Below are positions 1 to 64,000 of a stretch of DNA of 64,000 nt, piece by piece. Both the position numbers and the translations under genes were made by a program. Origin of the DNA: Patescibacteria group bacterium (GTDB lineage: Bacteria; Patescibacteriota; Patescibacteriia; XYB2-FULL-38-15); assembly GCA_041653675.1 (NCBI GenBank), contig JBAZEY010000005.1, positions 10,164 to 74,163 of the forward strand. The letters run 5' to 3'. Within the stretch, counting starts at the first letter, position 1; every line of letters starts with the position of its first letter. Below the pieces are notes generated by a model. That model had not been told where the DNA came from. It saw nothing but the letters and a program-made list of their open reading frames with translations, and ran no database searches.

Positions 1-292
1 TACCGACCGGCAGAACTTGGCCAACTAAAATCACTTCAATTTTTTCCCGCCGAACCGTTCGCCACAAATGCCAAACAAGCGGCAACCACTTTGGCCAAAT
101 AAATTTAGAAAATAAATTTCGCCGGTAAATTTTATAAGATTGATGATTATCAAAAATTTCCACCCCACCGTGCCTCTCCGCCAAAACCACAACTCTATCC
201 ACCGGTAACGCTCCGGCCAGACCCGCCAAATAATTCGCTATCCCGCCTTTCTGCGGCGGAAATTCAATTGTCGCGATTAATAACTTTTTCAT
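1..292 (-). CDS. Glycosyltransferase (GT4/GT1-type), N-terminal fragment. The gene continues beyond the window start.
   Basis: Reverse-complement translation gives MKKLLIATIEFPPQKGGIANYLAGLAGALPVDRVVVLAE..., a typical GT4 N-terminus. Its ATG overlaps the stop of the upstream flippase as ATGA. It runs off the window at position 1. Confidence 0.55.
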   Translation of the reverse strand, partial: MKKLLIATIEFPPQKGGIANYLAGLAGALPVDRVVVLAERHGGVEIFDNHQSYKIYRRNLFSKFIWPKWLPLVWHLWRTVRREKIEVILVGQVLPVG

Positions 293-1770
293 ATTTCTTC
301 TCCCTTACCATCAATCATTTCTACTGCCTCTTCTTTTTTTAGGGCTTTAAAAATATTTAAAACGTCGCGCCACTCCATGCCACGAATTAAAAATAACAAT
401 CCAAAATAAGCCGCCGCGCCGATCGGAACTAAAAATATCCAATAAACATACGGCCGCAAATAAATTATTGCCGCGCTCATCACTCCGGCCGAGAGAACAA
501 TTTTAAACAGCGCACTGAAAATAAATTTTTTATTATAATCCACAATCCGTCCGGCAAAAATCAGGCCGATCGCGAAAAGCAGGGCGTGTGAGATAACCGC
601 GGAAATCGCCGCGCCGAGAAATGAGTACCGCGGTATCAAAATTACGTTTAAAACGACGTTTAAACCCATACAAACACCCATAATGGCAGTATTAGTCATC
701 TGGCGATCCGTAGCGTTTAAAAGCGAACCTACCGGGTAATTTAAGAAAATAAAAATCACGGTAAAAATAGCGACCTGAAGCGGTAAAACCGACGCGGCGT
801 AAGAAGCACCGTAAAGTTTTAAAATTAATGGTTCGGCCAAAGAAAAAATTCCGAAAGCAATCGGCACGGCTAAAATCGCAAGATAAAATAAGACGCGCTC
901 AAAAGTTTTCCGGAGCATGATTTTGTCAGAGACGAAATACGCGCTCATTGCCGGAAAAGCCGCCGCGGCAAAAGCCATGGGAATAAATTGAAAAGCGTAA
1001 GTCAGTTTATACGCCACACTCCAAAAACCGACTGCCGCGTCTCCCACCATTTTTGAAAGCAGAACAGAATCAAGATAAGAATAAACTTTTACAAAAATTC
1101 CGGCTAAGGCAAAGGGGTAAGCAATTTTAAAAAGGGAAATCAAAAGAGTTTTATCAAAACACAAACACGGCCGAACTTCGGTTTTTTTCCAAAGTAAAAT
1201 TGATGAAAAGAAAAAATTAAAAATACTGCCCGACATTAAGGCGAGCAATAAATAATATAGTGGCGCATGAAGTATCAAACTTACTCCGCCGACCGCAATT
1301 ATCAAAATTTCGCTCACCACCACGCCCATTGATTCGTAACGTAAATTTTGCTGGCCGCGAAAAACCGCGTAAAAAGTGACATTAAAGGAATCCAAAAGCA
1401 TCACAATCCCGGAAAGATAAACCATCAATTTCGTTGCCGGCGGATAACCCATCACGTTGATGGCGACAATCACCGCGAGATATGTCAAAACACCCAAAAC
1501 AACTTTTGCTCCCAAAATATTTCCCAAATATTTTCCCGCCATTTCGCGCTTCTTGGCCGTTTCACGAATTAGAACCGAGGAAAGTCCGAGGTCAACAAAA
1601 ATGGAAAAAATTGTTGTAAAAGAAACAACAAAAAAATACTTGCCCGTGCCTTCCACTCCGGCAAGCCGAGCGATTAAAATAAAATACAAAAAAGCCAGGG
1701 CTTTTTGCCCGACCGTGGCAATGGTTAAATAGATAGTATTTCTCGCGATTTTTCCCGATTCTTGAGCCAT
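289..1770 (-). CDS. Polysaccharide/oligosaccharide flippase (Wzx/PST family, MOP superfamily)
   Basis: 493-aa polytopic membrane protein. N-terminus (...LAFLYFILIARLAGVEGTGKYFFVVSF...) and 12+ hydrophobic segments match the PST-family flippase pattern. Adjacent to a glycosyltransferase. Confidence 0.7.
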   Translation of the reverse strand: MAQESGKIARNTIYLTIATVGQKALAFLYFILIARLAGVEGTGKYFFVVSFTTIFSIFVDLGLSSVLIRETAKKREMAGKYLGNILGAKVVLGVLTYLAVIVAINVMGYPPATKLMVYLSGIVMLLDSFNVTFYAVFRGQQNLRYESMGVVVSEILIIAVGGVSLILHAPLYYLLLALMSGSIFNFFFSSILLWKKTEVRPCLCFDKTLLISLFKIAYPFALAGIFVKVYSYLDSVLLSKMVGDAAVGFWSVAYKLTYAFQFIPMAFAAAAFPAMSAYFVSDKIMLRKTFERVLFYLAILAVPIAFGIFSLAEPLILKLYGASYAASVLPLQVAIFTVIFIFLNYPVGSLLNATDRQMTNTAIMGVCMGLNVVLNVILIPRYSFLGAAISAVISHALLFAIGLIFAGRIVDYNKKFIFSALFKIVLSAGVMSAAIIYLRPYVYWIFLVPIGAAAYFGLLFLIRGMEWRDVLNIFKALKKEEAVEMIDGKGEEI

Positions 1771-1804
1771 AAGTATTATCCAATTTTACCGCGATTTGGC
1801 AATC

Positions 1805-1836
1805 TTGACAATCGATTAAGATTATGATATTATAAT
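1805..1836 (+). promoter_or_regulatory. Sigma70-type promoter for GC island 1: TTGACA, 17-nt spacer, TATTAT(AAT)
   Basis: TTGACAatcgattaagattatgaTATTATaat read directly. It lies ~65 nt upstream of an AGGAGG RBS and a GTG start. Confidence 0.45.
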
Positions 1837-1899
1837 TTGTTGTACGCCGAAGTAGCGTTCCAGCCTGGCCACGAAAGAGTGGCTTAGAAGGAGGAAGTT

Positions 1900-2358
1900 G
1901 TGAAGAGGATTCGTAGGGAAACCGCCCGCGTCGCCCGTCAGATGAGCGACGACATGGACGAACCGAGCATCCGGACCTGCTACCTAACTCTCTGGCCGCC
2001 CATTCCCATTTTCCCGGACTGCGAAGAGTGCCTCCAGGAAGCGCATATGTGCGGCGAATGCTGCGTGGGGTACCCGGTCGTCCATCGGGTTGATCTCAAC
2101 GACGACTACGACGCCACGATCGACGAGCCGTGCGAGTGCTACCCGGGCGTCCAGGCCTGCGTCTCGACGCCGTTGATGCCGCTCCCGCTCGACGAGATCG
2201 ACGGCGATGGCGATGGCTTCCTGGGCTGCGAGGAGTGCAACCCGGGGACGTGCACCTTCGAGTGCGGCACGGGCGTCCAGGCCCTCTCGGCCAGCGACGC
2301 CGACTGGATCTTGGACAAACACGAGCCGTACGAGATCGACGACGAATTCCCCAGCTGA
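1900..2358 (+). CDS. Hypothetical acidic Cys-rich protein (GC island 1), ~152 aa
   Basis: AGGAGG RBS 5 nt upstream of a GTG start. Strongly acidic with multiple CxxC/CEEC/CEC motifs. Coding GC is far above the flanking AT-rich DNA. I recognise no domain. Confidence 0.5.
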   Translation: MKRIRRETARVARQMSDDMDEPSIRTCYLTLWPPIPIFPDCEECLQEAHMCGECCVGYPVVHRVDLNDDYDATIDEPCECYPGVQACVSTPLMPLPLDEIDGDGDGFLGCEECNPGTCTFECGTGVQALSASDADWILDKHEPYEIDDEFPS

Positions 2359-2386
2359 CGACTACCGCAACTCCGATGAGTTGCGT

Positions 2387-2424
2387 GACGGGCGAAACCT
2401 GCAGAGGTTGCCCGTCTTTTTTTA
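2387..2424 (+). terminator. Intrinsic terminator: GACGGGC-N16-GCCCGTC hairpin followed by T8
   Basis: Inverted repeat plus T-run directly after the island 1 ORF. It abuts the queA stop on the opposite strand. Confidence 0.6.
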
Positions 2425-3441
2425 TTATAAAATCAACATTGCATCACCAAACGAATAAAACCGATAACGTTTTTTAATTGCAATTTGATAGGCCTTATCT
2501 ATAAATTTCTTGCCAGCGAAAGCCGCGACGAGCATTATCAAAGTTGACTTTGGAACATGAAAATTAGTAATCAAAGCGTCAATAAATTTGAATCTGTAAC
2601 CGGGATAGATAAAGATATTTGTTTCGCCGCTTTTGGCGCGGACTTTCCCATCGCTGGCGCAGTGTTCCAAAACTCGCACTGTGGTTGTCCCGCAAGCAAT
2701 AATTCTTCGGCCATCTTGTTTCGCCCCATTCAATCGCAGAGCGGTTTTTTTATCCAATTCAAAATATTCGCTATGGATTTTGTGTTTTGTAATATCATTT
2801 TCTTTTACCGGCTGAAAAGTGCCGAGGCCGACGTGGAGCGTGATATATTCAATTCGCACACCCATCTTTTTTAATTTTGCCAATAATTTTTTTGTAAAAT
2901 GCATTCCGGCGGTTGGCGCGGCAACCGATCCCAATTTTTCCGCGAAGACAGTTTGATATTCCGTGCTTTTTGCCAGTCGCTTGATGTACGGCGGCGTGGG
3001 CGGCTGGCCAATTTTTAAAATTTTCTCCATCAGTTTCACACCACTTAAATTAAATTTTATAACCGCCGTGTCCCCTGCTCTTTTTACGATCTCTCCACCC
3101 AATCCGCGGCTAAATTTTATTTTCAAACCAATTTGTTTTACGACCGGAACAAAACCCACAAGACATTGCCACGATGCCGCTGAAATTTGTTTTAAAAGTA
3201 AAATTTCCACCTTGCCGCCGGTTTCCTTTTTTCCTATCAATCTCGCCGGCAAAACTTTGGAATTATTTAAAACCAAAACGTCGCCGGGACGTAAATATTT
3301 TCCGAGATTATAAAAGCTATCGTGAGCCATGGATTGCTCTCCACAATTAAGCACCATTAACCGGCAGGCGTCGCGCGGGTTGGCCGGTTTTTGGGCGATT
3401 AAATTTTTCGGAAGATTAAAATCAAATTCAGATAATTTCAT
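2425..3441 (-). CDS. queA: S-adenosylmethionine:tRNA ribosyltransferase-isomerase
   Basis: 338 aa. MKLSEFDFNLPKNLIAQKPANPRDACRLMVL... matches QueA over its full length. Confidence 0.9.
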   Translation of the reverse strand: MKLSEFDFNLPKNLIAQKPANPRDACRLMVLNCGEQSMAHDSFYNLGKYLRPGDVLVLNNSKVLPARLIGKKETGGKVEILLLKQISAASWQCLVGFVPVVKQIGLKIKFSRGLGGEIVKRAGDTAVIKFNLSGVKLMEKILKIGQPPTPPYIKRLAKSTEYQTVFAEKLGSVAAPTAGMHFTKKLLAKLKKMGVRIEYITLHVGLGTFQPVKENDITKHKIHSEYFELDKKTALRLNGAKQDGRRIIACGTTTVRVLEHCASDGKVRAKSGETNIFIYPGYRFKFIDALITNFHVPKSTLIMLVAAFAGKKFIDKAYQIAIKKRYRFYSFGDAMLIL

Positions 3442-3470
3442 ACGAAAAAGGGACGAATCAACGTCCCTTT
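3442..3470 (-). terminator. Hairpin AAAGGGACG-N7-CGTCCCTTT followed (minus strand) by T5, just upstream of the queA ATG
   Basis: 9-bp stem read directly. Probable terminator of the rplM-rpsI transcript. Confidence 0.45.
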
Positions 3471-3502
3471 TATTATAACATGTTTTATTTTTAACGTTTT
3501 TG

Positions 3503-3606
3503 CCAATGCGGCGTCGACGCTTCGCGTCTCCTTAAAACCCTTCGGTTTTAATATTTCCGCCACGGGAAAACTATCGTTTTCCCGACCCCTTTCCAGTCCT
3601 CGCGTC
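3503..3606. repeat. Structured repeat element, copy A (~105 nt; three hairpins). Second copy at ~35300-35415 in opposite orientation.
   Basis: Core TTAAAACCCtTCGGTTTTAATATTTCCGCcACGGGAAAACTatCGTTTTCCCGACCCCTTTCC is >90% identical to the reverse complement of 35335-35396. Hairpins are AAAACC/GGTTTT, GGGAAAAC/GTTTTCCC and GACGC/GCGTC. Confidence 0.6.
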
Positions 3607-3612
3607 AAAAGC

Positions 3613-4164
3613 TTAGCGCTTTTGCCACTGCGGTGCTCTTCTCGCGCGCTTGAGGCCCGGTTTCTTTCTTTCCTTTACTCTAGGATCGCGAGTTAAAAAT
3701 CCAGCCTTGCGTAAATTCTTTTTAAAATTAACATTTAAAAGAACCAGTGCGCGAGAAATACCAAGGCGCACCGCCTCAGCCTGGCCGCGTAAACCGCCGC
3801 CAGATGATTTCGCTTCAATATCAACTTTATCCGCTTGGCCGACTGATTTTAATGGTCCGGAAACAATTTGTTCCATCTCTTCGGTCGGAAAACATTCTGT
3901 GTATAATTTTCCGTTAACCGTAATTTTGCCCTTGCCATTTTTATGAAGTCTCACGGTGGCAACAGCTTCTTTGCGCCGACCAATAGCATAAATATATCCC
4001 GATTTTTTATCTTCGGATATTTTTTCTTCGGCAACCGCCACTGTTTCTTTCTTTTCTTCCAGCTCCGGTTTTTCTTCCACCACTTTCTTTTTAGCAACTC
4101 TTTTCGCGGCCGGTTTGGTAGTCGCAGTTTTTGTCTTTTTAGGTTTTTTTATTTCCTCAGTCAT
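3613..4164 (-). CDS. rpsI: 30S ribosomal protein S9 with ~55-aa K/E-rich N-terminal extension
   Basis: C-terminal ...GYIYAIGRRKEAVATVRL...RDPRVKERKKPGLKRARRAPQWQKR is canonical S9. Confidence 0.9.
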   Translation of the reverse strand: MTEEIKKPKKTKTATTKPAAKRVAKKKVVEEKPELEEKKETVAVAEEKISEDKKSGYIYAIGRRKEAVATVRLHKNGKGKITVNGKLYTECFPTEEMEQIVSGPLKSVGQADKVDIEAKSSGGGLRGQAEAVRLGISRALVLLNVNFKKNLRKAGFLTRDPRVKERKKPGLKRARRAPQWQKR

Positions 4165-4170
4165 AAATTA

Positions 4171-4536
4171 TTACTTGCTGATTTTTAACCTTTTGATTAT
4201 TTTTTTCCTTGTTCTGTTCGTCGGCAACATTCCCCAAACAGCTTTCCAAACAACTTTTTGCGGGCTTTTCTCGAACAATTCTTTAATCGTCGGCTGCTTG
4301 GCTCCGCCCGGATAGAAAGTGTGCCAGAAATATTTTTTATCAGTAAATTTCTTACCAGTGAATTTAACTTTAGTGGCGTTTATAACATTAACAAAATCTC
4401 CGCCGTCCACATCAAACCTAAAAGAGGGACTTCCTTTCCCGCGTAAAAGTAGAGCAACCTTTGTTGCGAGTCTCCCGAGCGGTACACCCGCCGCATCAAC
4501 TGTATGTGTTTGTCTTTTTATTATTTCTTTTGGCAT
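4171..4536 (-). CDS. rplM: 50S ribosomal protein L13
   Basis: 121 aa. MPKEIIKRQTHTVDAAGVPLGRLATKVALLLRGK... matches L13. Confidence 0.9.
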   Translation of the reverse strand: MPKEIIKRQTHTVDAAGVPLGRLATKVALLLRGKGSPSFRFDVDGGDFVNVINATKVKFTGKKFTDKKYFWHTFYPGGAKQPTIKELFEKSPQKVVWKAVWGMLPTNRTRKKIIKRLKISK

Positions 4537-4540
4537 AAAT

Positions 4541-4891
4541 TTACACTAATTCAATTTGAACAATTTCTGCCGCGTCTCCCTGCCGGCGGCCGACATTTAT
4601 AATTCTTGTATAACCACCTTTGCGATCTTTGTATCTTGGACCAATCTCTTCCAAAATCTTTTTAACCGCTGCTTCTTTGTACAAATATTTTAAGAGATAT
4701 CGTCTCGTCGCCAAAGTATTAATTTTACCGCGAGTAATTAATCTCTCAACAATCGGCTTTACGGTTTTTGCCTTAGCTTTCGTTGTCTGCATTTTTTCAT
4801 ACAAAATCAAACTTACCGCCAATCCTCGAAGCAAGGCAGTTCTTGGTCCCACTTTTCTATCTAAAATTTTTCCCTTTTTTCTGTGACGCAT
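4541..4891 (-). CDS. rplQ: 50S ribosomal protein L17
   Basis: 116 aa. MRHRKKGKILDRKVGPRTALLRGLAVSLI... matches L17. Confidence 0.9.
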   Translation of the reverse strand: MRHRKKGKILDRKVGPRTALLRGLAVSLILYEKMQTTKAKAKTVKPIVERLITRGKINTLATRRYLLKYLYKEAAVKKILEEIGPRYKDRKGGYTRIINVGRRQGDAAEIVQIELV

Positions 4892-4953
4892 AATGAATTT
4901 TACTATGACGTGTAATAAGTTTTAACAATTAAATTTTGCCAGTCAACAGCAAA

Positions 4954-5778
4954 CTATTTAGCCTTTTTAGGTCTTCCTCTTTTTTTCTTCTCTTTTTCTT
5001 CGGCTGGGGCTTCCCCCATTTCTTCTTCCGCGACTTCTTCTTTCACTTCCTCTTTTTCCTCAACTTTTTCCGGAACTTCTGCCCTTGAACCAACGCCATC
5101 CAAAAATAAATTAAAATGATCAATCAAAATCTGCGCGCTATGCTTTAATGCTTCTTCCGGAGTAGTTGTTCCGTCAGTTTCAATATCCAAAATCAAACGA
5201 TCGTAGTTTGTAATATCGCCAACGCGGACATTTTCTACTTTATACCCGATATTTTTAATCGGAGCAAAAATTGAATCAACGGCAATAGCTCCTAATTCCA
5301 ATTTTTCTTTTTCTCGCGCCTCAACCGGTAAAAATCCTCTACCCTGGCTTACAAAAATTTCCATTTCTAAATCGGCATTTTTGTTAGTCAAAGTAGCGAT
5401 GTGTAAATCTTTATTTATAATTTCTACATCAGATGATTCCAGAATATCCGCAGCAGTCGCTTCTTTTTCTCCCTTAGCTTTGAGGACTAGACGAACTGGT
5501 TCGGCTGAAAAAACTTTCAATCTAAGCTGTTTGATGTTTAAGAGAACTTCCACCACATCTTCTTTTACGTGTGGAATCGTGGAAAATTCATGCTGGACGC
5601 CTTTTATTTTAATAGCTGTCGCTGCCGCCCCCGGCAAAGAAGAAAGCATTACGCGCCGGATAGCGTTGCCCAAAGTCGTACCATAACCATAATAGCAAGG
5701 TTCAACTATAACCGTTGCTTCGTTTTTGTTTTTTCCTTTTTTGATTTCGATTTTGGACGGTAAAATAATTGGTTCCAT
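4954..5778 (-). CDS. rpoA: DNA-directed RNA polymerase subunit alpha, NTD only, with acidic/AT-hook-like tail
   Basis: The alpha-NTD (...GYGTTLGNAIRRVMLSSLPGAA...) is present. 274 aa. The C-terminus is EKVEEKEEVKEEVAEEEMGEAPAEEKEKKKRGRPKKAK instead of an alpha-CTD. Confidence 0.85.
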   Translation of the reverse strand: MEPIILPSKIEIKKGKNKNEATVIVEPCYYGYGTTLGNAIRRVMLSSLPGAAATAIKIKGVQHEFSTIPHVKEDVVEVLLNIKQLRLKVFSAEPVRLVLKAKGEKEATAADILESSDVEIINKDLHIATLTNKNADLEMEIFVSQGRGFLPVEAREKEKLELGAIAVDSIFAPIKNIGYKVENVRVGDITNYDRLILDIETDGTTTPEEALKHSAQILIDHFNLFLDGVGSRAEVPEKVEEKEEVKEEVAEEEMGEAPAEEKEKKKRGRPKKAK

Positions 5779-5805
5779 AAGACTTTATTAAACTCGTTTA
5801 AATTA

Positions 5806-6435
5806 TTAACGAGAATAAAATTCGATAATCATTTTAAGATCAAACTGCGTTTTCACGTCATTCTTGGTCGGTTTTCTTATGACTTTTCCTTCCATTTTTG
5901 CCGCATCAAGCGCAAGCCATGCCGGAGGTTCTAATTTTGCGAGCGTCTGCGGCAAATTCTCAAAAACTTTTTTAGCGGCGGCGTTTAATTTTATAGAAAC
6001 AATATCGCCGACTTTAACTTGATAAGAAGGAATCGTAACCTTTTTTCCATTTACGAAGAGCAAACCATGGCCGACAAGCTGTCTCGCCTGTTGACGTGAT
6101 TTTCCAATTCCAAGGCGATAAACAACATTATCAAAGCGCATTTCCAAAAGTTGGAGCAAGAATTCGCTCGTATCGCCGGTTTTTTTAATGGCTTTTTCAA
6201 AATAATTTCTAAACTGTCTTTCTAAAATTCCGTAAATACGTTTAGATTTTTGTTTTTCTCTAAGCTGTGTTCCGTAACCAGTTAATCTGATTTTTCCTTT
6301 CGGACCATGAACACCCGGCGGGTAACCCCTTCTGACCATGGCGCACTTGGTCAAATTACAACGATCCCCTTTTAAAAAAAGTTTTTCTCCCTCTCGACGA
6401 CATTGCGCGCATCTAGATTTTAAATATCTTCCCAT
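5806..6435 (-). CDS. rpsD: 30S ribosomal protein S4
   Basis: MGRYLKSRCAQCRREGEKLFLKGDRC... is the S4 zinc-ribbon N-terminus, followed by the S4 domain. Confidence 0.9.
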   Translation of the reverse strand: MGRYLKSRCAQCRREGEKLFLKGDRCNLTKCAMVRRGYPPGVHGPKGKIRLTGYGTQLREKQKSKRIYGILERQFRNYFEKAIKKTGDTSEFLLQLLEMRFDNVVYRLGIGKSRQQARQLVGHGLLFVNGKKVTIPSYQVKVGDIVSIKLNAAAKKVFENLPQTLAKLEPPAWLALDAAKMEGKVIRKPTKNDVKTQFDLKMIIEFYSR

Positions 6436-6442
6436 ATTTCAA

Positions 6443-6919
6443 TTACACTCTCCTTGGTTTTGGCGCCCGGCAACCGTTGTGCGGAATCGGGGTCATATCC
6501 TTAATTGATAAAACATTTAATCCATTGGCGTTTAGGGCGCGAACTGCCGCCTCCCGTCCGGAACCAACGCCTTTAACCAAAACATTCACTTCTTGCAAAC
6601 CATAATCAACGGCTTTTTCCGCTGCGTCTTTTACGACAAGACCCGCCGCGTAAGGCGTAGCTTTCTTCGGACCCTTAAAGCCGCAAAGTCCGGATGAAGA
6701 CCACGACAAAACATTACCATTCGGATCGGTTAAAGTAACTATAGTATTATTATAAGTAGCCTGAACATAAGCTCGGCCGCTCGGCACATGCCTCACGACT
6801 CTTTTCTTTTTCGCTTTTGCTTTTGGAGCTGCCTCGGTTTTTTCCGCATTTTTTTCCGTAGTCTTTTTTTCTTCTGGCCCGACGGCTGCCTCGGTTTTTA
6901 CAATTTGTTCTTCTGCCAT
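6443..6919 (-). CDS. rpsK: 30S ribosomal protein S11 with K/E/A-rich N-terminal extension
   Basis: ...[38 protein letters not shown]... matches the S11 core. Confidence 0.9.
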
Positions 6920-6946
6920 AAATTATTTTATTTTTGACTTTTTATA

Positions 6947-7339
6947 TTAAGTTTTTTGTCCCGCTGCCTTACGGCCGCTACCCATTGTTCTTCGAGTGTT
7001 GCCGCGAACGGTGCGAGAATTTGTCTTTGTTCGTTGTCCACGCGCTGGAAGGCCTCTTGCGTGCCGTGTTCCCCGATATGCTCCTATTTCTTTCAATCTT
7101 TTAATATTGCTAAATACATCTCTTTTCAAATCACCTTCAACTTTATAATTTTTTTCAATAAATTCTCTTAATTTGTTAACTTCTTCGTCAGTCAAAGCAT
7201 TAGTTCTTGTATCCGGACTAATTTTCGTGGCCACCAAAATTTTATTCGCCTGTGCCCGGCCAATACCATATAAATAACCCAATGCGATTTCTATTCTTTT
7301 GTTTTGTGGGAGGACTAAACCTGCAATTCTAACTACCAT
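6947..7339 (-). CDS. rpsM: 30S ribosomal protein S13
   Basis: [35 protein letters not shown]... matches S13. Confidence 0.9.
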
Positions 7340-7422
7340 ATATTGTTAAATTTGTTAAATTAATCTCTATCGATTTGTTGCGTGATAACAGCCCAAGCAG
7401 TTTTTACCACACACCGCGTCGG

Positions 7423-7536
7423 TTATCCTTGTCTTTGTTTATGTTTAGCTGTTTTACAAATTACAAAAATCCGCTTACCGCGTTTTATAACTTTGCATGA
7501 CGGACAAATTTTTTTAACCGAAGCCCTGACTTTCAT
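7423..7536 (-). CDS. rpmJ: 50S ribosomal protein L36 (37 aa; absent from the supplied ORF track)
   Basis: Reverse-complement translation gives [37 protein letters not shown], the canonical L36 zinc ribbon. It sits between infA and rpsM as in the alpha operon. Confidence 0.8.
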
Positions 7537-7542
7537 AATTTT

Positions 7543-7767
7543 TTAAAATCTATAAACAACTCTTCCCTTGGTTAAATCGTACGGCGTCATTTCCACTTTG
7601 ACCTTATCACCAGGAAGCAATCTGATTTTATTTAAACGCATCTTGCCGGAAAGATGGCCCATAATAACATGGCCGTCCTCCAGCTTGATTTTGAAAGTAG
7701 CCGCCGGCAAAAGTTCGAGAACCTGGCCAGTCACTTCAATAAAGTCTTTACTCGTGTCTTGCACCAT
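7543..7767 (-). CDS. infA: Translation initiation factor IF-1
   Basis: 74 aa. ...[38 protein letters not shown] matches IF-1. Confidence 0.9.
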
Positions 7768-7898
7768 AAGGTGTAGAATTTTTAATTTTCTCTTTGATAA
7801 CTAAAATAAAAACCGCAGAACCCGGAATCTCATACCCGAGTCCCCAGTCCTAAAATTTTGATTTCGTTATCGCTGGAATTATTGACAAGCGAGTGAGA

Positions 7899-7920
7899 GA
7901 AATGAAATTCATTTCATTTC
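7899..7920. promoter_or_regulatory. 22-bp perfect palindrome GAAATGAAAT-tc-ATTTCATTTC in the alpha-operon leader
   Basis: 10-bp arms read directly. Located ~90 nt downstream of the promoter at 7992-8020 and ~130 nt upstream of infA. Confidence 0.5.
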
Positions 7921-7991
7921 CGAGCGAGCGCAGTCAACACAGGGTTGATGCCCTTTATTATATTATTCCCCTTAAAAGGTGTCAAGTAGTA

Positions 7992-8020
7992 TTATACAGA
8001 ATCCCCTATTTTATGTCAAA
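7992..8020 (-). promoter_or_regulatory. Consensus sigma70 promoter (TTGACA-N17-TATAAT) for the infA/alpha operon
   Basis: The minus strand reads TTGACAtaaaataggggattctgTATAATac. This implies a ~220-nt 5' leader before infA. Confidence 0.55.
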
Positions 8021-8032
8021 TCAAAGGTCTTA

Positions 8033-9790
8033 TTACTCTAAAACCGCTTTAATTCGGCGAATTCCCGCGCTTGAAGCCTCTTCCTTTATAATCTTAAAAG
8101 TCCCTAGTTCTCCGATATTATCCACATGCGGCCCGCCACAAATTTCTTTGCTAAAGTCGCCAATCGTGTAAACCTTAACCTTATCGCCGTATTTATGCTC
8201 AAAAACTCCGGTTGCGCCAGCTGTTTTAGCTTCATCAACCGTCATTTCTTCCATTTGCACCGGCGTTTTTTTGCTGATTTCATTATTAACTATTTCTTCC
8301 ACTTTTTTAATTTCTTCCGGCGTTACCTTTTGCGGATGCGAAAAATCAAAACGCAATCGCTCGGCGGTGATATTACTCCCGCGCTGCACCACATGCTCGC
8401 CCAAAACTTTTCGCAGGGCCGCGAGCATCAAATGTGCCGCGGTGTGCAGCCGAGTTGTTTCCACTCCGGCATCAGCCAAGCCGCCCTTAAACTGCCCGGC
8501 CGAAGCGGTTCGAGAAAGTTCTTGATGTTTTTTAAATTCTTCTTCAAATTCTTTGACGTCAACTTTCACGCCTTTGTCTTGTGCTAATTCCATCGTAAGT
8601 TCCAAGGGAAAGCCGTAAGTAGTAAAAAGGTTAAACGCATCTTTTCCCGTTACATTTTCTAATTTTTCAAATTCTTTCAATCCTCTTTCCAAAGTTTTAT
8701 CAAATTTTTTTTCTTCTTTATCTAATTCTTGAGCTATAAATTCGCTATTTTCTTCTAATTCATGATATTCCTGCCCGTAATAACTAGCAATTACTTTACT
8801 AAGACCGTACATAAAAGTCCCCTCAATGCCGATCTTTCTTGCATGCCGAATAGCTCGGCGAATCAAACGACGTAAAATATAACCCTGACCGACGTTTGAC
8901 GGAACAATCCCAATCGGATCGCCCAAAATAAAAGTCGCGGCACGAATGTGATCGGCGATAATTCTAACTGATTTTTCCTCCGGATCGGCGTCCGCCATTT
9001 CTTTTATCTTGGCCACGAGCGGCGCGAACATTTCTGTTTCATAAACACTATTACAACCGTTCAAAACTCCGATTGTCCGCTCAAGCCCCATGCCAGTATC
9101 AATATTTTTCTGCGCAAGCGGTTCATATTTCCCGTCGGCGGTTTTATTATATTGCATAAAAACATCGTTCCATATTTCTACCCATTTTTCCGTTGAACTC
9201 TTTGTTGAATCTTCGGGATCAAATTTTTCAGGAGGTTTTCCTTCGCCTTTCCAATAAAACATTTCTGTATCTGGTCCACATGGTCCGGTTGTACCAGCTG
9301 GTCCCCACCAATTATCTTTCTTCGGCAGTTTGGCAATTCGTTCCGGAGCAACTCCGAGAGAGATCCAAATATCATAAGCTTCTTTGTCAAAAGGAGCATC
9401 TTCGTCTCCGGCAAAAACGGTAACAGCTAAATATTTTTTATCAAGTCCGAGCCTTTTTTTATCCGTTAAAAATTCCCAAGACATTTTTATGGCGTCTTCT
9501 TTAAAATAATCGCCAAGCGACCAATTTCCTAACATTTCAAAAAAGGTATTATGCCAATTATCGCCAACCTCATCAATATCTCCCGTGCGAATGCATTTTT
9601 GTACGCTCGTTAAACGTTTTCCGGCCGGATGCTTTTCGCCAAGCAAAAACGGAACGAGCGGATGCATCCCGGCGGTCGTAAACAAAACCGTCGGGTCATT
9701 TTCCGGGATTAAAGAAGCCGAAGGAAGAACTGCGTGGCCGCGCTCCTCAAAAAATTCCAAATATTTTTCTCTCAATTCTTTAGCTGTCAT
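8033..9790 (-). CDS. alaS: Alanine--tRNA ligase, compact form (catalytic plus editing domains; no C-Ala/DHHA1 region)
   Basis: The class II AlaRS N-terminus is present (MTAKELREKYLEFFEERGHAVLPSASLIPENDPTVLFTTAGMHP...). The editing-site HxxxH...CxxxH block is present (TAAHLM...CGGPHV). Only 585 aa. Confidence 0.85.
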   Translation of the reverse strand: MTAKELREKYLEFFEERGHAVLPSASLIPENDPTVLFTTAGMHPLVPFLLGEKHPAGKRLTSVQKCIRTGDIDEVGDNWHNTFFEMLGNWSLGDYFKEDAIKMSWEFLTDKKRLGLDKKYLAVTVFAGDEDAPFDKEAYDIWISLGVAPERIAKLPKKDNWWGPAGTTGPCGPDTEMFYWKGEGKPPEKFDPEDSTKSSTEKWVEIWNDVFMQYNKTADGKYEPLAQKNIDTGMGLERTIGVLNGCNSVYETEMFAPLVAKIKEMADADPEEKSVRIIADHIRAATFILGDPIGIVPSNVGQGYILRRLIRRAIRHARKIGIEGTFMYGLSKVIASYYGQEYHELEENSEFIAQELDKEEKKFDKTLERGLKEFEKLENVTGKDAFNLFTTYGFPLELTMELAQDKGVKVDVKEFEEEFKKHQELSRTASAGQFKGGLADAGVETTRLHTAAHLMLAALRKVLGEHVVQRGSNITAERLRFDFSHPQKVTPEEIKKVEEIVNNEISKKTPVQMEEMTVDEAKTAGATGVFEHKYGDKVKVYTIGDFSKEICGGPHVDNIGELGTFKIIKEEASSAGIRRIKAVLE

Positions 9791-9794
9791 AATT

Positions 9795-10853
9795 TTATTT
9801 TATAACTCCCCCGCCGAGCACTTCGTCTCCTTTGTAAAAAACCACCGACTGCCCCGCCGTAATAGCTCTCTGCGGCTTATCAAAAATTATTTTAAAATTA
9901 TTTTTTATTTTTTTAATCACGCACGGCGCTTCTTTATGTTTATATCGTATTTTTGCTTTGGCGCGCATCGGCAACTTTGGCGCGTGCCCGGCGATCCAGC
10001 TCACTCTTCCGGCTATTAATTCTTTTGATAATAATTTCTTTTGATCGCGGCTAACATATAAAACATTTTTTCCAGTATCAATTTTCACAACATACCACGG
10101 CCCGCCGCCGAGCGCCAATCCCCTTCTCTGGCCAATTGTATAGAATGGCAAACCGTCGTGCCCACCCAATTTCTTTCCACTTTCTAATTCTACAATTTTT
10201 CCACTTTTAACTTTCAAATATTTTTTCAAAAAACTTTTTAAACTTGCTCCCACAAAACAAACTTCCTGGCTGTCTTTTTTCGCGTGAACCGGCAAGCCGA
10301 ATTTTTTGGCCATCGCTCGCACTCGCGGTTTTACATAATCGCCTACCGGAAACAAAATCTGCTTTAATTTATCTTGCGTCAAAGTATAAAGAAAATACGA
10401 TTGATCTTTTTCTGGATCTTTTCCTTTTAATAATTTACCATTGATAACTCGCGCGTAATGTCCGGTCGCAACATATTCTGCACCCATTGCCCGCGCCTTC
10501 TTTAACAATTCTCCAAATTTTATAAACCTATTACACTCCACGCAAGGATTCGGCGTCCGTCCGGCCCGATATTCTTTCAAAAAATAATCTACCACCAATT
10601 TCTTAAACGGAACTTTCATGTTCAGCGTATAGATCGGAATTCCCAATTTTTGCGCCACGCGTCGCGCGTCGCTGTATGCCTCAAATGAACAACATTTATT
10701 CATCGCGCAACCTGCGCCGCTGGCCGACTCCGACCAAAACCGCATAAAAACGCCGACGACATCAAACCCCTGCTTTTTCAAAAGTGCGGCCGCGACCGAA
10801 GAATCAATTCCGCCCGACATTGCTACCATTACTTTTTCCTTTTTCTTCATCAT
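9795..10853 (-). CDS. mnmA: tRNA-specific 2-thiouridylase
   Basis: MVAMSGGIDSSVAAALLKKQGFDVVGVFM... has the PP-loop (SGGxDS) and MnmA-like length and body. Confidence 0.9.
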   Translation of the reverse strand: MMKKKEKVMVAMSGGIDSSVAAALLKKQGFDVVGVFMRFWSESASGAGCAMNKCCSFEAYSDARRVAQKLGIPIYTLNMKVPFKKLVVDYFLKEYRAGRTPNPCVECNRFIKFGELLKKARAMGAEYVATGHYARVINGKLLKGKDPEKDQSYFLYTLTQDKLKQILFPVGDYVKPRVRAMAKKFGLPVHAKKDSQEVCFVGASLKSFLKKYLKVKSGKIVELESGKKLGGHDGLPFYTIGQRRGLALGGGPWYVVKIDTGKNVLYVSRDQKKLLSKELIAGRVSWIAGHAPKLPMRAKAKIRYKHKEAPCVIKKIKNNFKIIFDKPQRAITAGQSVVFYKGDEVLGGGVIK

Positions 10854-10894
10854 AATAATTATCTAATCTTACAATAAATTATCTATAAAAACAA

Positions 10895-10940
10895 GAGATA
10901 AAAAACGCTGGCCATCGCGCCGTAACGCAATTTGGCCAGC
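10895..10940 (-). terminator. Intrinsic terminator after the GC island 2 ORF: CGCTGGCCA...TGGCCAGCG hairpin followed by T6 on the minus strand
   Basis: Inverted repeat and T-run read directly, downstream of the 10955 stop. Confidence 0.5.
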
Positions 10941-10954
10941 ACTTCGCCCTCCTC

Positions 10955-11785
10955 CTACTCGCCTTCCGCGATCTCCACGAGCCTGCGCTCGAAGGATCGC
11001 CGCTTCGGCTCCCGTTCGAGGTAACCGCACACGACCTTCTTGACGTTGAACATGTCGGGCAAATCGCCGACAAACCCGAAGAGCCCGCGGAGTCTTTCGA
11101 GCTGCACCTGCAGGGCGCGAGCGTAAACCAAGCCGTGCGAACGGCCCATGGTGAGAATCGTTGCCTCCGAGAAGCCGGGCCCCTTTTCCGGCATCTGCCT
11201 GGCCTCTGCGAGAATCAGGAGCGCCGCCCTTTCGGGATCCCCCGCCGACCCCCTCGGTGCGTAGCAGAAATTGATTGTGGCCGCACACTGGGCGTCGAAC
11301 CAATTTCCCGCCCGTGCTGCTTCCAGACAGTCCTCGCGTACTTGGGTCGCCCACTTCCCGAAAAACGTCTGCCGGTTCACCTTGGAGGTGTCGATCACCC
11401 ATTGCCAAGCGAAGACGGTCGGCGAGTTTGGGATGTCATAGACATGAATCAGGGCGTCACCCAACTCAGCCTTCATCGCCTCGAGGCGCGAATACGGCGA
11501 CAATCTCCAATAGTCCACCTTCTCGCAGCCTGCGATCTTGGCCTGGATTGCCGCCTCTTCCGGTGTAGCCCGCCGAAGCTTGGCCGACAGGTGGCCGTTT
11601 CCGGCGTCATGGCTCTCCACTTCCACTACAGGAAACCCCAGAGCTTTTCCCATGGCTTGGAGAACCTTGTGTTGATCGGCCGTGTACCATTCGAACCACG
11701 CGGCGGAGATCTCCTCTCCGACCGCACGGATCTCCCCGGAAATGTATTCACCTAGCGCGAACTTCACTTCACGATTTTCCGCCAT
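10955..11785 (-). CDS. Hypothetical protein (GC island 2), 276 aa
   Basis: AGGAGG RBS 8 nt upstream of the ATG (MAENREVKFALGEY...). ~60+% GC. The region is open in several frames, and this is the longest ORF with an RBS. No known domain recognised. Confidence 0.5.
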   Translation of the reverse strand: MAENREVKFALGEYISGEIRAVGEEISAAWFEWYTADQHKVLQAMGKALGFPVVEVESHDAGNGHLSAKLRRATPEEAAIQAKIAGCEKVDYWRLSPYSRLEAMKAELGDALIHVYDIPNSPTVFAWQWVIDTSKVNRQTFFGKWATQVREDCLEAARAGNWFDAQCAATINFCYAPRGSAGDPERAALLILAEARQMPEKGPGFSEATILTMGRSHGLVYARALQVQLERLRGLFGFVGDLPDMFNVKKVVCGYLEREPKRRSFERRLVEIAEGE

Positions 11786-11841
11786 TTTCTTTCCTCCTAA
11801 TGCTACTTTAATCTAAACAAACTTAAATTACAAATTTATTA

Positions 11842-11872
11842 AATAAAAAACAGCGGCGAAATGCCACCGCTA
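11842..11872 (-). terminator. Probable terminator after queH: AGCGGyG...CGCCGCT hairpin followed by T6ATTT on the minus strand
   Basis: Read directly. Stem is imperfect. Confidence 0.4.
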
Positions 11873-11883
11873 TATGAACCGGT

Positions 11884-12423
11884 CTATCTCATCGAATAAA
11901 TGCACCCGCAATAATTTTGCCGGTACAAACCCAAACGACGCGACTCTTTATCAGTTTCCACTTGCCCGCCGCCTTTTTTAAAATCTTCCGCCAAAAATTT
12001 TAGGCCAAATTGTTTTGCCCATTTTTCTCCGAGTGGATTTATTACCGCCGCTTTTTTATTCCGACCAACCGTCAGCGTTGAAGCAAAATACTCAAAATTA
12101 TTCTCTTTGGCATATTTTGCCGTTTCACCAAGCCGCAAACTAAAACACATCTCACATCTCTCGGAGCTTTCCGGATCGGCCTCATGGCCATGGACAAGCG
12201 CCAGCCACTCTTCCGGCTGATATTTTCCCTCGACCAATTCCACTTTCGCCTCGCCCGCCACCCGCCGCGCCGCTTCCAATCTTTTTTTATATTCTTCTTC
12301 CGGAGCGATATTTGGATTAAAAAAATATAACGTCACGTCAAAGTCAGCGGATAACTTTTTCGGTATCCACGCCCCGCAAACGCCGCAACATATATGTAAT
12401 AGTAATTTTGGCTTATCTTTCAT
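11884..12423 (-). CDS. queH: Epoxyqueuosine reductase QueH (DUF208 family)
   Basis: MKDKPKLLLHICCGVCGAWIPKK... has the N-terminal CCGxC cluster and C-terminal CGC, with QueH-like length. Confidence 0.75.
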   Translation of the reverse strand: MKDKPKLLLHICCGVCGAWIPKKLSADFDVTLYFFNPNIAPEEEYKKRLEAARRVAGEAKVELVEGKYQPEEWLALVHGHEADPESSERCEMCFSLRLGETAKYAKENNFEYFASTLTVGRNKKAAVINPLGEKWAKQFGLKFLAEDFKKGGGQVETDKESRRLGLYRQNYCGCIYSMR

Positions 12424-12473
12424 AACAAAAACATCTTAGCATAACAAAACAAGTCCTTCCAGGGGACTTGTTT

Positions 12474-14639
12474 TTATTTAAAACCGTTATTCTTCTGATT
12501 CTGGCCGCCCGTTTTCGGCGGAAAATTTTGTTTACCTCCGCCCCCGCCCCCATTTTTCTTTTTTGCCTGACGCTCTTTTTCTTTTTCAGTCTTAAGGCAG
12601 GCCTTACAATAAACCGGGCGATTCGGATCGGGGTTGAAAGAAACCCGGTCCGACTTCCCGCAGGCAGAACAAGTTATTTCATAAGGAAATTTTTCCTCGA
12701 ATGTTCTTTTATCATCGCCCTTTCCCTTTTCTTTTTCTTTTTTTCCCTCTTCTTTTTTGATGGACAGGGCGGGAGGAACGGGCAACGCGGCCGGAGCTGA
12801 TTTTTTTTCTTCAAGAACAGCGGGCAGATTTTGCGGAATAGGCGCAATTTTCTTCTCGTCCGGTTCATCCAGATTTAAGGGCGACGGGACGTCTTCTTCT
12901 ACGATTGATTTTTGAGGGATATTTTCTTCTTGTTTTTTAACCAACACTCTTTTTTCTTCTCTTACGGGCTTTGGAACAAGCGGCGGCTGCTTTATTTTGA
13001 TATCTATATCAATTTTTTCCTTTGGTTTAATCACAACTTTCGGTGGACGAACAATTACGGTAGGCACAATAACTTCTTTTTGCACCTCTCGCTCTTCATT
13101 AAATTTTTCTCTTTTTTCCGGCTCTGATTCAAAAATTTTTAAGAAATTAACAGCTTGTACTTTTGATTTTTCCAAAATTGCTTCACGAGCGGTGATGGCG
13201 CGCTCTTCAAGCTCGACTTGCGACATTTCTGGTTTTTTCTTTTCTTCTACCTCTACTGCTACCGCCCCGCTTTTTATGCCTTCCGCTTCTTGTTTTTTTT
13301 CTTCAATTAATTTTTTAATCTCCGCCTCCAGTTCTTCGTCGGATTTTTCTTCAGTGCCGATAACCTGCATTCCGCTCCAGCGAATAATCTTTTCCTCAAC
13401 GATTTCCTTCGGCTTGGCGTAACGTTCCCGGGAAACGCGAATGACTTTATCTCTATTATCAGTCGGTCCCGTAACCGGTGGGAGACCCGACGCAGAAAAA
13501 GGCGTTGATGATACGCCATCAATCATCAATTTCATGTACGTATCGTATTTGGTCAAATTTACTAAATCTTCGGCCGTGAAAGTCGGCAAAAATTCTTTTT
13601 CCAAAACCTCGGCATCGGCCGCGCCAATCCGGAAAGCAACAATTGTTCCGACGTTACCAAAAACGGCGGCGGCAACTTCTTCGGCCAACTGTTCAATATA
13701 TTGATGGGCTAAAACTAAATTCAAACGATATTTTCTGGCTTCAGACAAAATATTGGCAAAACTCAAAGTAGCAAAATTTTGAAATTCATCGACATAAAGA
13801 TAAAAATCTTTTCTTTGGGGTTCTGGAATGTCCACCCGGCCCATGGCCGCCAACTGAATTCTTGTAACAAGCATATTTCCCAAAAGGGCGCTCGCGTCCT
13901 CACCAATCCGGCCTTTAGCCAAATTCATTATAAAAATCTTCTGGCTGTCCATAATTTCGCGCATATCAATTGTGGATTTCACCTGGCCGACAATATTTCT
14001 AACAATTGATGCCGATAAAAATTGACCAACCTTATTTTGGATAGGCGCGATCGCTTCCGTGGCGAACCTTTCATTATATTTGGCAAATTCATCAACCCAA
14101 AAAGCTTTGACAACCGGGTCTTTCAGTTTAAGAATAACTTTTTTCCGATAATCCCGGTCGGCTAACATTCTGTTAATTCCAAGCATGGTCGATCCCGGAC
14201 AATCCAAAAGCGCGAGAATTGTGTTATTCAAAATATATTCCATTCTGGCTGACCAAACATCAGGCCATATTTTTTTGAAAACTCCCATCATGCCCGAAGC
14301 AACAAGGTGTTTATATCTTGGATCAATAGATTCCAAAATATTAAAAGCAATCGGCCAGTCCAAATCAGCCGGATTAAAATAAACCACGTCGTTGATTCTA
14401 TCCGCCGGGATAAAATCAAGAATTTTTTCCGCCAAATCGCCGTGTGGATCAACCACGCCTACGCCGCGTCCCGCCCGGATATCGGAGATAATTAAATTCT
14501 CCAGCGTGGTCGTTTTGCCCATGCCGGTTTTACCGATGATGTACATGTGCCGACGGCGATCGTCGGTTTTAATGCCGAAACGTTTTCGAGCTCCTCGAAA
14601 ATTTGTTTCAGCAAATAATGCTACCTCCTCGTTTTGCAT
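12474..14639 (-). CDS. TraD/TraG/VirD4-like coupling-protein-type P-loop ATPase, with a ~330-aa K/E/P-rich tail, C4 zinc ribbon and Gly6 C-terminus
   Basis: Walker A HMYIIGKTGMGKTT, VVDPHGDL, Walker B-like FYLYVDEFQNF. Tail has ...CSACGKSDRVSFNPDPNRPVYCKACL...GGGGGGK. Paralogous to the C-terminal half of 56533-59199. Confidence 0.6.
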   Translation of the reverse strand: MQNEEVALFAETNFRGARKRFGIKTDDRRRHMYIIGKTGMGKTTTLENLIISDIRAGRGVGVVDPHGDLAEKILDFIPADRINDVVYFNPADLDWPIAFNILESIDPRYKHLVASGMMGVFKKIWPDVWSARMEYILNNTILALLDCPGSTMLGINRMLADRDYRKKVILKLKDPVVKAFWVDEFAKYNERFATEAIAPIQNKVGQFLSASIVRNIVGQVKSTIDMREIMDSQKIFIMNLAKGRIGEDASALLGNMLVTRIQLAAMGRVDIPEPQRKDFYLYVDEFQNFATLSFANILSEARKYRLNLVLAHQYIEQLAEEVAAAVFGNVGTIVAFRIGAADAEVLEKEFLPTFTAEDLVNLTKYDTYMKLMIDGVSSTPFSASGLPPVTGPTDNRDKVIRVSRERYAKPKEIVEEKIIRWSGMQVIGTEEKSDEELEAEIKKLIEEKKQEAEGIKSGAVAVEVEEKKKPEMSQVELEERAITAREAILEKSKVQAVNFLKIFESEPEKREKFNEEREVQKEVIVPTVIVRPPKVVIKPKEKIDIDIKIKQPPLVPKPVREEKRVLVKKQEENIPQKSIVEEDVPSPLNLDEPDEKKIAPIPQNLPAVLEEKKSAPAALPVPPALSIKKEEGKKEKEKGKGDDKRTFEEKFPYEITCSACGKSDRVSFNPDPNRPVYCKACLKTEKEKERQAKKKNGGGGGGKQNFPPKTGGQNQKNNGFK

Positions 14640-14645
14640 ATTTGT

Positions 14646-16073
14646 TTATACTGTTGGTAATTTTTCCGGTGGTAATCCTTCTTTTTCTTCCTTTGACAAC
14701 TCCTCTTCCCCTCCGGTTTCCTTCATCGCTTTCATATAGTTCGGATATTCAAACGGCAAATTAATAGGCGGCACGCCACGTTTACTTTCCACGGTCTTAA
14801 CGGGCGGCGCCTTAATCCAAGCCGCTGGGAAGTGCCACATCGTAGCCAGCTCTTCAATATTTAAAACAAAGCCCTTTCCAATTCCCCTCGTTTGGCTGCG
14901 CCCCTTATAGGCCCGCAAAATTTTTTCTTTTTTCCACTTTAATCTTGTTTTTATAAAAATATAATGGGCGGCGGTGCCAACTTTTTTATATTCCGGCTTA
15001 ATACTCTGGCCATCCATAGTACTAAATTGTTTGATCGCGCCAACCATAGGATGCGCCGCGCGTGCTTTTTTGAAAATTTCCTTTTTCCCAAGATAAATCA
15101 TTCTTATCTTTGTTTGAAAACCGATCTTGGAAATTTTTCTTTCAATCGCCTCAACCAGGGTTTTTACTCCGGGCGAAAGATATTGCATCATGGACGCCTC
15201 TTTCTTTTCTTCTTTTTTCTTCACCGGCGCGTCTTCTCCACTGCTTAAAATCTGAGTCAAGGCCGTGTCCGCGACTTTTCCAGGCAGATCAACAATTTTA
15301 CTCAGCCAGGTCTCTTTCGCTTCAATCTTCGCACCAATTAATTTTTTAACCAAATTTACACCTTTCGTGGTCCATTCTTTCTGGCTAATCGGAGTGATAA
15401 TTATCTGAAACCAAATATGTTCGCCCTTTCCCATTTTGGACATCGTCTCAAGCATGGCCGCCAAAGGATCTTTAAACTCCTTAGTCGTTGGATCTTCAAA
15501 ATCATGATAAGTCCGTAAGGGATACGCGTCTTCTTTTTTAACCTTAACCCATTCCGTGCCAAATAACTCCCATTCGGCGTCTGGAAAAATTTTCGGCGCC
15601 CACTTTGTATAATCAACAACTTCCGTAATTTCTGCGGCGGGATATTGGGCGTAAACCGCTGCCTCAACTAAATCACGAAATTTATCGCGAGTGCGAATGA
15701 CAAACTGGATATACCCTTCAGTGCTTACAATTTCTAAGCTAAACCAATCCTGGGTTTTCCCTTCCCAATACTTTTCCCAAAGAGTATCTGTGCCGTGCGC
15801 GCCGTCCAGATGGGAAAAAATATTTTCTACGGCTAGGGGCGACTGTCCTGGTTCATCCAAAACAGCTTTCGGAATATCTATTGCTAAAAAAATCCAGCGG
15901 CGCTTTGCTTCGTAAAGATTCTGCCGCCAATTAACCCAAATTTCCCATGATCCCCAAAGAAAAACCCAAAGGATTATGGCCCATCCTCCGTCGGCGAAAA
16001 GCCGCCACATTATAGCAGGAGGCGACATTGTCGCTAATTTATCAAAATAACTCAAATCAATAGTGATCATCAC
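14646..16073 (-). CDS. Membrane-anchored partner protein: N-terminal TM segments plus large soluble domain. Paralog of the N-terminal half of 56533-59199.
   Basis: Shared motifs are FSLEIVSTEGYIQF vs LSFEIIADKGLISF, and ATMWHFPAAW...PPINLP vs ASLFHFPSPW...PPINMP. Stop lies 6 nt before the ATG of the ATPase ORF. Confidence 0.55.
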   Translation of the reverse strand: MMITIDLSYFDKLATMSPPAIMWRLFADGGWAIILWVFLWGSWEIWVNWRQNLYEAKRRWIFLAIDIPKAVLDEPGQSPLAVENIFSHLDGAHGTDTLWEKYWEGKTQDWFSLEIVSTEGYIQFVIRTRDKFRDLVEAAVYAQYPAAEITEVVDYTKWAPKIFPDAEWELFGTEWVKVKKEDAYPLRTYHDFEDPTTKEFKDPLAAMLETMSKMGKGEHIWFQIIITPISQKEWTTKGVNLVKKLIGAKIEAKETWLSKIVDLPGKVADTALTQILSSGEDAPVKKKEEKKEASMMQYLSPGVKTLVEAIERKISKIGFQTKIRMIYLGKKEIFKKARAAHPMVGAIKQFSTMDGQSIKPEYKKVGTAAHYIFIKTRLKWKKEKILRAYKGRSQTRGIGKGFVLNIEELATMWHFPAAWIKAPPVKTVESKRGVPPINLPFEYPNYMKAMKETGGEEELSKEEKEGLPPEKLPTV

Positions 16074-16123
16074 TACGCAAATTACTATTTTTAACTAATT
16101 TACAAATTTCCTTCCTCTGATAT

Positions 16124-16138
16124 TTATTATAGCACAAA
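16124..16138 (-). promoter_or_regulatory. Extended -10 promoter TTTTGTGCTATAATAAA (minus strand)
   Basis: Identical motif recurs at 33151-33165 and 34770-34784. TGn plus TATAAT. Confidence 0.45.
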
Positions 16139-16227
16139 AAATGAGTCAAGTTAATAACAAAAATAACCCTATTGCGGGTTCATTTTTAAAATTAAAATAA
16201 AAATCATCTTTTTTGCAAAATATGAGG

Positions 16228-17091
16228 TTATTTTCTGTATTGTTCGGGAAAATTAAGCCGGCTGACCAGAAATCTTACAACCATAATGCAGGCAAAAGGA
16301 AACATTCCCGTAAAAGCAATTAAAGCAAAAATTGGCTTATTAATATTTATGGCTGTTAAAATTGTAAAAAAACAAATCATGGCATATCCGATAACTGGAG
16401 CGTAATCAAATAAAGTCGCTTCTTCCGGCCGCTCGCGCTCGAAGAAAATTTTGTAAAGAAAAACTACTGAAAAAGAAATTGTCATCCAACCAAAAAAATT
16501 ATTAATTGGCACGCCAAAATATTCTCCGGGATGAAGCCATGACCACCATCCCATTTCTACCGCAAGCGGCTCAAGAGAAAAATCCCAAGCCACAACCACA
16601 AGCGAAGTTAAAAGCGCGCACCAAAAACTGACCCAAAATTTTTGCAAAAAAGGCGTATGCTTTGTAAACCTGAAATTCGTAATGTGCTCCGAAACTTGGT
16701 AAGAAAGATAAATAATCGCCGCCCACATCAAAATTATAAGCACCGGAATATTCAAAAATTTCCATCCTAAAAATTCAGAATATTTATAATACCCCTCAAA
16801 ATTATTGGCCAAATTCGCGCCGATAAATTCCGCCCCCAGACTGACCGACAAAACTAAAATGAGAAAAAGTATCGCGTTTCGCGCGCCAAATTTTCTAAAC
16901 GCGTGCCAGAGAGTAAAAATAAAAACCGATAAAGTAAAAAACGCCGTCAGAAAAAATCCCCCGATTTTTTGCCCTTGCCACAAGATAAAAATATAAAAAA
17001 GTATAATCGCGGCAAAAAATAAATTGGCGAGAAAAAAATTTAAATTTTTTGACTGCATAAATTTAAAATTATAACGCGCCCAATTCTTCAA
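16228..17091 (-). CDS. Polytopic integral membrane protein, unknown function
   Basis: 287 aa with ~8 hydrophobic segments. No motif I can name with confidence. Confidence 0.45.
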   Translation of the reverse strand: MKNWARYNFKFMQSKNLNFFLANLFFAAIILFYIFILWQGQKIGGFFLTAFFTLSVFIFTLWHAFRKFGARNAILFLILVLSVSLGAEFIGANLANNFEGYYKYSEFLGWKFLNIPVLIILMWAAIIYLSYQVSEHITNFRFTKHTPFLQKFWVSFWCALLTSLVVVAWDFSLEPLAVEMGWWSWLHPGEYFGVPINNFFGWMTISFSVVFLYKIFFERERPEEATLFDYAPVIGYAMICFFTILTAININKPIFALIAFTGMFPFACIMVVRFLVSRLNFPEQYRK

Positions 17092-17524
17092 GAGCGCGCC
17101 TGAATGTTTTTATGGCTCTTTGGGCCATGCCGTGGTCCAAAACAAAAGTTGCCTCGTGCACAAGCTGATTTCGAAGGACATGCGCCCACCAAACTTTGCG
17201 CAAGCGGCCATATTTAAAACTCGCGAAGCGGATTCTCTCGCCCATATCTTTTCCGGACATAGACATTGATTTCAAAACATAATCAAGCATTTTGTCCGCT
17301 TCCATTACGGCCAATTTATAATTCATCTCGCCGGGTCCATCCAACATTTTTTCTATCTCTTGCCAGCGTTTTTTTATACCAGTTTTATCAAGATCGTATT
17401 CTCTACTTTTAAAAAATACCGCGATAGCTTTGTACGCGCGATAAATTAAAAAAATAAAAGCAATGGCGGCCAGCGCCCCGCCGATAAATTTTAGTAAAGT
17501 AAAAATATCAATTTCAACTGTCAT
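17069..17524 (-). CDS. Hypothetical membrane-anchored protein
   Basis: 151 aa with a single N-terminal TM segment (FIGGALAAIAFIFLIY). Confidence 0.4.
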   Translation of the reverse strand: MTVEIDIFTLLKFIGGALAAIAFIFLIYRAYKAIAVFFKSREYDLDKTGIKKRWQEIEKMLDGPGEMNYKLAVMEADKMLDYVLKSMSMSGKDMGERIRFASFKYGRLRKVWWAHVLRNQLVHEATFVLDHGMAQRAIKTFRRALEELGAL

Positions 17525-17533
17525 ATTTTACGT

Positions 17534-17884
17534 TTATTCTAATTCAAAAACTAGAACCCCATATTTTTTGATCCGTTGTTCATATCCAGGAAACTCAGCA
17601 TACCTTTTCTTGAGCTCTTCGTACGAAGAAATCTCCGGATTGATTTCCTGAAACTTATACGCGGCGAATAAATCATCCAAATTTTTGTAGTGAGATATTT
17701 TTTTAACCCGTTTTATAATTTTTTCATCGCCGCAAGAAAACTCAATACTATCGTCTTTACGGATCTGAAAATATTCCGGATTTCCCGCCCGCGTTTCAAT
17801 CTTTTTCTTCCCCCGCCGTATCAACTCAAAATTTTTTCTGTCCGCCTCAAGAAATGGCAGCTTGTGGATAGTATTATTCCCCAT
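17534..17884 (-). CDS. ASCH-domain protein (PUA-like fold). The track ORF extends to 17947; the start at MGNNTIHKL is preferred.
   Basis: GxKxxExR signature IRRGKKKIETR and ~115-aa size. The upstream gene ends at 17893, so an internal start avoids a 55-nt overlap. Confidence 0.45.
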   Translation of the reverse strand: MGNNTIHKLPFLEADRKNFELIRRGKKKIETRAGNPEYFQIRKDDSIEFSCGDEKIIKRVKKISHYKNLDDLFAAYKFQEINPEISSYEELKKRYAEFPGYEQRIKKYGVLVFELE

Positions 17885-17892
17885 GGCACTTT

Positions 17893-18483
17893 TTATATTT
17901 CTTTCCTCGTCCACCGAACTCTCGCCGGCGCGTCTTCGGCCGACCATTTTATTTCCAATTTCCCGCCCTTGAAAGCGCTCGCTACTTGTTTGCCGATAGA
18001 AACGGCCAGCTGATTTTCCGTGGTCGTGACGCGCACCTTGCGGCCCATATCTTCAATTTTTATAATCTGATCTTCCGGATCGCGGACAAATGCGCGCTTA
18101 CCGACATTCCTCGCCAAATTTATAATTTCACTTTTTTCTTCAGGTACTAAATTTTCTAAAATCAACTCCCCTTCCCATCCGGTTTTTCCTTTGCCGCCCG
18201 TAATCCACTTGCATTCGGCGCAAAGTTCTTTCACGACCGGTTTTTTCGGCAACATTTTTTTATACATCGCCAAAAAATTTGGAATAGTGTGCCAATGCTC
18301 ATCAAAATAAACCGCGCCACAACGGGAACAAATACACAACGGTTTCTTCCCTTTCACTTCATACTCCCACCAACTCGGCGCGATGCGCGGCGTATGGCCG
18401 GCAGTCAGCTTATCTTTTTTTAACCCCGTAAGAACAGTCTGGCTCGTGAATTTCTTTCCTTTTTTGATATTAATTTTTCTCAT
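17893..18483 (-). CDS. Hypothetical zinc-ribbon protein (CxCxxC...CxxC)
   Basis: ...PLCICSRCGAVYFDEHWH...CAECKW... 196 aa. No confident family assignment. Confidence 0.4.
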   Translation of the reverse strand: MRKINIKKGKKFTSQTVLTGLKKDKLTAGHTPRIAPSWWEYEVKGKKPLCICSRCGAVYFDEHWHTIPNFLAMYKKMLPKKPVVKELCAECKWITGGKGKTGWEGELILENLVPEEKSEIINLARNVGKRAFVRDPEDQIIKIEDMGRKVRVTTTENQLAVSIGKQVASAFKGGKLEIKWSAEDAPARVRWTRKEI

Positions 18484-18489
18484 TGTATT

Positions 18490-19905
18490 TTAAATTAATT
18501 TTGCTAATTCTAATATTGTTTTTTCATCAAACCATTTCCCCATAATTTGTAGACCGACCGGCATTTTTTTTACTTCGCCGCAGGGCACGGAAATTGCTGG
18601 GAGACCAGCGATGTTTGCTGAAACCGTGAAAACATCAGATAAATACATTGTGAGCGGATCATCAATTTTTTCTCCAATCTTAAATGCCGTAGTCGGCGCA
18701 GTTGGCATTACTAAACAATCAACTTCTTTAAAAACATTTTCAAAGTCCTCGCGGATTAAAGTTCGCATTTTCTGCGCTTGTAAATAATACGCGTCATAAT
18801 ATCCAGCCGATAGAGTGTATGTTCCAAGCATTATCCGCCGCTTAACTTCATCGCCCAAACCTTCGGCTCGAGTTTTTAAATAAGTTTCCAAAAGAGTTTT
18901 AGATTTTTTTGTTTGATAACCATATCTCACGCCATCATACCTCGCTAAATTTGCCGAAACTTCGGCTGGCACGATTAAATAATAAACGGCGAGAGTGTAT
19001 TCGGCGTGCGGTAAACTTACATCTACAATCTTTGCCCCCATTTTTTTTAATTTATCCACTGTATCGCGCACACATTTCTCTACTTTCGGATCCATTCCAG
19101 AGACAAAATATTCTTTTGGAATCCCTATCTTTAATTTTTTGATATCAATTTTCCCTTTTTTATTTTTATTTTCGACCGTAGTTGAATCCATTTCGTCTTT
19201 CCCTCGAATAGTTTCAAAAACAATTTCCGCGTCTTCTGCAGTTTTTGTAATCGGTCCGATCTGATCCAAGCTTGAAGCCATGGCCATCAAACCATAGCGC
19301 GAAACCGCGCCATAAGTCGGCTTTAAACCAGTCACGCCACAAAATGACGCCGGCTGGCGCACTGAACCGCCGGTATCAGAGCCAAGCGCGTAAATACACA
19401 TATTTGCCGCGACTGCCGCCGCTGAACCGCCGGAAGAGCCGCCCGGCACGCGAGCCGTATCATGTGGATTTTTTGTCGGACCAAAATAGGAAGTTTCGGT
19501 TGAAGCACCCATGGCGAATTCATCCAAATTCGTTTTCCCTAAAATAACCGCACCGGCGATGCGCAATTTTTCCACCGCAGTCGCGTCGTATGAGGCGACG
19601 TAATTTTCTAAAATTTTTGAACCTGAAGTCGCGCGAATATCTTTAACTAAAATATTGTCTTTTAGCGCCATCGGCACGCCCTCCAAAATTCCTATTTCTT
19701 TTCCCGCGGAAATTTTTTTATCAACCGCCTTCGCCTGCTCCAGGGCTTCTTTTTCAGTGACAGTAATAAAAGCATTCAATTTTTTATTCGACTTTTTTAT
19801 CTCCGCCAAACATGCCTTAGTCAAATCAACCGAAGTAAATTTCTTGGCCACTAATCCTTCGTGCGCTTGTTTAATTGTCAATTCATTCAATTTCATATTA
19901 TTCAA
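18490..19905 (-). CDS. gatA: Glutamyl-tRNA(Gln)/Aspartyl-tRNA(Asn) amidotransferase subunit A
   Basis: Amidase signature GGSSGGSAAAVA. N-terminus is MNNMKLNELTIKQAHEGLVAKKF... 471 aa. Confidence 0.9.
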   Translation of the reverse strand: MNNMKLNELTIKQAHEGLVAKKFTSVDLTKACLAEIKKSNKKLNAFITVTEKEALEQAKAVDKKISAGKEIGILEGVPMALKDNILVKDIRATSGSKILENYVASYDATAVEKLRIAGAVILGKTNLDEFAMGASTETSYFGPTKNPHDTARVPGGSSGGSAAAVAANMCIYALGSDTGGSVRQPASFCGVTGLKPTYGAVSRYGLMAMASSLDQIGPITKTAEDAEIVFETIRGKDEMDSTTVENKNKKGKIDIKKLKIGIPKEYFVSGMDPKVEKCVRDTVDKLKKMGAKIVDVSLPHAEYTLAVYYLIVPAEVSANLARYDGVRYGYQTKKSKTLLETYLKTRAEGLGDEVKRRIMLGTYTLSAGYYDAYYLQAQKMRTLIREDFENVFKEVDCLVMPTAPTTAFKIGEKIDDPLTMYLSDVFTVSANIAGLPAISVPCGEVKKMPVGLQIMGKWFDEKTILELAKLI

Positions 19906-20191
19906 AAACCGCTTTTACTTTTACTAAATTATCAATTTTCTCCGGCGCCGCCGCAACCAATTTTTTCATTGTCTCTTCGTCGCATTTTTTGACCTCGTCT
20001 GGCCGCGCCACGTTTTCTAATCCCGTCACCTGCGCCGTGGGTTCCACTTTTTTCAAATCAACTTTCTGCAGTTCTTTAAAGTATCCCAAAATCGCGGACA
20101 ATTGTCCGCCAAATTTCTCCTTTTCTTTTTCGGTTAATTCTAACCGCGCCAAAGTGGCGATGTGCTCAACTTCTTGTTTCGTTAATTTCAT
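19898..20191 (-). CDS. gatC: Glu/Asp-tRNA amidotransferase subunit C
   Basis: 97 aa. MKLTKQEVEHIATLARLELTEKEKEKF... Overlaps the gatA start by 8 nt. Confidence 0.85.
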   Translation of the reverse strand: MKLTKQEVEHIATLARLELTEKEKEKFGGQLSAILGYFKELQKVDLKKVEPTAQVTGLENVARPDEVKKCDEETMKKLVAAAPEKIDNLVKVKAVFE

Positions 20192-20221
20192 ACTTAGTTA
20201 TTATACTGCGCCAGCCACAAA

Positions 20222-22433
<2,212 letters not shown>

Positions 22434-23291
22434 TTACGGACAAACAGCCTCGTCCCCTTTCACGAGCGAACGCTCGCTGAAAAGAACATAATCATAAAGT
22501 CCCGACATCGGCGATCTGCGAGGCATTGTTACTCTAATCGCCTGGCGCACCGTGCTATATTTACCAGTTGAACTTAAAACAATTCTCGCAGGAATTGCTA
22601 CCTGCGGCAAAGCGGCATTATCGGCTCCCCAAGCTGTAATTATAACATTATTAATGTCACAATAAAGTGCTTTGACGCGAAGCCGATAAGATTTGACGCT
22701 AGAAAATCCGTTATTAATCGCCGGACTCGCGAGTGCCGAATATTTAAATTTTTGTTCCACCGCGTCCGACCAACCAACTACCGGATCCCATGCAATGTAG
22801 CCAACTTCAATCATCGAAACTGCCGGCGCGATACAATTTGGTGTCCATTCGATTTTAACGGATTCTATCCCCGCGGCAACGGCATTTTCCGGATCAAAAA
22901 GATCAATTTGCATTGAATTATCTTTATCAATTTTTCCGTAGATTTGTTGTTCTCGATCAACGATTGTTCTTGCCCAAGAGGATTGATTATCTAAATTTCC
23001 CTCCGTCGTAAGGCACGCCTCCTTTTCTCCGCCCGAACAAAATCCGTTCTCCTCGCAAGTTCCCACCGGGCAAACCAAAACCGCGTTTTCTTTTCTTAAT
23101 TTATAAATCGCCTGTTCAACGCCCGCCTCGGCGGCATAATAAGCCACGGCGGAAAAATCAATATTCCTCGCTTGTTTAATTTCACTTAAAATAATCGCGC
23201 CAATACCAAGCCCAGCCGTCATAATCACAGCCATTACAAGGAGCGCCAAAAGCAGCACATTACCTTCTTCATTTTTAAAACATTTAAACAT
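22434..23291 (-). CDS. Type IV pilus minor pilin/assembly protein, PilX-like N-terminal domain
   Basis: N-terminus NVLLLALLVMAVIMTAGLGIGAIILSEIKQARN...AYYAAEAGVEQAIY resembles the PilX_N domain. Confidence 0.5.
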   Translation of the reverse strand: MFKCFKNEEGNVLLLALLVMAVIMTAGLGIGAIILSEIKQARNIDFSAVAYYAAEAGVEQAIYKLRKENAVLVCPVGTCEENGFCSGGEKEACLTTEGNLDNQSSWARTIVDREQQIYGKIDKDNSMQIDLFDPENAVAAGIESVKIEWTPNCIAPAVSMIEVGYIAWDPVVGWSDAVEQKFKYSALASPAINNGFSSVKSYRLRVKALYCDINNVIITAWGADNAALPQVAIPARIVLSSTGKYSTVRQAIRVTMPRRSPMSGLYDYVLFSERSLVKGDEAVCP

Positions 23292-23292
23292 T

Positions 23293-23880
23293 TTATCTTC
23301 TATAAATTCTGCTTGACACAGTTGTTTCTAAATAAATTGTTTGTTGTTCTTCCACCCGACCACCGATGCCTTTAGTCGCCAAAACAATCGTCACTCTCGG
23401 CTGATTATCGGAATCATAAGTATTTCCCGCATTCATTAAAAACGGATCAACTGCCGGATCGATATAAAATTTTAAATCTTCCACATTATTTCCCTTTGAA
23501 GTAATACTTGCCCAGGTTACTCCCCCGTCGATACTAACCGTGAGACATTTAGCCGTTCCCGCCGGACAATTATCCGCACTTTTTTTAAAAATAATTGAAT
23601 TATTATCCGCGTCCAAAAGCGCCAGCTCGTCTTCGGGCAAAGTTATTCCGGCGGCGTAACCAGCCCAACCATAATCAATCATATCCATTTTTATTTCTTT
23701 AGACATTGCCTCCATGGAGTAACGCGCGTCAGATTGAATTTTTTCTATCGCCAAGGTTCGGCGCTGTGCCTTGCCCGCCATCATAAAAATATCAATAATA
23801 ACAACCGTTGCCACGGAAAAAATTGCGAGTACAACCATCATTTCAACTAATGTAAAACCTTTTTTATTCATAAGAGACAT
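23293..23880 (-). CDS. Type IV minor (pseudo)pilin with prepilin leader
   Basis: MSLMNKKGFTLVEMMVVLAIFSV... is a class III signal (G/FTLVE). Confidence 0.55.
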   Translation of the reverse strand: MSLMNKKGFTLVEMMVVLAIFSVATVVIIDIFMMAGKAQRRTLAIEKIQSDARYSMEAMSKEIKMDMIDYGWAGYAAGITLPEDELALLDADNNSIIFKKSADNCPAGTAKCLTVSIDGGVTWASITSKGNNVEDLKFYIDPAVDPFLMNAGNTYDSDNQPRVTIVLATKGIGGRVEEQQTIYLETTVSSRIYRR

Positions 23881-24041
23881 TTTGGAGAATAATTTTTCGT
23901 TGCGAAACGAAGCAGTTTTGAGCGAAAAAGGCGAACAAACTACGACGTTTAATAAATTTAAATTAAGCGGAGAAGTTTTGAGCCTTTTGCAGCCAAAAAT
24001 GTGAGTTGCAGTAGAAAAGATTATTCTTCAAAGGGTCTCAA

Positions 24042-24644
24042 CTACCGCCAATTATAAATTTTGTCTTCTAGCGTCACATCTCGCGGACGGCCGGAAATAG
24101 TCCATCTTACTTCCGACCTAACCCTGATGCCAATTTTTTCTTCTCCCCCGCCGCAAGGATTTCCAGTAATCGTTTCCGTCTCTGTCGCCGCGTTAAAACA
24201 AATCGGATCAAGGGTGATGATTCGTGAATAAAGAGTTGCCGTGCCAGCCGGCGGCGCTACGTCTTGTAAATATAAATTTTCCGGACTGCGATATAATTTT
24301 GCCGCGGGATCGGAAACGACGTTCGGCGTAAAATCAAGGCTCCATTTATTCGTTGCCGGTTTAAAAACCGCAATTGCCGTAAAATCGTTTCCCAAAAAAA
24401 GTCCCGAATCCCAAACTAAATTTTTCAACCAATTAGCGTCTCGAAAATTGCGAACAACTTCCGCGCCTTCTTTCGCAAGATTTGAAGCCACCACTCTTGT
24501 CCCAGCTTCGTCTACTCCTTTCAGATTAGAAATGGTAAGTGAAAGGGCCCCCACCAAACCGGTTAAAATTATAGAGATGGCAACAATCATCTCCACCAAA
24601 CTTTGACCCTTTTCCGATTTTAAATTTTGAAAATTAAAAAGCAT
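24042..24644 (-). CDS. Type IV minor pilin (PilV-like)
   Basis: ...KGQSLVEMIVAISIILTGLVGAL... prepilin-type N-terminus. Confidence 0.5.
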   Translation of the reverse strand: MLFNFQNLKSEKGQSLVEMIVAISIILTGLVGALSLTISNLKGVDEAGTRVVASNLAKEGAEVVRNFRDANWLKNLVWDSGLFLGNDFTAIAVFKPATNKWSLDFTPNVVSDPAAKLYRSPENLYLQDVAPPAGTATLYSRIITLDPICFNAATETETITGNPCGGGEEKIGIRVRSEVRWTISGRPRDVTLEDKIYNWR

Positions 24645-24656
24645 AACTCAAATTTT

Positions 24657-25172
24657 TTATTCAACATCAATTCTCCCCGAAACCCGATTGACTAAAATTT
24701 TTCTGATCTTGCCGCTAATATTGTGCTTCAAATCTACTTCTAAAACATTGTCGGCTGTGCCGCCATTAATATAAGCTGTCGGCTTTGGTGGTTTAAAAAC
24801 CACACTGGAATTAGCAAGCGGCTGCACTCCCGTGATGACAACATTCTTTGCGAGAATAATTTTTCCATCCAATAAATCTTCACCCAAATCATATTTTTGA
24901 TTGCCGTTAAAATCAGCAAAAACAATATATTGAAGCGGCGTACCAAGAGTAAAATAAACTCCATATCCTCCTGGGGGCGTTATCCCACCTACCTGCTCTC
25001 CAGCCAAAGCCATATTCTGTGCTTTGCGTAAATTGGAAACAAGGGTATCGGCCGCGATTTTTAATTCATCGCTCTGACTTCCTCCCCGAAAATTTGTAAC
25101 AACCATGGCCGTCACAACGACAAAAATTCCCAAAGAAACAAGAAGTTCAATTATCGTAAAACCTTTTTTCAT
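24657..25172 (-). CDS. Type IV pilin / GspH-FimT-like pseudopilin
   Basis: MKKGFTIIELLVSLGIFVVVTAMVV... prepilin N-terminal methylation motif. Confidence 0.55.
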   Translation of the reverse strand: MKKGFTIIELLVSLGIFVVVTAMVVTNFRGGSQSDELKIAADTLVSNLRKAQNMALAGEQVGGITPPGGYGVYFTLGTPLQYIVFADFNGNQKYDLGEDLLDGKIILAKNVVITGVQPLANSSVVFKPPKPTAYINGGTADNVLEVDLKHNISGKIRKILVNRVSGRIDVE

Positions 25173-25173
25173 T

Positions 25174-25950
25174 TTAAAAATTTAAATACCAACTTAAAAC
25201 CGACGTACCAAAAAACATAGCAAAAATCGTTCCGGCAGCAAGAAATGTTCCAAATGGTACTTGGCTTTTCATTGTTTTCTTTTTGGAAACTACTAAAGCC
25301 AGACCGACAATCGCGCCCACTACGTAAGCAAAAAATAATGCCACGCCAAGTCCGCCCAACCCCAAAATCAATCCCATCAACGCTCCCAATTTTATATCTC
25401 CTCCACCAATCCATTTTCCTTTTGAAATTATATATTGCAAAAGAAAAAATCCGCCGCCGAGTACGCCCGCGATAAGTGGATCAAAAAGTCCGGCCCAGGA
25501 AATTTCTCCGCCATAAATTAACGGCAGCGTCACGAGAACAACGGCCGCCGCGGGATAAATAATTTTATCTGGAATTAAATAATATTTTAAATCTGAAACA
25601 AAAATCACGATTAGGGTAGCAATGATAAACCAGGTTCTTGCCAAAAGAAAAAAATCATAAGTTGTAAACCGCAGATCGTGAGGCAAATACGCGAATAAAA
25701 ATAAAATCGCCGTAGAAAGTTCCACGAGCGGATATTGCCAAGAAATTGGCTTCCCACAGTGCCGACATTTCCCTTTCTGAATTAAAAAACTCAAAACTGG
25801 AATGAGTTCAAATGGCCCCAAAACGTGGCGGCATTTTGGGCAATGGGACCGGCCGGTTAAAATTGATTCTCCGGCGTGTAGCCGCCAAATTACAACATTC
25901 AAAAAACTGCCGAAAATTAAGCCAAAAATAAAAACAATAACGTGTGCCAT
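25174..25950 (-). CDS. pilD: Prepilin peptidase (A24 family)
   Basis: N-terminal CPKCRH...CRHCGKPISWQYPLVEL zinc motif and multi-TM peptidase body. 258 aa. Confidence 0.85.
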   Translation of the reverse strand: MAHVIVFIFGLIFGSFLNVVIWRLHAGESILTGRSHCPKCRHVLGPFELIPVLSFLIQKGKCRHCGKPISWQYPLVELSTAILFLFAYLPHDLRFTTYDFFLLARTWFIIATLIVIFVSDLKYYLIPDKIIYPAAAVVLVTLPLIYGGEISWAGLFDPLIAGVLGGGFFLLQYIISKGKWIGGGDIKLGALMGLILGLGGLGVALFFAYVVGAIVGLALVVSKKKTMKSQVPFGTFLAAGTIFAMFFGTSVLSWYLNF

Positions 25951-25956
25951 ATTCGA

Positions 25957-25970
25957 GAATTATAACACGA
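25957..25970 (-). promoter_or_regulatory. Extended -10 (cGTGTTATAAT) only ~8 nt upstream of the pilD ATG: leaderless configuration
   Basis: The minus strand reads TTTCGTGTTATAATTCTCGAATATG. Confidence 0.4.
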
Positions 25971-25989
25971 AAACTAACAAAAACCAAAC

Positions 25990-26016
25990 AAAAAACTCCC
26001 GCGCGGGAGTTTTTTG
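25990..26016 (-). terminator. Palindromic intrinsic terminator CTCCCGCGCGGGAG flanked by A6/T7 (bidirectional), after pilA
   Basis: Perfect 14-nt GC-rich palindrome with U-runs on both strands. Confidence 0.7.
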
Positions 26017-26042
26017 ATCTCTCAAAATTTTGAGACTAAATT

Positions 26043-26522
26043 TTACTGCAGGCCTGCCGGAGTAACTTTGTGAGCTCCCTTTAGCAAATCTCCAGTATTT
26101 CCTTCCAAGTAAAAACAGAATTCGTAAGTAGTAGCCGTCGGGACTACTTTGACGGAATAATTACAAGGAGCTTGGACTGTCGCGTCACAAGCGGCGGCGC
26201 AAGCGGCTGCACCATTCGGATCTTTCAAATTAAGTATCCCTGGCAAAAATTCCGTAATTGGAGTCGCAGGAAGGACTGGACCATTACAAGAGCTAAGCAA
26301 AGCGCCCGGAGCGGCACAACCCGCCATCACGTAAGAATTATTGGCGCTAAACATCAATTCCATGGCTGTCTGAACCTGCTTCATATCTGAAACTCTCTTT
26401 GAGTCTCTTGATTTCTGTCTGGCTGAACTCAAAGCAACGACCGCCAAAGTTGAAAGCAAGCCGATAATGGCGATAACCACCAACAATTCAATCAAAGTGA
26501 AACCTTTTTTATTTTTAAACAT
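26043..26522 (-). CDS. pilA: Type IV major pilin
   Basis: MFKNKKGFTLIELLVVIAIIGLLSTLAVVALSSARQKSRDSKRVSDMKQ... is a classic type IVa pilin N-terminus. 159 aa with C-terminal Cys pairs. Confidence 0.8.
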   Translation of the reverse strand: MFKNKKGFTLIELLVVIAIIGLLSTLAVVALSSARQKSRDSKRVSDMKQVQTAMELMFSANNSYVMAGCAAPGALLSSCNGPVLPATPITEFLPGILNLKDPNGAAACAAACDATVQAPCNYSVKVVPTATTYEFCFYLEGNTGDLLKGAHKVTPAGLQ

Positions 26523-26580
26523 TATTTCACCCCCTTCCAGAAGCCGCGGGGAAACCGCGACTCAAAAGATTAATTTTATT

Positions 26581-26594
26581 TATTATAACACATT
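26581..26594 (-). promoter_or_regulatory. pilA promoter: extended -10 TGTGTTATAAT, then a GC hairpin and GGAAGGGGGTGA RBS
   Basis: The minus strand reads TTTTAAATGTGTTATAATAAATAAAATT...GTCGCGGtttccCCGCGGC...GGAAGGGGGTGAAATAATG. Confidence 0.55.
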
Positions 26595-27679
26595 TAAAAC
26601 TGCGTCGCCATGCTATACATTGGCAAAATAACTGCCGCAACCATAATACCAACGCCTATACCCATCAAAAGCATAATGAGCGGTTCCATAATCGTGGTTA
26701 AATTTCTCACCATGTTTTCCGTTTCCCGCGTGTAGAAATCCGTAATGCGCTCTAAGATGACGTCGATTTTTCCGGTTTGCTCGCCAATACCCAACATCTG
26801 CGTCACCATTACGGGAATTTCTTTACTCTTCGCGAAAACTGTCGTAATTGGATTTCCATCTTCCACCTCCCGCATGGTTTCCAAAATCAGATCTTTATAA
26901 ACCGCGTTACCGGTAATTTCCGCAACAATCTTTAAACTCCCGACGGTTTCCACCCCGCCGGTAAGAAGCGTTGTCAGGCCGCGAGTAAAACGAACTATAT
27001 AAATCCTTTTAAACAATTGTCCAAAAATTGGTAATTTTAATTTTAAAGTATCCCAATATTTTCTACCCAAGGGATATGAAATAAGATATCTTATTCCCAT
27101 AACAATTCCAATGATGAGAATCGCGAGCGCCCACCAATAATTTGTCATTACATCCGAAGTTCCAATAAGAATTCTCGTAGAAAGCGGCAATGTCCCTCCC
27201 GTCTCCTGTAAAATATCTGTCAGTTTAGGAATAACAAAAATCATCATTACCACACCGACAGCTACTAAGCTTAATAAAATAAACGCCGGGTAAATCATGG
27301 CGCCTTTTATTTTGCTTTGCAGGTCATAATCTTTTTCTCTTTGTGTCGCGAGATAATCCAAAACTTCATCCAGCTTCCCTGTCGTTTCTCCGGAGCGGAT
27401 TATATTAACAAAAAAATCATCAAAAATATGGGGGTACCGGCCAAGCGCGATAGAAAGTTTTGTTCCCCCTTCTACGTCAGCAGCGAGATTGGCCACAACT
27501 GTCCGTAAACTTTTATTAGTTGTTTGCCGGATTAAAACCTTTAAAGACTGAACAACCGGCACGTCGGCGGAAATCATCACGGAAAGCTGACGAGCAAAAA
27601 TAACCAAGTCCTTCGCCGGAACTCGGTTTAAAAAAGGTATTTTCGCAATATATTTGTCGAGGTTTATATCCATTGCCAT
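26594..27679 (-). CDS. pilC: Type IV pilus inner-membrane platform protein (GspF/PilC family)
   Basis: 361 aa with two GspF-type repeats and three TM segments. ...IIRSGETTGKLDEVLDYLATQ... Confidence 0.85.
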   Translation of the reverse strand: MAMDINLDKYIAKIPFLNRVPAKDLVIFARQLSVMISADVPVVQSLKVLIRQTTNKSLRTVVANLAADVEGGTKLSIALGRYPHIFDDFFVNIIRSGETTGKLDEVLDYLATQREKDYDLQSKIKGAMIYPAFILLSLVAVGVVMMIFVIPKLTDILQETGGTLPLSTRILIGTSDVMTNYWWALAILIIGIVMGIRYLISYPLGRKYWDTLKLKLPIFGQLFKRIYIVRFTRGLTTLLTGGVETVGSLKIVAEITGNAVYKDLILETMREVEDGNPITTVFAKSKEIPVMVTQMLGIGEQTGKIDVILERITDFYTRETENMVRNLTTIMEPLIMLLMGIGVGIMVAAVILPMYSMATQF

Positions 27680-27741
27680 AATTTTTCATCTATCACAACT
27701 GGGTAAAAACACAGAGTGTATTCAATATTTCTTAAATAAAA

Positions 27742-28302
27742 TCATCCTTCATCTTCAAATTTAACAACATTTTTTCCCCGCCGCTGGTTTTCTGATTCAA
27801 GTGTTTTAAGCATGCCGAATAAATCTGAGGAGTGTTTAATTTTGTTGAATGTGCCCTCATCTACGAAAAATACTTGCACACCATTTTCTATCATCGCCTC
27901 AAGAGCCGAAGGGACTTCAGTTTTTTCAACCGGAGCAACCGGCTTTTTACTAACCCACTCGTCCTCGCCCATGCCTTTGTGCGGGTCAAAAGAAAAACTG
28001 TCGCTATTAAATTTATAAATTGAACCGCCCTTGTCACACTTTAAAAAACGTTCTTTATCTTTGATTACTACATAAGGAATATCATTTATCTTTCCAATTA
28101 GAGACCATCTATCATCTGTTTCGCTAACTAAAAATGCTGTGGCAAGCGCTAAATCGGGAGTAGCGAAAATTACAGGCCCTTCTTTTGGATCACGGGTGCT
28201 TTTTGCCCGAGGTTCAAATTTCTTAATGTCCCTATTTGATGAAGCATGATATAAAAATGGCGGTTTTTTCTTTTCGGGAGAAAAATGTTGTTCACCTTCC
28301 AT
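27742..28302 (-). CDS. Hypothetical protein embedded between pilB and pilC
   Basis: 186 aa, soluble, no motif I recognise (…PPFLYHASSNRDIKKFEPR…). Co-oriented and tightly spaced within the pilus operon. Confidence 0.4.
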   Translation of the reverse strand: MEGEQHFSPEKKKPPFLYHASSNRDIKKFEPRAKSTRDPKEGPVIFATPDLALATAFLVSETDDRWSLIGKINDIPYVVIKDKERFLKCDKGGSIYKFNSDSFSFDPHKGMGEDEWVSKKPVAPVEKTEVPSALEAMIENGVQVFFVDEGTFNKIKHSSDLFGMLKTLESENQRRGKNVVKFEDEG

Positions 28303-28347
28303 AAAAATAAATTTTATTTGAACGAACTTTCGTCAAATACTGTACCG

Positions 28348-30081
28348 CTACTCCTGCGTCGCGCGCAAAACTTCTTCTACCGTCGTCAATCCTTCAAGCA
28401 CCTTTAAAAATCCATCTTGCTTCATATTGACCATGCCCTGATTTTTTCTTTCCTCATTAAAATTTTTGATATTAAATCCCTCGGCGATAATTCTTTTTAA
28501 ATTATCCGTAACTTCCAGAACTTCCGAAATTACAACTCGGCCAATATAACCTTCATTATTACAACGAGTGCAGCCTGCTCCGTGCCAAAGCTTAAGAGAA
28601 GAATCTAAATCAACTCCTGGCGGAAAAAATTTCTTCGGCATAGAAGCTAATTCTTTTTTGATATTTTCCGTGACCTCGGCGGGTACAGTAATCTCTTCCT
28701 TGCAATAAGAACAAATTTTTCTAACTAATCGCTGCGCGATGACTACGTTTAAAGTCGATGACAACAAAAATGGTTCTACTTTCATATCAATCAAACGCGG
28801 AATAGATCCAGCGGCGTCATTTGTATGCAGAGTAGAAAAAATTAAATGGCCAGTAAGCGCCGCGTGAATCGCGAGTTCAGCTGTTTCATTATCGCGAATT
28901 TCACCAACCATAATTATATTTGGATCCTGGCGCAAAAGAGAACGAAGCCCGGCCGCAAAAGAAAATCCAATTTCTGGCCTAATTTGCGATTGGTTTATCC
29001 CGCTAATATAATATTCTATCGGGTCTTCTAGGGTAACAATATTAATTCCCTCGCGGTTCACCATAGAAAGCGCCGTATAGAGGGTCGTTGATTTACCAGA
29101 ACCAGTCGGACCAGTAACGAGCAACAATCCATGCGGCCTTTTTATTTCTCGGCTGATAATTTCCACCGCCTGCCCACGAAACCCAAGATCTTCAAGAGAA
29201 ATAGCTTTTGTTGCTGTCTCCAAAACTCTCATCACAACTTTTTCTTGATCCATTAAGGGCAAAGTAGAAATACGAAAATCAACATTGCGGCCATTTATTA
29301 CCTGCCTGATTCTGCCGTCCTGCGGAATTCTCGTCTCGTCCAATTTTAAATTCGCCAAAACTTTGATTCTCGCAATCACGGCCGCGTGAATATAAGCCGG
29401 CAACGCGAGGCGAGGCCGAAGAACACCGTCAATTCTATAGCGAACTCTTGATTCTTTAAACGCGGGTTCAATATGAATATCTGAAGCCTTATTATCAACC
29501 GCATATTTCATAATCATCGCGACCATTTTGGAAACAGGCGCTTTTTTAATCGCTTCCGCCACCTCACCCACCGGAATCTCTTCAATTTCCTTTTCCTCCT
29601 CCCTAAATCTTTCTTCTGCTATTTCCAAAACCTTTTCTACCTCTTTTTTCAAAATCTCATATTTTTTTACGGCGTCCCGGAAACTAGCTGGGGAAATTAT
29701 AAAATATTTAACGGAGAAATTTTTTTCTTTAGCCAAAAAATTAATCGATTCCATGGCTGCAATATTTCCAGGATTTATCATGCCAACATTTACCGTACCA
29801 TCGAGTTTTTCAAAAGCAACGACATGGTTATTCTCCGCGACATCTTTCGAAATAATATTTAAATCTTCATATTTTATTTCTTTGCCAACCAAATTAACAT
29901 AAGGCAAATTAAAAACACGGCCCTTCATTTCGGCCAGCTTTTCTTCCTCAATCTGGCCAGATTCATCAATAAGGGCTTCTATGCTTTTTCCTGTTTTTTG
30001 GCTCTCCTCCATTAATACACCCGCTTTTGCGCCATCAATTAACTTCTCTTGGAGCAGAACACTGAGCAAGGGACTGTCCAT
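28348..30081 (-). CDS. pilB: Type IV pilus assembly ATPase (GspE/PilB family)
   Basis: N-terminal T2SSE_N-like domain. Walker A LLVTGPTGSGKSTT. C-terminal tetracysteine CSYCKEE...CTRCNNEGY. 577 aa. Confidence 0.9.
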   Translation of the reverse strand: MDSPLLSVLLQEKLIDGAKAGVLMEESQKTGKSIEALIDESGQIEEEKLAEMKGRVFNLPYVNLVGKEIKYEDLNIISKDVAENNHVVAFEKLDGTVNVGMINPGNIAAMESINFLAKEKNFSVKYFIISPASFRDAVKKYEILKKEVEKVLEIAEERFREEEKEIEEIPVGEVAEAIKKAPVSKMVAMIMKYAVDNKASDIHIEPAFKESRVRYRIDGVLRPRLALPAYIHAAVIARIKVLANLKLDETRIPQDGRIRQVINGRNVDFRISTLPLMDQEKVVMRVLETATKAISLEDLGFRGQAVEIISREIKRPHGLLLVTGPTGSGKSTTLYTALSMVNREGINIVTLEDPIEYYISGINQSQIRPEIGFSFAAGLRSLLRQDPNIIMVGEIRDNETAELAIHAALTGHLIFSTLHTNDAAGSIPRLIDMKVEPFLLSSTLNVVIAQRLVRKICSYCKEEITVPAEVTENIKKELASMPKKFFPPGVDLDSSLKLWHGAGCTRCNNEGYIGRVVISEVLEVTDNLKRIIAEGFNIKNFNEERKNQGMVNMKQDGFLKVLEGLTTVEEVLRATQE

Positions 30082-30082
30082 A

Positions 30083-30325
30083 TTAAAACTTCATAAAAGG
30101 ATCAATTTTTCCTTTTTGGCCAACTTCAATTGGCAATGTGATATTTTGTTTTAGATCGTTAAATTTTTCTTCAGAAAAAATTTTGGTATCAAAACTAGTA
30201 TCGATAGTTTTTCCGGCGCTCAAAACACTTTCCGTCTCGCCGATTATTAGCATGCTATACAAAAAATATCCGCCTCCGGCAATAATGAACAATATAACTA
30301 TTAAAATAAGTGCTCTCTTTTTCAT
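30083..30325 (-). CDS. Small single-TM protein in the pilus operon
   Basis: 80 aa. MKKRALILIVILFIIAGGGYFLY... Confidence 0.4.
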   Translation of the reverse strand: MKKRALILIVILFIIAGGGYFLYSMLIIGETESVLSAGKTIDTSFDTKIFSEEKFNDLKQNITLPIEVGQKGKIDPFMKF

Positions 30326-30336
30326 AAAATTAATTT

Positions 30337-30966
30337 TTAAAAACTAACCGCCGCAGAACTGCTTTGTGCCGGCACCACCCGATAAGTTTTTAAATTTAAA
30401 GTATAAGAAGTTGTTTCTGGCGTATAATTTATCGATATTAGGTCTATCAATCTTAAATTTTCTTCCAGGTCGGCTAAAAAATTTTTAAAATCTCCGTATG
30501 CATTTTCCGAATCAGGGCTCGCAGTTAAATTCAAAGAAACCTGGACTTCACTGACCCCTAAATTTTTTAAATCCCCCGCCGCTTCTTTTTCACTTATATC
30601 AACTGCCAAAACAATAATTTTGTTTTTTTGAGCCAAGGATTCAAACAAGGAAAATAACCCCGCCTCATCAACTTCACTGGGCAGCATCGTTTCTATTTTT
30701 TCCCTTTTTTCAGAAGAAATATCAGCGTAATTTTCTAATAATTTATTTGTGCCGCGAAAAAAATTAGACTCATCTTCCAATGCCTTCTTTTGCGAAATAA
30801 TTTTTTCTTGAGCGTCAACTAATCGGCCATATTCCGGCCAAACTAAAATATATCCCGCAACCGCGAAAATTACTATCAATAAAATTAAGAGCAACGACGA
30901 AGATGTTTTTTTCTTCATCTCCGGCTCTTCCTTTGGTTTGGGCTTTGTTTCTTCTACCTTCGCCAT
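30337..30966 (-). CDS. PilO-like pilus assembly protein (N-terminal TM plus coiled-coil plus periplasmic domain)
   Basis: Architecture and position between the PilN-like gene and pilB. 209 aa. Confidence 0.45.
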   Translation of the reverse strand: MAKVEETKPKPKEEPEMKKKTSSSLLLILLIVIFAVAGYILVWPEYGRLVDAQEKIISQKKALEDESNFFRGTNKLLENYADISSEKREKIETMLPSEVDEAGLFSLFESLAQKNKIIVLAVDISEKEAAGDLKNLGVSEVQVSLNLTASPDSENAYGDFKNFLADLEENLRLIDLISINYTPETTSYTLNLKTYRVVPAQSSSAAVSF

Positions 30967-30984
30967 AACTATTTTATTCTACAA

Positions 30985-32016
30985 TTATTTCAAAAAAATT
31001 TCCGAACTAAGCTGCAGTTTCGCATCAAAATTAACCTCCACCACGTTCCCCTCGGTATCAACGCTTGCCGAGGCAGACATAATAGAAACTTTAGAAACTC
31101 GGTCGTCGGCCCGGAAGGAAACGATCTGTCTTGCCATTGCTCTATAACTTTTCGCCACGCCCGACAGAACAACCTGTCCATCGCTTCCTCCAATTAAATT
31201 AACAAAATAAACATCTGCCACGGTATTTTTTTCCAAAAAGGAGAAAAAGTTTGTCCAATAAATATGGCTTCCTAAAAGTTTATCCGCTGTTTTTAATTTT
31301 TTTTGAAAAAATTGCGCCTGATCTTTTTCCAGGGCTAGTTCCCTATTTTTTTTATCCATCACTTCCAAATCTGCTTCAACTTTTTGTAAAACTAACTCTG
31401 TTTTATTTTCATACCATTTCAATGCCAAATATGCTCCCACTCCGATAAATGCCAAAATAACTGCCACGACGACAAGGAGAATTATCTGCCTTGATTTTCC
31501 CCTTTTTTCTTTTACGGCTACTTCCTCCACTGGAATTAAAGTAATATCAGTTTTTTTATCAGTGGAAATTTTTTCCCCGGACGGCTTTGATAAATTTGTC
31601 TTTGGGGCGGAGTTTTGCGGCCGCTTCATTTCAATTTTCTGCGGCGGTCTTTGTTCTATAATTGGTCTTGGTGGAGGCAAAATTGGTTTTAGCGGGAGCG
31701 GCGGAGAAAACCGAGTTGGCGGAGGGGGAGAAACCGGAGCAGCTTTTGGAACCTCTTTTTGCATCTTAAAAACAGAAAGGTCTGATTCTTCAGCCTGACC
31801 TGTTTGTTTTGGCGGAGGAGAAATTGGCTTTAGTGTTTGTTTTGAACTAAAAAATTTCCCCATGAAAGTTGATTTTTGGGGCTTCTCCTCCGTTTCGGGA
31901 ACGAATAATTTTACTTCTGGCCGCTCTTCCTTTTTTCTTTTTTCTTCCGGCCTCTGAAGTTCTAGAGGCAGCAACTCAATATCATCGTTCCCGTTGTTTT
32001 TGTTGCCGTTTGGCAT
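30985..32016 (-). CDS. PilN-like pilus assembly protein with Pro-rich N-terminal region
   Basis: Single TM (IILLVVVAVILAFIGVGAYLAL) followed by a PilN-like domain. Lies immediately downstream of pilM. Confidence 0.45.
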   Translation of the reverse strand: MPNGNKNNGNDDIELLPLELQRPEEKRKKEERPEVKLFVPETEEKPQKSTFMGKFFSSKQTLKPISPPPKQTGQAEESDLSVFKMQKEVPKAAPVSPPPPTRFSPPLPLKPILPPPRPIIEQRPPQKIEMKRPQNSAPKTNLSKPSGEKISTDKKTDITLIPVEEVAVKEKRGKSRQIILLVVVAVILAFIGVGAYLALKWYENKTELVLQKVEADLEVMDKKNRELALEKDQAQFFQKKLKTADKLLGSHIYWTNFFSFLEKNTVADVYFVNLIGGSDGQVVLSGVAKSYRAMARQIVSFRADDRVSKVSIMSASASVDTEGNVVEVNFDAKLQLSSEIFLK

Positions 32017-32068
32017 AACTTCAAAAATACCAGCGCAAAAACTAAGTATTTAATTTTTTATCTTTAAT

Positions 32069-33121
32069 TTATTCTAATTCACGCATTGCGAGTCCTATCG
32101 CCACGGAAAATTTTGGTCCGACTTGGTCTAAAATGGGACGTAATTCTTCGGGATAAATTATTCTCGCCCAAGGATTTCCAGCATAAACTCTCATACTAAG
32201 CGCGCCCGAAAGATATTCAACAAAATTCGGAAGAAGCGCTCCCCCGCCGGTCAAAATAACTTTTTCAATTTTTTTGCCCGACCCACCCTCTTGATTTTGA
32301 TAAATATTCGCGCAATATTTAATTTCATTCAAAAGCATCGAGAGTGCTCTTTCTACGATTTTAGAAACCCCTCCGCCCGCGCCCGGCGACATTCCAGCGT
32401 CGTATTTCATCTGCTCAGCCTGATTAAAATCAATTCCAAGGCTCGCGGCAATTTCTTTAGTAATATTTATTCCACCGACATTTAAAGAACGATTTAAAAA
32501 TGGAACTCCATTTTCAATAATAGAAATCGCAGTGCTCGCCGCGCCCATATCCACTACAATTACCGTAGATTTATCAACGCCCACCAGCGCGCGGACCAAA
32601 GCAAAAGTTTCCGTTTCCAAACTCACAAGATTCAACCCGGCGCCTTTAAAAATATCCAAATATTTTTTGACCAAATTTTTAGCCGCCGCAGTAAGAAGAA
32701 CTCTTGTCGTTTTTTGTGGCACAGCGGGCGTTACGGCGCCGACTGCAGCTTCGGCAGTCAAAACCTTCCAGTCTAAAATCATCTCTTCTAAGGGCAAAGG
32801 GATAATTTTTTTCGCCTCCCACCGCACTGCTTCAGCTAAATCTTTTCCCGGCGCGGATGGAATGTTTATTACTGAACTAAAAACCGACGCGGAAGGCAAT
32901 GCCGCTACTGCTTGTTTTGAAACCGTTCTCGCCTTAGCACAAATTTTTTTAATCAAATCAATTGACCGTTCCGGGGTTTCCGTAAATTCTTTCTCTGGAT
33001 AACCAACACTTTGTTCCGTGTAACCGTAAGTCAAAAGCCTCGCCCTCCCGGCTTCTTCTTTTAATTCTACAATTTTGATGCTCGTCGCGCCCAAATCAAC
33101 GCCCAAAAAACTTTTGGTCAT
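32069..33121 (-). CDS. pilM: Type IV pilus assembly protein PilM (actin-like ATPase fold)
   Basis: MTKSFLGVDLGATSIKIVELKEEAGRARLL... plus the downstream ...ILTGGGALLPN... match PilM/FtsA-like motifs. 350 aa. Confidence 0.8.
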   Translation of the reverse strand: MTKSFLGVDLGATSIKIVELKEEAGRARLLTYGYTEQSVGYPEKEFTETPERSIDLIKKICAKARTVSKQAVAALPSASVFSSVINIPSAPGKDLAEAVRWEAKKIIPLPLEEMILDWKVLTAEAAVGAVTPAVPQKTTRVLLTAAAKNLVKKYLDIFKGAGLNLVSLETETFALVRALVGVDKSTVIVVDMGAASTAISIIENGVPFLNRSLNVGGINITKEIAASLGIDFNQAEQMKYDAGMSPGAGGGVSKIVERALSMLLNEIKYCANIYQNQEGGSGKKIEKVILTGGGALLPNFVEYLSGALSMRVYAGNPWARIIYPEELRPILDQVGPKFSVAIGLAMRELE

Positions 33122-33150
33122 ATTTTAACAATTAACTCTTAACAATTATT

Positions 33151-33165
33151 TTATTATAGCACAAA
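33151..33165 (-). promoter_or_regulatory. Extended -10 promoter TTTTTGTGCTATAATAAA upstream of pilM
   Basis: Same 17-mer as at 16124 and 34770. Confidence 0.45.
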
Positions 33166-33184
33166 AATAAACCCATAACCAATT

Positions 33185-34765
33185 CTACGGCGCCGCCTCC
33201 CGCCAAATAGGCAAAGCACTCATTAAATCAGCCATTCCTGGCGGCGTATTGGCAATTACTCGGCCGTCATAAATAACTTGTTCTGAACCTCGTTCCGCTG
33301 ACTGCCAAAGCCTTTCAAATCTAAACATTTTAGTCAGCATCAGCCCACGCACCGTAAGAGGTTCATCTGTCCGGCGGTTATTGGTTGTTCCAGTACTAAT
33401 TTCTTGCTCCGCGTAAAATGCTCCCACCATCTTTTTAACCGCGGGATTTACTATAATTTTCCCCTTTGTGCCGGAACCATCATCAACTACAAGCCATCCG
33501 ACCGAAGCTAAATTTTTTAAATTGGAAACCGCACCGACTTGATAGGAAAGATCGCCCGTGATAGTTAAATTTCCCTTAACAACAATTAAACCCGAACCGT
33601 CCTGCCTTCCTGAACCATTACTAAAAGTTTTGGCGCCAACTGTTAAATCGCCATTTTTATAATAAACCTTTCCGGCGAGTAAATTCGGGATGTCTGCTTC
33701 ATTATTAATATTTTGCACGGTTCCATATTTTCCAGCTAAAATTCCCGCCAAATCAATTTTCCCGAAAACATTTGTGTAGAGATTCCCCGTCTTGGGAAAA
33801 TTAAAATTTTCAAAAGGAGTTCTGACGCATCCTTCGCCGCTTCTGAAATTAGTAATCGCGCCAGTAGATAAAATACAATAAGTCGCGTTATATTTTCCAA
33901 TCAATTCCACAAAAGCGCTTGGCGATTCAACTGAAAGTTTGCCATAAATTTCTCCGTATTTTGTTTCAAGCCAAGGTGAGGCTAAACCAAGCCCGCCCGG
34001 CGTAGGAGAAAAATTAATCCATCCGGCTCCGACAGCCGGATCATTATTTCCATTCCACGCCCAACCAACAATTCTCCCATTTTGCCGATCAACCGAAACG
34101 CCGTATTTATCGCAAAAAGTACAAGAGTTACAGGTGTCTTCCGATGCCCCGCGCACGCAGTCAAAACACATGTCACAAATATTTCCGATTCCTGTTTCTG
34201 ACGGATCGGGAAATTTATCAGTAAAACAAATATTACATTGATAATCAATAACTGGCGGATCTCCAGGAATTTCCACGTCTTGGCAATCAGTGCAAGCCCG
34301 ATATGGACCGCCCGGCATTCCGGCATCCGGCCCACGGAGTTTTAACCATCCCTCATCGCCCAACGCTAAAACTTTTGCCCAACCCGTAATTCTGCCGCGC
34401 ACTTTATCATAAATCGCGCGCGCCACGTCTCCGCCCGGCGCGAGTTCTCCGTCGGGATTTCCAAAACGCACCCAACCAATATTTTCTGACCAAAGATAAC
34501 CATCAACTGTTCCGTCATCTTCCACATTCATGCCATAATCAATTCTCCCGGCATCAGGACATAATCCTAAATTAGAACAATTCGCCGAAAACCAACCAAA
34601 ATTATCCGACGACCACGCCCAACCAGCTACGTTGTCTTCCTCCCCGGCTTGAGCTTCCTTGTTTTTTTCTTTTACTAACAAAAAAGCACTGATTAAAAAA
34701 AGAAAAACAAAAATCAGCGCCAATTTAAAAATTTTGCTGCCAAGGATTTTTCTTGCCTTTTCCAT
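33185..34765 (-). CDS. Secreted/anchored Cys-rich protein with repeated GWxW motifs. First gene of the pilus cluster and a candidate pilus-associated adhesin.
   Basis: N-terminal signal/anchor (IFKLALIFVFLFLISAFLLV). Central region has >20 Cys (CTDCQD, CNICF, CDMCFDCV, CNSCTFC). Repeated GWAWSS/IGWVRF/VGWAWNG motifs. Confidence 0.5.
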   Translation of the reverse strand: MEKARKILGSKIFKLALIFVFLFLISAFLLVKEKNKEAQAGEEDNVAGWAWSSDNFGWFSANCSNLGLCPDAGRIDYGMNVEDDGTVDGYLWSENIGWVRFGNPDGELAPGGDVARAIYDKVRGRITGWAKVLALGDEGWLKLRGPDAGMPGGPYRACTDCQDVEIPGDPPVIDYQCNICFTDKFPDPSETGIGNICDMCFDCVRGASEDTCNSCTFCDKYGVSVDRQNGRIVGWAWNGNNDPAVGAGWINFSPTPGGLGLASPWLETKYGEIYGKLSVESPSAFVELIGKYNATYCILSTGAITNFRSGEGCVRTPFENFNFPKTGNLYTNVFGKIDLAGILAGKYGTVQNINNEADIPNLLAGKVYYKNGDLTVGAKTFSNGSGRQDGSGLIVVKGNLTITGDLSYQVGAVSNLKNLASVGWLVVDDGSGTKGKIIVNPAVKKMVGAFYAEQEISTGTTNNRRTDEPLTVRGLMLTKMFRFERLWQSAERGSEQVIYDGRVIANTPPGMADLMSALPIWREAAP

Positions 34766-34769
34766 GCTT

Positions 34770-34784
34770 TAATTATAGCACAAA
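34770..34784 (-). promoter_or_regulatory. Extended -10 TTTTGTGCTATAATTAAAGC directly abutting the ATG (leaderless) of the 526-aa gene
   Basis: The -10 hexamer ends 6 nt before the ATG at 34765. Confidence 0.45.
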
Positions 34785-34885
34785 ATTACCGATCCGTATG
34801 CTGACCTGCCACGTACGAATTAAAGATTTTTGATGTTTTCAATGACAATTAATTTTACCTCCGTTGCTCCGCCGGAAACATTAAT

Positions 34886-35302
34886 TTATTTAAACTTCGT
34901 ACTGTGGTCAATCGCCTCATTAACCAATTTATCCGCTTCTTTATTTTTTTCCCGCGGCACATGAGTAAAAGTCGCTTTTTTAAAACCCATGCTCAAATTC
35001 CAAACCTGAACAAAAAGCGCCGCTAAATCTTTATCCTTAACTTTATATTCGCGATTTATTTGTTTCACAACCAGCTCGCTATCCAGAAAAAAATTTAATT
35101 CCTCTGCGCCAATTTTTTTTACCTCTTCAAGCGCCAAAATCACGGCTTTGTACTCTGCTTGATTATTTGTCGCCTCGCCAATATATTTTTTGTGCTGCCC
35201 AACCAACTCGTTGCCATTCCAAATCACAACGCCAATTCCCGCCGGTCCGGGATTTCCCCGCGCCCCACCATCGGTAAAAATTTGAAGTTTGTTATAAATC
35301 AT
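34886..35302 (-). CDS. rnhA: Ribonuclease HI
   Basis: MIYNKLQIFTDGGARGNPGPAGIGVV...EYKAVILALEE... is an RNase H fold. The track ORF extends to a TTG at 35332. An alternative duplicated start exists 170 bp upstream. Confidence 0.85.
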   Translation of the reverse strand: MIYNKLQIFTDGGARGNPGPAGIGVVIWNGNELVGQHKKYIGEATNNQAEYKAVILALEEVKKIGAEELNFFLDSELVVKQINREYKVKDKDLAALFVQVWNLSMGFKKATFTHVPREKNKEADKLVNEAIDHSTKFK

Positions 35303-35460
35303 AATGTTAAATAAAATTAACGCCCGGACCAAGGAAAGGGGTCGGGAAAACGCAGTTTTCCCGTAGCGGAAATATTAAAACCGAGGGGTTTTAAAGAGGC
35401 GTGAAGCGCCGATGGTCTGGGATTTCCCCGCGCCCCACCATCGGTAAAAATTTGAAGTTT
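35244..35460. repeat. 42-47-bp direct repeat (35244-35290 and 35414-35460), each containing codons ~4-18 of rnhA, flanking repeat element copy B
   Basis: AAACTTCAAATTTTTACCGATGGTGGGGCGCGGGGAAATCCC(A/G)GACC occurs twice, 170 bp apart. The upstream copy follows its own ATG (MAYQKLQIFTDGGARGNP...). Confidence 0.6.
35300..35415. repeat. Structured repeat element, copy B (reverse complement matches 3503-3606)
   Basis: Reverse-complement core is TTAAAACCCcTCGGTTTTAATATTTCCGCtACGGGAAAACTgcGTTTTCCCGACCCCTTTCC. Stems are conserved and loops differ. Flank hairpin GGCG/CGCC vs GACGC/GCGTC in copy A. Confidence 0.6.
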
Positions 35461-35473
35461 TTGATATGCCATA

Positions 35474-37198
35474 TTATTCACTCATTTTTAAATCAATAAT
35501 TTTCATCTGCAACTCCCTATTTCCATTCCACTCATTGACATCTACTTCAAAAACTACGTCAACTTTATCTCCCACTTTTAATTTCTGGCACCACTCACCA
35601 AAACAAAAACCGATAAATTTTTTCCGAACACCATTCCCCTGACTTAAACTTATTCTTAAATGATTTCCGTTTGTGCCCACACTCTCAAAACTTTCCACCG
35701 CAAAACCTCTCCCCAAATACTTTGGCCGCTCATTTGCCCTACCAAACGGAGCGAATTTTTCTAAAAGTTCAAACAACTCCCAATTTATTTTTTCCAAACG
35801 CACTTCTGCGTCAATATTCAACGTCCGTACAAGTTCCATGCCGGCTAATTTTTTTTCCGCGATTTTTTTTAATATTTTTTCAAATTTTTTTAAATCTTTT
35901 TTATTCTTTAAAGTAAACCCGCAGGCTCCGGCGTGTCCGCCATAATGGGATAAAAGTTCTCTTGTCTCGTGGAGGCTTTCGGTAATATCAAATTCAGGAA
36001 TACTTCTGCCTGAACCCATAATATCTTCTTCCCTTTCGGTCATGATAAAAGTCGGCCGCCAAAAATTTTCGGCAATTTTCCCAGCAACTAAACCCACAAT
36101 CCCGACTGGCCATCCTTCTCCCTTGGCAAATAAAATTTTCTGTTCACCAATGTCTTCTCCAATTTGCGCCTTTGCCTCGGCCATAACCCGCTCGCTCAAA
36201 CTCTGCCGTCCTTCATTAGTCTTATTTAGAGAACTAACCAATTCATCAACTTCATTTGCGTCATCCGTTTTTAAAAGTTCGTAAGCTTGATTCGCGTGGT
36301 CAATTCTGCCAGCGGCATTCAGGCGCGGCCCGATTTGAAAAGCTACATTCTTTGCGTCAAGATCTTTATTTTTATTTAATCCCAAGGACTCAATTAACTT
36401 TTTTAAACCAATCCGTTGTGTTTTATTCAAAACTAAAAGACCGTATTTTACCAAAGTGCGATTCTCTCCCAAAAGCGGCATAATATCAGTAATCGTTGCG
36501 ATTGCTACTAAATCCAACAGCCATTTTTCAAATCCTTCGGGATCAATTTTAAAATCCAAAGTTTTAAATTTGGGGCTTCGAAGAATTGCTTGCACCAATT
36601 TAAAAGCCACTCCCGCCCCAGCTAATTCGCGAAATGGGTATTTTTCGCGAGCAAGATGCGGATCAATAATCGCGAAAGCAGCTTCTGGTAAATTTGGCGG
36701 CTCGGCGTGATGGTCGGTAATAATCACATCCATACCAAGTTCCGTGGCTCTTTTTATTTCCAGCCGGTTACTAATTCCGCAGTCCGTTGTGATTATTAAA
36801 TTTACTCCATTTTTCCCAAGTTCTTCCACGGTTTGCATATTAAGTCCATAACCTTCAAGCTCGCGATGAGGCAAATAAACCTGGGCGTCAGCACCCATTG
36901 CCGAAAGAGTAGCTACCATAACCAACGCCGAACAAACTCCATCGGCGTCGTAATCACCATGAACTGTAATTTTTTCCTTTTTCTCTATGGCTAGAAAAAC
37001 CCGATCCACTGCTTTTTCCATATCTAAAAATAAAAACGGATCGTGAATATCCTGGCTATAATCGGGATATAAAAATTCATCAATCTTTTCCTGAGTCTTA
37101 ACACCCCGGTTAGCAAGCAATTGCAAAATTACCGGATCAATCTCCGGAAATTTATTTTTAAATTCTTCGCTGATTGTTTCGGCTACCCGCCACTTCAT
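35474..37198 (-). CDS. recJ: Single-stranded-DNA-specific exonuclease RecJ
   Basis: DHH motifs (...TVHGDYDADGVCS..., ...ITTDCGIS..., ...IITDHH...) and a DHHA1 C-terminal domain. 574 aa. Confidence 0.9.
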   Translation of the reverse strand: MKWRVAETISEEFKNKFPEIDPVILQLLANRGVKTQEKIDEFLYPDYSQDIHDPFLFLDMEKAVDRVFLAIEKKEKITVHGDYDADGVCSALVMVATLSAMGADAQVYLPHRELEGYGLNMQTVEELGKNGVNLIITTDCGISNRLEIKRATELGMDVIITDHHAEPPNLPEAAFAIIDPHLAREKYPFRELAGAGVAFKLVQAILRSPKFKTLDFKIDPEGFEKWLLDLVAIATITDIMPLLGENRTLVKYGLLVLNKTQRIGLKKLIESLGLNKNKDLDAKNVAFQIGPRLNAAGRIDHANQAYELLKTDDANEVDELVSSLNKTNEGRQSLSERVMAEAKAQIGEDIGEQKILFAKGEGWPVGIVGLVAGKIAENFWRPTFIMTEREEDIMGSGRSIPEFDITESLHETRELLSHYGGHAGACGFTLKNKKDLKKFEKILKKIAEKKLAGMELVRTLNIDAEVRLEKINWELFELLEKFAPFGRANERPKYLGRGFAVESFESVGTNGNHLRISLSQGNGVRKKFIGFCFGEWCQKLKVGDKVDVVFEVDVNEWNGNRELQMKIIDLKMSE

Positions 37199-37335
37199 AA
37201 AAATATTATTCTACTAAAACATTGGCGCTACCGTCCAAATAACCATGGATAAAACAATCATGGCGCTTAAAATTATCCAAACGATTTTTAATAAATTTCT
37301 TTTTTTCATAAATAAATTAAAAAATAAATATTGGA

Positions 37336-37350
37336 CTATTATAACACATC
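37336..37350 (-). promoter_or_regulatory. Extended -10 promoter AGATGTGTTATAATAG upstream of a 32-aa hydrophobic mini-ORF and recJ
   Basis: Same TGTGTTATAAT as the pilA promoter. A possible 32-aa ORF (MKKRNLLKIVWIILSAMIVLSMVIWTVAPMF) lies at ~37217-37312. Confidence 0.4.
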
Positions 37351-37353
37351 TTT

Positions 37354-37380
37354 TAAAACAAAAACACCGCCAGAAGGCGG
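37354..37380 (-). terminator. Intrinsic terminator CCGCC-AGAA-GGCGG followed by TGTTTTTGTTTT on the minus strand, terminating the island 3 transcript
   Basis: Read directly. Confidence 0.6.
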
Positions 37381-37589
37381 AGTTCTTGTGTGGGATTTAA
37401 AGATAGTCAAAAATGACTAAAATTTTGTTTTTGTTATTAATCCCTTTTCTCTAAACCATTTCGCTGATTTAGAGGAAAGGGACTTGGAGCAAGATCCTGT
37501 CACGCCTCGATTTCTCGATTTGTGAACAGTGTCTGCATTGCACAGACTACTTGCTCCAAGAAAATGTTGGAAGGAACGAACTGGCAGAA

Positions 37590-38522
37590 CTAGCGCTTCT
37601 TGCCGCCGCCGTTCGAGCCCTTCTGGCCGCCCTTGTGGCGCTTGCCGGCACCGAAGCGCGTGTTGCCCACGGCCAGGGCGAGTTTCCGGCGACGGTCCCA
37701 ACGCCGCGCTTCCCGCTCGGCGCGGCTGAGCTGCGGCTTCACCTCGGTCGCGACCGCCGGCTTCTTCGGCTCGGGCTGCTTCGGGGGCGAAACGACCTGG
37801 TCCGCGTCCTTCTTGTTCCGCCGCTCGATCTCCATCTGGGCGCCGCGGTAGTCGAAGAGTTGGATGCTCCTCAACGCCCCGGCCTTGATCAGGACGGCGT
37901 ACTGCTCGCGACAGATCCCGGCGACCGCGCGCTTGCCGTCCTTGTCCTTCACGATCGCGTAGCGCGTTACGAACTCGTCGTCGCGGTGGAGTAGGCAGTT
38001 CGGCACGCCGCAAACCACCCTACCCTTCTCGTCCCGGAGCGCCTGGAGCGGCTCGGCCGTGCCGACCACGACCGCCTTCCAGTAGTCCACGGCGGCGGCC
38101 TCGGCGCGGATCGCGGCGTTCCTCACGCCGACGATCCCGTAGAGCGCCCCGATCTTCATCAGGTGGCGGCGCTCTTCGGGCGACATCCGCCCCTCGGCGC
38201 AGGGGTTGCAGATCGGCTCGAAGCCCCAGAGCTTCAGACCGTCCCGCTCGATCTGGACGAGGAGAGCGAGCTTGATCTTGCCGACGGAGTTCCCGTCGGC
38301 GTGCCCGCACTTCGAGCAGACCCGCTTCGGCTTCGGCGCTTCGGTCACGACGATCGGGTCGTCGACCGGCTTCTCCGGCTCGACCGCGACCGGCTCCGCC
38401 ACCTCCGTCGTCATGGACGGCATGGCGGCGAGGACCATCTCTTCGTACTCTTCATCGGTCAGGTTCCCGAGGCCCGCCGACACCGGCACCACGATTCCCA
38501 TCGTCGTCTCCGCCATGTTCAT
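37590..38522 (-). CDS. Hypothetical zinc-finger protein with basic C-terminal tail (GC island 3), 310 aa
   Basis: AAGGAGA RBS 1-2 nt before the ATG (MNMAETTMG...). CSKCGH...CNPC and CGVPNC motifs. C-terminal ...RRWDRRRKLALAVGNTRFGAGKRHKGGQKGSNGGGKKR. ~65-70% GC by eye. Confidence 0.5.
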   Translation of the reverse strand: MNMAETTMGIVVPVSAGLGNLTDEEYEEMVLAAMPSMTTEVAEPVAVEPEKPVDDPIVVTEAPKPKRVCSKCGHADGNSVGKIKLALLVQIERDGLKLWGFEPICNPCAEGRMSPEERRHLMKIGALYGIVGVRNAAIRAEAAAVDYWKAVVVGTAEPLQALRDEKGRVVCGVPNCLLHRDDEFVTRYAIVKDKDGKRAVAGICREQYAVLIKAGALRSIQLFDYRGAQMEIERRNKKDADQVVSPPKQPEPKKPAVATEVKPQLSRAEREARRWDRRRKLALAVGNTRFGAGKRHKGGQKGSNGGGKKR

Positions 38523-38547
38523 TCTCCTTATTCTCTTGGCAGTTACG

Positions 38548-38572
38548 AAAAATCAGACCGGAAACCGATCTG
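38548..38572 (-). terminator. Attenuator-like hairpin CAGATCGG-TTT-CCGGTCTG followed by T5, ~25 nt upstream of the island 3 RBS
   Basis: Read directly on the minus strand. An intrinsic-terminator shape placed inside the 5' leader. Confidence 0.4.
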
Positions 38573-38853
38573 ACCTTGGCTTCCCGAAACTGTCGGGATG
38601 TGCCAGAGGAATTTGGAGGCGAGTTGGCCTGTTCTGATAGCACAGAACTGGCCGGTGGCATTTTGGTCAATTTACTTTTAGTAATCCAAGGCGGACAACC
38701 GAAAGTTAATTGAACCTCATGCCGGATCCCGCGGTCACCAATTAATGGTCCGCGAAGATTTTCCTCCTCCAAGTTTCTCTGGCACTATTTTGTAAGGAAC
38801 TAGCACGACAAGCACTTTTTTTAATCTTTAAGCCTATTTCAGCTTAACAAATA

Positions 38854-38882
38854 AGTATAACATATATTCCGTATTTTGTCAA
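38854..38882 (-). promoter_or_regulatory. Promoter TTGACA-N17-TATACT with TG extension, driving the island 3 gene through a ~320-nt leader
   Basis: The minus strand reads CCCCTTGACAaaatacggaatatatgtTATACTtatttg. Confidence 0.45.
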
Positions 38883-38956
38883 GGGGTTTTGACACTATTT
38901 CTTAAATAATTCAATATTTTGCTTTATTTTAGCCAAAATAAATTGTCATAAATAAA

Positions 38957-38986
38957 CAAAAAATCACCACTTTAAGGTGATTTTTC
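38957..38986. terminator. Bidirectional terminator ATCACC-ACTTTA-GGTGAT flanked by A6 and T5 (lepA terminator)
   Basis: Read directly, 20 nt downstream of the lepA stop. Confidence 0.6.
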
Positions 38987-39005
38987 CTGTTTATCTATTT
39001 ATTCT

Positions 39006-40790
39006 CTATTTCTTCAAAACTGCTAAAAATGCCGCTGGAGGAATATCAACTTTGCCCAAAGCCTTCATTTTTTTCTTGCCTTTTTTCTGTTTTTCCAAAA
39101 GTTTATTTTTTCTAGTCACGTCTCCCCCGTAAAGTTTGGCTGTCACATCTTTTTTCATGGCCGGCAGGTGTTCTGAAGCAATAATTTTTCCGCCGAGCGC
39201 CGCCTGAATTTTAACTTCAAACATTTGCCGCGGTAAAACTTTTTTTAATGACGAAACAATCCTCCGCCCGACATCCTGCGCCGTGTCGCGATAAACAATT
39301 GTGGCCAAGGCTTCAACCGGCTCGCTCGCGACCAAAATATCCATCTTCAAAACATCGGCTTCCCTATATCCAAAAAATTCATAGTTCAACGAAGCATAAC
39401 CAGAACTCACACTTTTTAACTTATCATAAAAATCCACAAGAATCGCCGAGAGCGGAATTTCATAATGTAAAATTACGCGGTCAGCGTCGAGATATTCCGT
39501 ATTAAAATATATTCCTCTTTTTTCCTGAACCATCTGCATAATACCGCCGATGTAGTTACTCGGAGATACTACATCAATTTTAATCCATGGTTCTTCAATC
39601 ATTTTTATGCGCGAGAGATCTGGCAATTCCGACGGACTTTTAATAATCGCTACTTCATTTTTTTGATTTGTAATCCGGTAAGCCACGGAAGGAACCGTGA
39701 CAATAACATCGAGATTGTGTTCCCGCCGCAATCGTTCTTCTACAATTTCAAGATGGAGTAATCCCAAAAGCCCGCAACGAAAACCAAACCCGAGCGCCTT
39801 GGATTGCTCTGTTTCAAAAGTGAGCGAGGCGTCGTTTAATTTTAATTTTAAAATCGCATCGCGGAGTTTTGGAAAATCGTCCCCCTCTTTGCAAAAAATT
39901 CCCGCAAAAACCATTGGCTTAACTTCTTTATATCCAGGCAAGCTTCGCACCATAGATTCTGAATTCTTGCTTGTTACCGTATCGCCAACGCGGCATTTTT
40001 CAATTTCCTTAAGACCGGTAACAATATAACCAATTTCTCCAGCCAGTAATTTTTCCGCCGTCTGAAATTTTGGTTTAAAATATCCAACCTCCAGAACTTC
40101 GCTTTCAGTTTTTGTCGCCATCAAGAACATTTTATCACCGCGACGCACTTCACCGTCAACAACTCTAACGTAAGCCACCACCCCTTTATAATCATCGTAT
40201 TTGGAATCAAAAATAAGAGCGCGAAGAGGTTCGTCTATTTTTCCGCGCGGCGAAGGGACTTTTTCTACTACCGCTTCCAAAATTTCCGGCACGCCGACAC
40301 CGGTTTTCCCTGAGGCAAGAATTACTTCTTCTTTTTTGCAACCAACAAGAGCTACAATTTCCTGAACCGTTTTTTCCACTTCCGCATTTTTTAAATCAAC
40401 TTTATTAACAACTGGAATAATCGTAAGATTTTGTTCTAATGCTAAATATAAATTTCCTAAAGTTTGCGCCTGGACTCCCTGAGTCGCGTCGACCAAAAGA
40501 AGCGCGCCTTCAACGGCGGCGAGCGACCGCGAAACTTCATAATTAAAATCAACGTGGCCGGGAGTATCAATTAAATTCAAAATAAAATCTTTATAATTCA
40601 TTCTGACCGGCTGTAATTTTATCGTAATCCCCCGCTCCCGTTCCAAATCCATCATATCAAGCAGTTGATCTTTCATTTCTCTTTTTGAAACCGTTCCGGT
40701 AAATTCCAAAAGCCTATCGGCGAGCGTCGACTTTCCGTGGTCAATGTGAGCGATGATACAAAAATTTCTGATTTTATTTTGAATTTCCAT
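39006..40790 (-). CDS. lepA: Elongation factor 4
   Basis: MEIQNKIRNFCIIAHIDHGKSTLADRLLEFTG... GTPase plus LepA C-terminal domain. 594 aa. Confidence 0.9.
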   Translation of the reverse strand: MEIQNKIRNFCIIAHIDHGKSTLADRLLEFTGTVSKREMKDQLLDMMDLERERGITIKLQPVRMNYKDFILNLIDTPGHVDFNYEVSRSLAAVEGALLLVDATQGVQAQTLGNLYLALEQNLTIIPVVNKVDLKNAEVEKTVQEIVALVGCKKEEVILASGKTGVGVPEILEAVVEKVPSPRGKIDEPLRALIFDSKYDDYKGVVAYVRVVDGEVRRGDKMFLMATKTESEVLEVGYFKPKFQTAEKLLAGEIGYIVTGLKEIEKCRVGDTVTSKNSESMVRSLPGYKEVKPMVFAGIFCKEGDDFPKLRDAILKLKLNDASLTFETEQSKALGFGFRCGLLGLLHLEIVEERLRREHNLDVIVTVPSVAYRITNQKNEVAIIKSPSELPDLSRIKMIEEPWIKIDVVSPSNYIGGIMQMVQEKRGIYFNTEYLDADRVILHYEIPLSAILVDFYDKLKSVSSGYASLNYEFFGYREADVLKMDILVASEPVEALATIVYRDTAQDVGRRIVSSLKKVLPRQMFEVKIQAALGGKIIASEHLPAMKKDVTAKLYGGDVTRKNKLLEKQKKGKKKMKALGKVDIPPAAFLAVLKK

Positions 40791-40792
40791 AA

Positions 40793-42424
40793 TTATCTCG
40801 GTCCTTCTTCGACATTAATAATCGGCCGTTTTATTTTGAACAATTTATATTTTACGGCGTCCCGCACGGCATTCATCTCGCGCGAGCCAAGCGCCAAAGC
40901 AACAACGGAAAAAATAAAAATCCCGACCGATCCGGCGCCAAGCCCTTGTCCAAACACCCCTAAAAAAGTCTGCATATCAACATAAGGCGCGAGAATTGCT
41001 TTCATTGTCTGAACAGCAAAGGCCATGAGCGATGCCGCCGCGGAAATTTTAAAAGTAGATCTTAGAATATTTCCTTCATCAAGCGGCCCAAATTTTATTC
41101 GAAGCATTATCCAAAGCAAACAAAAATTCAAAACGGAGGCAAGCGAAAATGCCATTGCAAGGCCCACAACTCCCCACGATTTTACCAAAAAAACCGCGGC
41201 TAAAATATTTACTACTGCCGAAACCAAACCAATAAGAAACGGCGTCTTAGTATCCTGAAGAGCGTAAAAAAATCTAGCCAGAAGCGGAATCAACGCTTGG
41301 GCAAATAAACTCAAAACAAAATAAGCGAGCGTGTCAGCGGTCAAAATTGTGTCTTCCCAATTAAAATAACCTGATCCGAAAACAACACGAACAATCTGGG
41401 CGCGGAGGACCAAAAGCAAAACAGAGGCAGGCACAATAAAAAAAATAATCTGCCGCGTGGTATGAGAAAAACTTTTTACCATTTCTTCTTTTTTCCCGGC
41501 GGCGGAAAATTCTCCCAAAAGAGGAAAAGCGGCCACGGCGAAAGAAATGCCAATGATACCAACTGGAAAATATTGTAAATTATTTGCTAAGCTAAAAATA
41601 GCTAAACTCCCCGGGATCAAAGTTGAGGCAATTATCGTCATCACGACAAGATTAATTTGAGAAACTGCAAGACCAAGCGTTCTTGGGATCATCATTTTCC
41701 CAATCGCTCTGACTTTTTTATTTGCTAAATCAAAAATCCATCGATAGCGGTAACCAAGTTGCCAGGCGGCCGGCGCCTGAATCAACATATGCGCCACGGC
41801 ACCCAAAACCACACCGCCGGCCAACCCATAAATCCCCCACCATTTTGTAAAAAATAAAGCGCCGACGATTATACCGATGTTGTAAAAAATCGGGGCCAGG
41901 GAATAAATAAAAAATCTTTTGAATGATTGAAGAACGCTGCCCAAAATATTAGAAAGTCCCAAAAATATCGGGGAGAGCATCATAATTTGCGTCATCGTGA
42001 CAGTCATAGACATTTTTTCCGGGCCAAACCCTGGCGTAATCAAAGGAACGATCCAGGGAGCAAGAATAATAAATAAGCCACAAAGCACAACTAGCGCTAC
42101 GCCCATAATATTCATTGCGCTATTCACTATTCCCCAGGCTTCTTTCGGTTCTTCTTTTTTTTCTCGGGCTCCACAAAGTGCGGCGGTAAAAATTGGAATG
42201 AAACCGGCGGAAAGCGCTCCCAAAATTAATAAATTAAAAACCAAATCCGGAATCCGGAAAGCGGCATAATAAACATCGAGTATGTCGCCCGCGCCAAACT
42301 CACCGGCCAAAACACGATCTCTAAGTACGCCCAAAAAACGAGACGCCAAAGAAGCTGCTCCCAAAAGAAGAGCAGCTCCGGTAATCGTTTTAGATTCTCC
42401 GTTTAAAATATTCCCGAGTGCCAT
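40793..42424 (-). CDS. murJ: Lipid II flippase MurJ (MviN)
   Basis: ...LASRFLGVLRDRVLAGEFGAGDILDVYYAAFRIPDL... with 14 TM segments. 543 aa. Confidence 0.85.
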   Translation of the reverse strand: MALGNILNGESKTITGAALLLGAASLASRFLGVLRDRVLAGEFGAGDILDVYYAAFRIPDLVFNLLILGALSAGFIPIFTAALCGAREKKEEPKEAWGIVNSAMNIMGVALVVLCGLFIILAPWIVPLITPGFGPEKMSMTVTMTQIMMLSPIFLGLSNILGSVLQSFKRFFIYSLAPIFYNIGIIVGALFFTKWWGIYGLAGGVVLGAVAHMLIQAPAAWQLGYRYRWIFDLANKKVRAIGKMMIPRTLGLAVSQINLVVMTIIASTLIPGSLAIFSLANNLQYFPVGIIGISFAVAAFPLLGEFSAAGKKEEMVKSFSHTTRQIIFFIVPASVLLLVLRAQIVRVVFGSGYFNWEDTILTADTLAYFVLSLFAQALIPLLARFFYALQDTKTPFLIGLVSAVVNILAAVFLVKSWGVVGLAMAFSLASVLNFCLLWIMLRIKFGPLDEGNILRSTFKISAAASLMAFAVQTMKAILAPYVDMQTFLGVFGQGLGAGSVGIFIFSVVALALGSREMNAVRDAVKYKLFKIKRPIINVEEGPR

Positions 42425-42681
42425 TATTTTTCTCCAACCTTCTCCTTTAATTTATTGACCACCTGGCCGAATTTGATAGTAATGCAAACAACCAAAACCG
42501 TCACGATCACTGCGTAAAGAATTTTAGCCACTAACGTCCCCTGCTCACCGAAAATCTTTTTAAATACTTCCAAAATCGCTTCGTTCCAAGCCAGCGCCGC
42601 AATCAATCCTAAACTGGCCGTGGCTAAGCTCGAAATTTTTTCAACGACTTCCAATTTTAAAGATGTCTTTTTGTCTTCCAT
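42424..42681 (-). CDS. Small hydrophobic protein (two predicted TM segments)
   Basis: 85 aa. Start overlaps the murJ stop. Confidence 0.4.
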   Translation of the reverse strand: MEDKKTSLKLEVVEKISSLATASLGLIAALAWNEAILEVFKKIFGEQGTLVAKILYAVIVTVLVVCITIKFGQVVNKLKEKVGEK

Positions 42682-42685
42682 AATT

Positions 42686-43834
42686 TTATCTTAAATTTTT
42701 TAGCTTACGCGCGATCATTAATTCTTCGTTAGTCGGAATGGCTAAAATTTTCGGCTGGGCGGAAATTTTTATATCTTTCATTATCAAGTCTCTGACTGTT
42801 TTGTTTCTCTCGCCAATACCGGCCGTAAAAACTATGGCGTCAACTTTTCCCAAAACTGCGGCATATGCTCCGAGATATTTTTTAATACGATAGACAAAAA
42901 CCTGTAACGCAAGTTTTGCTAATTTCTTTTTTTCCGCGCTGACTTTTTTACCTTTAAATCCCAGAACACTATAACCCGCGGCCGTAAGTACTTCGCGCAT
43001 ATCGGAAAATCCCGAAAGACCGAGCAGACCAGATTTCTTATTTAAAATATTATCAACTTCTTCTGGCTTGATTTTTAATTCCCGAATTAAATAAAGTGGA
43101 ATAGCCGGATCAAGATCTCCTGAACGAGTTGACATCGCGAGCCCTTCAAGCGGCGTAAAACCCATGCTCGTGTCCACTGCCCGACCGCCGCGGATTGCCG
43201 TGATGCTCGCGCCACTCCCCAGGTGACAAGTTATCAAATTTAATTTCGCGAGCGGTTTTTTCAAAATTCTTGCCGCTTCATTCGCCACATATTCGTGTGA
43301 GATTCCGTGAAAACCGTAACGCCGAATTCCGTGTTTTTTATAAAAATCAATCGGAATGGCGTAAGTGTAGGCGTAATCAGGTAGAGTTTTATAAAAACCT
43401 GTATCAAAGACTGCGACATTTTTTGCGCCCGGTAAAAGCTTCTGGCAAGCCCTAATCCCCATTAAATTCGCCGGGTTATGTAACGGCGATAACTTATCAT
43501 ATTTTGCCAATTTTTTCAAGGTTTCCGGCGTGACGAGCGTCGGCTTTGTAAACTCTTCGCCGCCATGGACCACGCGATGTCCGACAAGATAAATTTCAGA
43601 TTTTAGATTTGAGATTTTTGATAATTGATTTAAAACTAATTTAAAAGCTTCCTCGTGATTATGAACCGCGTGATTTATTTTCAATTCCCGTTTTGAAATT
43701 TTAAATTCCAAAAAACTTCCGGCCAAACCGATGCGTTCAACAATCCCGCTTGCCACACTTTTCAAACTTTTCGATTCAAACAATTTAAATTTCAAAGTTG
43801 CGCTGCCGGAATTGATAACTAAAATATATTTCAT
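42686..43834 (-). CDS. ackA: Acetate kinase
   Basis: MKYILVINSGSATLKFKLF...VGHRVVHGG... The track ORF starts 11 codons earlier at 43867; the MKYILVIN start is preferred. Confidence 0.85.
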   Translation of the reverse strand: MKYILVINSGSATLKFKLFESKSLKSVASGIVERIGLAGSFLEFKISKRELKINHAVHNHEEAFKLVLNQLSKISNLKSEIYLVGHRVVHGGEEFTKPTLVTPETLKKLAKYDKLSPLHNPANLMGIRACQKLLPGAKNVAVFDTGFYKTLPDYAYTYAIPIDFYKKHGIRRYGFHGISHEYVANEAARILKKPLAKLNLITCHLGSGASITAIRGGRAVDTSMGFTPLEGLAMSTRSGDLDPAIPLYLIRELKIKPEEVDNILNKKSGLLGLSGFSDMREVLTAAGYSVLGFKGKKVSAEKKKLAKLALQVFVYRIKKYLGAYAAVLGKVDAIVFTAGIGERNKTVRDLIMKDIKISAQPKILAIPTNEELMIARKLKNLR

Positions 43835-43836
43835 AA

Positions 43837-44418
43837 TTATTCCAAAATCAATTCGCCAAAACCGCAAACTTTTCCGCAGCCCGAGGCGTTGGCTTCGTCA
43901 GTATCAATATGAATTGAGGCGTGAAAACTTGGTTTGATGCGAACGACAACATTTTCAAAAATCAATCCCCGCTCGCCCGCGACTTTCACTTTTACCAAAT
44001 CATCGTTTTTAATCCCGAGTTCGTCGGCTTCTTTTTGATTAATATGTAAATGGCGTTTGGCGATAATAATTCCTTCAGCTAAATCAACTTCGCCCGCCGG
44101 ACCGATAATTTTCGCGCCAGCTGAACCAGCTACATCTCCGGAAATCCGAAGCGGCGCGTCAAAGCCGAGCGAGAAAGCATCGGTATAAGCTAACTCAATT
44201 TGCGTCGCCGGTCGAACCGGTCCAACTACTCTTAAATTTTCCAATTTTCTTTTCGGTCCAACGAGTGTTACCGTTTCCTCCGCCGCGAACTCCCCTTCTT
44301 GCGATAAATCTTTTAGTTTTTTCAACTCATATCCCGCGCCAAAAAGTTTTTCCAAATCAGATTGATTTAGATGAATGTGTCGCGCGGAAATTTCTACTTT
44401 TACTTTTATAGTTTTCAT
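43837..44418 (-). CDS. PduL/EutD-type phosphate acyltransferase (phosphotransacetylase)
   Basis: Two PduL repeats with ISARHIHL and IAKRHLHI motifs. 193 aa. Adjacent to ackA. Confidence 0.65.
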   Translation of the reverse strand: MKTIKVKVEISARHIHLNQSDLEKLFGAGYELKKLKDLSQEGEFAAEETVTLVGPKRKLENLRVVGPVRPATQIELAYTDAFSLGFDAPLRISGDVAGSAGAKIIGPAGEVDLAEGIIIAKRHLHINQKEADELGIKNDDLVKVKVAGERGLIFENVVVRIKPSFHASIHIDTDEANASGCGKVCGFGELILE

Positions 44419-44419
44419 A

Positions 44420-45421
44420 TTATTTCCCTATTAATTTTGTGGCCGTTGTCCAAGCTAAAAGCGGCTCTTGGGCTCCGATGCCGGTCAAATTATACGCGCT
44501 GTTTAAGGCGGCGAGTTTCGCGGCTTTCAAAACATTTCCGCAATAGCGAATATAGCCGGCAAGAAAACTTGAACAAAATGCGTCTCCCGCGCCGGTCGTG
44601 TCCACAACTCTTTTGCTTAAAGAAGCTTGATGATAAATTTTTCCGCGAAGATAAATGTACGCGCCTTTCGCGCCGTCAGTAATTACTAAAATTCCCAGAC
44701 AAAATTCCGCCAAAACTCCAAAAAGATTTTTGGGCTGATTTAGCCACGCCGTGCCAGCTTTTTTATATTTTGGCAGAGACATAACAAGTTCAATCGCTTC
44801 ATCTTTATTTACAAAAAATATCGCCGTCTTTGCCATGTATTTTTTTAAACCAAAAAGACCCGTCGCGAGCTGTTTATTTCCTGGATTCCAAGCCAGCCGC
44901 GTTTCTTTTTTCGCAACCACAGAATCCAACACGCTTCGCCATCCTTCACCCGAAAGCGACGCGACATAAAACCAATCCGTTTTAAATTTCAAATCGCGCG
45001 CCGCAAGTCTTAAATTATTATTCGCTCCGCGAAATAAAAATGCCGTATGCTCAACTTCCGGACCAAAAGTTACAATAAAAGAAAAACCTGTCTTTAGAGC
45101 CGGATCAGTTTGAATAAATTTTATGTCAATTTTATTTTTTACTAAATTCGCGATGACCGCCCGACCGTCTTCGTCTTTTCCAACTCGCGCGATTGTTGCG
45201 GTCTTTAAACCTAAACGCGCTAAAGCCACGGCCGCGTTCGCCGCTCCGCCGCCAAAAGTTTGAAATGATTTTTCAATATTAATTTTCGCGCCGTATTCAA
45301 ATCCCAAAAGTTTCTGCCGCAACGGATCTTTCATTTGGGCAACTAATTTTCCTTCTTTAGTATAAAAAGTTATATCCCGCGCCGCTCCGCCAATCGTCAC
45401 GACGTCAAAATTTTTTGCCAT
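44420..45421 (-). CDS. PfkB-family carbohydrate/nucleoside kinase
   Basis: N-terminal VVTIGGAARD and C-terminal VVDTTGAGDAF motifs. 333 aa. Confidence 0.75.
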   Translation of the reverse strand: MAKNFDVVTIGGAARDITFYTKEGKLVAQMKDPLRQKLLGFEYGAKINIEKSFQTFGGGAANAAVALARLGLKTATIARVGKDEDGRAVIANLVKNKIDIKFIQTDPALKTGFSFIVTFGPEVEHTAFLFRGANNNLRLAARDLKFKTDWFYVASLSGEGWRSVLDSVVAKKETRLAWNPGNKQLATGLFGLKKYMAKTAIFFVNKDEAIELVMSLPKYKKAGTAWLNQPKNLFGVLAEFCLGILVITDGAKGAYIYLRGKIYHQASLSKRVVDTTGAGDAFCSSFLAGYIRYCGNVLKAAKLAALNSAYNLTGIGAQEPLLAWTTATKLIGK

Positions 45422-45423
45422 AG

Positions 45424-45720
45424 TTATCTTTTTAATTTCTTTAATTGCGTAATCAATTTGTCTTTTGCCAAATCAATTGCCTCAACAATCGTGTGATCGT
45501 CTTCACTTACGAGAAAACTTTGTTTTGGCAATTTTAAATCAAAAGTAATTTTGTAAGCGCTTTTGCTGGCAAACTTTTCTGCCTTAATCCGGAGCGAGAC
45601 TGAATCTTCCGCCTGCCGGTGAATTAATTTCTCCAATTGCGGAATTTTTGTCTCCACATATTCTTCGCACCATTTCTTTTCATTCGGAGTTAAATTTTTG
45701 AAAAAATAATCAATTTGCAT
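45424..45720 (-). CDS. hpf: Ribosome hibernation promoting factor / RaiA family
   Basis: 98 aa. ...VSLRIKAEKFASKSAYKITFDLKLP... matches the YfiA/HPF fold. Confidence 0.75.
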   Translation of the reverse strand: MQIDYFFKNLTPNEKKWCEEYVETKIPQLEKLIHRQAEDSVSLRIKAEKFASKSAYKITFDLKLPKQSFLVSEDDHTIVEAIDLAKDKLITQLKKLKR

Positions 45721-45746
45721 ATGTAAAAAATTAATGATTAATTGTT

Positions 45747-45762
45747 AAATTATAACATAAAA
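45747..45762 (-). promoter_or_regulatory. Extended -10 (TATGTTATAAT) promoter for hpf
   Basis: The minus strand reads TTTTATGTTATAATTTAAC, ~30 nt upstream of the ATG. Confidence 0.35.
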
Positions 45763-45787
45763 CTAAGAGAAAGCGAAACCGTTTCTA

Positions 45788-45837
45788 TTGACAAGTTACT
45801 AAATATATTCTATTATTAAAAGTCCACAATTTTGTGG
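45788..45837 (+). promoter_or_regulatory. Island 4 cassette 1 promoter TTGACA-N17-TATTAT plus operator-like palindrome CCACAA-tt-TTGTGG (45824-45837)
   Basis: TTGACAagttactaaatatattcTATTATtaaaagtCCACAATTTTGTGG read directly. Followed by AGGAGA RBS and an ATG at 45862. Confidence 0.55.
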
Positions 45838-45861
45838 GATGGGATAGAGGAGAAAGAGTCC

Positions 45862-46194
45862 ATGAAACTCAAGCCGACCGTCTTAGAATTGCAGGTGTTG
45901 GAGCTGACTGAGTACATGAGACTCAAGCCGACCAACATCACCTTGGGCGCGGGTTGCGTGATCGGTTTCTACCGGAACGAACGTTGCATCGTGGTTATGC
46001 CCGAATCGGGCAGCGGAGTTCGGATCGACTGGCCGGGCACAAACGACGACAAGCGGATCGCGCCTCCGTGCATCAAGACGGAGAAGGATTTTCTCGACGT
46101 CGTCAATCTCTTCGCCGCGATGCTCGGTCTCCAGGCCGTCCCCGACAGCTTCGAGCGGCCGTACGGGATCGCCCTTCGCCTCGTCAAGCGGTAG
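45862..46194 (+). CDS. Hypothetical protein (GC island 4, cassette 1), ~110 aa, with duplicated N-terminal MKLKPT/MRLKPT
   Basis: RBS GAGGAGAaagagtccATG. 21-nt repeat ATGAAACTCAAGCCGACC / ATGAGACTCAAGCCGACC in frame 54 nt apart. GC-rich. No domain recognised. Confidence 0.45.
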   Translation: MKLKPTVLELQVLELTEYMRLKPTNITLGAGCVIGFYRNERCIVVMPESGSGVRIDWPGTNDDKRIAPPCIKTEKDFLDVVNLFAAMLGLQAVPDSFERPYGIALRLVKR

Positions 46195-46240
46195 CGGACA
46201 GAACAAGTCGTAAAACGGTTTGCAAACATGCGAACTGACC

Positions 46241-46268
46241 GAGAGCCTTCGACAAGCTCTCTTTTTTA
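46241..46268 (+). terminator. Terminator GAGAGC-CTTCGACAA-GCTCTC followed by T6. Identical copy at 46890-46919.
   Basis: Read directly. Preceded by the shared 15-mer AACAAGTCGTAAAAC. Confidence 0.65.
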
Positions 46269-46281
46269 TTTAAAGCCGATC

Positions 46282-46331
46282 TTGACAATTTGCTAAATAT
46301 CTGATATTATTCAATGTCACAATTTCGTGAC
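46282..46331 (+). promoter_or_regulatory. Island 4 cassette 2 promoter TTGACA-N17-TATTAT plus operator-like palindrome GTCAC-aatttc-GTGAC (46316-46331)
   Basis: TTGACAatttgctaaatatctgaTATTATtcaatGTCACAATTTCGTGAC read directly. Near-identical in layout to 45788-45837. Confidence 0.55.
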
Positions 46332-46869
46332 TAGAAAGAAGGAGGCCGTGCGCTACTTGTTCATTCCGAGTTGCGAAGTGGCGATGAAGAATGTGCTGAC
46401 TGGCACGACTACCGAAAAGCGCCTCATCCGCGGCCTCGATCTTTGGCGGGCAGGCGGCTACGACGCCATCATCGTGACGGGCGGCATCTATTTGCCGCCA
46501 GAACAACAGACGATCCCCTCGGGAATCTTGATGGAATACTGGCTCATCGAGCACGGTGTGCCAGAGAAGGCCATCATCTGCGAAGATCACTCACGCGATA
46601 CCTTCGAAAACATTTCTGGCGCCCTGACACTCATCGCCGACGACCCCGCGCCAGAATTCACGGTCGTGACCCACTGGCAGCACGCGCTGCGGTTCTGGGT
46701 AACCTTCCACCTCGCGCACCGGCGCAAGATTCGCCTCGTGCCGATGTGGTACTGGACCGATCTCAAGGGTTTTGTGTTGGAGTGGGCATTCCTGCTCGTA
46801 CATCTTCTCGATCGAAACGGAACCGGCCGGATCGCCACTCGGAACCGCGACAGTCACAACAAGTCGTAA
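46327..46869 (+). CDS. DUF218 (YdcF/ElyC/SanA-like) domain protein (GC island 4, cassette 2). True start probably downstream of the AAGGAGG at 46339-46345 (TTG 46356 or ATG 46384).
   Basis: DUF218 hallmarks ...YDAIIVTGGI... and ...CEDHSRDTFEN... GC-rich. The coordinates given are the track ORF. Confidence 0.5.
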   Translation: MTRKKEAVRYLFIPSCEVAMKNVLTGTTTEKRLIRGLDLWRAGGYDAIIVTGGIYLPPEQQTIPSGILMEYWLIEHGVPEKAIICEDHSRDTFENISGALTLIADDPAPEFTVVTHWQHALRFWVTFHLAHRRKIRLVPMWYWTDLKGFVLEWAFLLVHLLDRNGTGRIATRNRDSHNKS

Positions 46870-46889
46870 AACAATTCGGCCACGGCCGG

Positions 46890-46919
46890 ATAGAGCCTTC
46901 GACAAGCTCTCTTTTTTTA
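46890..46919 (+). terminator. Second copy of the AGAGCCTTCGACAAGCTCTC plus T7 terminator
   Basis: 19/19 identity of the stem-loop with 46241-46261. Confidence 0.65.
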
Positions 46920-47519
46920 TTTTAATTTTTTAAAAAAATCATCTATCGGAGGCTTAAAATATTCTTTGAATAACGGATCAATAAATTTATATTTTTCTCC
47001 CCTCTTTTGCATTTTGTATTTTTTCGGCCCGACTATGTCGGCCATAATTGAATCAACGATTCTTTCTTTTTCATTTTGATTTATTTTGTATTTTTGAATA
47101 TATGACTCAATCGCGAGGTGGACAATCTCGTGCAAAAGTGTGTTCAGCGGCGACACCGCGTTTATATTAAGAATGATTTTGTCTGGCGGAACATAAGATC
47201 CACCGACTCCGTATTTCGTGAGAATTAATTGATAACTTTTTCTTATTTTTTTACCGCATATTTTTCCTAGTCGGCCGTAGAAATCTTTTTCTATTTTTGA
47301 AAAATTTTTCTTGGCCGCGTCCGCGGCTTTTTTATAATCTCTTTCTTTGTATTCTTTTCTGAGTGCGGTGTATATTTTTTCCAAACTATCAATTTTTGGA
47401 TTAATATTTTTTGGAAAACAGGGAATATATCCAAATTTTTTATACCAGGAAAATTTTTTTACGGCACTTTGAATCCGTTGTTTCTCCGTATTAATGTTGT
47501 ATTTTATCTCTAGCGGCAT
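46917..47519 (-). CDS. Hypothetical protein with HExxH motif (possible metallopeptidase-like)
   Basis: ...NTLLHEIVHLAIESY... 200 aa, K-rich. No confident family. Confidence 0.35.
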   Translation of the reverse strand: MPLEIKYNINTEKQRIQSAVKKFSWYKKFGYIPCFPKNINPKIDSLEKIYTALRKEYKERDYKKAADAAKKNFSKIEKDFYGRLGKICGKKIRKSYQLILTKYGVGGSYVPPDKIILNINAVSPLNTLLHEIVHLAIESYIQKYKINQNEKERIVDSIMADIVGPKKYKMQKRGEKYKFIDPLFKEYFKPPIDDFFKKLK

Positions 47520-47527
47520 GCTATTTT

Positions 47528-48094
47528 TTATCTAAATTTAATCGGCACAATTAGCGAATCGGCGTGTTCCGGAAGGCCGGAGGGATTGTCTTTTTCCAAA
47601 ACTAAAGTACCGGTCGCTGTCGTCGGCGCGGCAAATTCCAAAGTTGCTTTGAATGGCACAAAATTTTCTGTCATCCATTCGCCTTGCGCTTGGGCCGGAA
47701 TAGCAGCAAGTTGCACGCCATTTGCGTCAAAAAGTTTGACCGGAAAACTGGCTTCAAAATACCAAGTGCCGCGTGCCTCGCCGGTAATTTCTAATGGGCT
47801 CGTGATAATTGCATTCGGTCGCGGCGCGTCAATCCTGATTAAATCTGTTTTTTCTAATTCATTTCCAATGTATTCTACAAAATTTTTGTCGCCTGCCCGG
47901 CATTGGCGCGGATAAGATTCCATAACCGGATTTCCGGCGGCAACGCATTCTTCAAAGTTTGTGACTGTGATAACTGGCGTATTTTGATTTTCATTTCCAA
48001 CCGGCGGAGTTGTTTTATAAAAATTGTAGTAATAAAATACTCCGCCCAAAAGTAGAATGAGAACGATTAATAAAAGCGCGATTCTTGTTTTCAT
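47528..48094 (-). CDS. Secreted protein with N-terminal TM/signal and Ig-like (Gmad2-type?) domain
   Basis: MKTRIALLLIVLILLLGGVFYYY... then a beta-rich domain. The family guess is weak. Confidence 0.35.
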   Translation of the reverse strand: MKTRIALLLIVLILLLGGVFYYYNFYKTTPPVGNENQNTPVITVTNFEECVAAGNPVMESYPRQCRAGDKNFVEYIGNELEKTDLIRIDAPRPNAIITSPLEITGEARGTWYFEASFPVKLFDANGVQLAAIPAQAQGEWMTENFVPFKATLEFAAPTTATGTLVLEKDNPSGLPEHADSLIVPIKFR

Positions 48095-48100
48095 AGTTTT

Positions 48101-48319
48101 TTAAATTATTTCTAAAACCTTTTGTCGTGAAGTAAATCCAGAGACAATTCTAACGCGCGACGGCGCGATTTTAAAATATTCAGCGACAGCTTTAATAATC
48201 GCTTGATTTGCCAAACCCTTAACTGGCGGCGCGGTAACTGAAACATTAAAATTGTTTTCGCGAACGCGCTCCACCAAATCCTCATGCGCTCTCGGTTTTG
48301 CATTTATAAAAATTTTCAT
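48101..48319 (-). CDS. DUF167 (YggU) family protein
   Basis: 72 aa. MKIFINAKPRA...VSVTAPPVKGLANQAIIKAVAEYFKIAPSRVRIVSG... Confidence 0.65.
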   Translation of the reverse strand: MKIFINAKPRAHEDLVERVRENNFNVSVTAPPVKGLANQAIIKAVAEYFKIAPSRVRIVSGFTSRQKVLEII

Positions 48320-49033
48320 TTAATTTTTTGCCGAGGCGGCGAGATAACTCGCGACAATCGCCGCGGTCTCGGCCCGCAAGGTTAATTTTCCTAAACTTAC
48401 AATCTGAAAATTTTTCTCTTGAACTAATTTAACTTCTTCCTCATCCCAGCCGCCTTCCGGACCAATCCAAATTCCCACTCGCCGACCGACATCAACTGTT
48501 AATTTTCTTTGTTCAAACTTTGGCGCGTGAATTTCAAAAAATAAATTGGAATCATTTTCTTCGGCGTGATGAATTGCTTCACTAAATTTTAAAATCTTTC
48601 CCACGACTGGCAAAATTCCACGGCCAGACTGTTCAGCCGCTTCACGGACAATTTTTTCCAACCGGTCCGTCCGTAAATTTGTTTTTATGGTTTTCGCGGT
48701 TATAACCGGAATAATTTCCGCCACTCCGGCTTCTACTGCTTTTTCTGCCACAAATTCAAAATTTTCTTTTTTTAAAATTGCCGCGTAAAGAATTGGTTTC
48801 ATTTCCGGCTCGGCGACATTTGCTTCCACTTTTAAAATATTTACTCCCACGCTTTGTTTTCCAAAACTCATAATTTCCGCGCGAGCCTCTCTCCCCTTTC
48901 CGTCACCCAAAATTATTTCTTCGCCCGCCCGAAGCCGCAAAACATTTTTTATTTGGTTATAAATTTCTTTATTGGCAATTGATGATATTTTTTTATCAAA
49001 ATCAAAATTACCGATAAATCTGTGCACTTTCAT
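48320..49033 (-). CDS. rsmE: 16S rRNA (uracil1498-N3)-methyltransferase
   Basis: N-terminal PUA-like region followed by a SPOUT domain. Length and profile fit RsmE. 237 aa. Confidence 0.75.
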   Translation of the reverse strand: MKVHRFIGNFDFDKKISSIANKEIYNQIKNVLRLRAGEEIILGDGKGREARAEIMSFGKQSVGVNILKVEANVAEPEMKPILYAAILKKENFEFVAEKAVEAGVAEIIPVITAKTIKTNLRTDRLEKIVREAAEQSGRGILPVVGKILKFSEAIHHAEENDSNLFFEIHAPKFEQRKLTVDVGRRVGIWIGPEGGWDEEEVKLVQEKNFQIVSLGKLTLRAETAAIVASYLAASAKN

Positions 49034-49036
49034 AAA

Positions 49037-49510
49037 TTATTTATTGATTAGATTAAAGGCCACGATCCCGAATGCCACGGCGACATTTAGGGATTCCTTT
49101 TTGCCGCGCATGGGAATTTCCAAAATTTTATCAGCCCGACGTAAAATTACCGGCGGCAAACCTTTTATTTCATTACCGGCGATAAGTGCCGTTTTTACCA
49201 AATCTTTTTTAGTTAATTTTATTTTTTGATATGGCACAGAGCGGCGTGATTGTTCAATGGCCAAAATTTTATATCCCTCTTTTTTTATTTTATCAATCAA
49301 CCTTGTCGTTTGACCAACCTTTTCCCACGCGATCCAGTTTTCCGCGCCCAGGGCTACTTTACTAATTTTTTCATTCGCCCGGCCAAAACGATCAACTGGC
49401 GCCGGCGTTATGCCGCATAAATAAATTTTCTCACACCCTGCCGCGTCGGCCGTTCGGAAAATTGAACCGACATTATGCGTACTTCTGACGTTGTGAAGAA
49501 TAACTATCAT
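49037..49510 (-). CDS. SpoU/TrmH-family RNA 2'-O-methyltransferase
   Basis: MIVILHNVRSTHNVGSIFRTADAAGCEKIYLCG...LIAGNEIKGLP...LNVAVAFGIVAFNL SPOUT motifs. Confidence 0.75.
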   Translation of the reverse strand: MIVILHNVRSTHNVGSIFRTADAAGCEKIYLCGITPAPVDRFGRANEKISKVALGAENWIAWEKVGQTTRLIDKIKKEGYKILAIEQSRRSVPYQKIKLTKKDLVKTALIAGNEIKGLPPVILRRADKILEIPMRGKKESLNVAVAFGIVAFNLINK

Positions 49511-49977
49511 CTATTCAAGCTCCAAATCACGTAAGTTAAATAAGTAGCGAAAGTCGTCCAGGCGGCGTACGGCATTATAAGTGTTGATGCTAAACGAGAA
49601 ACTGGCCAGATTAAAATAATCAAAACAATGACACTCGCGCCTAAAAATCCGGCTTCCCAGACCGCGGCGCCAAGCCAATGGCGATTAAAAAATAAGTAAC
49701 TCCAAAAAATATTGAACGCGCCGTTCAAAATAAAAAATGTCGCGGTCCAGGAGAAACGTTTATCGCGCGGCGCCTTTTGCCAAAAAATAAGCGCGGAAAT
49801 CGCCGTCAAAATAAAAATAATCGTCCAAACCGTACCGATTACCGAGCCTGGTGGCGTAAAACTAGGAAGGTTGATAGTTTTATACCAATCCATTCCTCCG
49901 CCCGTGAGCCAAGAGCCGAACGCGGCGACTCCAAAAACCGCAAGCGGAATAAAAATGAAACTCATTTTCATTCTCAT
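49507..49977 (-). CDS. tspO: TspO/MBR tryptophan-rich sensory protein
   Basis: Five TM segments and W-rich segments (…GSWLTGGGMDWYKTINLPSFTPPG…). 156 aa. Confidence 0.7.
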   Translation of the reverse strand: MRMKMSFIFIPLAVFGVAAFGSWLTGGGMDWYKTINLPSFTPPGSVIGTVWTIIFILTAISALIFWQKAPRDKRFSWTATFFILNGAFNIFWSYLFFNRHWLGAAVWEAGFLGASVIVLIILIWPVSRLASTLIMPYAAWTTFATYLTYVIWSLNR

Positions 49978-49987
49978 CTTTTTAAAT

Positions 49988-50992
49988 TTAATAATTTTTT
50001 CCGGCTAACTGTCCGCAAGCGCCTTTTACTCCTCGACCGAAGCGATATCTCTCGGTTGTGGAAATTCCCGCGCGGCGCAAAGTTTCTTTAAATTTAATAA
50101 CGTCTTCTTTTTTTGACGGCAGAAAATCACCCGTCGGATTATATAAAATTAAATTAACAAAAATTAAATGGCGCGGAAGCTGGCTCAAGAGCGCAATCAG
50201 TTCTCTCGCGTACTCCGGCTTATCATTAAAATTTTTAATCATCAAATATTCAAACATCACCTTGCGGCTTGTCGCCTCAAGATATTCTCCAACCGCCGCC
50301 ATAATTTTTTTAATACTATATTTTTTTCCAACCGGCATAATTTCATTTCTCAATTTGTCGTTTGGCGCGTGAAGAGAAATTGCCAAATTAATCTGCATTG
50401 ACTCTTTGGTAAGTTTTCTTATTCCTTCCACTACTCCGGCCGTGGAAATAGAGATGTGCCGAGCGCCAATTCCAAAACCGCTCGGATCATTCAAAATTTT
50501 TATCGCAGACAAGACATTTTCATAATTCAAAAACGGTTCACCCATTCCCATAAAAACAACGCTATCTACTTTTTGTTTTTCCCTTTTCAAAAATCTCGCC
50601 GAGCATATTATTTGCTCAATAATTTCTCCCGGCAAAAGATTCCTTTTAAACCCCATCTTCCCCGTGGCGCAAAAAGCGCAAGCCAAGGGACAACCGACTT
50701 CTGATGAAACGCAAACTGTATTCCGTTCTTCATGGCGCATTAGGACAGATTCAATTTTAAAACCATCAGCGAGTGTAATCAAAAATTTTATCGTCGCGCC
50801 GTCGTTAGAAATAAATTTTTTAAAATCAATCTGGAGCGAACATTCTTTATTTAATTTTTCGCGCAACGCTGCCGGCAAATTCGTCGCCTCATTCCAATTT
50901 TCAATCAACTTAGAAAAAACCGCCTCCCGCGCCTGTTTTAAGCGATAAGCCGGTTCATCCGCAAAAATTTTTTCTAGTTTTTCTAAATTCAT
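49988..50992 (-). CDS. rlmN: 23S rRNA (adenine2503-C2)-methyltransferase (radical SAM)
   Basis: Radical SAM CPLACAFCATG motif, the RlmN N-terminal domain, and C-terminal ...GACGQL... 334 aa. Confidence 0.9.
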   Translation of the reverse strand: MNLEKLEKIFADEPAYRLKQAREAVFSKLIENWNEATNLPAALREKLNKECSLQIDFKKFISNDGATIKFLITLADGFKIESVLMRHEERNTVCVSSEVGCPLACAFCATGKMGFKRNLLPGEIIEQIICSARFLKREKQKVDSVVFMGMGEPFLNYENVLSAIKILNDPSGFGIGARHISISTAGVVEGIRKLTKESMQINLAISLHAPNDKLRNEIMPVGKKYSIKKIMAAVGEYLEATSRKVMFEYLMIKNFNDKPEYARELIALLSQLPRHLIFVNLILYNPTGDFLPSKKEDVIKFKETLRRAGISTTERYRFGRGVKGACGQLAGKNY

Positions 50993-51630
50993 ATTTTAAT
51001 AGCGTTACTCTTTTTAAACTTCCCAACTCTTGTCCTCTCAAGTTCCGTCAAATATCCTCCGACTTTTAATTTTTTCCCTAAATCGCGAGCGAGCGAGCGA
51101 ACATAAAATCCCGGACCGCACACAATTTTTATTTTTAAATCCGGCCAACGATATTTTAAAATTTTTATTTTTTTCACTTCGACCGGACGCTTTGTTAATT
51201 TTGGCGTTTCTCCGCGCCTCGCCATTTTATAAGCTCGCACGCCGTGAATTTTAATCGCGCTGAAATTCGGCGGCAATTGCATAATTTTTCCGCTAAATTT
51301 GACTAATGCTTTTTCAACATTTTGACGCGACGGTTTTTTTGTAAATTTCACGACTGATTTTTCTCCGCCTTCGTCATCGGTTGTACTTTCCGCTCCAAAT
51401 CGCACCGTAGCTAAATATTCTTTTTCCGTTTCCACAATTTCACGCAATTTTCTTGTCGCGTCACGACCAATTCCGACCACCAGAACTCCGCTAGCCAATG
51501 GATCGAGTGTTCCGGCGTGGCCGATTTTTTTAACACCCGTAAGTTGCCGCAATTTATGGATTATATCAAAAGATGTCGGGCCTTTTGGCTTCCAGACCGC
51601 GACGATCCCATTTTTTATTTTATTTTCCAT
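50989..51630 (-). CDS. truB: tRNA pseudouridine(55) synthase
   Basis: GIVAVWKPKGPTSFDIIHKLRQLTGVKKIGHAGTLDPLASGVLVVGIG catalytic-Asp motif. Confidence 0.85.
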   Translation of the reverse strand: MENKIKNGIVAVWKPKGPTSFDIIHKLRQLTGVKKIGHAGTLDPLASGVLVVGIGRDATRKLREIVETEKEYLATVRFGAESTTDDEGGEKSVVKFTKKPSRQNVEKALVKFSGKIMQLPPNFSAIKIHGVRAYKMARRGETPKLTKRPVEVKKIKILKYRWPDLKIKIVCGPGFYVRSLARDLGKKLKVGGYLTELERTRVGKFKKSNAIKI

Positions 51631-51632
51631 TT

Positions 51633-52214
51633 TTATGGTTGCAAAATATCTTCAGTTCGCCCATTGATAGAAATTATCACGTCCGTCACGGTCGGAAATT
51701 GTTTTAGTGTTTCCCTAATTTGCGAAGCAATCGCCGCCACCCGGCAAGAACCTCCAACTTGGAATTCCAACTGTTCGTCAAAATCAACATTAGCTATTCC
51801 GCCGGCGACAACTAAACTTTGAACCTTTACTCCCGGATTAATGCTCGTAAAATATCCTTCTGTTTTTTCGGCGTCAGTCGGCCCGGCGAGCAATTGTTCT
51901 AGTGCTGCCCGTCCCACTGCTTCAGTTTTCGGAATTATTCTTTCCACTGCAAAATTTTTCTGGCAATCTAAAACTTCCGGATCAAAAATACTATTGCCGA
52001 AAAAGACTTTAACGGTCATCGTTTCTTCTGTGTTTGTATTTATATTCGCCCCACCACATGGCTCGGTTGGTTTTGCCGCGCTCGGATTTCCGTGTTTTAC
52101 CCATTCGCCATCATCACAAATCCAATCGTCTTCGCCGCTCAAAAAACGCACACCTAAAACCACCGCACCAATCGCCATGACTACTACCAAAATAGTTAAA
52201 ATTGTTTTGTTCAT
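51633..52214 (-). CDS. GerMN-like secreted/lipoprotein
   Basis: Signal/anchor followed by a GerMN-type domain (…VKVFFGN…FDPEVLDC…). Weak call. Confidence 0.4.
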   Translation of the reverse strand: MNKTILTILVVVMAIGAVVLGVRFLSGEDDWICDDGEWVKHGNPSAAKPTEPCGGANINTNTEETMTVKVFFGNSIFDPEVLDCQKNFAVERIIPKTEAVGRAALEQLLAGPTDAEKTEGYFTSINPGVKVQSLVVAGGIANVDFDEQLEFQVGGSCRVAAIASQIRETLKQFPTVTDVIISINGRTEDILQP

Positions 52215-52225
52215 AATTTTTAAAG

Positions 52226-52918
52226 TTAAATATTTTTCATTTTATAAATTACGTCTTTTCTTTCCACCACAATTTCCCATCCAGCCTGCCGCGCATGATC
52301 GTATAATTTTTTATTCGGATTAAAACAAATCGGCCGGTCCACCATTTTTAAAAATCTAATATCGCTTTCCGTATCGCCAACCCCGACTGAACCGCGAAGC
52401 GTCAAATTTTCTTTTTCTACCGCCCGTGATAAAACTTTTGCCTTATCGGAAATCAAATCAAGATAAAGCATTTCGCCGGTAAATTTTCCGCGCTTATCCA
52501 CGTTATAAATCCGGCCGTAAACTTTGCTGAAACCAAGTTTCTTAGCAAACGCTTCCACAATTTCCCGCGGCGAGTGCGATATCGCGAGTAAATAATAATT
52601 CTTCTTTTTTAAATCGCGGACCAAATCACGGGTAAAACGATAAACGCGGTTATGATGGAAAGCGATAACTTTTTTTGCGACTTTTAAAAATTTATCGCGA
52701 CTAACGCCTTTAATATTTTTATTGTAAGCCAAAACTACTCCGTTAATATATTTATCATAAATATCTTTTCTATCCAGCCAATTTTTATAATCCCGCGCGT
52801 AAATTTTTCGTAAATGCTGGGGAAATAAACCTTCAGCAATCATTGCTTCAACTAATTCAATTAATAAACTTGATCTAAAAATTGTCCCATCAATATCAAA
52901 TATCGCGACTTTTTTCAT
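52226..52918 (-). CDS. HAD-superfamily hydrolase (subfamily IB-like)
   Basis: MKKVAIFDIDGTIF DxDGT motif and later HAD motifs (…GVGDTESD…). Confidence 0.7.
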   Translation of the reverse strand: MKKVAIFDIDGTIFRSSLLIELVEAMIAEGLFPQHLRKIYARDYKNWLDRKDIYDKYINGVVLAYNKNIKGVSRDKFLKVAKKVIAFHHNRVYRFTRDLVRDLKKKNYYLLAISHSPREIVEAFAKKLGFSKVYGRIYNVDKRGKFTGEMLYLDLISDKAKVLSRAVEKENLTLRGSVGVGDTESDIRFLKMVDRPICFNPNKKLYDHARQAGWEIVVERKDVIYKMKNI

Positions 52919-52930
52919 ATATTTTAAATT

Positions 52931-53686
52931 TTATTTTTCCACGCCCCGCGCCGCCCGCCGATAATTGCAATAATCACAATCGGCCGCTGGCTCAGGAATT
53001 TTTTCGCCGGACAAACATTTATGGGCATCGCTGATTGCTTGCTCAATCCATGAGTCATCTCCGGTATAAGAAATCAACCTGACATCAAACTCCAATTTAC
53101 CGTCAAAAGCTTCTTTGTCAGTGTCGCCGTTGCAATAAACAAAATATCCCGTGTCGGAAACTTGAAATCCATTTTTGCGAAACAACCATTGATAAATTTC
53201 CATTTGACGCTTATATCCAATCTGCCAGTCGGCATCAAGACTGACTTCTCCGTTTTTGGACGTTGCCTTATAATCCACAATAATTAATTCCCCGCTTGGA
53301 TTTACCCAAACATCATCAACTCCGCCGGTAATCAGCAGATTTGTTTTTTTATGCAAAAATTGAATCCCGCGGCGAAGTGAGTCGCGCCATTCTTCCATTT
53401 TCTCGTGTTCGAACGGGACAGCGTCAATGCCATATTTTTCCATCAATGGATGCGCGGTTTTTGCCGTGCGGTGAATATCAAATTCTTTTTTCAAAAGAGT
53501 ATCCACGGCCGAGTTTAAACTAAAAGGAAATCCCGGAGGACGCCCGATTCCCAACCGGCGATCCAGATAAAAACATCTCTCGCAATTCAAAAATAAATCA
53601 ATTTTCGATCGGCTGACCCTGAACGGTTCGCTTGATTTTGGATCAAAGATGTTTCGTGTTCGTATTGCTTTGTAATATTCTGACAT
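52931..53686 (-). CDS. PD-(D/E)XK nuclease-superfamily protein with 4-Cys cluster (Cas4/RecB-nuclease-like)
   Basis: N-terminal CERC, core ...VDDVWVN...GELIIVDYK..., C-terminal CDYCNY. 251 aa. Confidence 0.45.
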   Translation of the reverse strand: MSEYYKAIRTRNIFDPKSSEPFRVSRSKIDLFLNCERCFYLDRRLGIGRPPGFPFSLNSAVDTLLKKEFDIHRTAKTAHPLMEKYGIDAVPFEHEKMEEWRDSLRRGIQFLHKKTNLLITGGVDDVWVNPSGELIIVDYKATSKNGEVSLDADWQIGYKRQMEIYQWLFRKNGFQVSDTGYFVYCNGDTDKEAFDGKLEFDVRLISYTGDDSWIEQAISDAHKCLSGEKIPEPAADCDYCNYRRAARGVEK

Positions 53687-53785
53687 ATAAAAAATAATTC
53701 AAACTTGAATTAGTATTTGCTCCTTAAATTTAACATAAAAACAATAAATAAGAAAGACTCAATAAATTAAAAAGCAGCTTCACTT

Positions 53786-53806
53786 CTCGGGGACTTGGAT
53801 TTGAAG
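53786..53806. repeat. Partial direct copy (20/21 nt) of the tRNA-Gln 3' region, 127 bp from the tRNA
   Basis: CTCGGGGACTTGGATTTGAA vs CTCGGGGACTTGGATTCGAA in the tRNA. Confidence 0.5.
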
Positions 53807-53909
53807 ACTCCTCGGCGCAAAATTGGCAAGAACGGCCTTACAGGGCGTTGGTTCTTTCCTAATTCCCAAACAGAACAAAAAACTCAACGCAAAGTTGAAT
53901 TTTTTGTTT

Positions 53910-53983
53910 TGGCTCGGGGACTTGGATTCGAACCAAGATTACCAGGGCCAGAACCTGGCGTCCTGCCATTAGACGATCCCCGA
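53910..53983 (-). tRNA. tRNA-Gln (anticodon CUG), 74 nt, CCA encoded
   Basis: Manual fold: acceptor TCGGGGA/TCCCCGA, D-arm CGTC-TAATGGCAG-GACG, anticodon arm CCAGG-TTCTGGC-CCTGG, T-arm CTTGG-TTCGAAT-CCAAG, discriminator G plus CCA. Confidence 0.8.
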
Positions 53984-53994
53984 ATAATTATTTT

Positions 53995-55578
53995 TTAACT
54001 TACCACCGTGCCCCCAAATTCTTCCAAAACTTTCCCCACTTCAAGCGGCGGCGGGCCCGGCGGCTCCGGCAAGTCAGCCACAATCCCGCTCACCCTAACA
54101 TCGCCTCCCATTATCTCTTTAATCAAATTTCTTAAAACCAAATTATTTTTGCTTTCATTAATTCTCTCTTTGTGAAAACGATATTTAAATCCAATCTGCA
54201 ATGTTCCATTTTCAACCGCCACCGGCTGACCAACTCGAAGAACGAAAACTAATGCCGGGCTTCGGTCTGCCACAACCCGCAAAAGATCAAACCATTTTTC
54301 TTTTATCTGCTCTAAAGTTAAAGTCGTGGTAATCGGCGCGGCGTCCGTTAAAGCTTCGTCATTTTTTTTTACGATTTCTTTTCCGGGCAGAGGTTTAATT
54401 TTTGGCCTTTCTTCGGTCGCTCTTGGCGTGGGCGGAATTTTAGATGTTGAAATTGTCGCCGGCGAGCTAACCGCGGAAAATCCTCCAACAATTTCCACGA
54501 CTGCCATTTCAAGCGGCAGCTGGGCAATATCGGAAAATCTTAATTCTTGTTTTTTCTCTATAAAAAGTTCAAGCCAATCAATCAATTTTCGCGGTTCAAT
54601 GTCTTTCGCGAACTGAATAATTTTTTTCTCGGAATCTTCATCTAGGTCAAAAGAAAATTCCGCCAAACTTCCGCTTACGCTGGCAAGTAAAATTTTTCTT
54701 AAAAATTCCACGAGATCCGCGGTAAATTGCGACAAATCAATCCCCTCTTCAACTAGCTTATTCACGAGCCGCAAAGCTTTTTCCGCGTCGCGCATGGCGA
54801 GATGCCCGACGAAATCTCCGACCAAATTAAAATCTGATTTTGGAATAACAAGTTCCGCCTGTTCGCGGCTGATTTTATTTTTCGCATCACGGAGCGCGAG
54901 TACTTGGCCGAGCAGACTTTCCGAATCGCGAACGCAGCCTTCCGAAGCGCGGGCAATACTTTCCAAAATACTTTCATCAACTTCAACCCGCTCCAAACCC
55001 AGAACATACTTCAATCTTTCCACGATTTCCCGGCGGGAAATTTTTTTAAAATCAAATCGCTGGCAGCGGGAAATTATAGTAGCCGGAACTTTGTGAATCT
55101 CGGTCGTGGCCATGATAAAAATTACTCTCGGCGGCGGTTCTTCAATAGTTTTCAAAAGCGCGTTAAAAGCCGACGTAGAAAGCATGTGCACTTCATCAAT
55201 GATGAAAACTTTGTATTTCCGGCGGCTCGGAGAAAACTTGGCGTTCGTCACGATATTTTCGCGGACATTATCAACTCCAGTGTGGCTCGCGGCGTCAATT
55301 TCCACAATATCCAAATCTCGACCAGAGGTAATTTCCTCGCACGAACTGCATTTATTGCACGGCTCTGATTCGCCTTCTTTTCTCTTTTCGCAATTTATGG
55401 CTTTAGCCAAAAGCCGGGCGGCAGTAGTTTTTCCAATCCCGCGCGGTCCGCAAAATAGATATGCATGAGCGACCTTGTCGGTTTCAATTTCATTTTGGAT
55501 GGCAATCTTAATATGATTCTGACCGGTCATCTCGCCCCATTTCTGCGGCCGATATTTTCTATATAATGTTGTAGACAT
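53995..55578 (-). CDS. dnaX: DNA polymerase III subunit gamma/tau
   Basis: MSTTLYRKYRPQKWGEMTGQNHI...AHAYLFCGPRGIGKTT..., Zn module CEKRKEGESEPCNKCSSCEE, SRC arginine finger (IISRCQRF). 527 aa. Confidence 0.9.
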   Translation of the reverse strand: MSTTLYRKYRPQKWGEMTGQNHIKIAIQNEIETDKVAHAYLFCGPRGIGKTTAARLLAKAINCEKRKEGESEPCNKCSSCEEITSGRDLDIVEIDAASHTGVDNVRENIVTNAKFSPSRRKYKVFIIDEVHMLSTSAFNALLKTIEEPPPRVIFIMATTEIHKVPATIISRCQRFDFKKISRREIVERLKYVLGLERVEVDESILESIARASEGCVRDSESLLGQVLALRDAKNKISREQAELVIPKSDFNLVGDFVGHLAMRDAEKALRLVNKLVEEGIDLSQFTADLVEFLRKILLASVSGSLAEFSFDLDEDSEKKIIQFAKDIEPRKLIDWLELFIEKKQELRFSDIAQLPLEMAVVEIVGGFSAVSSPATISTSKIPPTPRATEERPKIKPLPGKEIVKKNDEALTDAAPITTTLTLEQIKEKWFDLLRVVADRSPALVFVLRVGQPVAVENGTLQIGFKYRFHKERINESKNNLVLRNLIKEIMGGDVRVSGIVADLPEPPGPPPLEVGKVLEEFGGTVVS

Positions 55579-55706
55579 AAAAAAATATTATTACTTGCCA
55601 TATCTTATACCATTTTCCTGATTTTGGCAAATAGTACTTTTTCTTATTATTTCAAAAGGCTGCTCATTTAGAACAGCCCTAGAATTAATTTATTTTTTAA
55701 AAAATT

Positions 55707-56501
55707 CTATACCTCGTTTCTCTTAATCACATTCTCCACCGCTGCCCATTTTGACGGCGTATTTTTAGGAATCAAAATTACTGCCTCATCACCCATTTCA
55801 CCTTTAAAGTATGTCACCGGCGCCGCGAGGACTCTCCATTTTTTCCCGCCGGAAGCAACTGTCCAGCCGCCAGATTCTGCTTCTTCAAGCATTCCGACTA
55901 CCCGATTTCGTTCCATTGGTCCGATTTGTTTAAAAAGAAAATTGCCGCGGGCATTAATCGTAAGTTTTAAAATATCTCCTTCGACCAATTTTGATTTTGA
56001 AGCGTAGTTCGACGGCACAAGATATTCTTTGCCATCGGCGCCAATCATATTCTGGCCGTTAAAAACCCCTTCCATAATTCTCTCGCCCGATTCGCCATAG
56101 GCCACATCCGGCTGGGAAACGGTTTTTAATCCTGAAAACATCGGGGCAATTGAAGGCGCGGTGGCGATAATATCGGAATCAAGAAAACTTTGTTTAATTT
56201 TTTCTTCAAACTTTGGCGCGTCCTCACCCAAAAGACAATTTATCCGCCGCAAATTATCCTGCGTTTCTTTAACTATTTTTTTAATCAATTCTATTTTTTC
56301 AAAATTGAAAGAAATTTCCAAATCTTTGAGTTCAGTCTTCGCCGGCGCGTCATAAATTTTCGGCGTCACCTCAAACGGCACGGCTTCAGCGGGCATAGCC
56401 ATTGGTTCCGCCGACTCCATCATTTCTTGTCTTGAATCTGTCTGATTTTCTACCGGTCCATCAATATTTTGAAAAAGATCGTTTTGATTTTGTCCCAACA
56501 T
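55707..56501 (-). CDS. Hypothetical protein (downstream of the fused coupling-protein-like ATPase)
   Basis: 264 aa, no recognised motif. Preceded upstream by a probable terminator hairpin at ~55655-55685. Confidence 0.4.
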   Translation of the reverse strand: MLGQNQNDLFQNIDGPVENQTDSRQEMMESAEPMAMPAEAVPFEVTPKIYDAPAKTELKDLEISFNFEKIELIKKIVKETQDNLRRINCLLGEDAPKFEEKIKQSFLDSDIIATAPSIAPMFSGLKTVSQPDVAYGESGERIMEGVFNGQNMIGADGKEYLVPSNYASKSKLVEGDILKLTINARGNFLFKQIGPMERNRVVGMLEEAESGGWTVASGGKKWRVLAAPVTYFKGEMGDEAVILIPKNTPSKWAAVENVIKRNEV

Positions 56502-56532
56502 AACTTTTTTATTTTAATTATTTGTTATCTTT

Positions 56533-59199
56533 TTATAATGACCTTTCCCCCACCATTGGCCCGGCAACTCCCTCTGGCACGCCGAGCTGCGTTCTCTCGG
56601 AAATTTCCGCTTCCACGATACTTTTATCGCGGCCGTATTTTAATCTGGCAAGTTGTTTCAAGGCTTGGGCTAATTCCGCGTCACCTTTTTGCGGCGCAAG
56701 AGTTTGCATATTAAACGCTTTGGAAGCCGCGTTATCAATTAAAAGTTTAATGTAGGCTGTGTATTTTTCCACATTCAACAAATCGTATTCGTTAACGGTC
56801 GGCGCGAATTCTTTGGCAATTGTTTCCACGTCATCCACGCCAATTCTGAAAGATATCATCGTCCCGGCATTGCCGAAAACCGCGTCGCGAATTTTTGTGT
56901 CATTATTTTTTACCAACTGCCCGACATACTGATGGGCAATCGTAAGGCACAGCCGATATTTTCGAGCTTCAGATAAAATTGTGGCGATGCTGTCGGTAAT
57001 AAAATTTTGGAACTCATCAATATAAAGATAAAAATCATGGCGCTCGGCTTCGGGCAATTCGGCCCGGCTCATCGCAGCCATCTGAAGTTTTGAAACAATA
57101 ATCAAGCCCAAAAGTTCGCTGTTCACTTCACCGGTTTTGCCTTTTGCCAGATTCACAAGCAAAATTTTCTTCTTATCCATTATTTCCCTAAAATCAAAAC
57201 CTGAACGGGATTGTCCAATAATATTTCTTATCATTTCGTTTTCCACAAATCGGCCGACTTTGGAAATCAAGTAACCCAACATTTCTGATTTATGAAAATC
57301 CGAAGTCTTGGCCATTTCTTTTTCCCAAAAAGAGCGGACAACCGGATCTTTGACTTTCGCCACCCAAGATTTTTGAAATTCATTATCGGAAAACATTCTT
57401 GGAATTTCCGCGATTGTGCCGGGATTTGCCAAATCCGACATCAAAGTCAACATCACATTTCTCATGTTATGCTCAAACATCGGACCGATCATTTCTGGCG
57501 GGAAAAGTTTATAAAAAATAGCGATCATTTCCTGGACGGCAAAATCTTTTTGCGATTCATCTTTGGCCTCAAGCATATTTAGACCAATCGGCCGGTCCGC
57601 GTCTGACGGATCAAAAATAATTACGTCGTCCAACCGTTCTTTCGGTATGCCAGTCAAAATTTCTTCAATCAAATCGCCGTGCGGATCAACTACGGCTACG
57701 CCTTCGCCATTAGCAATATCCTGCTTAACCATATTGGCAAGCAAGACAGATTTACCAACGCCGGATTTACCAATGACATAAACATGGCGGCGGCGGTCTT
57801 CTCTTTTAATTTTAACCATTACTTCCGTTCCGCGGAAAGTGGATTTCCCAAGCGTCACTCCTTCTTTTGGCATATTAATCGGCGGCGCGGCTTTTTTTGC
57901 CAAAAGCCACTGGATATTGGGCGCTTCGGTCCAGGGCGAAGGAAAATGAAAGAGACTTGCCATTTCTTCCGAGTTCAAAACAACTTTTTTCTTTTCATGA
58001 AAACCTCTATGGATAAAATCTCTAATCAATTTTTTCAAATGACGGCCGCCCGGTGCCGTACGCGCGAAACTATTTCCGTATTGATAAATATTATACTGGG
58101 AAAAAGCGTTCGAAATATTATCCAAATTCATTTTTGCCCGCGCGCTATTTGGTGATGATGAGATGATTCTAACATTGACATCAACTCCAGCCTTACTCGC
58201 CTTTTCTTCAAGACCCTTTACCATTTCCTCTTCCATCGGCGAAAGACGATAAATTTCCGGTTGAGGCTTTAATTGATCTTCTGGTTTCTTTTTCGTTCCG
58301 CCGGCAAACATTTTTCCCAATTCTCCCAATATTTTCATGAAGATATTTCCGCTAACCGATGACATTGCTTCGCCAAGCTTCTTTCCTTGTTGCATTTCCT
58401 GGGCAATTTTTATGCCTGGCCGGCGCCATTCTTTACGCGCTGAGCGTATTACAAATTGAATAGCCGCGCCTTCATTTTTTTCCAACTTTGAGAGGACGTT
58501 TGTCAGACCGTTCATCGGGTCTGTCTCCATTTTTTTATAAGTTTTTATCGGGAAAAAATGCGGGCGCTTGAAAGTTAAATAAGCGCCGCGGATATCTCCG
58601 GTCGGCGTAAAAATATTATAATCTTTGATTTCTTCAATAAAAGCCTCGTGATAATTCGCTCTGATTTGCTGTTCAATATATTCCTGCAAATATTTTGGCA
58701 CGGCTACATAAAAAGAAATTAACCCTTTGTCGGCGATAATTTCAAAAGAAAGATAATCTGTCCGTCCGGTAAGCCAGGCGCCAATTCCTTTTTGCGCTTT
58801 TAATCCGCCAATCGACGCGAAAAGAGCTTCGGCCGTGGCAACACCCTCTTGAATAGTTTGGACGGTAATCTCTCTTTTTTCCTGAGCTTGGGCCCTTTCC
58901 GCTGATTCTTTGGGAACCGTAACGAGCAAAACTATATTTTTAAAAGAGGTGGACATCTTTGTCCGATGATGCAAAAATTTTCTAAGCAGAGAAATTAAAA
59001 ACCACGATCCTAAAAAAATCGCGGCAAGCGTAAAAATCATTATGCCAATCGGACTCTCCGCAAAACTTCCGACTTCTTCAGGAATTTCCGGAGTCGGCAG
59101 GGTAATTTGATAAAAGGAAAAAACGAAAAGCGCGGCGAGCGCAGTGCTCGGTAGCCATCTTTTTATTTTATGCCAATTTTTTTTCTCTACATCCTCCAT
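56533..59199 (-). CDS. Fused membrane-anchored TraD/VirD4-like coupling-protein-type ATPase (888 aa). N-half resembles 14646-16073 and C-half resembles 12474-14639.
   Basis: Two N-terminal TM segments. Walker A HVYVIGKSGVGKSV, VVDPHGDL, FYLYIDEFQNF. Linker ...APPINMPKEGVTLGKSTFRG... is continuous where the other locus is split. Confidence 0.6.
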   Translation of the reverse strand: MEDVEKKNWHKIKRWLPSTALAALFVFSFYQITLPTPEIPEEVGSFAESPIGIMIFTLAAIFLGSWFLISLLRKFLHHRTKMSTSFKNIVLLVTVPKESAERAQAQEKREITVQTIQEGVATAEALFASIGGLKAQKGIGAWLTGRTDYLSFEIIADKGLISFYVAVPKYLQEYIEQQIRANYHEAFIEEIKDYNIFTPTGDIRGAYLTFKRPHFFPIKTYKKMETDPMNGLTNVLSKLEKNEGAAIQFVIRSARKEWRRPGIKIAQEMQQGKKLGEAMSSVSGNIFMKILGELGKMFAGGTKKKPEDQLKPQPEIYRLSPMEEEMVKGLEEKASKAGVDVNVRIISSSPNSARAKMNLDNISNAFSQYNIYQYGNSFARTAPGGRHLKKLIRDFIHRGFHEKKKVVLNSEEMASLFHFPSPWTEAPNIQWLLAKKAAPPINMPKEGVTLGKSTFRGTEVMVKIKREDRRRHVYVIGKSGVGKSVLLANMVKQDIANGEGVAVVDPHGDLIEEILTGIPKERLDDVIIFDPSDADRPIGLNMLEAKDESQKDFAVQEMIAIFYKLFPPEMIGPMFEHNMRNVMLTLMSDLANPGTIAEIPRMFSDNEFQKSWVAKVKDPVVRSFWEKEMAKTSDFHKSEMLGYLISKVGRFVENEMIRNIIGQSRSGFDFREIMDKKKILLVNLAKGKTGEVNSELLGLIIVSKLQMAAMSRAELPEAERHDFYLYIDEFQNFITDSIATILSEARKYRLCLTIAHQYVGQLVKNNDTKIRDAVFGNAGTMISFRIGVDDVETIAKEFAPTVNEYDLLNVEKYTAYIKLLIDNAASKAFNMQTLAPQKGDAELAQALKQLARLKYGRDKSIVEAEISERTQLGVPEGVAGPMVGERSL

Positions 59200-59205
59200 A
59201 AAATT

Positions 59206-59727
59206 CTATTCTATTTTTTGTTTTTCTTTTTCCGCCATCGCCATCACCTTGTCTGTTTTAATTTTTGCTTCCTGCTCCAGAAAAAATTTATTAACTCCGG
59301 GAATAATTTTGAGCCAACTACGTATTAATTTTAAAATTTTTCGGGCAACATTCCTCCCCGTCTCCACCATTTTTTCTATTTTTGAAGCCGTTTCTTCTCC
59401 CTTTTCTTTAAATGCCTGCTGACGCGCCGGCGGCATGGAAAAATAAAATGACTCCAGGTCTTCCTCCAGAATTTTTTCTATTTTAATCAACGTCCCGCTT
59501 TTTTCCGGCTTCTCCGTGATCGGATGGACCACGGCCGAAACAAGCGGTTTTTTTCCGTTTTTTTCTTCGGCCGGAATGACTTTTTCCCATTCTGGCTTCG
59601 GCGCCGCCTCCGCTTCAACTTTTTTTTCAGGAACAATCGCCTGCTCCTTCTCCGGAACCATTTTTTCTAAGCCGCCGATTTTTTCTGTTTTATCTTTTAT
59701 ATCCATGTATACAAAAATTACGCTCAA
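59206..59727 (-). CDS. Hypothetical K/E-rich protein upstream of the fused ATPase
   Basis: 173 aa. Stop is 6 nt before the ATPase ATG. Confidence 0.35.
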   Translation of the reverse strand: MSVIFVYMDIKDKTEKIGGLEKMVPEKEQAIVPEKKVEAEAAPKPEWEKVIPAEEKNGKKPLVSAVVHPITEKPEKSGTLIKIEKILEEDLESFYFSMPPARQQAFKEKGEETASKIEKMVETGRNVARKILKLIRSWLKIIPGVNKFFLEQEAKIKTDKVMAMAEKEKQKIE

Positions 59728-59764
59728 TCCGTTGTTAATTTCTCAATTGTATCATAATTTATAA

Positions 59765-59778
59765 ATTTGTGCTAAAAT
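59765..59778 (+). promoter_or_regulatory. Extended -10 promoter TTTGTGCTAAAAT for corA, followed by AGGAGGAG RBS
   Basis: Plus strand reads aaaTTTGTGCTAAAATgaag...tctAGGAGGAGtATG. Confidence 0.45.
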
Positions 59779-59822
59779 GAAGTTGTTGATAACTTTTACA
59801 TTACACAATATCTAGGAGGAGT

Positions 59823-60734
59823 ATGATAAAAAACGTTCTAGAATTTCGAGGTTCAAAGTTTTCTTGGACAAATGTAACAAAAAATAGCAAAAAGGAAATT
59901 GAATATCTCGGAAAAAAATTCGGTTTTCACGAAATTGATTTGAAAGATTGTCTGCCGCCTCTTCAGCGGCCAAAATTGGTGGTCCGGCCGGATTACCTCT
60001 TCATGATTTTGCTTTTTCCTGTTTTTGACAGAAAAACCAGAATTCTCCACGCTTCGGAAGTGGATTTTTTTATTACCCGCGGAACGCTTGTTACCGTGAA
60101 TTCAGATAATATTGCCCCGCTTCAAGAAATTTTTGACAAATGCCGCGCGAAAAAAAATAAATGTTCCAATATCCCCGATCTTTTGCATGAAATTCTCCAC
60201 GAACTTCTTCTTTCCTGTTTTCCCATGCTTGTCCATATTTCCACTGATATTGATAATGTGGAAAATCAGCTGCGTTCCGAATTTGAAAAAGGAACTATCA
60301 CGGAAATTCTGCGCATCAAAACCAATATCGTAAATTTCCGCAAAGCGATGCAGCCCCACAAGCAAGTCATCAGGGCTCTTGTTTCTGAAGCGCCGAAATT
60401 TTTCCCGACGCAAAAAATGAAAATTTATTTTGAAAATCTTGTCAACAATACAAAAGAAATTTGGGATCTTCTGGATAACTATAAAGACACGATCGACGCC
60501 CTTCATGAAACAAATGTTTCCTTGATTGACTTCCGCATCAATGAAATCATGAAGACTCTAACTATTTTTTCTGTGATTGTTTTTCCGTTGACGCTCTTGG
60601 CTGCGATTTTTGGCATGGACACCCCCGGCATGCCGCTCGCCAACCATCCTTATGGATTTTGGATAATTCTTACCTCTATGCTTTTTAGCGCCCTTGGACT
60701 GCTCTGGTTTTTTGAAAAGAAAAAGTGGCTGTAA
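59823..60734 (+). CDS. corA: CorA-family divalent cation transporter with GMD in place of the canonical GMN motif
   Basis: C-terminal ...AIFGMDTPGMPLANHPYGFWIILTSMLFSALGLLWFFEKKKWL parallels the CorA YGMNFxxMPEL...KKKWL two-TM C-terminus. 303 aa. Confidence 0.75.
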   Translation: MIKNVLEFRGSKFSWTNVTKNSKKEIEYLGKKFGFHEIDLKDCLPPLQRPKLVVRPDYLFMILLFPVFDRKTRILHASEVDFFITRGTLVTVNSDNIAPLQEIFDKCRAKKNKCSNIPDLLHEILHELLLSCFPMLVHISTDIDNVENQLRSEFEKGTITEILRIKTNIVNFRKAMQPHKQVIRALVSEAPKFFPTQKMKIYFENLVNNTKEIWDLLDNYKDTIDALHETNVSLIDFRINEIMKTLTIFSVIVFPLTLLAAIFGMDTPGMPLANHPYGFWIILTSMLFSALGLLWFFEKKKWL

Positions 60735-60735
60735 A

Positions 60736-62172
60736 TTAATTCTTGCTTTTTACTTTCTGCCCTTCGGCCGTGTCTTCTACCGTAAACCCGAGTTTCTCAA
60801 TTTCTCCACGCACCTCGTCCGCCCGTTTCCAATCCTTCGCGCCTCTTGCCTGCTCGCGTTCTGTGAGCAGCTTTTTTATTTCTTCCGGAATTTTCTCCGC
60901 TTTAATTTTTTCTAAACCAAAACCAAGTACGTCGTCCATTTCCCGCAAGACTTTTTTTGCCGCGGCTAATTCTTTTTTTGAAACGCCGGCCGCCAAACCG
61001 ACGTTAATCTGCCGGATAAAATTAAATAAAACCGCGAGTGCTCCGGAAATATTTAAATCATCGTCAAGCGCCGCCTCAAATTCTTTTTTCGCCATCTCCG
61101 CCGCGGCGACGAGATTTCCGCTTCCCCCACTTTTGGGCGCGGTCTCATTAATTTTTGTCCAAACTTCATCAATTTTCGCAATATTTTTTTCCGCCACCCC
61201 TAGCCCATCAAAAGTAAAATTCAACGAATCGCGATAATGCGAAGTCAAAAGTAGATAGCGCAACGCTCGCGGCGAATAACCTTTTTCTGTAATTTGTGCC
61301 AAAGTATAAAAATTATTTTTTGACTTGCTCATTTTCTCGCCGTCCACCATCAAATGCTTTACGTGCAGCCAAAAACGGACAAATTGTTTGCCGGTCGCGC
61401 CTTCGGATTGGGCAATCTCTGATTCGTGATGCGGAAATTTGTTATCTTCACCGCCGGTATGAATATCAATCGTCTCGCCCAAATATTTCGTGGACATCGC
61501 GGAACATTCAATATGCCAACCCGGGTAGCCCTTTCCCCAAGGAGAATTCCATTGCATAATATGCGACGGATTTTTTATCCATAAAGCAAAATCGTAAGGA
61601 TTTTTTTTCTCGGAAATTACTTCCACCCGCGCGCCCGCGATTAAATCTTCGAGTTTGTTTCCGGAAAGTTTTCCCCAACCGGAAAATTTTGACAAATCAA
61701 AATAAACCGAACCGTTTACCTCGTAGGCGTAACCGTTTTTTATCAACTTCAGAATTATTTTTATCATCTCTTTCACGTGATCGGTTGCTTTGGGATATTT
61801 CCACGCTTTTTCAAAATTCATTTTCTTTATATCCGCGAAAAATGCTTTAGTAAAAAAATCGGCAATCTGCCAGGGATCTTTTTTCTCGCGACGCGCCGCG
61901 GCTTCCATTTTATCTTCCCCAATATCGGCATCAGCCACCATATGCCCGACATCAGTAATATTCATCACCTGCTTCACTTTATATTTTTTAAATTCTAAAA
62001 AACGCCGCAGCAAATCGGCAACTAAAAAAGACCGAAGGTTTCCGATATGGACATAATCATAAACCGTCGGTCCGCAAGTGTACATTGTCACCAACTTTTT
62101 TTTATTTTTTTCCTCAACTAGAGACTGAAAATTTTCTTTTTGTTTTGTAAGAGAATTGTAGAGTTTTAGCAT
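60736..62172 (-). CDS. cysS: Cysteine--tRNA ligase
   Basis: HIGN (VHIGNLRSF), KMSKS, and Zn ligands (CGPT, ...HIEC...). 478 aa. Confidence 0.9.
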   Translation of the reverse strand: MLKLYNSLTKQKENFQSLVEEKNKKKLVTMYTCGPTVYDYVHIGNLRSFLVADLLRRFLEFKKYKVKQVMNITDVGHMVADADIGEDKMEAAARREKKDPWQIADFFTKAFFADIKKMNFEKAWKYPKATDHVKEMIKIILKLIKNGYAYEVNGSVYFDLSKFSGWGKLSGNKLEDLIAGARVEVISEKKNPYDFALWIKNPSHIMQWNSPWGKGYPGWHIECSAMSTKYLGETIDIHTGGEDNKFPHHESEIAQSEGATGKQFVRFWLHVKHLMVDGEKMSKSKNNFYTLAQITEKGYSPRALRYLLLTSHYRDSLNFTFDGLGVAEKNIAKIDEVWTKINETAPKSGGSGNLVAAAEMAKKEFEAALDDDLNISGALAVLFNFIRQINVGLAAGVSKKELAAAKKVLREMDDVLGFGLEKIKAEKIPEEIKKLLTEREQARGAKDWKRADEVRGEIEKLGFTVEDTAEGQKVKSKN

Positions 62173-62232
62173 TTTGTTTTAATAACTTTTTTTATTTTGA
62201 TTACTCCGCACGATGACACTTTTTTATTTTAA

Positions 62233-64000
62233 TTAGTTTGCCCGCAATCCAGTGTCGGAAAAAGTTCCGGCCCCGCCACAAAAAGCTTTTGCTTCACCGC
62301 CGCCGTAGTCAGCAATCAACCTTCCTTCGTTCGCCGCGCCGTCATTACACCTATAAACAATAAATACCCCGGCGCCAGCGGGACAATTTGTTCCATCTTG
62401 TAAACAAACATTCTTCCCGGAAACTGTAGCGTTGCCGACTACCGTCAATGAACCAGACACTTGCAGTTCATCATTCACATAAACGTAATTAGCCGGATAA
62501 TCAATATCTGCCCGGAGAGTAAGGTTCCCCGCGTTAACGCCCGGAATAGAAGAATCCGTGGACAGAAGCCCCGTTGTACCATCGTGTCTTAAAACTACTG
62601 CCTTTGTATTGCTTACATCGCTCGTCTGCAGGGTACCGCCTCCGTAAGCATTGACGCTGCTTCCACTTACTTGTCCATCACTAAAAAATGAACTGCTGGA
62701 ATAGAACCTTCCCATCATATCTTCCCATTTTATATATTTTGTCCCATCATCAAAATAAATATAATCATCATTTCCCGCCGCAGCCACTCCAACATTTAAA
62801 TTTCCACCGACCGTAAGCGCATCCGCAGCTTTATCAAAAGTTAAACCAGCATCACCCGTAAAAATTCCGCCGTCGTTAAACTGAATCTGTCCTGCCACGC
62901 CCCCGGGCGTAACTCCCGCCGGCCACGCGCCAAGACAATTTCCTTGAATACAAAGTTTCACGACATTTAATGTTCCAGCTCCTCGATATCCACCCGCTGC
63001 CGCGCCCACGACTTCAGCCTCAGCATAAACTCCTTTCCCGCCCAAAAAATATCCGCCCCAACCATCAGCCGCGCCAGCTTCTCCATAAACCGCCGTACTG
63101 CCCGCGCCAGATGCCTGAAAAAATCCGCCATAACTTGCCCCGTTGCCCTTGACTCCGACCCCCAAAGCGCCAGCTGCCGTAAAATAACCGCCATAATTTG
63201 CCACTGCTCCATTTGATGTCGCTTCACCATAAACGCCCATCACACTACCAGCACCAGACGCCTCACCGTAAACGCCACGGGCAAAATTAGTCGCGCTTAA
63301 AGTTTTTCCGTGAACGCCGTAATTAATTCCCGCGACGGCCGTCGCTTCGCCATAAATTCCTTTACCGTTGCCCGCCGAACTGGATCCCTGAATCGCCGGC
63401 GTTAAATTTGTATTCGCGTTTATTTGGCCAGCCACGTCAAGCTTGTAGGTTGGAATTATTGTGCCAATGCCTACGCTTCCGTCGCTTGTTACAATCAACC
63501 TGTTTGTTTCTCCCACTCCAGCTTTCCAAAAACGCAACTGATCAGTTCCCGTATCGCGGTAAATCGCCCAGTGCGTATCCATTGCCGGACTGCCAAAATC
63601 CAATTCTGGATTGCTGCCAGGCGTTGGGAGAAGATAAATTCTTGGCGCTACGCCACCAACCATTAAATTGAAGGCTGTATTTGTTGTCCCAATTCCCACA
63701 TTGCCGGCGGCGCCAATCATTATCCGACCAACTCCGTTTGTTTCAAAAGACATGGGTACATTATCATTGGTTCCTAAAACCGCGGTCGGACCAAAGCCAA
63801 TATTTCCTTCATCAACAAAAGCACTCACCGCTTCGGGCCAATTATTGCGACAATTTCCTTGAATACAAAGTTGCTCGGCATTCAATGTTCCCACACCCAT
63901 ATTTCCTCCGGCTGGCACGCCGACAATCTGCCCTTGACCCACGGAAAAATTTCCGCCGATAGTTAAATCGCCGGTTTTAATTTGCGCCCCGGCGCCAACA
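62233..64000 (-). CDS. Large Gly/Ala/Val-rich repeat surface protein (beta-helix/fibre-like), 5' end beyond the window
   Basis: Repeats GVYGEA(T/S), two LCIQGNC(x)WP modules, many GxG tracts. The reading frame stays open upstream of the M at 63942 to the window edge. Confidence 0.45.
   Translation of the reverse strand, partial: VGAGAQIKTGDLTIGGNFSVGQGQIVGVPAGGNMGVGTLNAEQLCIQGNCRNNWPEAVSAFVDEGNIGFGPTAVLGTNDNVPMSFETNGVGRIMIGAAGNVGIGTTNTAFNLMVGGVAPRIYLLPTPGSNPELDFGSPAMDTHWAIYRDTGTDQLRFWKAGVGETNRLIVTSDGSVGIGTIIPTYKLDVAGQINANTNLTPAIQGSSSAGNGKGIYGEATAVAGINYGVHGKTLSATNFARGVYGEASGAGSVMGVYGEATSNGAVANYGGYFTAAGALGVGVKGNGASYGGFFQASGAGSTAVYGEAGAADGWGGYFLGGKGVYAEAEVVGAAAGGYRGAGTLNVVKLCIQGNCLGAWPAGVTPGGVAGQIQFNDGGIFTGDAGLTFDKAADALTVGGNLNVGVAAAGNDDYIYFDDGTKYIKWEDMMGRFYSSSSFFSDGQVSGSSVNAYGGGTLQTSDVSNTKAVVLRHDGTTGLLSTDSSIPGVNAGNLTLRADIDYPANYVYVNDELQVSGSLTVVGNATVSGKNVCLQDGTNCPAGAGVFIVYRCNDGAANEGRLIADYGGGEAKAFCGGAGTFSDTGLRAN

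Follow-up and report, generated by a model that had tools for sequence, protein, structure and literature searches.

Two loci for ATPases resembling type IV coupling proteins (T4CPs) lie on the minus strand of the window, the whole 64-kb stretch of DNA analyzed here, and all features of the two loci described below are on that strand. At the first locus, referred to as paralogue B, an ORF of 475 aa (14646 to 16073; its true start is probably the ATG at 16070), the N-protein, is followed by an ORF of 721 aa (12474 to 14639) that encodes an ATPase core and tail. The second locus, paralogue A, consists of a single fused ORF of 888 aa (56533 to 59199). BLASTP aligned residues 105 to 442 of the N-protein with residues 145 to 446 of the fused protein (24% identity, E=4e-23) and residues 1 to 418 of the 721-aa protein with residues 443 to 866 (45% identity, E=7e-123), similarities that are far beyond chance. 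These alignments bear out a previous sequence-only reading, which had matched the two ORFs by eye to the halves of the fused protein, and they contain the motifs it had named, namely, D(W/Y)(F/L)S(L/F)EI(V/I), HFPxxW, and PPIN(L/M)P in the N-halves and the Walker A motif GK(S/T)G(V/M)GK(S/T), VVDPHGDL, and FYLY(I/V)DEFQNF in the C-halves. A phylogeny, suggested in the same reading, resolved two clean orthogroups, with identities of 68% in the split group, 73% in the fused group, and 44% between groups, and with 89% neighbor-joining (NJ) bootstrap support for the split clade. Judged from their sequences, the two loci are true paralogues.

ATPase core and its relatives

The paralogue B ATPase core (aa 1 to 420; 13380 to 14639) is a TrwB/VirD4-like nucleotide-binding domain with an all-alpha insertion, and contains the Walker A motif GKTGMGKT (aa 36 to 43; 14511 to 14534) and the Walker B motif FYLYVDEFQNF (aa 279 to 289; 13773 to 13805). 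Both motifs are intact, and their counterparts in the paralogue A ATPase (about aa 446 to 870; 56590 to 57864) are GKSGVGKS (aa 477 to 484; 57748 to 57771) and FYLYIDEFQNF (aa 723 to 733; 57001 to 57033). The ATPase exceeds the Pfam gathering scores of TrwB_AAD_bind (45.5 bits for the B core, cut-off 20.5), TraG-D_C (27.7 bits, cut-off 22), and T4SS-DNA_transf. Its best NCBIfam matches are TraD and VirD4 models, and relatives are named [quoted passage not shown] at NCBI, but no curated NCBIfam T4CP cut-off was reached (e.g., 48.7 bits versus 366). TrwB was found by phmmer against the PDB, and hhalign aligned the family with TrwB at 95% probability (E=3.8e-8, 259 columns), including the Walker A/B, RK(Y/A), and (H/L)Q motifs, as compared to 9% for the VirB4 protein TrwK, where the match covered the Walker A region only. 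Foldseek gave TM values of 0.63 to 0.67 to TrwB over about 430 columns, 0.56 to DotL, and 0.53 to Cag-beta. The AF2 model of paralogue A (pLDDT 85, pTM 0.71) matched TrwB over its ATPase half and VirB4 over its whole length, VirB4 chains being the best full-length fold matches (908 to 947 columns, E=1.8e-14). By sequence and predicted fold, the ATPase half is thus of the TrwB/VirD4 coupling protein type, as had been proposed.

With TrwB of R388 (PDB 1E9R/1GKI), Cag-beta of H. pylori, and DotL of Legionella, the motors share the nucleotide-binding domain with its all-alpha insertion, an N-terminal membrane anchor, and scores above the Pfam family cut-offs. They differ from T4CPs in the folded DUF8128 domain of about 350 aa between anchor and ATPase, in the NCBIfam scores, in their position as chromosomal core genes among housekeeping genes, away from relaxase and mating-pair genes, and in the existence of two ancient paralogues, one of which is divided into two genes and bears a long, presumably disordered tail with a zinc ribbon. 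The order of an N-terminal domain followed by a C-terminal ATPase is that of VirB4 (R388 TrwK, PDB 7O42/8RTD), and plasmid pGO1, in which the N-domain-like TrsD is encoded apart from the ATPase TrsE (PMC12102498), offers a precedent for the split. However, unlike VirB4, the ATPase is far closer to TrwB than to TrwK, a membrane helix of its own takes the place of reliance on VirB3, and the genes lie outside any T4SS cluster. FtsK/SpoIIIE, HerA, and EccC/EssC are, like the motors, members of one P-loop superfamily of ring translocases; EccC and EssC are likewise membrane anchored with an additional domain before the ATPase, and Pfam DUF87, the HerA central domain, narrowly exceeded its cut-off in the P-loop region (Foldseek TM of 0.53 to HerA). 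The searches revealed no HAS-barrel, no gamma domain, and no tandem ATPase domains in the motors, Pfam FtsK_SpoIIIE remained below its cut-off, and the best matches were consistently T4CPs.

Architecture and gene fission of the split motor

The sequence-only reading had described the N-halves as transmembrane segments plus a linker. Both elements are present, but the fused protein has, next to an N-terminal helix, one strong transmembrane segment (aa 49 to 73; 58981 to 59055; Kyte-Doolittle 2.35), whereas the N-protein has a weakly hydrophobic, Trp-rich helix at aa 20 to 47 (Kyte-Doolittle 1.5), and in both proteins a folded DUF8128 domain of about 350 aa, cytoplasmic in the N-protein, had been overlooked (in paralogue A at about aa 88 to 445; 57865 to 58938). 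In the AF2 model of the N-protein (pLDDT 85.5, pTM 0.80), the best 10 matches of DUF8128 alone in a PDB fold search were all TrwK/VirB4, and the only significant matches were VirB4 N-terminal domains. Since hhalign probabilities against the TrwK or PrgJ N-domains were below 1%, with no likeness at the sequence level, DUF8128 resembles the VirB4 N-terminal domain by predicted fold only. The linker motif PPINLP (aa 435 to 440; 14754 to 14771), identified in the BLASTP alignment and situated directly N-terminal to the ATPase in the fused paralogue, is present in 107 of 121 homologues, with P436 and P440 invariant in all 121. A second P-x-x-L-P motif, PPEKLP (aa 468 to 473; 14655 to 14672), is located at the C-terminal end of the N-protein; 109 of 121 stand-alone DUF8128 proteins have PxxLP within their last 14 residues, and this motif is a candidate docking peptide onto the ATPase in trans.

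The tail of the split ATPase, about 300 aa rather than the 330 aa previously estimated (12474 to 13379, including the stop), is K/E/P-rich as described (K 17%, E 16%, P 9%) and presumably disordered. The C4 zinc ribbon and the Gly6 run reported there were both verified: the CxxC-x17-CxxC ribbon CSACG...CKAC (aa 653 to 685; 12585 to 12683) matches zf_Tbcl_2 of Pfam (E=6.8e-11) and TIGR04272 (E=7.6e-10) and occurs in 48 of 61 orthologous tails, and the Gly6 run occupies aa 697 to 702 (12534 to 12551).

The fission junction (14637 to 14648; ...CCA ACA GTA TAA aca aat ATG) is located after the PPINLP motif and an extension of 30 to 35 aa and before the first ATPase strand, which agrees with the break in the linker noted before. 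The stop codon (14646 to 14648), the 6-nt spacer, and the ATG (14637 to 14639) share one reading frame; the two ORFs are thus separated by an in-frame stop rather than a frameshift. No Shine-Dalgarno sequence precedes this ATG, which makes termination-reinitiation coupling likely for the translation of the ATPase. Taken alone, this arrangement would resemble a nonsense mutation, and the possibility was considered that the gene is broken, either as a pseudogene, through an error of sequencing or assembly, or as the decaying remains of an integrated conjugative element. However, a 99% identical protein of 474 aa (P0121) carrying PF26449/DUF8128 originates from independent assemblies, the stand-alone form is represented by more than 1500 proteins and at least 517 species genomes, and a separate ATPase ORF directly follows the DUF8128 gene in 63 of 79 distinct loci of relatives. 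In these loci the two genes are separated by -74 to +587 nt in mixed frames, and in more than half of the relatives' loci the spacing stays within about 11 nt, whether or not the frames agree. The extension of the N-protein is conserved together with its own terminal motif, and both halves are under strong constraint: orthologues of the B ATPase core are 63 to 92% identical, and the core is about 68% identical across relatives, as compared to about 55% for AlaRS, 43% for MnmA, and 35% for DnaX from the same genomes. Integrase and relaxase genes are absent near the loci within the window, the neighbors are housekeeping genes, and the GC content is ordinary. A broken gene is therefore refuted for the lineage and scarcely credible for the locus itself.

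The gene fission is, by these comparisons, old and lineage-wide. In three divergent metagenome loci (L114, L122, and L135), both paralogues occur in tandem and the B-type copy is a single ORF of 865 to 969 codons stop-to-stop (961 aa in L135), whose ATPase is 54 to 61% identical to the split ATPase; the N-half of the L135 copy is 29% identical to the N-protein. A single-ORF B copy in tandem with a fused-type copy indicates tandem duplication followed by gene fission. In 13 loci, a DUF8128 gene had no ATPase match anywhere in the fetched sequence, including about 6 kb downstream, so that pairing may not be obligate, a point counted against the explanation favored below.

Gene neighborhoods

The best promoter consensus match of the split region (TTAACT-17-TATAAT with an extended -10 TG; 16126 to 16154; 10/12) lies upstream of the N-protein gene, in a gap of 154 nt, and a terminator-like hairpin with a 10-bp stem and a T-run (11850 to 11873) follows QueH; both are consensus matches only, and a DUF8128-ATPase-QueH operon is possible. 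Paralogue A, with Pfam and NCBIfam matches and 2254 homologues that are about 60% identical across relatives, is preceded by a small partner gene (59206 to 59727) that ends 6 nt before the fused gene, lacks a Pfam family, and probably starts at the ATG at 59706 to encode about 166 aa. Its 1144 homologues (138 to 199 aa, all annotated "hypothetical") vary at the N-terminus and share a conserved C-terminal stretch of about 100 aa (…LIRxWLKLIPGVNRFFLEQEAKIKTD…), and the gene is found directly upstream of the fused gene in L084 to L086 and many metagenome loci. A promoter-like site (TTAGCA-18-TACAAT with TG; 59746 to 59775), also a consensus match only, is located upstream of it. Between the fused gene and dnaX, a conserved gene of 264 aa (55707 to 56501) had no match in Pfam, NCBIfam, or PADLOC; in L085 and many metagenome loci, its homologues come immediately after the fused gene, and DnaX often follows them. 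The split locus of relatives lies between SecDF and MnmA/AlaRS, and the fused locus between the small partner gene and DnaX. The type IV pilus cluster reported in the window is present at 22.4 to 33.1 kb. However, the functional tie to the pilus that had been proposed is not borne out by these flanks, which generally lack pilus genes, and a role of the motors in DNA uptake or host interaction is conjecture. A search for VirB4, VirB6, VirB8, and relaxase genes and pilin arrays was negative within the 64-kb window.

Possible functions of the two motors

The family almost certainly corresponds to the T4CP homologues counted by Quinonero-Coronel et al. 2025 (PMC12102498), who reported 5,713 VirD4-type homologues in 2,918 of 3,035 genomes of Patescibacteria, or about two for each genome, with 148 of the 5,713 near virB4. 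The presence of two copies is therefore an already known general feature of Patescibacteria. That paper handles the family as a count only, and term searches of it gave no mention of DUF8128, the division into two orthogroups, the gene fission, the tail with its zinc ribbon, the small partner, or the SecDF/DnaX synteny; the domain architecture, the gene fission, the partner genes, and the synteny with SecDF appear to be new.

One alternative, which we regard as unlikely though worth serious consideration, is a T4SS-independent DNA translocase exapted from conjugation that acts on DNA at the membrane, either in import for nucleotide salvage or competence with ComEC and the type IV pilus or in FtsK-like chromosome handling. 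T4CPs are typically DNA motors of the TrwB fold, relaxase and T4SS genes are absent nearby, a pilus cluster shares the window, and DnaX is a conserved neighbor of paralogue A, near which ribonucleotide reductase, ThyX, dCTP deaminase, deoxynucleoside kinase, and HU are encoded in L084 and L085. The K-rich tail and the ribbon, which weakly matches the DNA-template-binding zinc domain of the T7 gp4 primase (E=0.0035), would bind nucleic acid, and published remarks on the dispensability of comEC and a possible exaptation of the t4cp genes (PMC12102498) are consistent with such a role. However, linkage to comEC, comF, or pilus genes is not conserved in the examined loci, the nucleotide metabolism genes occur in few loci, FtsK_SpoIIIE scored 15.7 against a cut-off of 24 with no FtsK gamma domain detected, and FtsK is mentioned in two papers on Saccharibacteria TM7x, so that the phylum may possess a canonical FtsK. 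Less probable still is a motor for protein export or envelope assembly, in which SecA/SecDF or another membrane complex would be the partner of paralogue B, which might extract or deliver proteins such as pilins or adhesins, as in pilin dislocation by VirB4 or export by EccC/EssC of the T7SS. Of the 79 loci, 66 cover more than 3 kb upstream of the DUF8128 gene, and about 50 of the 79 encode SecD-SecF there on the same strand, at a distance of up to about 4.5 kb and often preceded by SecA. DUF8128 genes without an ATPase retain this neighbor, and the three unsplit B-type genes are followed, after a few kb, by SecF/SecD on the opposite strand. The VirB4-like fold of DUF8128 and the existence of protein-only VirD4s such as Cag-beta and DotL, which are also among the fold matches, agree with this possibility. 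However, the synteny may reflect an inherited block, as MnmA and AlaRS are conserved on the opposite side; the SecDF neighbor is absent from this window and from the closest relative (L004), and neither Pfam nor NCBIfam linked the sequences to any component of the Sec or T7SS machinery.

The explanation that we favor, and consider on balance probable as a whole, is that the motors encoded at the two loci belong to a single ancient family, Patescibacteria-wide and T4CP-derived, within the FtsK/HerA superfamily. The absence of a T4SS channel gene from the window, the low number of homologues near virB4, the NCBIfam scores, and the report that the S. epibionticum homologue is non-essential while its T4SS is essential (PMC12102498) are counted against it. 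Each motor combines an N-terminal membrane anchor, the cytoplasmic DUF8128 domain, and the TrwB-like P-loop ATPase. Paralogue A is a single polypeptide, presumably co-transcribed with its small partner, whereas paralogue B was cut, after tandem duplication, exactly at the PPxxLP linker in this lineage, giving an anchor/DUF8128 protein and a soluble ATPase from adjacent, probably translationally coupled ORFs. The two halves would re-associate at the membrane, possibly via the C-terminal PxxLP peptide, and the long flexible tether ending in a zinc ribbon, gained by the split ATPase, is likely a substrate- or partner-capture module. By analogy with TrwB, the motors would form hexameric rings at the cytoplasmic membrane face, where ATP would drive the recruitment of DNA or unfolded protein and its passage into a membrane channel. 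That this channel is the chromosomal Patescibacteria-type T4SS, encoded elsewhere in the genome, is a tentative proposal, and a T4SS-independent role is nearly as likely. The two paralogues would each have substrates or partners of their own.

Family assignment of the two ATPases and their N-terminal domain

The C-terminal halves of the fused protein (paralog A) and of the split pair (paralog B) belong to the type IV coupling protein (T4CP) branch of the FtsK/HerA superfamily. Pfam, hhalign, and Foldseek all led to this placement, which bears out the coupling-protein-type ATPase proposed in the sequence-only reading. The C-terminal halves exceed the Pfam gathering scores of TrwB_AAD_bind (41.7 and 45.5 bits, cutoff 20.5), T4SS-DNA_transf (42.5 bits, cutoff 20.1), and TraG-D_C; by sequence, they are matched best by TraD, VirD4, and TrwB in NCBIfam and PDB. 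Reference VirB4 and T4CP proteins were taken from RefSeq R388 and pCF10. In hhalign, a profile of 119 family members aligned with R388 TrwB over 259 columns at 95% probability, whereas the same profile reached 9% with R388 VirB4 (TrwK), in the Walker A region only. The ATPases were not found to be closer to VirB4 than to coupling proteins, the score for TIGR00929 being 17.7 bits versus a cutoff of 643. Residues G477, G480, G482, K483, D728, and E729 are invariant in the 119 sequences, leaving the Walker A and B motifs intact. Modeled with AlphaFold (pLDDT 85, pTM 0.71), the fused protein matched TrwB in Foldseek with TM scores of 0.63 to 0.67. Between core strands of this AF2 model lies an all-helical block of about 110 amino acids (residues 549 to 661), which is spanned by the TrwB_AAD_bind match. 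Such an all-alpha insertion in the nucleotide-binding domain is typical of T4CPs.

None of the curated NCBIfam T4CP subfamilies was approached (48.7 bits versus 366 for SXT_TraD and 39.7 versus 250 for conju_CD1115), which points to a distant, separate T4CP branch. In T4CPs the membrane anchor directly precedes the ATPase, whereas here a DUF8128 domain of about 350 amino acids lies between them, and in paralog B the anchor sits on a polypeptide other than the ATPase. An association with relaxase or mating-pair genes, as expected of a T4CP, was not found in Pfam scans of the window's larger ORFs, and the neighbors at the relatives' loci are SecDF, MnmA, and AlaRS or DnaX. Because the ATPase domain corresponds to that of T4CPs but the architecture and the genetic association do not, the family is therefore filed outside every characterized T4CP subfamily. 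Other members of the superfamily were also considered. FtsK/SpoIIIE was rejected, as the split ATPase scored 15.7 bits with PF01580 (cutoff 24) over the P-loop only, the Pfam scan listed no FtsK_SpoIIIE match in the fused protein, and no gamma (KOPS-binding) domain was detected. HerA proper was dismissed with scores that were under the cutoff or confined to the P-loop. An anti-phage HerA/MADS system was rejected as well; for it, only generic mad8 (PADLOC) and HerA similarity, no companion genes, and housekeeping contexts were found. The model of the MADS component mad8 covers most of the core in both ATPases (49 to 59 bits), with no other defense genes nearby; this similarity suggests that mad8 itself may be a T4CP-like ATPase.

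The N-terminal halves form a folded domain that newer Pfam releases name DUF8128 (PF26449). This family is present in the precomputed annotations of a 474-amino-acid database protein with 99% identity to the split N-terminal protein (P0121), of a fused homolog with 93% identity (P0001), and of nearly all relatives; the local Pfam scan, run with a Pfam copy that may lack the model, gave no match in this region at E values up to 0.1. The AlphaFold model of DUF8128 is confident (pLDDT 85.5, pTM 0.80), and TrwK/VirB4 chains account for all of its top ten PDB fold matches (E values from 3.5e-4, Foldseek probability up to 1.00), with low TM scores of about 0.3. For the full-length fused model, the best Foldseek matches by E value were to VirB4, over 908 to 947 columns that include both domains in the same order. 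Profile comparison of DUF8128 with the N-terminal domains of TrwK and PrgJ found nothing, nor was a sequence-level link of DUF8128 to solved structures found. Given the low TM scores and the empty profile comparison, the designation of DUF8128 as VirB4-N-domain-like is reasonable but unproven. A literature search for DUF8128 found no paper mentioning it.

Ancient fission of paralog B at the domain linker

All three open reading frames (ORFs) named in the sequence-only reading were recovered, and all are on the minus strand: the fused 888-amino-acid protein at 56533-59199, the 475-amino-acid N-terminal protein at 14646-16073, and the 721-amino-acid ATPase at 12474-14639. The alignments it had made by eye also stand. 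Residues 145 to 446 of the fused protein match the 475-amino-acid ORF (24% identity, E=4e-23), residues 443 to 866 match the first 418 residues of the 721-amino-acid ORF (45% identity, E=7e-123), and every motif named was found in these two alignments. With respect to the proposed transmembrane segments, an anchor is present, but its hydrophobicity is weaker than had been implied: the fused protein has a single strong transmembrane segment (residues 49 to 73) preceded by an N-terminal helix, and in the split N-terminal protein there is just a Trp-rich, moderately hydrophobic helix. The tail of the 721-amino-acid protein is indeed rich in K, E, and P (17%, 16%, and 9%) and carries a zinc ribbon and a Gly6 run, but measures about 300 instead of the proposed 330 or so amino acids.

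The junction reads ...CCA ACA GTA TAA aca aat ATG..., namely, a stop, six bases, and a start, with both ORFs in one frame. As the stop is in frame, the split is not a frameshift. Furthermore, the ATPase gene directly follows the DUF8128 gene as an ORF of its own in 63 of 79 distinct relatives' loci, with gaps of -74 to +587 nucleotides and a frame that is common to both ORFs in some loci and not in others; such variation in gap and frame is incompatible with recurrent sequencing error. Frameshift or sequencing error is thus ruled out on both grounds. Stop-codon read-through was set aside, since the common frame in 27 of 65 loci (41%), versus one third by chance, was not taken as enrichment. 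A mobile-element remnant is ruled out by the housekeeping context and the ordinary GC content. Stand-alone DUF8128 proteins of 430 to 500 amino acids gave 1531 matches in the first search and occur in at least 517 species genomes of Uhr-, Magasanik-, Kerfeld-, Falkow-, Buchanan-, and Kuenenbacteria; a profile of 121 DUF8128 members retrieved 3263 cluster representatives, of which the top 150 are all stand-alone. At 13 loci, DUF8128 was found but the fetched locus, which reaches about 6 kb downstream, gave no ATPase match, so that the two halves need not be encoded side by side. At these orphan loci (L035, L036, L042, L046, L061, L062, L070, L073, L075, L076, L079, L081, and L082), the next genes look unrelated, being glycosyltransferase-like and primase-like as read from translations alone, and at several of them SecDF is kept upstream.

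The proposal of two paralogous loci is supported by the ATPase cores, which form two clean groups both in the identity comparison and in the tree. Members of the split type share 68% identity with one another and those of the fused type 73%, whereas the two types share 44%; all within-group distances are smaller than all between-group distances, and the split clade has 89% bootstrap support. Trees were built by neighbor joining on identity-based distances and rooted with TrwB only, because the PcfC outgroup was misplaced by long-branch attraction. A metagenome scan found the single-ORF architecture down to about 40% identity; these loci carry no taxonomy, and lineages beyond the Uhrbacteria/Magasanikbacteria type were covered via the literature. 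Three divergent metagenome loci (L114, L122, and L135) possess both paralogs in tandem. There, the ortholog of the split ATPase is one ORF of 865 to 969 codons from stop to stop (a 961-amino-acid protein in L135), 54 to 61% identical, with an N-terminal extension of 348 to 412 codons ahead of the ATPase core in each case. In L135, the N-terminal half resembles the split N-terminal protein more closely than it does the fused type. The most parsimonious account is that a fused gene was first duplicated in tandem and that copy B was later, in this lineage, cut in two exactly at the PPxxLP linker. This linker motif was kept in the N-terminal protein after fission (107 of 121 sequences), and a second PxxLP is present at its extreme C terminus (109 of 121), some 30 residues past the first. 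This C-terminal PxxLP is a candidate peptide that may dock the soluble ATPase.

The CxxC-x17-CxxC ribbon of the tail (residues 653 to 685) matches PF23477 (zf_Tbcl_2; 42.1 bits, cutoff 27) and TIGR04272 (38.4 bits, cutoff 36) and was found in 48 of 61 split-type tails. The unsplit B-type protein of L135, whose tail was the one inspected among the three tandem loci, has a charged tail without the ribbon. The stretch at 12585-12683 (minus strand) encodes the only such zinc ribbon in the window. Together with the following K-rich/Gly-rich stretch, the ribbon weakly matches the N-terminal zinc-binding domain and linker of the phage T7 gp4 primase-helicase (phmmer, E=0.0035), and this T7 domain is its sole PDB match. 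The T7 primase zinc domain binds the DNA template. A literature search for PF23477 and TIGR04272 found nothing; in small proteins of M. mazei the zinc-ribbon family binds zinc, its only known ligand (PMC12704099).

Sequence constraint and gene neighborhood

Both loci are located amid housekeeping genes and have an ordinary GC content. The neighbors are AlaRS, MnmA, QueH, GatA, and LigA for the split locus and DnaX, CysRS, and CorA for the fused locus. Between this genome and its relatives, the core of the split-type ATPase shares about 68% identity, compared with about 55% for AlaRS, about 43% for MnmA, and about 35% for DnaX across the same genomes. The ATPase serves a strongly constrained core function. 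MnmA and AlaRS are downstream of paralog B. AlaRS (8033-9790, minus strand) has 585 amino acids and ends directly after the tRNA_SAD domain; bacterial AlaRS is usually longer than that. Between MnmA and QueH there is a 276-amino-acid ORF without a family (10955-11785, minus strand; local GC content 0.49 versus about 0.42), which is overlapped by a long antisense ORF (11135-11755). As the 85%-related locus L004 has just about 450 nucleotides between MnmA and QueH, this stretch was probably inserted here only recently.

A small partner gene (59206-59727, minus strand) ends 6 nucleotides ahead of the fused gene and has no Pfam family. Its 1144 homologs of 138 to 199 amino acids are annotated as hypothetical and match no Pfam model. 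In all three relatives inspected, as well as at many metagenome loci, the partner lies directly against the fused gene; its family varies at the N terminus and has a conserved amphipathic region at the C terminus (…WLKLIPGVNRFFLEQEAKIKTD…). The TTG start assigned by the ORF finder is likely incorrect; the ATG at 59706 agrees with the homologs. On the other side, between the fused ATPase gene and dnaX, is a gene for a 264-amino-acid protein without a family match (55707-56501, minus strand), and in many relatives this gene, followed by DnaX, keeps its position downstream of the fused gene. L010, an Uhrbacteria locus, instead has the 264-amino-acid protein-DnaX pair some 5 kb upstream of the split genes. 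Promoter-like and terminator-like sites, which are consensus matches only, suggest two putative operons, DUF8128-ATPase-QueH and partner-fused gene-264-amino-acid gene.

The window also contains a type IV pilus cluster (22434-33121), which comprises four N_methyl pilin-like genes (23293-23880, 24042-24644, 24657-25172, and 26043-26522) and those for the PilD peptidase (25174-25950), PilC (26594-27679), the PilB ATPase (28348-30081), and PilM (32069-33121), interspersed with ORFs without a family (22434-23291, 30337-30966, 30985-32016, and 33185-34765), all on the minus strand. In relatives, this cluster is not a conserved neighbor of either ATPase locus. Almost all genes of the window are on the minus strand, and every 2-kb bin shows negative GC skew (-0.04 to -0.29), which indicates a single replichore with extreme gene-strand bias.

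Proposed mechanism and the channel served

By homology with TrwB, each paralog would form a hexameric ring at the inner membrane face, held at the membrane by its N-terminal helix or helices and the DUF8128 platform, where ATP would drive the engagement of a polymer and push it into a membrane channel. In paralog B, the platform and the motor are separate proteins, probably made in fixed proportion by termination-reinitiation, given the tight spacings and the absence of a Shine-Dalgarno sequence before the ATG. Its flexible 300-amino-acid tether with the zinc ribbon resembles a device for capturing a substrate or partner. The oligomeric state, the assembly in trans, and the substrate are all inferred.

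As for the channel served, our tentative reading, which we give somewhat less than an even chance, is that the motors are unlinked receptor ATPases of the chromosomal type IV secretion system (T4SS) of Patescibacteria. This system is described in two studies as near-universal and essential in the phylum (PMC12102498, PMC10633639). Quinonero-Coronel et al. (PMC12102498) report 5,713 VirD4-type homologs, only 148 of them near virB4, in 2,918 of 3,035 genomes, and raise an exaptation of these homologs. Within this genome the search covered the 64-kb window; Pfam scans of its larger ORFs, several of which have no Pfam match at all, found no VirB4, VirB6, VirB8, relaxase, or integrase. A DNA translocase that operates independently of a T4SS is unlikely, if still worth serious consideration. 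The published counts (T4CP homologs in 2,918 genomes versus VirB4 in 2,417) had been considered as an argument for such independence, but this argument was dropped, because at about 80% completeness one VirB4 and two T4CP genes would be detected in about 80% and 96% of genomes, matching these counts. A protein-export or assembly motor linked to Sec is improbable. SecD-SecF lies upstream of the DUF8128 gene on the same strand and within about 4.5 kb in about 50 of 79 loci, often preceded by SecA; in L114, L122, and L135 it occurs on the opposite strand, a few kilobases downstream from the unsplit B-type gene. This neighbor was lost in the window and in its closest relative, L004. The adjacency of SecA-SecD-SecF across many lineages and in two orientations either reflects an inherited block or hints at function. 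The rest of the probability falls to something else.

It is quite unlikely that the motors, instead of being T4SS coupling proteins, form a Patescibacteria-specific core translocation machine that works without a T4SS. In such a machine, the TrwB-type ATPase with its VirB4-like N-terminal domain would be a living intermediate between VirB4 and T4CPs, located at the membrane beside SecDF or with small partner proteins of its own. Its cargo might be DNA or nucleotides taken in from the host, or exported proteins that the episymbiotic lifestyle requires, and the fission of paralog B would have yielded a soluble motor that is recruited on demand, on its zinc-ribbon tether, to a membrane-bound DUF8128 platform. 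The homolog is dispensable in S. epibionticum (PMC12102498), which seems to speak for independence from the T4SS, although redundancy between the paralogs could explain it.

The family is already cataloged: NCBI gives relatives the name [quoted passage not shown] and Pfam has an entry for DUF8128. None of the searchable papers describes the three-part architecture, the putative VirB4-like fold of the N-terminal domain, the division into two orthogroups, the gene fission or its polarity, the tail with its zinc ribbon, the small gene next to paralog A, or the synteny with SecDF and DnaX. If the motors are ordinary T4SS coupling proteins encoded away from their channel genes, the result is modest and still useful for annotation. 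Patescibacteria represent a large share of bacterial diversity and live off other cells, without synthesis of nucleotides, amino acids, or lipids of their own, and the transport of macromolecules across their envelope is a central question. The T4CP-type family is near-universal in the phylum according to one survey (PMC12102498), and in the lineage studied its core is better conserved than an aminoacyl-tRNA synthetase. Handles for experiments are the putatively VirB4-like domain fused to a T4CP-type ATPase, two ancient paralogs with different partners, and the natural split of one of them at the domain linker. They offer guidance as to which proteins to co-express and which peptide may dock the two halves, and single knockouts may be masked by the other paralog. 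Furthermore, the family bears on the relationship between VirB4 and the coupling proteins.

Follow-up and report, generated by a model that had tools for sequence, protein, structure and literature searches.

Integrative elements that enter the ends of genes and hand back a replacement end are known at both termini, with SXT in the 5' end of prfC and e14 in the 3' end of icd as examples, and Williams reportedly distinguished in 2002 several classes of islands in tRNA genes, with crossover in the T-loop among them. The enzyme need not travel with the element: the CIMEs of Streptococcus are non-autonomous integrative elements mobilised in trans, and in IMEX such as the CTX phage a folded single-stranded attP hairpin is recombined at dif by the host XerCD. 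Long and variable target duplications are made by IS1634, and Nobusato is said to have described in 2000 the insertion of restriction-modification genes with long target duplication. The repeats left by this last process exceed 30 bp and vary in length, no mobility gene is involved, and the cases come mostly from naturally competent bacteria (PMC2853133); IS1630 makes variable target duplications of 19–26 bp (as cited in PMC2853133).

The window analyzed here is a stretch of 64,000 nucleotides from the genome of a member of the Patescibacteria (CPR), and the locus in question lies between recJ and rnhA. The original prediction held that the 5' end of rnhA is present twice, 170 bp apart and each time with its own ATG, and a repeat finder confirms this with a direct repeat, D5, of 70 nt and 86% identity whose arms start 170 nt apart and share a perfect central 42 nt (Table 1). 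Chance alone would not be expected to produce an exact repeat of 42 nt in 64 kb. The content of D5 is the rnhA 5' end, and an element of about 80 nt, which we call E, sits between the arms, where a covariance model also places the repeat element that had been noticed there. In the upstream arm the orphaned ATG (35472–35470, sequence MAYQKLQIFTDGGARGNP, peptide MAYQKLQIF...) follows the recJ stop codon by one base and retains its native context, and in the downstream arm the functional ATG (35302–35300, sequence MIYNKLQIFTDGGARGNPGPAG, peptide MIYNKLQIF...) runs on into the remaining gene. The identity of rnhA rests on Pfam RNase_H in homologues of the downstream gene, of which 7930 with RNase_H/RVT_3 were found, the best of them 98% identical. 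The spacer ahead of the functional start contains the stop of an open reading frame that enters from the orphaned start; the filled loci L038 and L103 retain this spacer in slightly altered form, and empty sites lack it.

Table 1. Features of the two E loci in the window (positions count from the first nucleotide of the window).
Feature	Position	Strand	Basis
recJ, upstream gene	35474–37198	−	ORF list; Pfam DHH, DHHA1 and RecJ_OB on identical protein
Upstream D5 arm, orphaned native rnhA start	35409–35478	−	Repeat D5
Read-through ORF, 51 codons, from orphaned start through E	35317–35472	−	ORF list
Element E, copy B	35333–35413	−	Alignment with copy A; covariance model
c', TGGTCCGGG, reverse complement of target segment CCCGGACC(A) abutting the 5' end of E	35323–35331	−	Sequence comparison
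Spacer from c' to functional start, cgttaattttatttaacatt	35303–35322	−	Part of inserted DNA
Downstream D5 arm, functional rnhA start	35239–35308	−	Repeat D5
rnhA, RNase HI family, 138 aa, intact	34886–35302	−	ORF list and homologues
Orphaned degenerate rpsI 3' end (minus-strand reading ..PHWQKR*)	3491–3511	+	18/21 nt identical to 3613–3633
Element E, copy A, between queA and rpsI, antisense to neighbours	3513–3594	+	Inverted repeat I1; alignment; covariance model
Functional rpsI 3' end (..PQWQKR*, stop 3613–3615), second arm of copy A repeat	3613–3633	+	Repeat comparison
rpsI, functional gene beside copy A	3613–4164	−	

Four relatives with RnhA 88–93% identical to that of the window (L112, L114, L117 and L118) lack E and have the rnhA ATG 1–5 nt away from the recJ stop, and two further relatives are filled (L119, 98%; L038, 88%). 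Because close relatives are empty and one of them uses MAYQ, sequence comparison identifies copy B as an insertion and the upstream copy as the native start; the orphan start MAYQ of the window and of L119 is the allele of the empty site L118, and the sequence surrounding the orphan is shared with L118 and L119 as well. The functional copies begin with MIYN in the window and MVYN in the sister genome L119, which amounts to 4–5 changes in 9 nt beside 42 identical nt, and the MIYN of the window matches other lineages (P0009, P0010), unlike the MAYQ of the orphan or of P0002. Across the family, differences between repeat copies fall on codon positions 1, 2 and 3 in the numbers 18, 11 and 48, whereas neutral decay of the orphan would give about 29%, 27% and 44% (rough chi-square p ~0.004); 41 of the codon differences are synonymous and 18 non-synonymous, with 9 and 0 in L055. 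As most of the differences are synonymous and the functional copy opens with a foreign allele, E seems to bring along a replacement gene end of its own. The original prediction had left it open whether the insertion duplicated the gene start or brought it along, in either case keeping a 5' end for rnhA; the empty sites and the foreign allele support the proposal, and these sequences favour the second version, in the outer part of the repeat at least. The codon-position bias could come in part from later allele replacement by homologous recombination.

An assembly artefact, in the form of a collapsed or chimeric duplication, had been named as what would undo the prediction, and its probability is now negligible. 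No support for it was found, the 170-nt spacing fits inside a short read, and the same architecture recurs in independent assemblies, identical in a separate metagenome contig (L035) and diverged in L119, L038, L103 and L111, as it does at about 50 other targets.

The covariance model finds just two copies in the window, copy B at 35333–35395 on the minus strand (84.9 bits) and copy A at 3531–3594 on the plus strand (89.1 bits). Copy B begins with ATCG, where most copies have GTCG, and continues through hairpin 1 (35410–35398, GGCG CTTCA CGCC), hairpin 2 (TTAAAACC-N4-GGTTTTAA), the invariant linker TATTTCCGCNA, hairpin 3 (CGGGAAAAC-N3-GTTTTCCCG) and the pyrimidine tail ACCCCTTTCC (35342–35333). 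In the family alignment 98.1% of the hairpin pair cells are Watson-Crick and compensatory changes occur in 13 of the 17 pairs, which none of 500 shuffles reaches; only 5 of 1525 cells are G.U, and the tail covaries with an arm of hairpin 3 in parallel register (Fisher 3e-8). An asymmetry between G.U and A.C, sought as a sign of the transcribed strand, gave no strand signal in these near-purely Watson-Crick hairpins. We read E as a DNA-level structure of about 80 nt that comprises three Watson-Crick hairpins and a pyrimidine tail mirroring the third.

A search with an exact core pattern of 23–28 nt returned 25 genome loci and 85 metagenome loci, all of them CPR where named, and the covariance model gave 98 hits; the E family numbers 90 or more distinct copies in genomes and metagenomes of CPR. 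It is widespread in CPR, and a description of it was found in none of Rfam, the phage and plasmid collections and the searched literature. The Rfam scan of the whole window at gathering thresholds returned one tRNA and no match to E, a permissive scan of 35150–35600 returned chance-level hits only, and E is absent from IMG/VR viral contigs, GenBank phages and PLSDB plasmids.

The layout shared by the family is an orphaned gene end, E, c' (a short inverted copy of the target), 0–2 kb of cargo, and the same gene end again with the intact gene; most copies have no cargo, and the copies in L010 and L107, which have no flanking repeats, are exceptions. A check of other copies for duplicated gene ends at their flanks, as had been suggested, gave a positive answer, copy A lying at a duplicated rpsI 3' end and about 50 further copies from other genomes being arranged alike. 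The orientation of E follows the gene end that is hit. Targets at 5' ends (rnhA, rplK, GTPases and a glycosyltransferase) are all sense to E, those at 3' ends (rpsI and rplR) are all antisense, as are 30 of 30 tRNA T-loop targets, and the intact gene lies 3' of E in all 51 classified copies. Unrelated lineages share conserved sites, namely the tRNA T-loop, rnhA codon 18, the rpsI and rplR 3' ends and the G1 motifs of GTPases. The L110 array consists of one E, one gene, a second E, three genes and an intact tRNA-Asp, with a tRNA 3' fragment ahead of each E.

The upstream copy of the rnhA start had been said to read into the element for about 50 codons, and the ORF list contains such a frame, of 51 codons, running from 35472 to 35317; its stop (35319–35317) lies 14 nt before the real rnhA ATG. 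An ORF from the orphaned start passes through E in the same frame in all 11 insertions into 5' gene ends, and in all 11 it stops 6–26 nt before the real start or overlaps it. E has one open frame of three, and it is the one used. On the sequences compared, the read-through ORF is thus a conserved feature of the family. Three features lie beyond the original prediction: the inverted target copy c', the strict orientation rule and the conservation of this read-through ORF in the family.

The core of E is nearly invariant over very different CPR lineages, a conservation that is inflated by ascertainment, the loci having been fetched by an exact core pattern. Between the window and L119, 61 of 63 core positions are identical, compared with 89–94% of third codon positions in the flanking genes and 78% of the spacer. 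The near-invariant core in distant lineages, its excess over the spacer and the conserved read-through frame would all be expected if E were an ancient, vertically inherited cis element of benefit to the host, such as a terminator, insulator, processing site or small RNA gene, with the repeats as by-products. Such a role is highly improbable in view of the patchy distribution of filled and empty sites among close relatives, an orientation to transcription that is set by the gene end hit, the existence of tandem and cargo-bearing arrays, and the presence of just two copies in 64 kb, at unrelated genes.

We consider it about evenly balanced whether copy B, integrated and non-autonomous, belongs to a family of small mobile elements in CPR that insert by a Campbell-type exchange, and this is the reading we prefer. 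The mobile unit would consist of E, c', optional cargo and a copy of the target gene end, possibly as a circular or folded intermediate. Exchange inside the stretch of gene end that both share, or at its margin, would join the unit to the chromosome; the native end of the host gene would then be orphaned 5' of E, and the element-borne end would be fused to the remaining gene on the other side. The interrupted gene would stay whole, with a long direct repeat at the junctions, because the element-borne end is fused to it. A target segment c would pair with its inverted copy c' and so close the structure of E, and the folded E may be the site for a recombination or replication enzyme supplied in trans, by analogy with attC or the attP hairpin of the CTX phage. 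At 5' ends, ribosomes may begin at the orphan start codon, cross E in its only open frame, stop a few nucleotides before the real start codon and re-initiate there.

The geometry of c' and of the repeats brings in a different origin, de novo transposition with a long, variable target duplication. According to this account E joins a nick between c and d, its 3' end snaps back and copies 8–27 nt of the flank to make c', and synthesis switches strand further upstream, duplicating 14–106 nt of the target; the survivors are insertions whose duplication spans a gene end, and the foreign-looking copies come later as inserted alleles spread by recombination. Across the family c' is a reverse complement of the target, 8–27 nt long and adjoining E, and in 29 of 53 copies its partner stops no more than 3 nt away from where the left repeat ends (binomial p ~1e-20). 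The flanking repeats measure 14–106 nt (median 30), are perfect in 13 of 53 copies and lie above the 99th percentile of mismatched-partner controls in 39 of 73; the view that the rnhA repeat is too long for a simple target-site duplication holds. Several points agree with de novo duplication: the lengths of repeat and c' vary and are uncorrelated; in L071 (27 nt), L051 (14 nt) and L084 (16 nt) c' is reverse-complementary to the repeat over its full length and lies directly against it; and c' is specific to each target even among nearly identical copies of E. Perfect or near-perfect repeats that hold host-specific intergenic sequence (L103, 65/65; L036, 100/106; L032; L058) are expected from de novo duplication as much as from the Campbell model. 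Long target duplication without a mobility gene is moreover known, mostly from naturally competent bacteria (PMC2853133), and the window has a type IV pilus cluster.

Four observations nevertheless make de novo duplication unlikely. The third-codon bias exceeds that of neutral orphan decay; the functional allele differs from the native orphan right beside 42 identical nt in both the window and L119; random insertion does not account for the repeated use of the same few conserved sites by unrelated lineages; and in the 'TCAC' subfamily at tRNA genes c' reaches 4 nt across the junction, which is impossible by snap-back from a nick. The agreement of c' with the right repeat copy at 128 sites and with the left at 57 cannot discriminate between the models, since an orphan copy that evolves neutrally will diverge in any event. 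In diverged copies c' is conserved at 8.6 of 12 positions, where 9.3 of 12 are expected, and being no better conserved than the repeats it gives no sign of a pairing maintained in place, a point against the Campbell model. No motif common to the target junctions was found beyond the similarity of tRNA T-loops.

The Campbell-type exchange, for its part, leaves the joint renewal of c' and gene end unexplained if E carries its own gene end. The copies in L024 (tRNA-Pro) and L102 (a glycosyltransferase gene) are 96% identical in E; their targets are unrelated, c' and repeat are particular to each copy, and the same holds for the nearly identical copies in L007 and L019. Nearly identical E copies thus occur in unrelated targets, and retargeting must therefore be frequent. 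A tentative further reading, to which we give distinctly less credence than to the Campbell-type exchange itself, is that E is a programmable integration module in which the c:c' duplex specifies the chromosomal target by sequence identity. The duplex would form by folding of single-stranded or extruded DNA round a conserved scaffold of three hairpins and a triplex, a conserved host or trans-acting enzyme would exchange strands at the base of the scaffold, and swapping c and c' together with the attached gene end would retarget E to any conserved gene terminus.

The trans-acting enzyme is hypothetical, and the Campbell model has to reckon with the result that no enzyme is linked to E. Clustering of the ORFs within 3.5 kb of 92 distinct copies found no recurrent recombinase, transposase or reverse transcriptase, only target genes recurring there. 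None of these enzymes was seen in the window either, Pfam scans of ten odd window proteins found no recombinase, and no integrase was seen by eye among the cargo genes of L110, L105 and L062. Translational bypassing, a group II intron, an IS110 bridge RNA, a TnpB/IscB guide RNA and a DNA uptake sequence were also considered for E and dropped, as was a rolling-circle origin, which a TAATATT-like linker in E had brought to mind; this was partly for want of their defining features.

A reverse transcriptase gene (Pfam RVT_1, E value 7.5e-24) lies 93 nt upstream of E in L010 and L107; the N-terminal region of its product looks like that of enzymes of diversity-generating retroelements (DGRs), and a four-helix-bundle ORF stands beside the gene. 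Reverse transcriptases are common in CPR, and target-primed reverse transcription typically leaves target duplications of variable length; these points speak for a retroelement, in which E would be a structured RNA end that a reverse transcriptase acting in trans copies into the target, as LINE enzymes do for SINEs. The linkage is confined to 2 related loci of about 92, however, both with copies of E that have no flanking repeats, and tblastn found this reverse transcriptase in L010 and L107 only and not in the window. The scarcity of G.U pairs in the hairpins is unusual for a selected RNA fold, Rfam holds no match, whether E runs with or against host transcription depends on which kind of gene end it occupies, and the differences between repeat copies are not adenine-specific, unlike those of DGRs (by eye, L016). 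A retroelement origin is accordingly improbable.

The genomes of CPR bacteria are tiny and densely packed with genes, which leaves hardly any neutral space, and E enters essential genes and tRNA genes while returning a replacement gene end; at 5' ends it may also keep ribosomes moving through to the real start codon. If c' does specify the site, E would be a minimal, protein-free cargo carrier capable of programmable, gene-sparing integration and apparently confined to CPR, of interest for the biology of mobile elements and as a design principle. Read conservatively, the family explains puzzling gene-end duplications and pseudo-starts in CPR annotation, serves as a marker of recent gene flow among CPR lineages, and predicts mis-called start codons and spurious short ORFs like the product of 51–54 aa here.

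Among known systems, E resembles MITEs and insertion sequences with long duplications in being small and non-coding, in occurring several times per genome and in its variable duplications. It differs from them in its strict gene-end orientation rule, in repeat copies that look foreign to each other and in that no related transposase was found, no cognate enzyme of an autonomous relative recurring within 3.5 kb of the 92 copies. Its ends (GTCGC... and ...CCCCTTTCC) are not the inverted repeats of a classical insertion sequence or MITE; the sole inverted pair is c and c', different in every copy and equal to target sequence, and a repeat of variable length takes the place of a fixed short target-site duplication. 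Hairpins are shared with the single-strand transposons of the IS200/IS605 type and their PATE derivatives, in which they are subterminal; those elements insert 3' of a fixed tetra- or pentanucleotide and duplicate no target, but E has no fixed junction motif and its repeats are long. DGRs are set apart by an adjacent reverse transcriptase, present in 2 loci only, and by the differences between repeat copies, which here extend over all bases and are third-codon biased.

E shares with CIMEs and integron cassettes the lack of a recombinase of its own, and as in those systems short structured modules bound variable cargo and form arrays. In attC it is the folded structure that is conserved rather than the sequence, whereas the sequence of E is strongly conserved; attC sites have R''/L''-L'/R' boxes and a GTTRRRY core and insert at attI with no target duplication, whereas the GTTRRRY core is absent from the E consensus, the gene-end repeat is 14–106 nt long, E enters gene ends, and no neighbour resembling intI was found within 3.5 kb of the 92 copies. 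E has the marks by which insertion with long target duplication is recognized, namely repeats of more than 30 bp, an empty relative and no mobility gene (PMC2853133). There too repeats overlap gene 3' ends, but that category is descriptive and knows no conserved element, to which E adds a structured module and an inverted target copy.

IMEX offer an analogy for the arrangement of c, E and c', which would fit inverted segments about 90 nt apart that could fold into a target-mimicking duplex, and likewise for hairpins of Watson-Crick pairs only and for host enzymes that may do the work; IMEX have a single target, dif, and Xer-binding sequences, whereas E has many targets and no dif-like site was identified in it. 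A further likeness is to the gene-end integrative elements. E shows the gene-end direct repeat and restored gene by which tyrosine-recombinase integration is known, the gene being rebuilt from element sequence and the native end orphaned; the stretch from the tRNA T-loop to the 3' end is likewise the commonest target, and cargo accretes in tandem (L110). Those elements span kilobases, hold their own integrase and keep to one target per family, whereas E has about 80 nt, no integrase was found linked to it or, by eye, in its cargo, and a single module enters many unrelated targets, each time with its own inverted target copy c'.

Between the two rnhA starts lie a non-coding element of about 80 nt, here called E, and a 20-nt spacer, and a 51-codon open reading frame (ORF) that begins at the upstream ATG passes across the element. 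The arms of the surrounding direct repeat are identical over their central 42 nt. The original prediction described the repeat arms, the two ATGs and the ORF through the element correctly throughout, and its reading, that an insertion had duplicated the gene start or carried it in, is supported both by empty sites in relatives and by the foreign-looking allele of the functional start. RNase H homologues are abundant, and the loci of the closest ones were fetched. In four of them (L112, L114, L117 and L118), all retaining the order recJ-rnhA-pilM, the recJ stop is followed after 1-5 nt by the rnhA ATG with nothing between, and the L118 sequence (gagtgaataatATGGCATATCAAAAA) matches the window's upstream copy in both its context and its MAYQ allele. 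The site is filled in L119, whose RnhA is 98% identical to that of the window, and in L038, which lies on a 567-kb contig and has an RnhA 88% identical, so that filled and empty alleles are interleaved among close relatives. The window locus is an insertion, and its upstream copy the native rnhA start. An assembly artefact is ruled out, as an identical rnhA locus was found in a separate metagenome contig (L035); the duplicated start is a real finding. Gene callers may extend rnhA upstream to a TTG, and can be expected to call spurious ORFs of 54-56 aa across E; the true start is likely the downstream ATG.

Coordinates of features in the window and in the fetched loci (L-numbers)
Feature	Position	Strand	Remark
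recJ	35474-37198	minus	gene upstream of duplicated rnhA start
Orphan rnhA start	from 35472 downward	minus	ATG GCA TAT CAA AAA CTT; one base past recJ stop
Functional rnhA start	from 35302 downward	minus	ATG ATT TAT AAC AAA CTT; 138-aa RNase H gene
rnhA direct repeat	35239-35308 / 35409-35478		70 nt, 86% identity, spacing 170 (repeat finder)
E copy B	35333-35413	minus	at rnhA
Tail of copy B	35342-35333
Upstream TTG	35332		possible gene-caller start
Spurious ORFs across E	35317-35481, 3438-3608	minus
E copy A	3513-3594	plus	sole other copy in window
Tail of copy A	3585-3594
rpsI last seven codons and stop	3613-3633		..PQWQKR, stop
Duplicate of rpsI end	3491-3511		..PHWQKR, stop
ATPase gene, TrwB/TraG-like	12474-14639		contains first arm of 244-nt repeat
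244-nt direct repeat	13726-13969 / 56954-57197		70% identity
Type IV pilus or competence-like cluster	22434-33121
Repeated pilin N-terminal sequence	23805, 25109, 26450
Orphan ORFs at GC peaks	1900-2358, 45832-46194, 46371-46925	plus
Orphan ORFs at GC peaks	10955-11785, 37590-38522	minus
L010 reverse transcriptase gene	87-1244
L010 E	1328-1390
L107 reverse transcriptase gene	252-1346
L107 E	108-170
L107 GC-rich ORF	2290-3090		adjoins reverse transcriptase
L110 cassette-like array	1271-5273		at tRNA-Asp
L018 tandem E copies	2405-2658		190 nt apart

Duplicated gene ends are also found around the other copy in the window, copy A, which is flanked by a repeated 3' end of rpsI. In both copies the first hairpin is variable, its changes being compensatory (A has GACGC/GCGTC, B has GGCG/CGCC), and the second is TTAAAACC-N4-GGTTTTAA; the linker that comes next, TATTTCCGCNA, is invariant, and beyond it are the third hairpin, CGGGAAAAC-N3-5-GTTTTCCCG, and a tail, ACCCCTTTCC. 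In an alignment of the family fitted to a covariance model, the two modelled hairpins show 98.1% Watson-Crick pairing with changes on both sides in 13 of 17 pairs; none of 500 shuffles reached the observed values, and pairing collapses when the partner column is slid. G.U accounts for 5 of 1525 pair cells, and a direct count for hairpin 3 gives 720 Watson-Crick pairs, 2 G.T and 3 A.C. Pairing of this purity suits a structure required to form in DNA or on both strands and is less typical for a selected RNA fold. The pyrimidine tail mirrors the pyrimidine (3') arm of hairpin 3, and family-wide the tail and the purine arm covary in parallel register (G-C 16, G-T 10, A-C 3, A-T 58; Fisher 3e-8, uncorrected for relatedness), as would be expected of an intramolecular pyrimidine-motif triplex.

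An exact 28-nt core pattern retrieved 25 loci from species-representative genomes, all named CPR/Patescibacteria except one labelled Nanoarchaeota, and a 23-nt pattern retrieved 85 metagenome loci and had no match in viral contigs. The exception (L020, JAUYPG010000071.1) has MnmA-like and alpha/beta hydrolase neighbours that look bacterial, and its label may reflect a binning error or transfer. In the window, a covariance model built from 35 diverse E cores found copies A and B alone; across the fetched loci it gave 98 matches, six of them divergent and overlooked by the exact pattern. The true family therefore exceeds the present sample.

The architecture and population behavior of this family are established. 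Read in the direction of E, all informative copies have the order x [a b c], E, c', (cargo), [a b c] d e..., where a b c are the repeated gene-end segments and c', a stretch of 8-27 nt directly after the tail, is reverse-complementary to the part of the target that abuts E on its 5' side (copy B has TGGTCCGGG as c' and CCCGGACC as the target). A flanking direct repeat above the 99th percentile of mismatched-partner controls, themselves inflated because different copies have targets in common, was present in 39 of 73 distinct copies. Repeats are 14-106 nt long (median 30) and perfect in 13 of 53 cases; identities are, for example, 65/65 for rnhA in L103, 100/106 in L036, 69/70 in L032 and 50/50 in L058. 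In 29 of 53 copies the end of the left repeat is no more than 3 nt from that of the best inverted match (binomial p about 1e-20). Between c' and the right repeat there may be nothing, a few hundred nucleotides (L062, L105) or genes. The array in L110 consists of a tRNA 3' fragment, E1, a 490-aa gene, a further tRNA fragment, E2, genes of 245, 61 and 277 aa, and then the intact tRNA-Asp; the 277-aa product looks DinD-like by eye, and a GIY-YIG-like ORF lies just upstream of the array.

Among 72 distinct copies, 30 adjoin tRNA genes of many specificities; the T-loop holds the junction, and every one of the 30 runs antisense to its tRNA. The 5' ends of protein genes hold eleven copies, each in sense orientation (rnhA, rplK, translational GTPases at the G1 motif, a family-4 glycosyltransferase and others), and the 3' ends about 10, each antisense (rpsI, rplR, a PolX-like gene and others). 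With these orientations the intact gene is always 3' of E. E copies of different subfamilies, in unrelated lineages, occupy the same conserved sites. One subfamily that targets tRNA genes has, in the orphaned T-loop of its left flank, a 10-nt insert (CGCTTCGCTA) resembling E's own 5' arm, and in a second, 12 or more different tRNA genes have an orphan T-loop that reads TCAC in place of GAAC (these oddities occur at L008, L041, L105, L108 and L031/L074). L018 carries two identical E copies in tandem and, in triplicate, the opening ~20 codons of a gene for a translational GTPase (MPRQYPMEKVRDIGVVAHIDA...), from either tandem integration or unequal crossing-over.

One of the three reading frames of E is open, and all 11 insertions at 5' gene ends have the orphaned start codon placed in that frame; with at least five targets independent of one another, such agreement has a probability of at most about (1/3)^5 = 0.004. 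The targets as listed are rnhA (five copies), rplK (two), GTPases (three) and the glycosyltransferase (two). The read-through ORF encodes ..SLKPxGFNISATGKLPF.. and stops 6-26 nt ahead of the real start; in L038 the two overlap as ATGA. Native rnhA, with its stop-start gap of 1-5 nt, is translationally coupled to recJ, and the element would keep a relay running from the recJ stop to the orphan ATG, through the hairpins to a stop, and on to re-initiation at the real rnhA ATG.

The copies of the gene end differ in a way that bears on their origin. In protein-coding targets, 18, 11 and 48 differences fall at codon positions 1, 2 and 3, and 41 codon differences are synonymous and 18 non-synonymous (9 and 0 in L055). 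Neutral decay of an orphan beside a constrained copy would be expected to give about 29/27/44% (rough chi-square on counts, p about 0.004); the observed pattern is that of orthologues from different lineages. The orphans of the window and L119 begin with the same four codons (ATG GCA TAT CAA) as the L118 empty-site allele, while their functional starts differ (ATG ATT TAT AAC and ATG GTC TAC AAT). These 4-5 changes in nine bases adjoin a tract of 42-47 nt over which the two copies of each genome are the same or almost the same, and the MIYN allele is that of other lineages (the RnhA homologues P0009 and P0010). Such a switch comes about by recombination with foreign DNA, and not plausibly by point mutation. 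Synonymous states of the inner tract are lineage-specific and alike in both copies (GGG GCG in the window, GGA GCT/GTT in L119, GGC GGC..CGA GGT in L038), which implies exchange, or later gene conversion, inside the repeat. Together these features point to an element that brings its own gene end, at least part of the repeat, rather than duplicating the target. A Campbell-type cycle fits codon bias, foreign start alleles and inner-tract states alike: a circle of E, c', cargo and gene end would cross over within the shared inner tract, the left copy keeping the host's outer segment and the right receiving the element's.

This cycle does not explain retargeting. E copies that are 96-98% identical occupy targets unrelated to one another, and each has a c' and a repeat of its own (L024 at tRNA-Pro and L102 at the glycosyltransferase; L007 and L019), so that retargeting must be frequent on the timescale of E divergence, with c' renewed together with the repeat. 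The main rival is a de novo event in which a nick between c and d, a snap-back copy of c and a template switch duplicate the target; it would make c' and repeat simultaneously and account for perfect repeats that include host-specific intergenic DNA, but the codon-position-3 bias and foreign start alleles point instead to an element-borne gene end. A de novo event could equally be the founding step, with homing of the whole unit afterwards. In diverged copies c' is conserved no more than the repeats, and any role for it would be at the time of movement.

The movement mechanism and an enzyme acting in trans are putative. Clustering of every ORF lying up to 3.5 kb from any of 92 distinct copies recovered target genes alone; no recombinase was seen by eye among the cargo genes, and none is obvious in the window, whose genes include a TrwB-like ATPase, a PD-(D/E)XK nuclease and the type IV pilus cluster, which matters if the element spreads by natural transformation. 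The five orphan ORFs at GC peaks of the window (0.51-0.55; genome ~41% GC) had no Pfam match; a similar GC-rich ORF occurs in L107. The sole lead is a reverse transcriptase gene (Pfam RVT_1, E = 7.5e-24) with E 93 nt downstream in L010 and L107. This may be coincidence, since the two loci are related and their E copies have no flanking repeat. The N-terminal region of the enzyme resembles those of diversity-generating retroelement enzymes, with a four-helix-bundle (Avd-like) ORF beside it in L107 and a 16S rRNA gene next in L010. In both, a 13-bp hairpin comes after E; its second arm (ATTTCCGCTACGG) has the sequence of E's linker, which makes the first arm complementary to the linker.

The rnhA duplication thus opens onto a widespread CPR family of gene-end-sparing mobile elements, for which Rfam, phage and plasmid collections and the searched literature yielded no description. 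What appears new is that a conserved structured module of ~80 nt combines the lack of a linked protein with many conserved targets unrelated to one another, a segment complementary to the target and a read-through frame of its own. In function, E is closest to integrative elements that make the interrupted gene whole again, such as SXT in prfC, e14 in icd and the T-loop tRNA islands, and next to CIMEs, integrative elements mobilized in trans; the folded substrate sites attC and CTX-phage attP offer the nearest mechanistic analogy for c-E-c'. By their defining features E is a member of none of the systems compared, and it fits the criteria of one descriptive class, the insertion with long target duplication (PMC2853133).

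Follow-up and report, generated by a model that had tools for sequence, protein, structure and literature searches.

A leader–ORF–trailer unit between lepA and recJ in a Patescibacteria lineage: two conserved structured RNAs around a GC3-rich, hypervariable gene

The window analysed here, the whole 64-kb stretch of DNA, carries on its minus strand a single-copy transcription unit specific to one clade of Patescibacteria, in which a long structured leader and a structured trailer flank one ORF. The best overall explanation, which we hold tentatively and at a little less than an even chance, is autogenous, protein-mediated attenuation within this leader–ORF–trailer unit, the ORF being, separately, an exchanged cassette whose high GC3 would be maintained. 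The elements that a preliminary description had named (promoter, leader hairpins, T5 hairpin, zinc-ribbon/basic-tail ORF and 3' inverted repeats) were all found in place.

Locus layout and synteny

Comparison of 13 orthologous loci indicated a common layout, lepA – leader – ORF – trailer – 31-aa ORF – recJ. The carriers form a small group of Patescibacteria, and the slot between lepA and recJ is the same in every genome compared, distant ones included. Leader and trailer occur in a single copy per locus, always flanking the ORF, and none was found elsewhere within the window. No leader copy without the ORF was seen among the 13 loci, a tally that is biased by the collection of these loci through the protein. 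The upstream gene, lepA, ends in a terminator of its own at 38958-38986 (consensus terminator scan). The flanks of the ORF are host-like in composition and are conserved above neutral sites. All sequences compared belong to one narrow clade and much of the RNA is invariant, so that covariation cannot test those parts.

The leader RNA

The promoter and the leader, as obtained from the fold and the alignments, consist of the following features.

38854..38882, minus strand: sigma-70-type promoter TTGACA-17-TATACT with TG in the spacer, 11/12 in the consensus scan
38826..38848, minus strand: leader 5' hairpin GTTAAGCT-GAAATA-GGCTTAA, at the transcript's 5' end or close to it (RNAalifold columns 10-16/23-29, invariant in 12 sequences)
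38786..38825, minus strand: linker with the invariant AGTGCTTGTCGTG at 38804-38816 (alignment)
38600..38785, minus strand: leader core, a three-way junction of P2, P3 and P4 closed by a long-range helix (fold and alignments)
38761-38785 and 38600-38621, minus strand: arms of the closing helix (helix 1), ~20 bp and nearly invariant (RNA fold and alignments)
38728-38757, minus strand: P2, with CGCGGACC..GGTGACCGCG (fold, covariation)
38657-38725, minus strand: P3 (fold, covariation)
38626-38653, minus strand: P4, with GGCCAGTTCTG..CAGAACAGGCC (fold, covariation)
38583-38597, minus strand: P5, short hairpin CCCGA-CAGTT-TCGGG (read directly from the alignments)

The promoter hexamers are kept in the orthologues while the spacer sequence varies. 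Folding of the leader gave an energy of -127.4 kcal/mol against -86.7±5.2 in shuffles (z -7.8), and the consensus structure comprises 77 pairs with 97.6% of cells paired. The alignments revealed 20 compensatory pairs, compared with 8.1±2.0 in shuffles (0/500 reach this number) and 0-3 in slid controls, and the G-U pairs conserved in leader and trailer are compatible with the ORF strand alone. The folding and covariation check suggested in the preliminary description therefore supports the leader, and conserved structure in homologous leaders, on which that proposal depended, was found across the 13 loci.

The helices differ in how they are conserved. P2, P3 and P4 show 4-9 compensatory pairs each, and 16 of the 20 pairs of helix 1 are invariant. 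P5 is kept as a hairpin with variable sequence (CCCGA/TCGGG here; CTCCG/CGGAG, CCGCA/TGCGG and CCCGG/CCGGG elsewhere); it is missing from the RNAalifold consensus because of MAFFT misalignment. In the linker, the site following AGTGCTTGTCGTG accepts insertions of 60-110 nt in loci L001, L004, L013, L017, L019 and L023. Leader identity between genomes is 73-93% (86-93% for full-length copies, L001 and L017 excepted) and that of the trailer 82-94%, whereas at four-fold sites lepA and recJ reach just 41-57% identity between the same genomes. Since both RNAs lie well above these sites, they appear to be under selection.

A TTG-start uORF had also been noted. It is present in the window, but the orthologues preserve neither its frame nor its length, and a coding uORF was rejected. 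TRF found no tandem-repeat array in the leader. The search of Rfam 15 revealed no family for leader or trailer, be it at the gathering threshold across the whole window or at E<=10 over the region including 38548-38848, so that the Rfam scan which had been proposed gave no identity for the RNA. ARAGORN found no tRNA or tmRNA in the region, and literature searches returned no description of the leader or trailer RNA, nor of GC-rich gene islands in Patescibacteria.

Attenuator hairpin and start region

Between the leader core and the coding sequence the following features were identified, listed together with the ORF.

38548..38577, minus strand: intrinsic-terminator-shaped hairpin GGTCAGATCGG-TTT-CCGGTCTGA followed by T5, the attenuator (RNAfold, alignments)
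38538..38547, minus strand: CGTAACTGCC, after the U-run, near-identical in 12 of the 13 leaders
38523-38529, minus strand: SD sequence AAGGAGA (sequence, alignments)
38516, minus strand: conserved start ATG (MAE...), six bases past the SD (alignments)
37590..38522, minus strand: zinc-ribbon/basic-tail ORF of 310 aa, 308 aa from the ATG at 38516 (ORF list, alignments)

The attenuator hairpin (helix 8) has 12 pairs with 98.7% of cells paired and is followed by a U-run of 4-5 in 13/13 leaders. The most diverged locus, L023, keeps the hairpin by compensatory change (CAGGCGG/CCGCCTG). The hairpin, evident from RNAfold and the alignments, was not listed by the consensus terminator scan, probably on account of a stem that extends into the T-run. 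The CGTAACTGCC element carries single-base variants in L008, L013 and L017 and is missing in L023. The spacer from the leader terminator to the SD is short and variable, 25-45 nt across all 13 loci.

Judged by the consensus scan alone, the minus strand holds no promoter-like site between the terminator and the SD (38523-38548), and the same scan gave the ORF no recognisable promoter of its own. The leader thus displays the arrangement of a putative attenuator, a hairpin with a U-run lying between promoter and ORF with no intervening promoter-like site. The start had been placed at the ATG at 38522; this codon exists in frame, but it abuts the SD with zero spacing, and the start conserved in the alignments is the ATG at 38516.

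The leader alignments contained no alternative (antiterminator) pairing with covariation; the sole candidate antiterminator, UCUGGC/GUCAGA, has 6 bp and was picked by inspection. Sequestration of the SD by the upstream UUCCUUA, a predicted anti-SD pairing, was rejected, as it did not exceed shuffles in most orthologues.

The trailer

Downstream of the ORF, the fold and the alignment defined three structural elements and a terminator.

37483..37560, minus strand: T1, outer 11-bp helix CTTGGAGCAAG/CTTGCTCCAAG around two inner hairpins (fold, alignment)
37442..37481, minus strand: T2, long hairpin CCCTTTCCTCTAAATCAGC-GAAA-TGGTTTAGAGAAAAGGG, with the 14-bp repeat inside (fold, alignment)
37404..37419, minus strand: T3, small hairpin TAGTCA-TTTT-TGACTA (fold, alignment)
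37355..37389, minus strand: intrinsic terminator of the unit, CCGCC-TTCT-GGCGG with a T-run, A/U pairs extending the stem (fold, terminator scan, alignment)

The trailer is a conserved and structured region of ~200 nt, and the second terminator closes the unit. Its fold has an energy of -84.8 kcal/mol against -52.3±4.7 kcal/mol in shuffles (z -6.9), with 9 compensatory pairs compared with 3.2±1.3 in shuffles (0/500 reach this number) and 0-2 in slid controls. The outer arms of T1 lie at 37550-37560 (CTTGGAGCAAG) and 37483-37493 (CTTGCTCCAAG), and this outer helix covaries in the distant loci L021, L023 and L024. The inner hairpins, at 37531-37547 and 37498-37528, carry 3 and 4 compensatory pairs, and the GTCTG..CAGAC hairpin lies inside T1. 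T2 (helix 5) has 19 pairs with 97.5% of cells paired and a loop insertion of ~250 nt in L004. T3 (helix 6) is invariant, hence uninformative about pairing either way.

Structures resembling T1 and T2 were also found 3' of distant homologues of low or intermediate GC in L021 and L024, and by these sequence comparisons the trailer appears to be older than the leader. A 6-bp helix, UUGGAG/CUCCAA, is common to trailer and leader and could be a coincidence.

For the 3' inverted repeats two readings had been offered. That of a structured 3' UTR agrees with the conservation and the covariation. That of terminal inverted repeats of a mobile cassette was discarded, the repeats being single-copy and at a syntenic site, with a 5'/3' pairing that is not maintained: pairing of the two ends (I6) was rejected as variants on the 3' side occur without compensation.

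The encoded protein

The predicted protein has an N-terminus that is acidic and disordered, followed by two CxxC...CxxC zinc-ribbon-plus-helix modules and, at the end, an Arg/Lys/Gly tail. It contains the motif CSKCGH...CNPC, of which CxxCGH..CxxC is invariant in the orthologues, and the cysteines C69, C72, C105 and C108 are invariant. The AF2 model showed a beta-hairpin and a helix with pLDDT 71-92 over residues 61-150, the strands spanning 85-93 and 96-104 and the helix starting at 106 (pLDDT 83-92). In this model the protein would adopt a zinc-ribbon / treble-clef layout, with two CxxC knuckles around a beta-hairpin, then a helix.

Searches of Pfam, PHROGs, PADLOC and NCBIfam gave no match for the protein. 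The PDB profile search returned just non-significant LIM and bL32 zinc-knuckle matches at E~0.2, and Foldseek against PDB and BFVD gave nothing at E<=0.001. No recognisable nuclease motif and no RuvC, HNH, recombinase or transposase domain was found in the protein. The family is tiny and clade-restricted, with 13 representatives among 1.84 billion.

Composition and variability of the ORF

Analysis of the base composition indicated that the ORF has a GC of 0.685 and a GC3 of 0.94, compared with a GC3 of 0.35-0.40 in the neighbouring genes and 42% G+C in the genome. The jump in GC at the ORF is sharp (0.69 vs 0.42). The preliminary description had called the region an island, but had overlooked the GC3 of the ORF and its active maintenance. 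Orthologues in which most neutral sites have been replaced share the high GC3: at four-fold sites the ORF remains 90-95% G+C even where identity is just 57-62%, and the commonest single class of difference at them is C<->G. Because these sites stay GC-rich while largely turned over, the GC3 of ~0.94 is an actively maintained equilibrium and not the mark of a recent transfer. RNA structure inside the ORF was rejected as the cause of the high G+C (z merely -1.3).

The protein is hypervariable, with ORF identities of 26-80% against 86-93% for LepA and 79-91% for RecJ. Comparison of the window locus with L012/L013 gave 89-91% for RecJ and 39% for the ORF, whereas that with L001 gave 83% for RecJ and 66% for the ORF. 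The allele classes of the ORF are therefore incongruent with the flanking genes, and this disagreement, a comparison of identities alone, points to a hypervariable cassette that is swapped between strains across conserved flanks.

As to the cause of the high GC3, we favour, speculatively, GC-biased gene conversion during this exchange. GC-biased gene conversion is reportedly active in recombining bacterial genes, where raised GC3 accompanies recombination. The ORF resembles such cases in that GC1 and GC2 are raised too and the protein evolves fast; it differs in that the magnitude (GC3 0.94 vs 0.38) and the sharpness at a single ORF are far above the reported effects. We know of no bacterial precedent for GC-biased conversion this strong at single-gene resolution.

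Other GC-rich genes occur in the window. Four more GC3-rich orphan ORFs were found there, which suggests that such ORFs form a class spread through the whole genome in this lineage of Patescibacteria. Another GC-rich island gene has a distant homologue on a phage-like contig of 63% G+C. For a neighbouring DUF218 island gene a GC-rich donor was rejected, every source-named homologue being from Parcubacteria, Patescibacteria or an unclassified bacterium. A viral origin of the unit was also rejected, as neither the leader motif nor a relative of the protein was present in IMG/VR.

Discussion

In the favoured explanation, the strong promoter would give a folded leader RNA of ~300 nt, made up of the 5' hairpin, the 20-bp helix closing the three-way junction, the small hairpin and the intrinsic terminator. 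The ORF would be expressed solely through read-through of this terminator, and as it would be reachable by read-through alone, the leader would be a transcription attenuator. The main product is probably the stable leader RNA, the full-length mRNA being the minority; the transcription start, the termination efficiency and the stability of the RNA we infer from the sequence. The effector is more likely to be a protein than a metabolite, since the closing helix is too long and too invariant for a ligand-gated P1, and the trailer is apparently older and shares UUGGAG/CUCCAA with the leader. The basic zinc-ribbon product could plausibly bind its own 5' and 3' UTRs and so exert autogenous control; this function of the protein, and its binding to RNA, we purely infer.

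The E. coli S10 operon leader is controlled by autogenous transcription attenuation by ribosomal protein L4. Leaders of the S10 type share with the present one a long structured 5' leader, a terminator hairpin, a gene for a basic protein of nucleic-acid-binding type and the proposed control by the product. The protein described here differs from theirs in being non-ribosomal and without a family, and the unit in its conserved structured 3' UTR and its ~300-nt leader with a 20-bp closing helix. Structured RNAs also occur in the 5' UTRs of mobile-element proteins, as in the HEARO/omega RNA of IscB and the IS110 bridge RNA. These are likewise ~300-nt structured RNAs in the 5' UTR of a small putative nucleic-acid-binding protein; unlike them, the present unit lacks a RuvC, HNH or recombinase domain and is single-copy, syntenic and without element ends.

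Among the alternatives to autogenous attenuation, the leader, perhaps with the trailer, could act mainly in trans, as a stable free-standing small RNA or as the scaffold of an RNP, with expression of the ORF due to terminator leakage alone. A strong promoter, a stable terminator hairpin, the 20-bp closing helix, conservation of the leader beyond the need for pairing (16/20 helix-1 pairs invariant) and a trailer family that predates the leader would agree with this. We nevertheless consider it unlikely, although worth keeping in view, because the leader lies directly 5' of the ORF in 13/13 loci with a spacer of 25-45 nt, no ORF-less copy was seen (with the bias of a protein-based collection) and Rfam gave no match to any housekeeping RNA. 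Less probable still is an RNA–protein conflict module, either resembling a type III toxin-antitoxin system or serving in defence or host interaction, in which the promoter would yield an abundant structured RNA, the terminator would fix the RNA:protein ratio and the protein would be under diversifying selection. ToxIN-like loci consist of a promoter, a non-coding RNA, an intrinsic terminator and a protein gene, and the terminator sets the RNA:protein ratio. The order promoter, RNA, terminator, ORF is the same here, and the hypervariable protein with allele classes incongruent with the flanks and the tiny clade-restricted family would fit; yet TRF found no tandem RNA repeats, Pfam, PADLOC, NCBIfam and PDB gave no ToxN/AbiQ/CptN-type protein match, PHROG gave none of any kind, no nuclease motif was recognised, and the fixed chromosomal, syntenic locus is atypical for defence islands.

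The preliminary description had put foremost a metabolite-sensing riboswitch with a terminator expression platform, within a reading as riboswitch or attenuation leader. The attenuation part is borne out by a layout conserved in 13 loci with covariation. As for the riboswitch, a conserved covarying multi-helix fold directly 5' of a hairpin with U-run and SD is shared with the cis-regulatory riboswitch and attenuator leaders of Rfam, but the lack of an Rfam family even at E<=10, a very long, near-invariant closing helix that would form with or without ligand, an antiterminator reduced to the 6-bp UCUGGC/GUCAGA with no mutually exclusive pairing found, control of an orphan zinc-ribbon gene that is neither metabolic nor transport, and a distribution confined to one narrow clade make it highly doubtful. 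The idea that the unit is a foreign island of recent acquisition, or a mobile cassette with inverted repeats at its borders, is largely refuted and now extremely improbable. The sharp GC jump, the inverted repeats and the distant homologue of a different island gene on the GC-rich phage-like contig would speak for it; against it stand the same slot in every genome, distant ones included, the single copy, the lack of a transposase or integrase, host-like flanks conserved beyond neutral sites, a GC3 at equilibrium with no sign of decay, inverted repeats that form hairpins locally (I6, the sole pairing between the two ends, not being maintained) and the absence of relatives in viral contigs.

A broader proposal, unlikely in our judgement, is that the two structured RNAs both regulate the hypervariable cassette and act as homology arms for its exchange, while a locus-specific process, either GC-biased gene conversion of extreme strength or selection favouring a codon or RNase-resistance regime unlike that of the remaining genome, holds GC3 at ~94% at single-gene resolution; this would be an undescribed kind of locus.

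The unit adds to the candidate phyla radiation, for which to our knowledge almost no regulatory RNAs have been described, a new well-supported structured RNA of ~300 nt, absent from Rfam and accompanied by a conserved 3' partner. The composition result outweighs the RNA result in importance. A syntenic, vertically placed gene holds a GC3 of ~0.94 though most neutral sites in the adjacent genes have been replaced, and therefore a recent horizontal transfer is the wrong default reading of a GC island here. Some force must be at work on this single ORF: biased conversion tied to cassette exchange, or else an unusual selection on codons or mRNA. Should the other orphan genes with high GC3 in the lineage behave likewise, this would offer a testable case of how, in very small symbiont genomes, recombination or selection shapes the base composition of individual genes.

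Organization of the locus

The unit under study lies on the minus strand of a Patescibacteria (CPR) genome, in a window of 42% G+C, and comprises, with its neighbours:

39006-40790, minus strand, lepA, flanking the unit
38882..38854, minus strand, promoter TTGACA-17-TATACT with TG (consensus scan, 11/12)
38826-38848, minus strand, leader 5' hairpin, followed 3' by the invariant AGTGCTTGTCGTG and then by an insertion-tolerant site
38761-38785 with 38600-38621, minus strand, long-range helix of ~20 bp closing the three-way junction of leader hairpins P2/P3/P4
38548-38577, minus strand, terminator hairpin GGTCAGATCGG-TTT-CCGGTCTGA and T5
38523-38529, minus strand, SD AAGGAGA
37590-38522, minus strand, ORF of 310 aa
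3' of the ORF, minus strand, trailer: T1 (11-bp outer helix and two covarying inner hairpins), T2 (19-pair hairpin) and T3 (small invariant hairpin)
37355-37389, minus strand, unit terminator
35474-37198, minus strand, recJ, flanking the unit on the other side

The promoter, three leader hairpins, terminator-shaped hairpin with T5, SD, ORF, 11-bp and 14-bp inverted repeats and terminator of the preliminary description were all present. The ATG at 38522, read there as the start, is in frame; the conserved start (MAE...) is instead the ATG at 38516, six bases past the SD, and the proposed TTG-start uORF was not conserved in orthologues.

The exact protein is annotated as 'MAG: hypothetical protein WC348_02585 [Patescibacteria group bacterium]'. 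A search of 5.8 billion clustered proteins gave 11 homologues, and an exhaustive profile search of 1.84 billion proteins gave a family of 13 representatives. The slot murJ-lepA-unit-recJ-rnhA was common to all homologues with usable context, in genomes of moderate divergence (LepA 86-93%, RecJ 79-91% protein identity).

Between the unit terminator and recJ, a mini-ORF (37214-37309, minus strand) encodes a hydrophobic 31-aa peptide, MKKRNLLKIVWIILSAMIVLSMVIWTVAPMF, and has its own -10 element, TGTGTTATAAT; it was found in every orthologous locus whose sequence extends there, with a diverged form in the distant locus L021. One lineage carries a DUF559/MTES_1575 gene (Vsr-like endonuclease fold) between trailer and recJ (L017:6790-7125, L018:3999-4334). 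A 54-aa ORF (35317-35481, minus strand) duplicates the N-terminus of the adjoining RNase H gene at 34886-35332 (YQKLQIFTDGGARGNP...) and resembles a partial duplication or a frameshifted rnhA 5' end. The record title of the complete chromosome OZ246416.1 (886,192 bp; loci L003/L006), 'uncultured Gammaproteobacteria bacterium', seems to be wrong, judging by the chromosome's size and gene order and by how nearly identical it is to the Patescibacteria loci.

Leader and trailer RNAs

Folding of the leader and of the 3' region gave z-scores of -7.8 and -6.9, respectively, against dinucleotide shuffles. Analysis of the alignments revealed 20 pairs with compensatory changes in the leader core (77 pairs, 97.6% of cells paired), against 8.1±2.0 in the shuffle control, where 20 was reached in 0/500, and 0-3 in slid controls; the trailer (66 pairs, 97.4% of cells paired) had nine, against 3.2±1.3 (nine reached in 0/500) and 0-2, respectively. 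Invariant G-U pairs are compatible with the ORF strand only. Leaders were 73-93% identical (86-93% in full-length copies other than L001 and L017) and trailers 82-94%; four-fold degenerate sites of lepA and recJ, taken as the neutral reference, were only 41-57% identical between genomes. Both RNAs are real and under selection. Neither matched a family in Rfam 15, even at E<=10. The structured leader and trailer that flank this hypervariable zinc-ribbon gene are new and narrow in distribution.

Most leader covariation sits in P2, P3 and P4, and 16 of the 20 pairs of the closing helix are invariant. Insertions of 60-110 nt follow AGTGCTTGTCGTG in six loci, and the short hairpin P5 varies in sequence between loci with its shape kept. 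The terminator hairpin and U-run, absent from the consensus terminator scan output and visible in RNAfold and the alignments, occur in 13/13 leaders, with a compensatory change in L023 (CAGGCGG/CCGCCTG). Between U-run and SD, CGTAACTGCC is nearly identical in 12/13 leaders.

The trailer hairpin loops accept large insertions, T2 in L004 and T1 in L015; these are lineage-specific (L004:5968-6217, ~250 nt; L015:1592-1927). In the trailers of L003, L015 and L017, the first terminator is followed by an additional hairpin rich in G+C and by a duplicate of the terminator module (L003:5982-6295, L015:1592-1927, L017:6276-6590). T1/T2-like trailers, in which an A-U pair replaces a C-G pair of the outer helix, also lie 3' of two distant homologues, GC-poor in L021 and GC-intermediate in L024. 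Since no leader was detectable in L021 (L024, where just 16 bases precede the gene, says nothing on leader presence), the trailer seems to have joined the protein family first and the leader afterwards. A UUGGAG/CUCCAA core common to the leader helix and T1 hints at, and does not prove, a common binding partner. Arrays of short GCAGACTG/CAGACTG motifs flank the GC-poor homologue in L021, P0019 (L021:1-90, 780-860, ~1640-1710), and occur again within its trailer hairpin loop; they could represent either a small repeated element or an array bound by a protein.

The protein and its coding sequence

The protein has an acidic, disordered N-terminus, two copies (three in L017 and L023) of a module consisting of CxxC, beta-hairpin, CxxC and long helix, and an Arg/Lys/Gly-rich C-terminal tail; CSKCGH...CNPC is present in the 310-aa ORF. 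Family and fold searches gave no significant match, and confidence of the AF2 model was limited to residues 61-150 (pLDDT 71-92; mean 65). The zinc ribbons and basic tail suggest nucleic-acid binding.

The protein is hypervariable, a feature also missing from the preliminary description, with 26-80% identity between strains, and ORF allele classes conflict with the flanking genes: L012 and L013 are closest to the window's locus by RecJ (89-91%) with ORFs 39% identical, and L001 is distant by RecJ (83%) with an ORF 66% identical. The L001 and L023 leaders are alike, though ORF identity between the two loci is only 30%. The simplest reading is that recombination across the conserved flanks has repeatedly exchanged alleles.

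The ORF has a G+C of 0.685 and a GC3 of 0.94, which had escaped the preliminary description, against GC3 0.35-0.40 in lepA, recJ and murJ; the shift starts no more than a few bases from the start codon and stops at the stop codon. Orthologues have GC3 0.91-0.93, and the more distant members of the family that occupy this slot form a gradient (L021 0.33, L024 0.58, L023 0.91). Because orthologue four-fold sites remain 90-95% G+C even at identity down to 57-62%, with C<->G the commonest single difference class, the composition, judged from these comparisons, is a maintained equilibrium and not the mark of an import yet to be ameliorated. Elevation extends to GC1 and GC2 (0.68 and 0.44 vs ~0.52 and ~0.33), which points to pressure across all codon positions and not to codon-usage selection alone; no excess structure was seen in the ORF RNA (z -1.3). 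Speculatively, GC-biased conversion confined to where alleles differ would account for how sharply the shift begins and ends at the ORF, why it affects every codon position and why the protein evolves fast.

Four more ORFs in the window, at 1900-2358 (+), 10955-11785 (-), 45832-46194 (+) and 46327-46869 (+), have GC3 of 0.74-0.86 vs ~0.35-0.40 in ordinary genes; each is apparently a separate unit, and together with the studied gene they give the appearance of a GC-rich class of orphan genes. The two whose surroundings were inspected, 1900-2358 and 10955-11785, have AT-rich flanks and their own terminators, 1900-2358 also its own TTGACA/TATAAT promoter, and only 46327-46869 carries a Pfam domain (DUF218). 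The 276-aa product of 10955-11785 belongs to a family of six, whose most distant homologue (42% identity) is on L025:1-4304 (JGI Ga0598251_0001786), a contig of 63% G+C with small overlapping ORFs without known function and weak PHROG hits. This contig may represent a GC-rich pool of mobile-element or phage genes; a search of IMG/VR yielded no relative. Source-named DUF218 homologues are from Parcubacteria, Patescibacteria or an unclassified bacterium, and the two families give conflicting indications of origin.

Proposed mode of action

The established parts are a promoter, a conserved fold, a hairpin with U-run, an SD and ORF, a conserved 3' fold and a second terminator. A consensus scan found no promoter-like site between leader terminator and SD, and a separate terminator (38958-38986) serves lepA, so ORF transcription must pass the leader terminator; expression would thus depend on read-through, that is, attenuation. 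The earlier choice of riboswitch or attenuation leader holds for the attenuator-type layout. As a riboswitch, the leader would be unusual, a 20-bp invariant closing helix and strong terminator being atypical of ligand-gated riboswitches; these features and an orphan partner gene in one clade make a protein, plausibly the product itself, the more likely effector than a metabolite.

Free-standing sRNAs are an alternative reading of the two folds, and an RNA-protein conflict module is another, with a type III TA-like layout, for which no repeats were found. The proposal that the inverted repeats bound a mobile cassette is rejected; nhmmer searches with both alignments revealed one leader and one trailer per locus, the ORF always between, and no further copies in the 64-kb window. 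The original observation is confirmed and its interpretation partly supported. The unit is in kind an attenuator-type cis element together with an actively maintained compositional anomaly, and the anomaly is the more surprising of the two.
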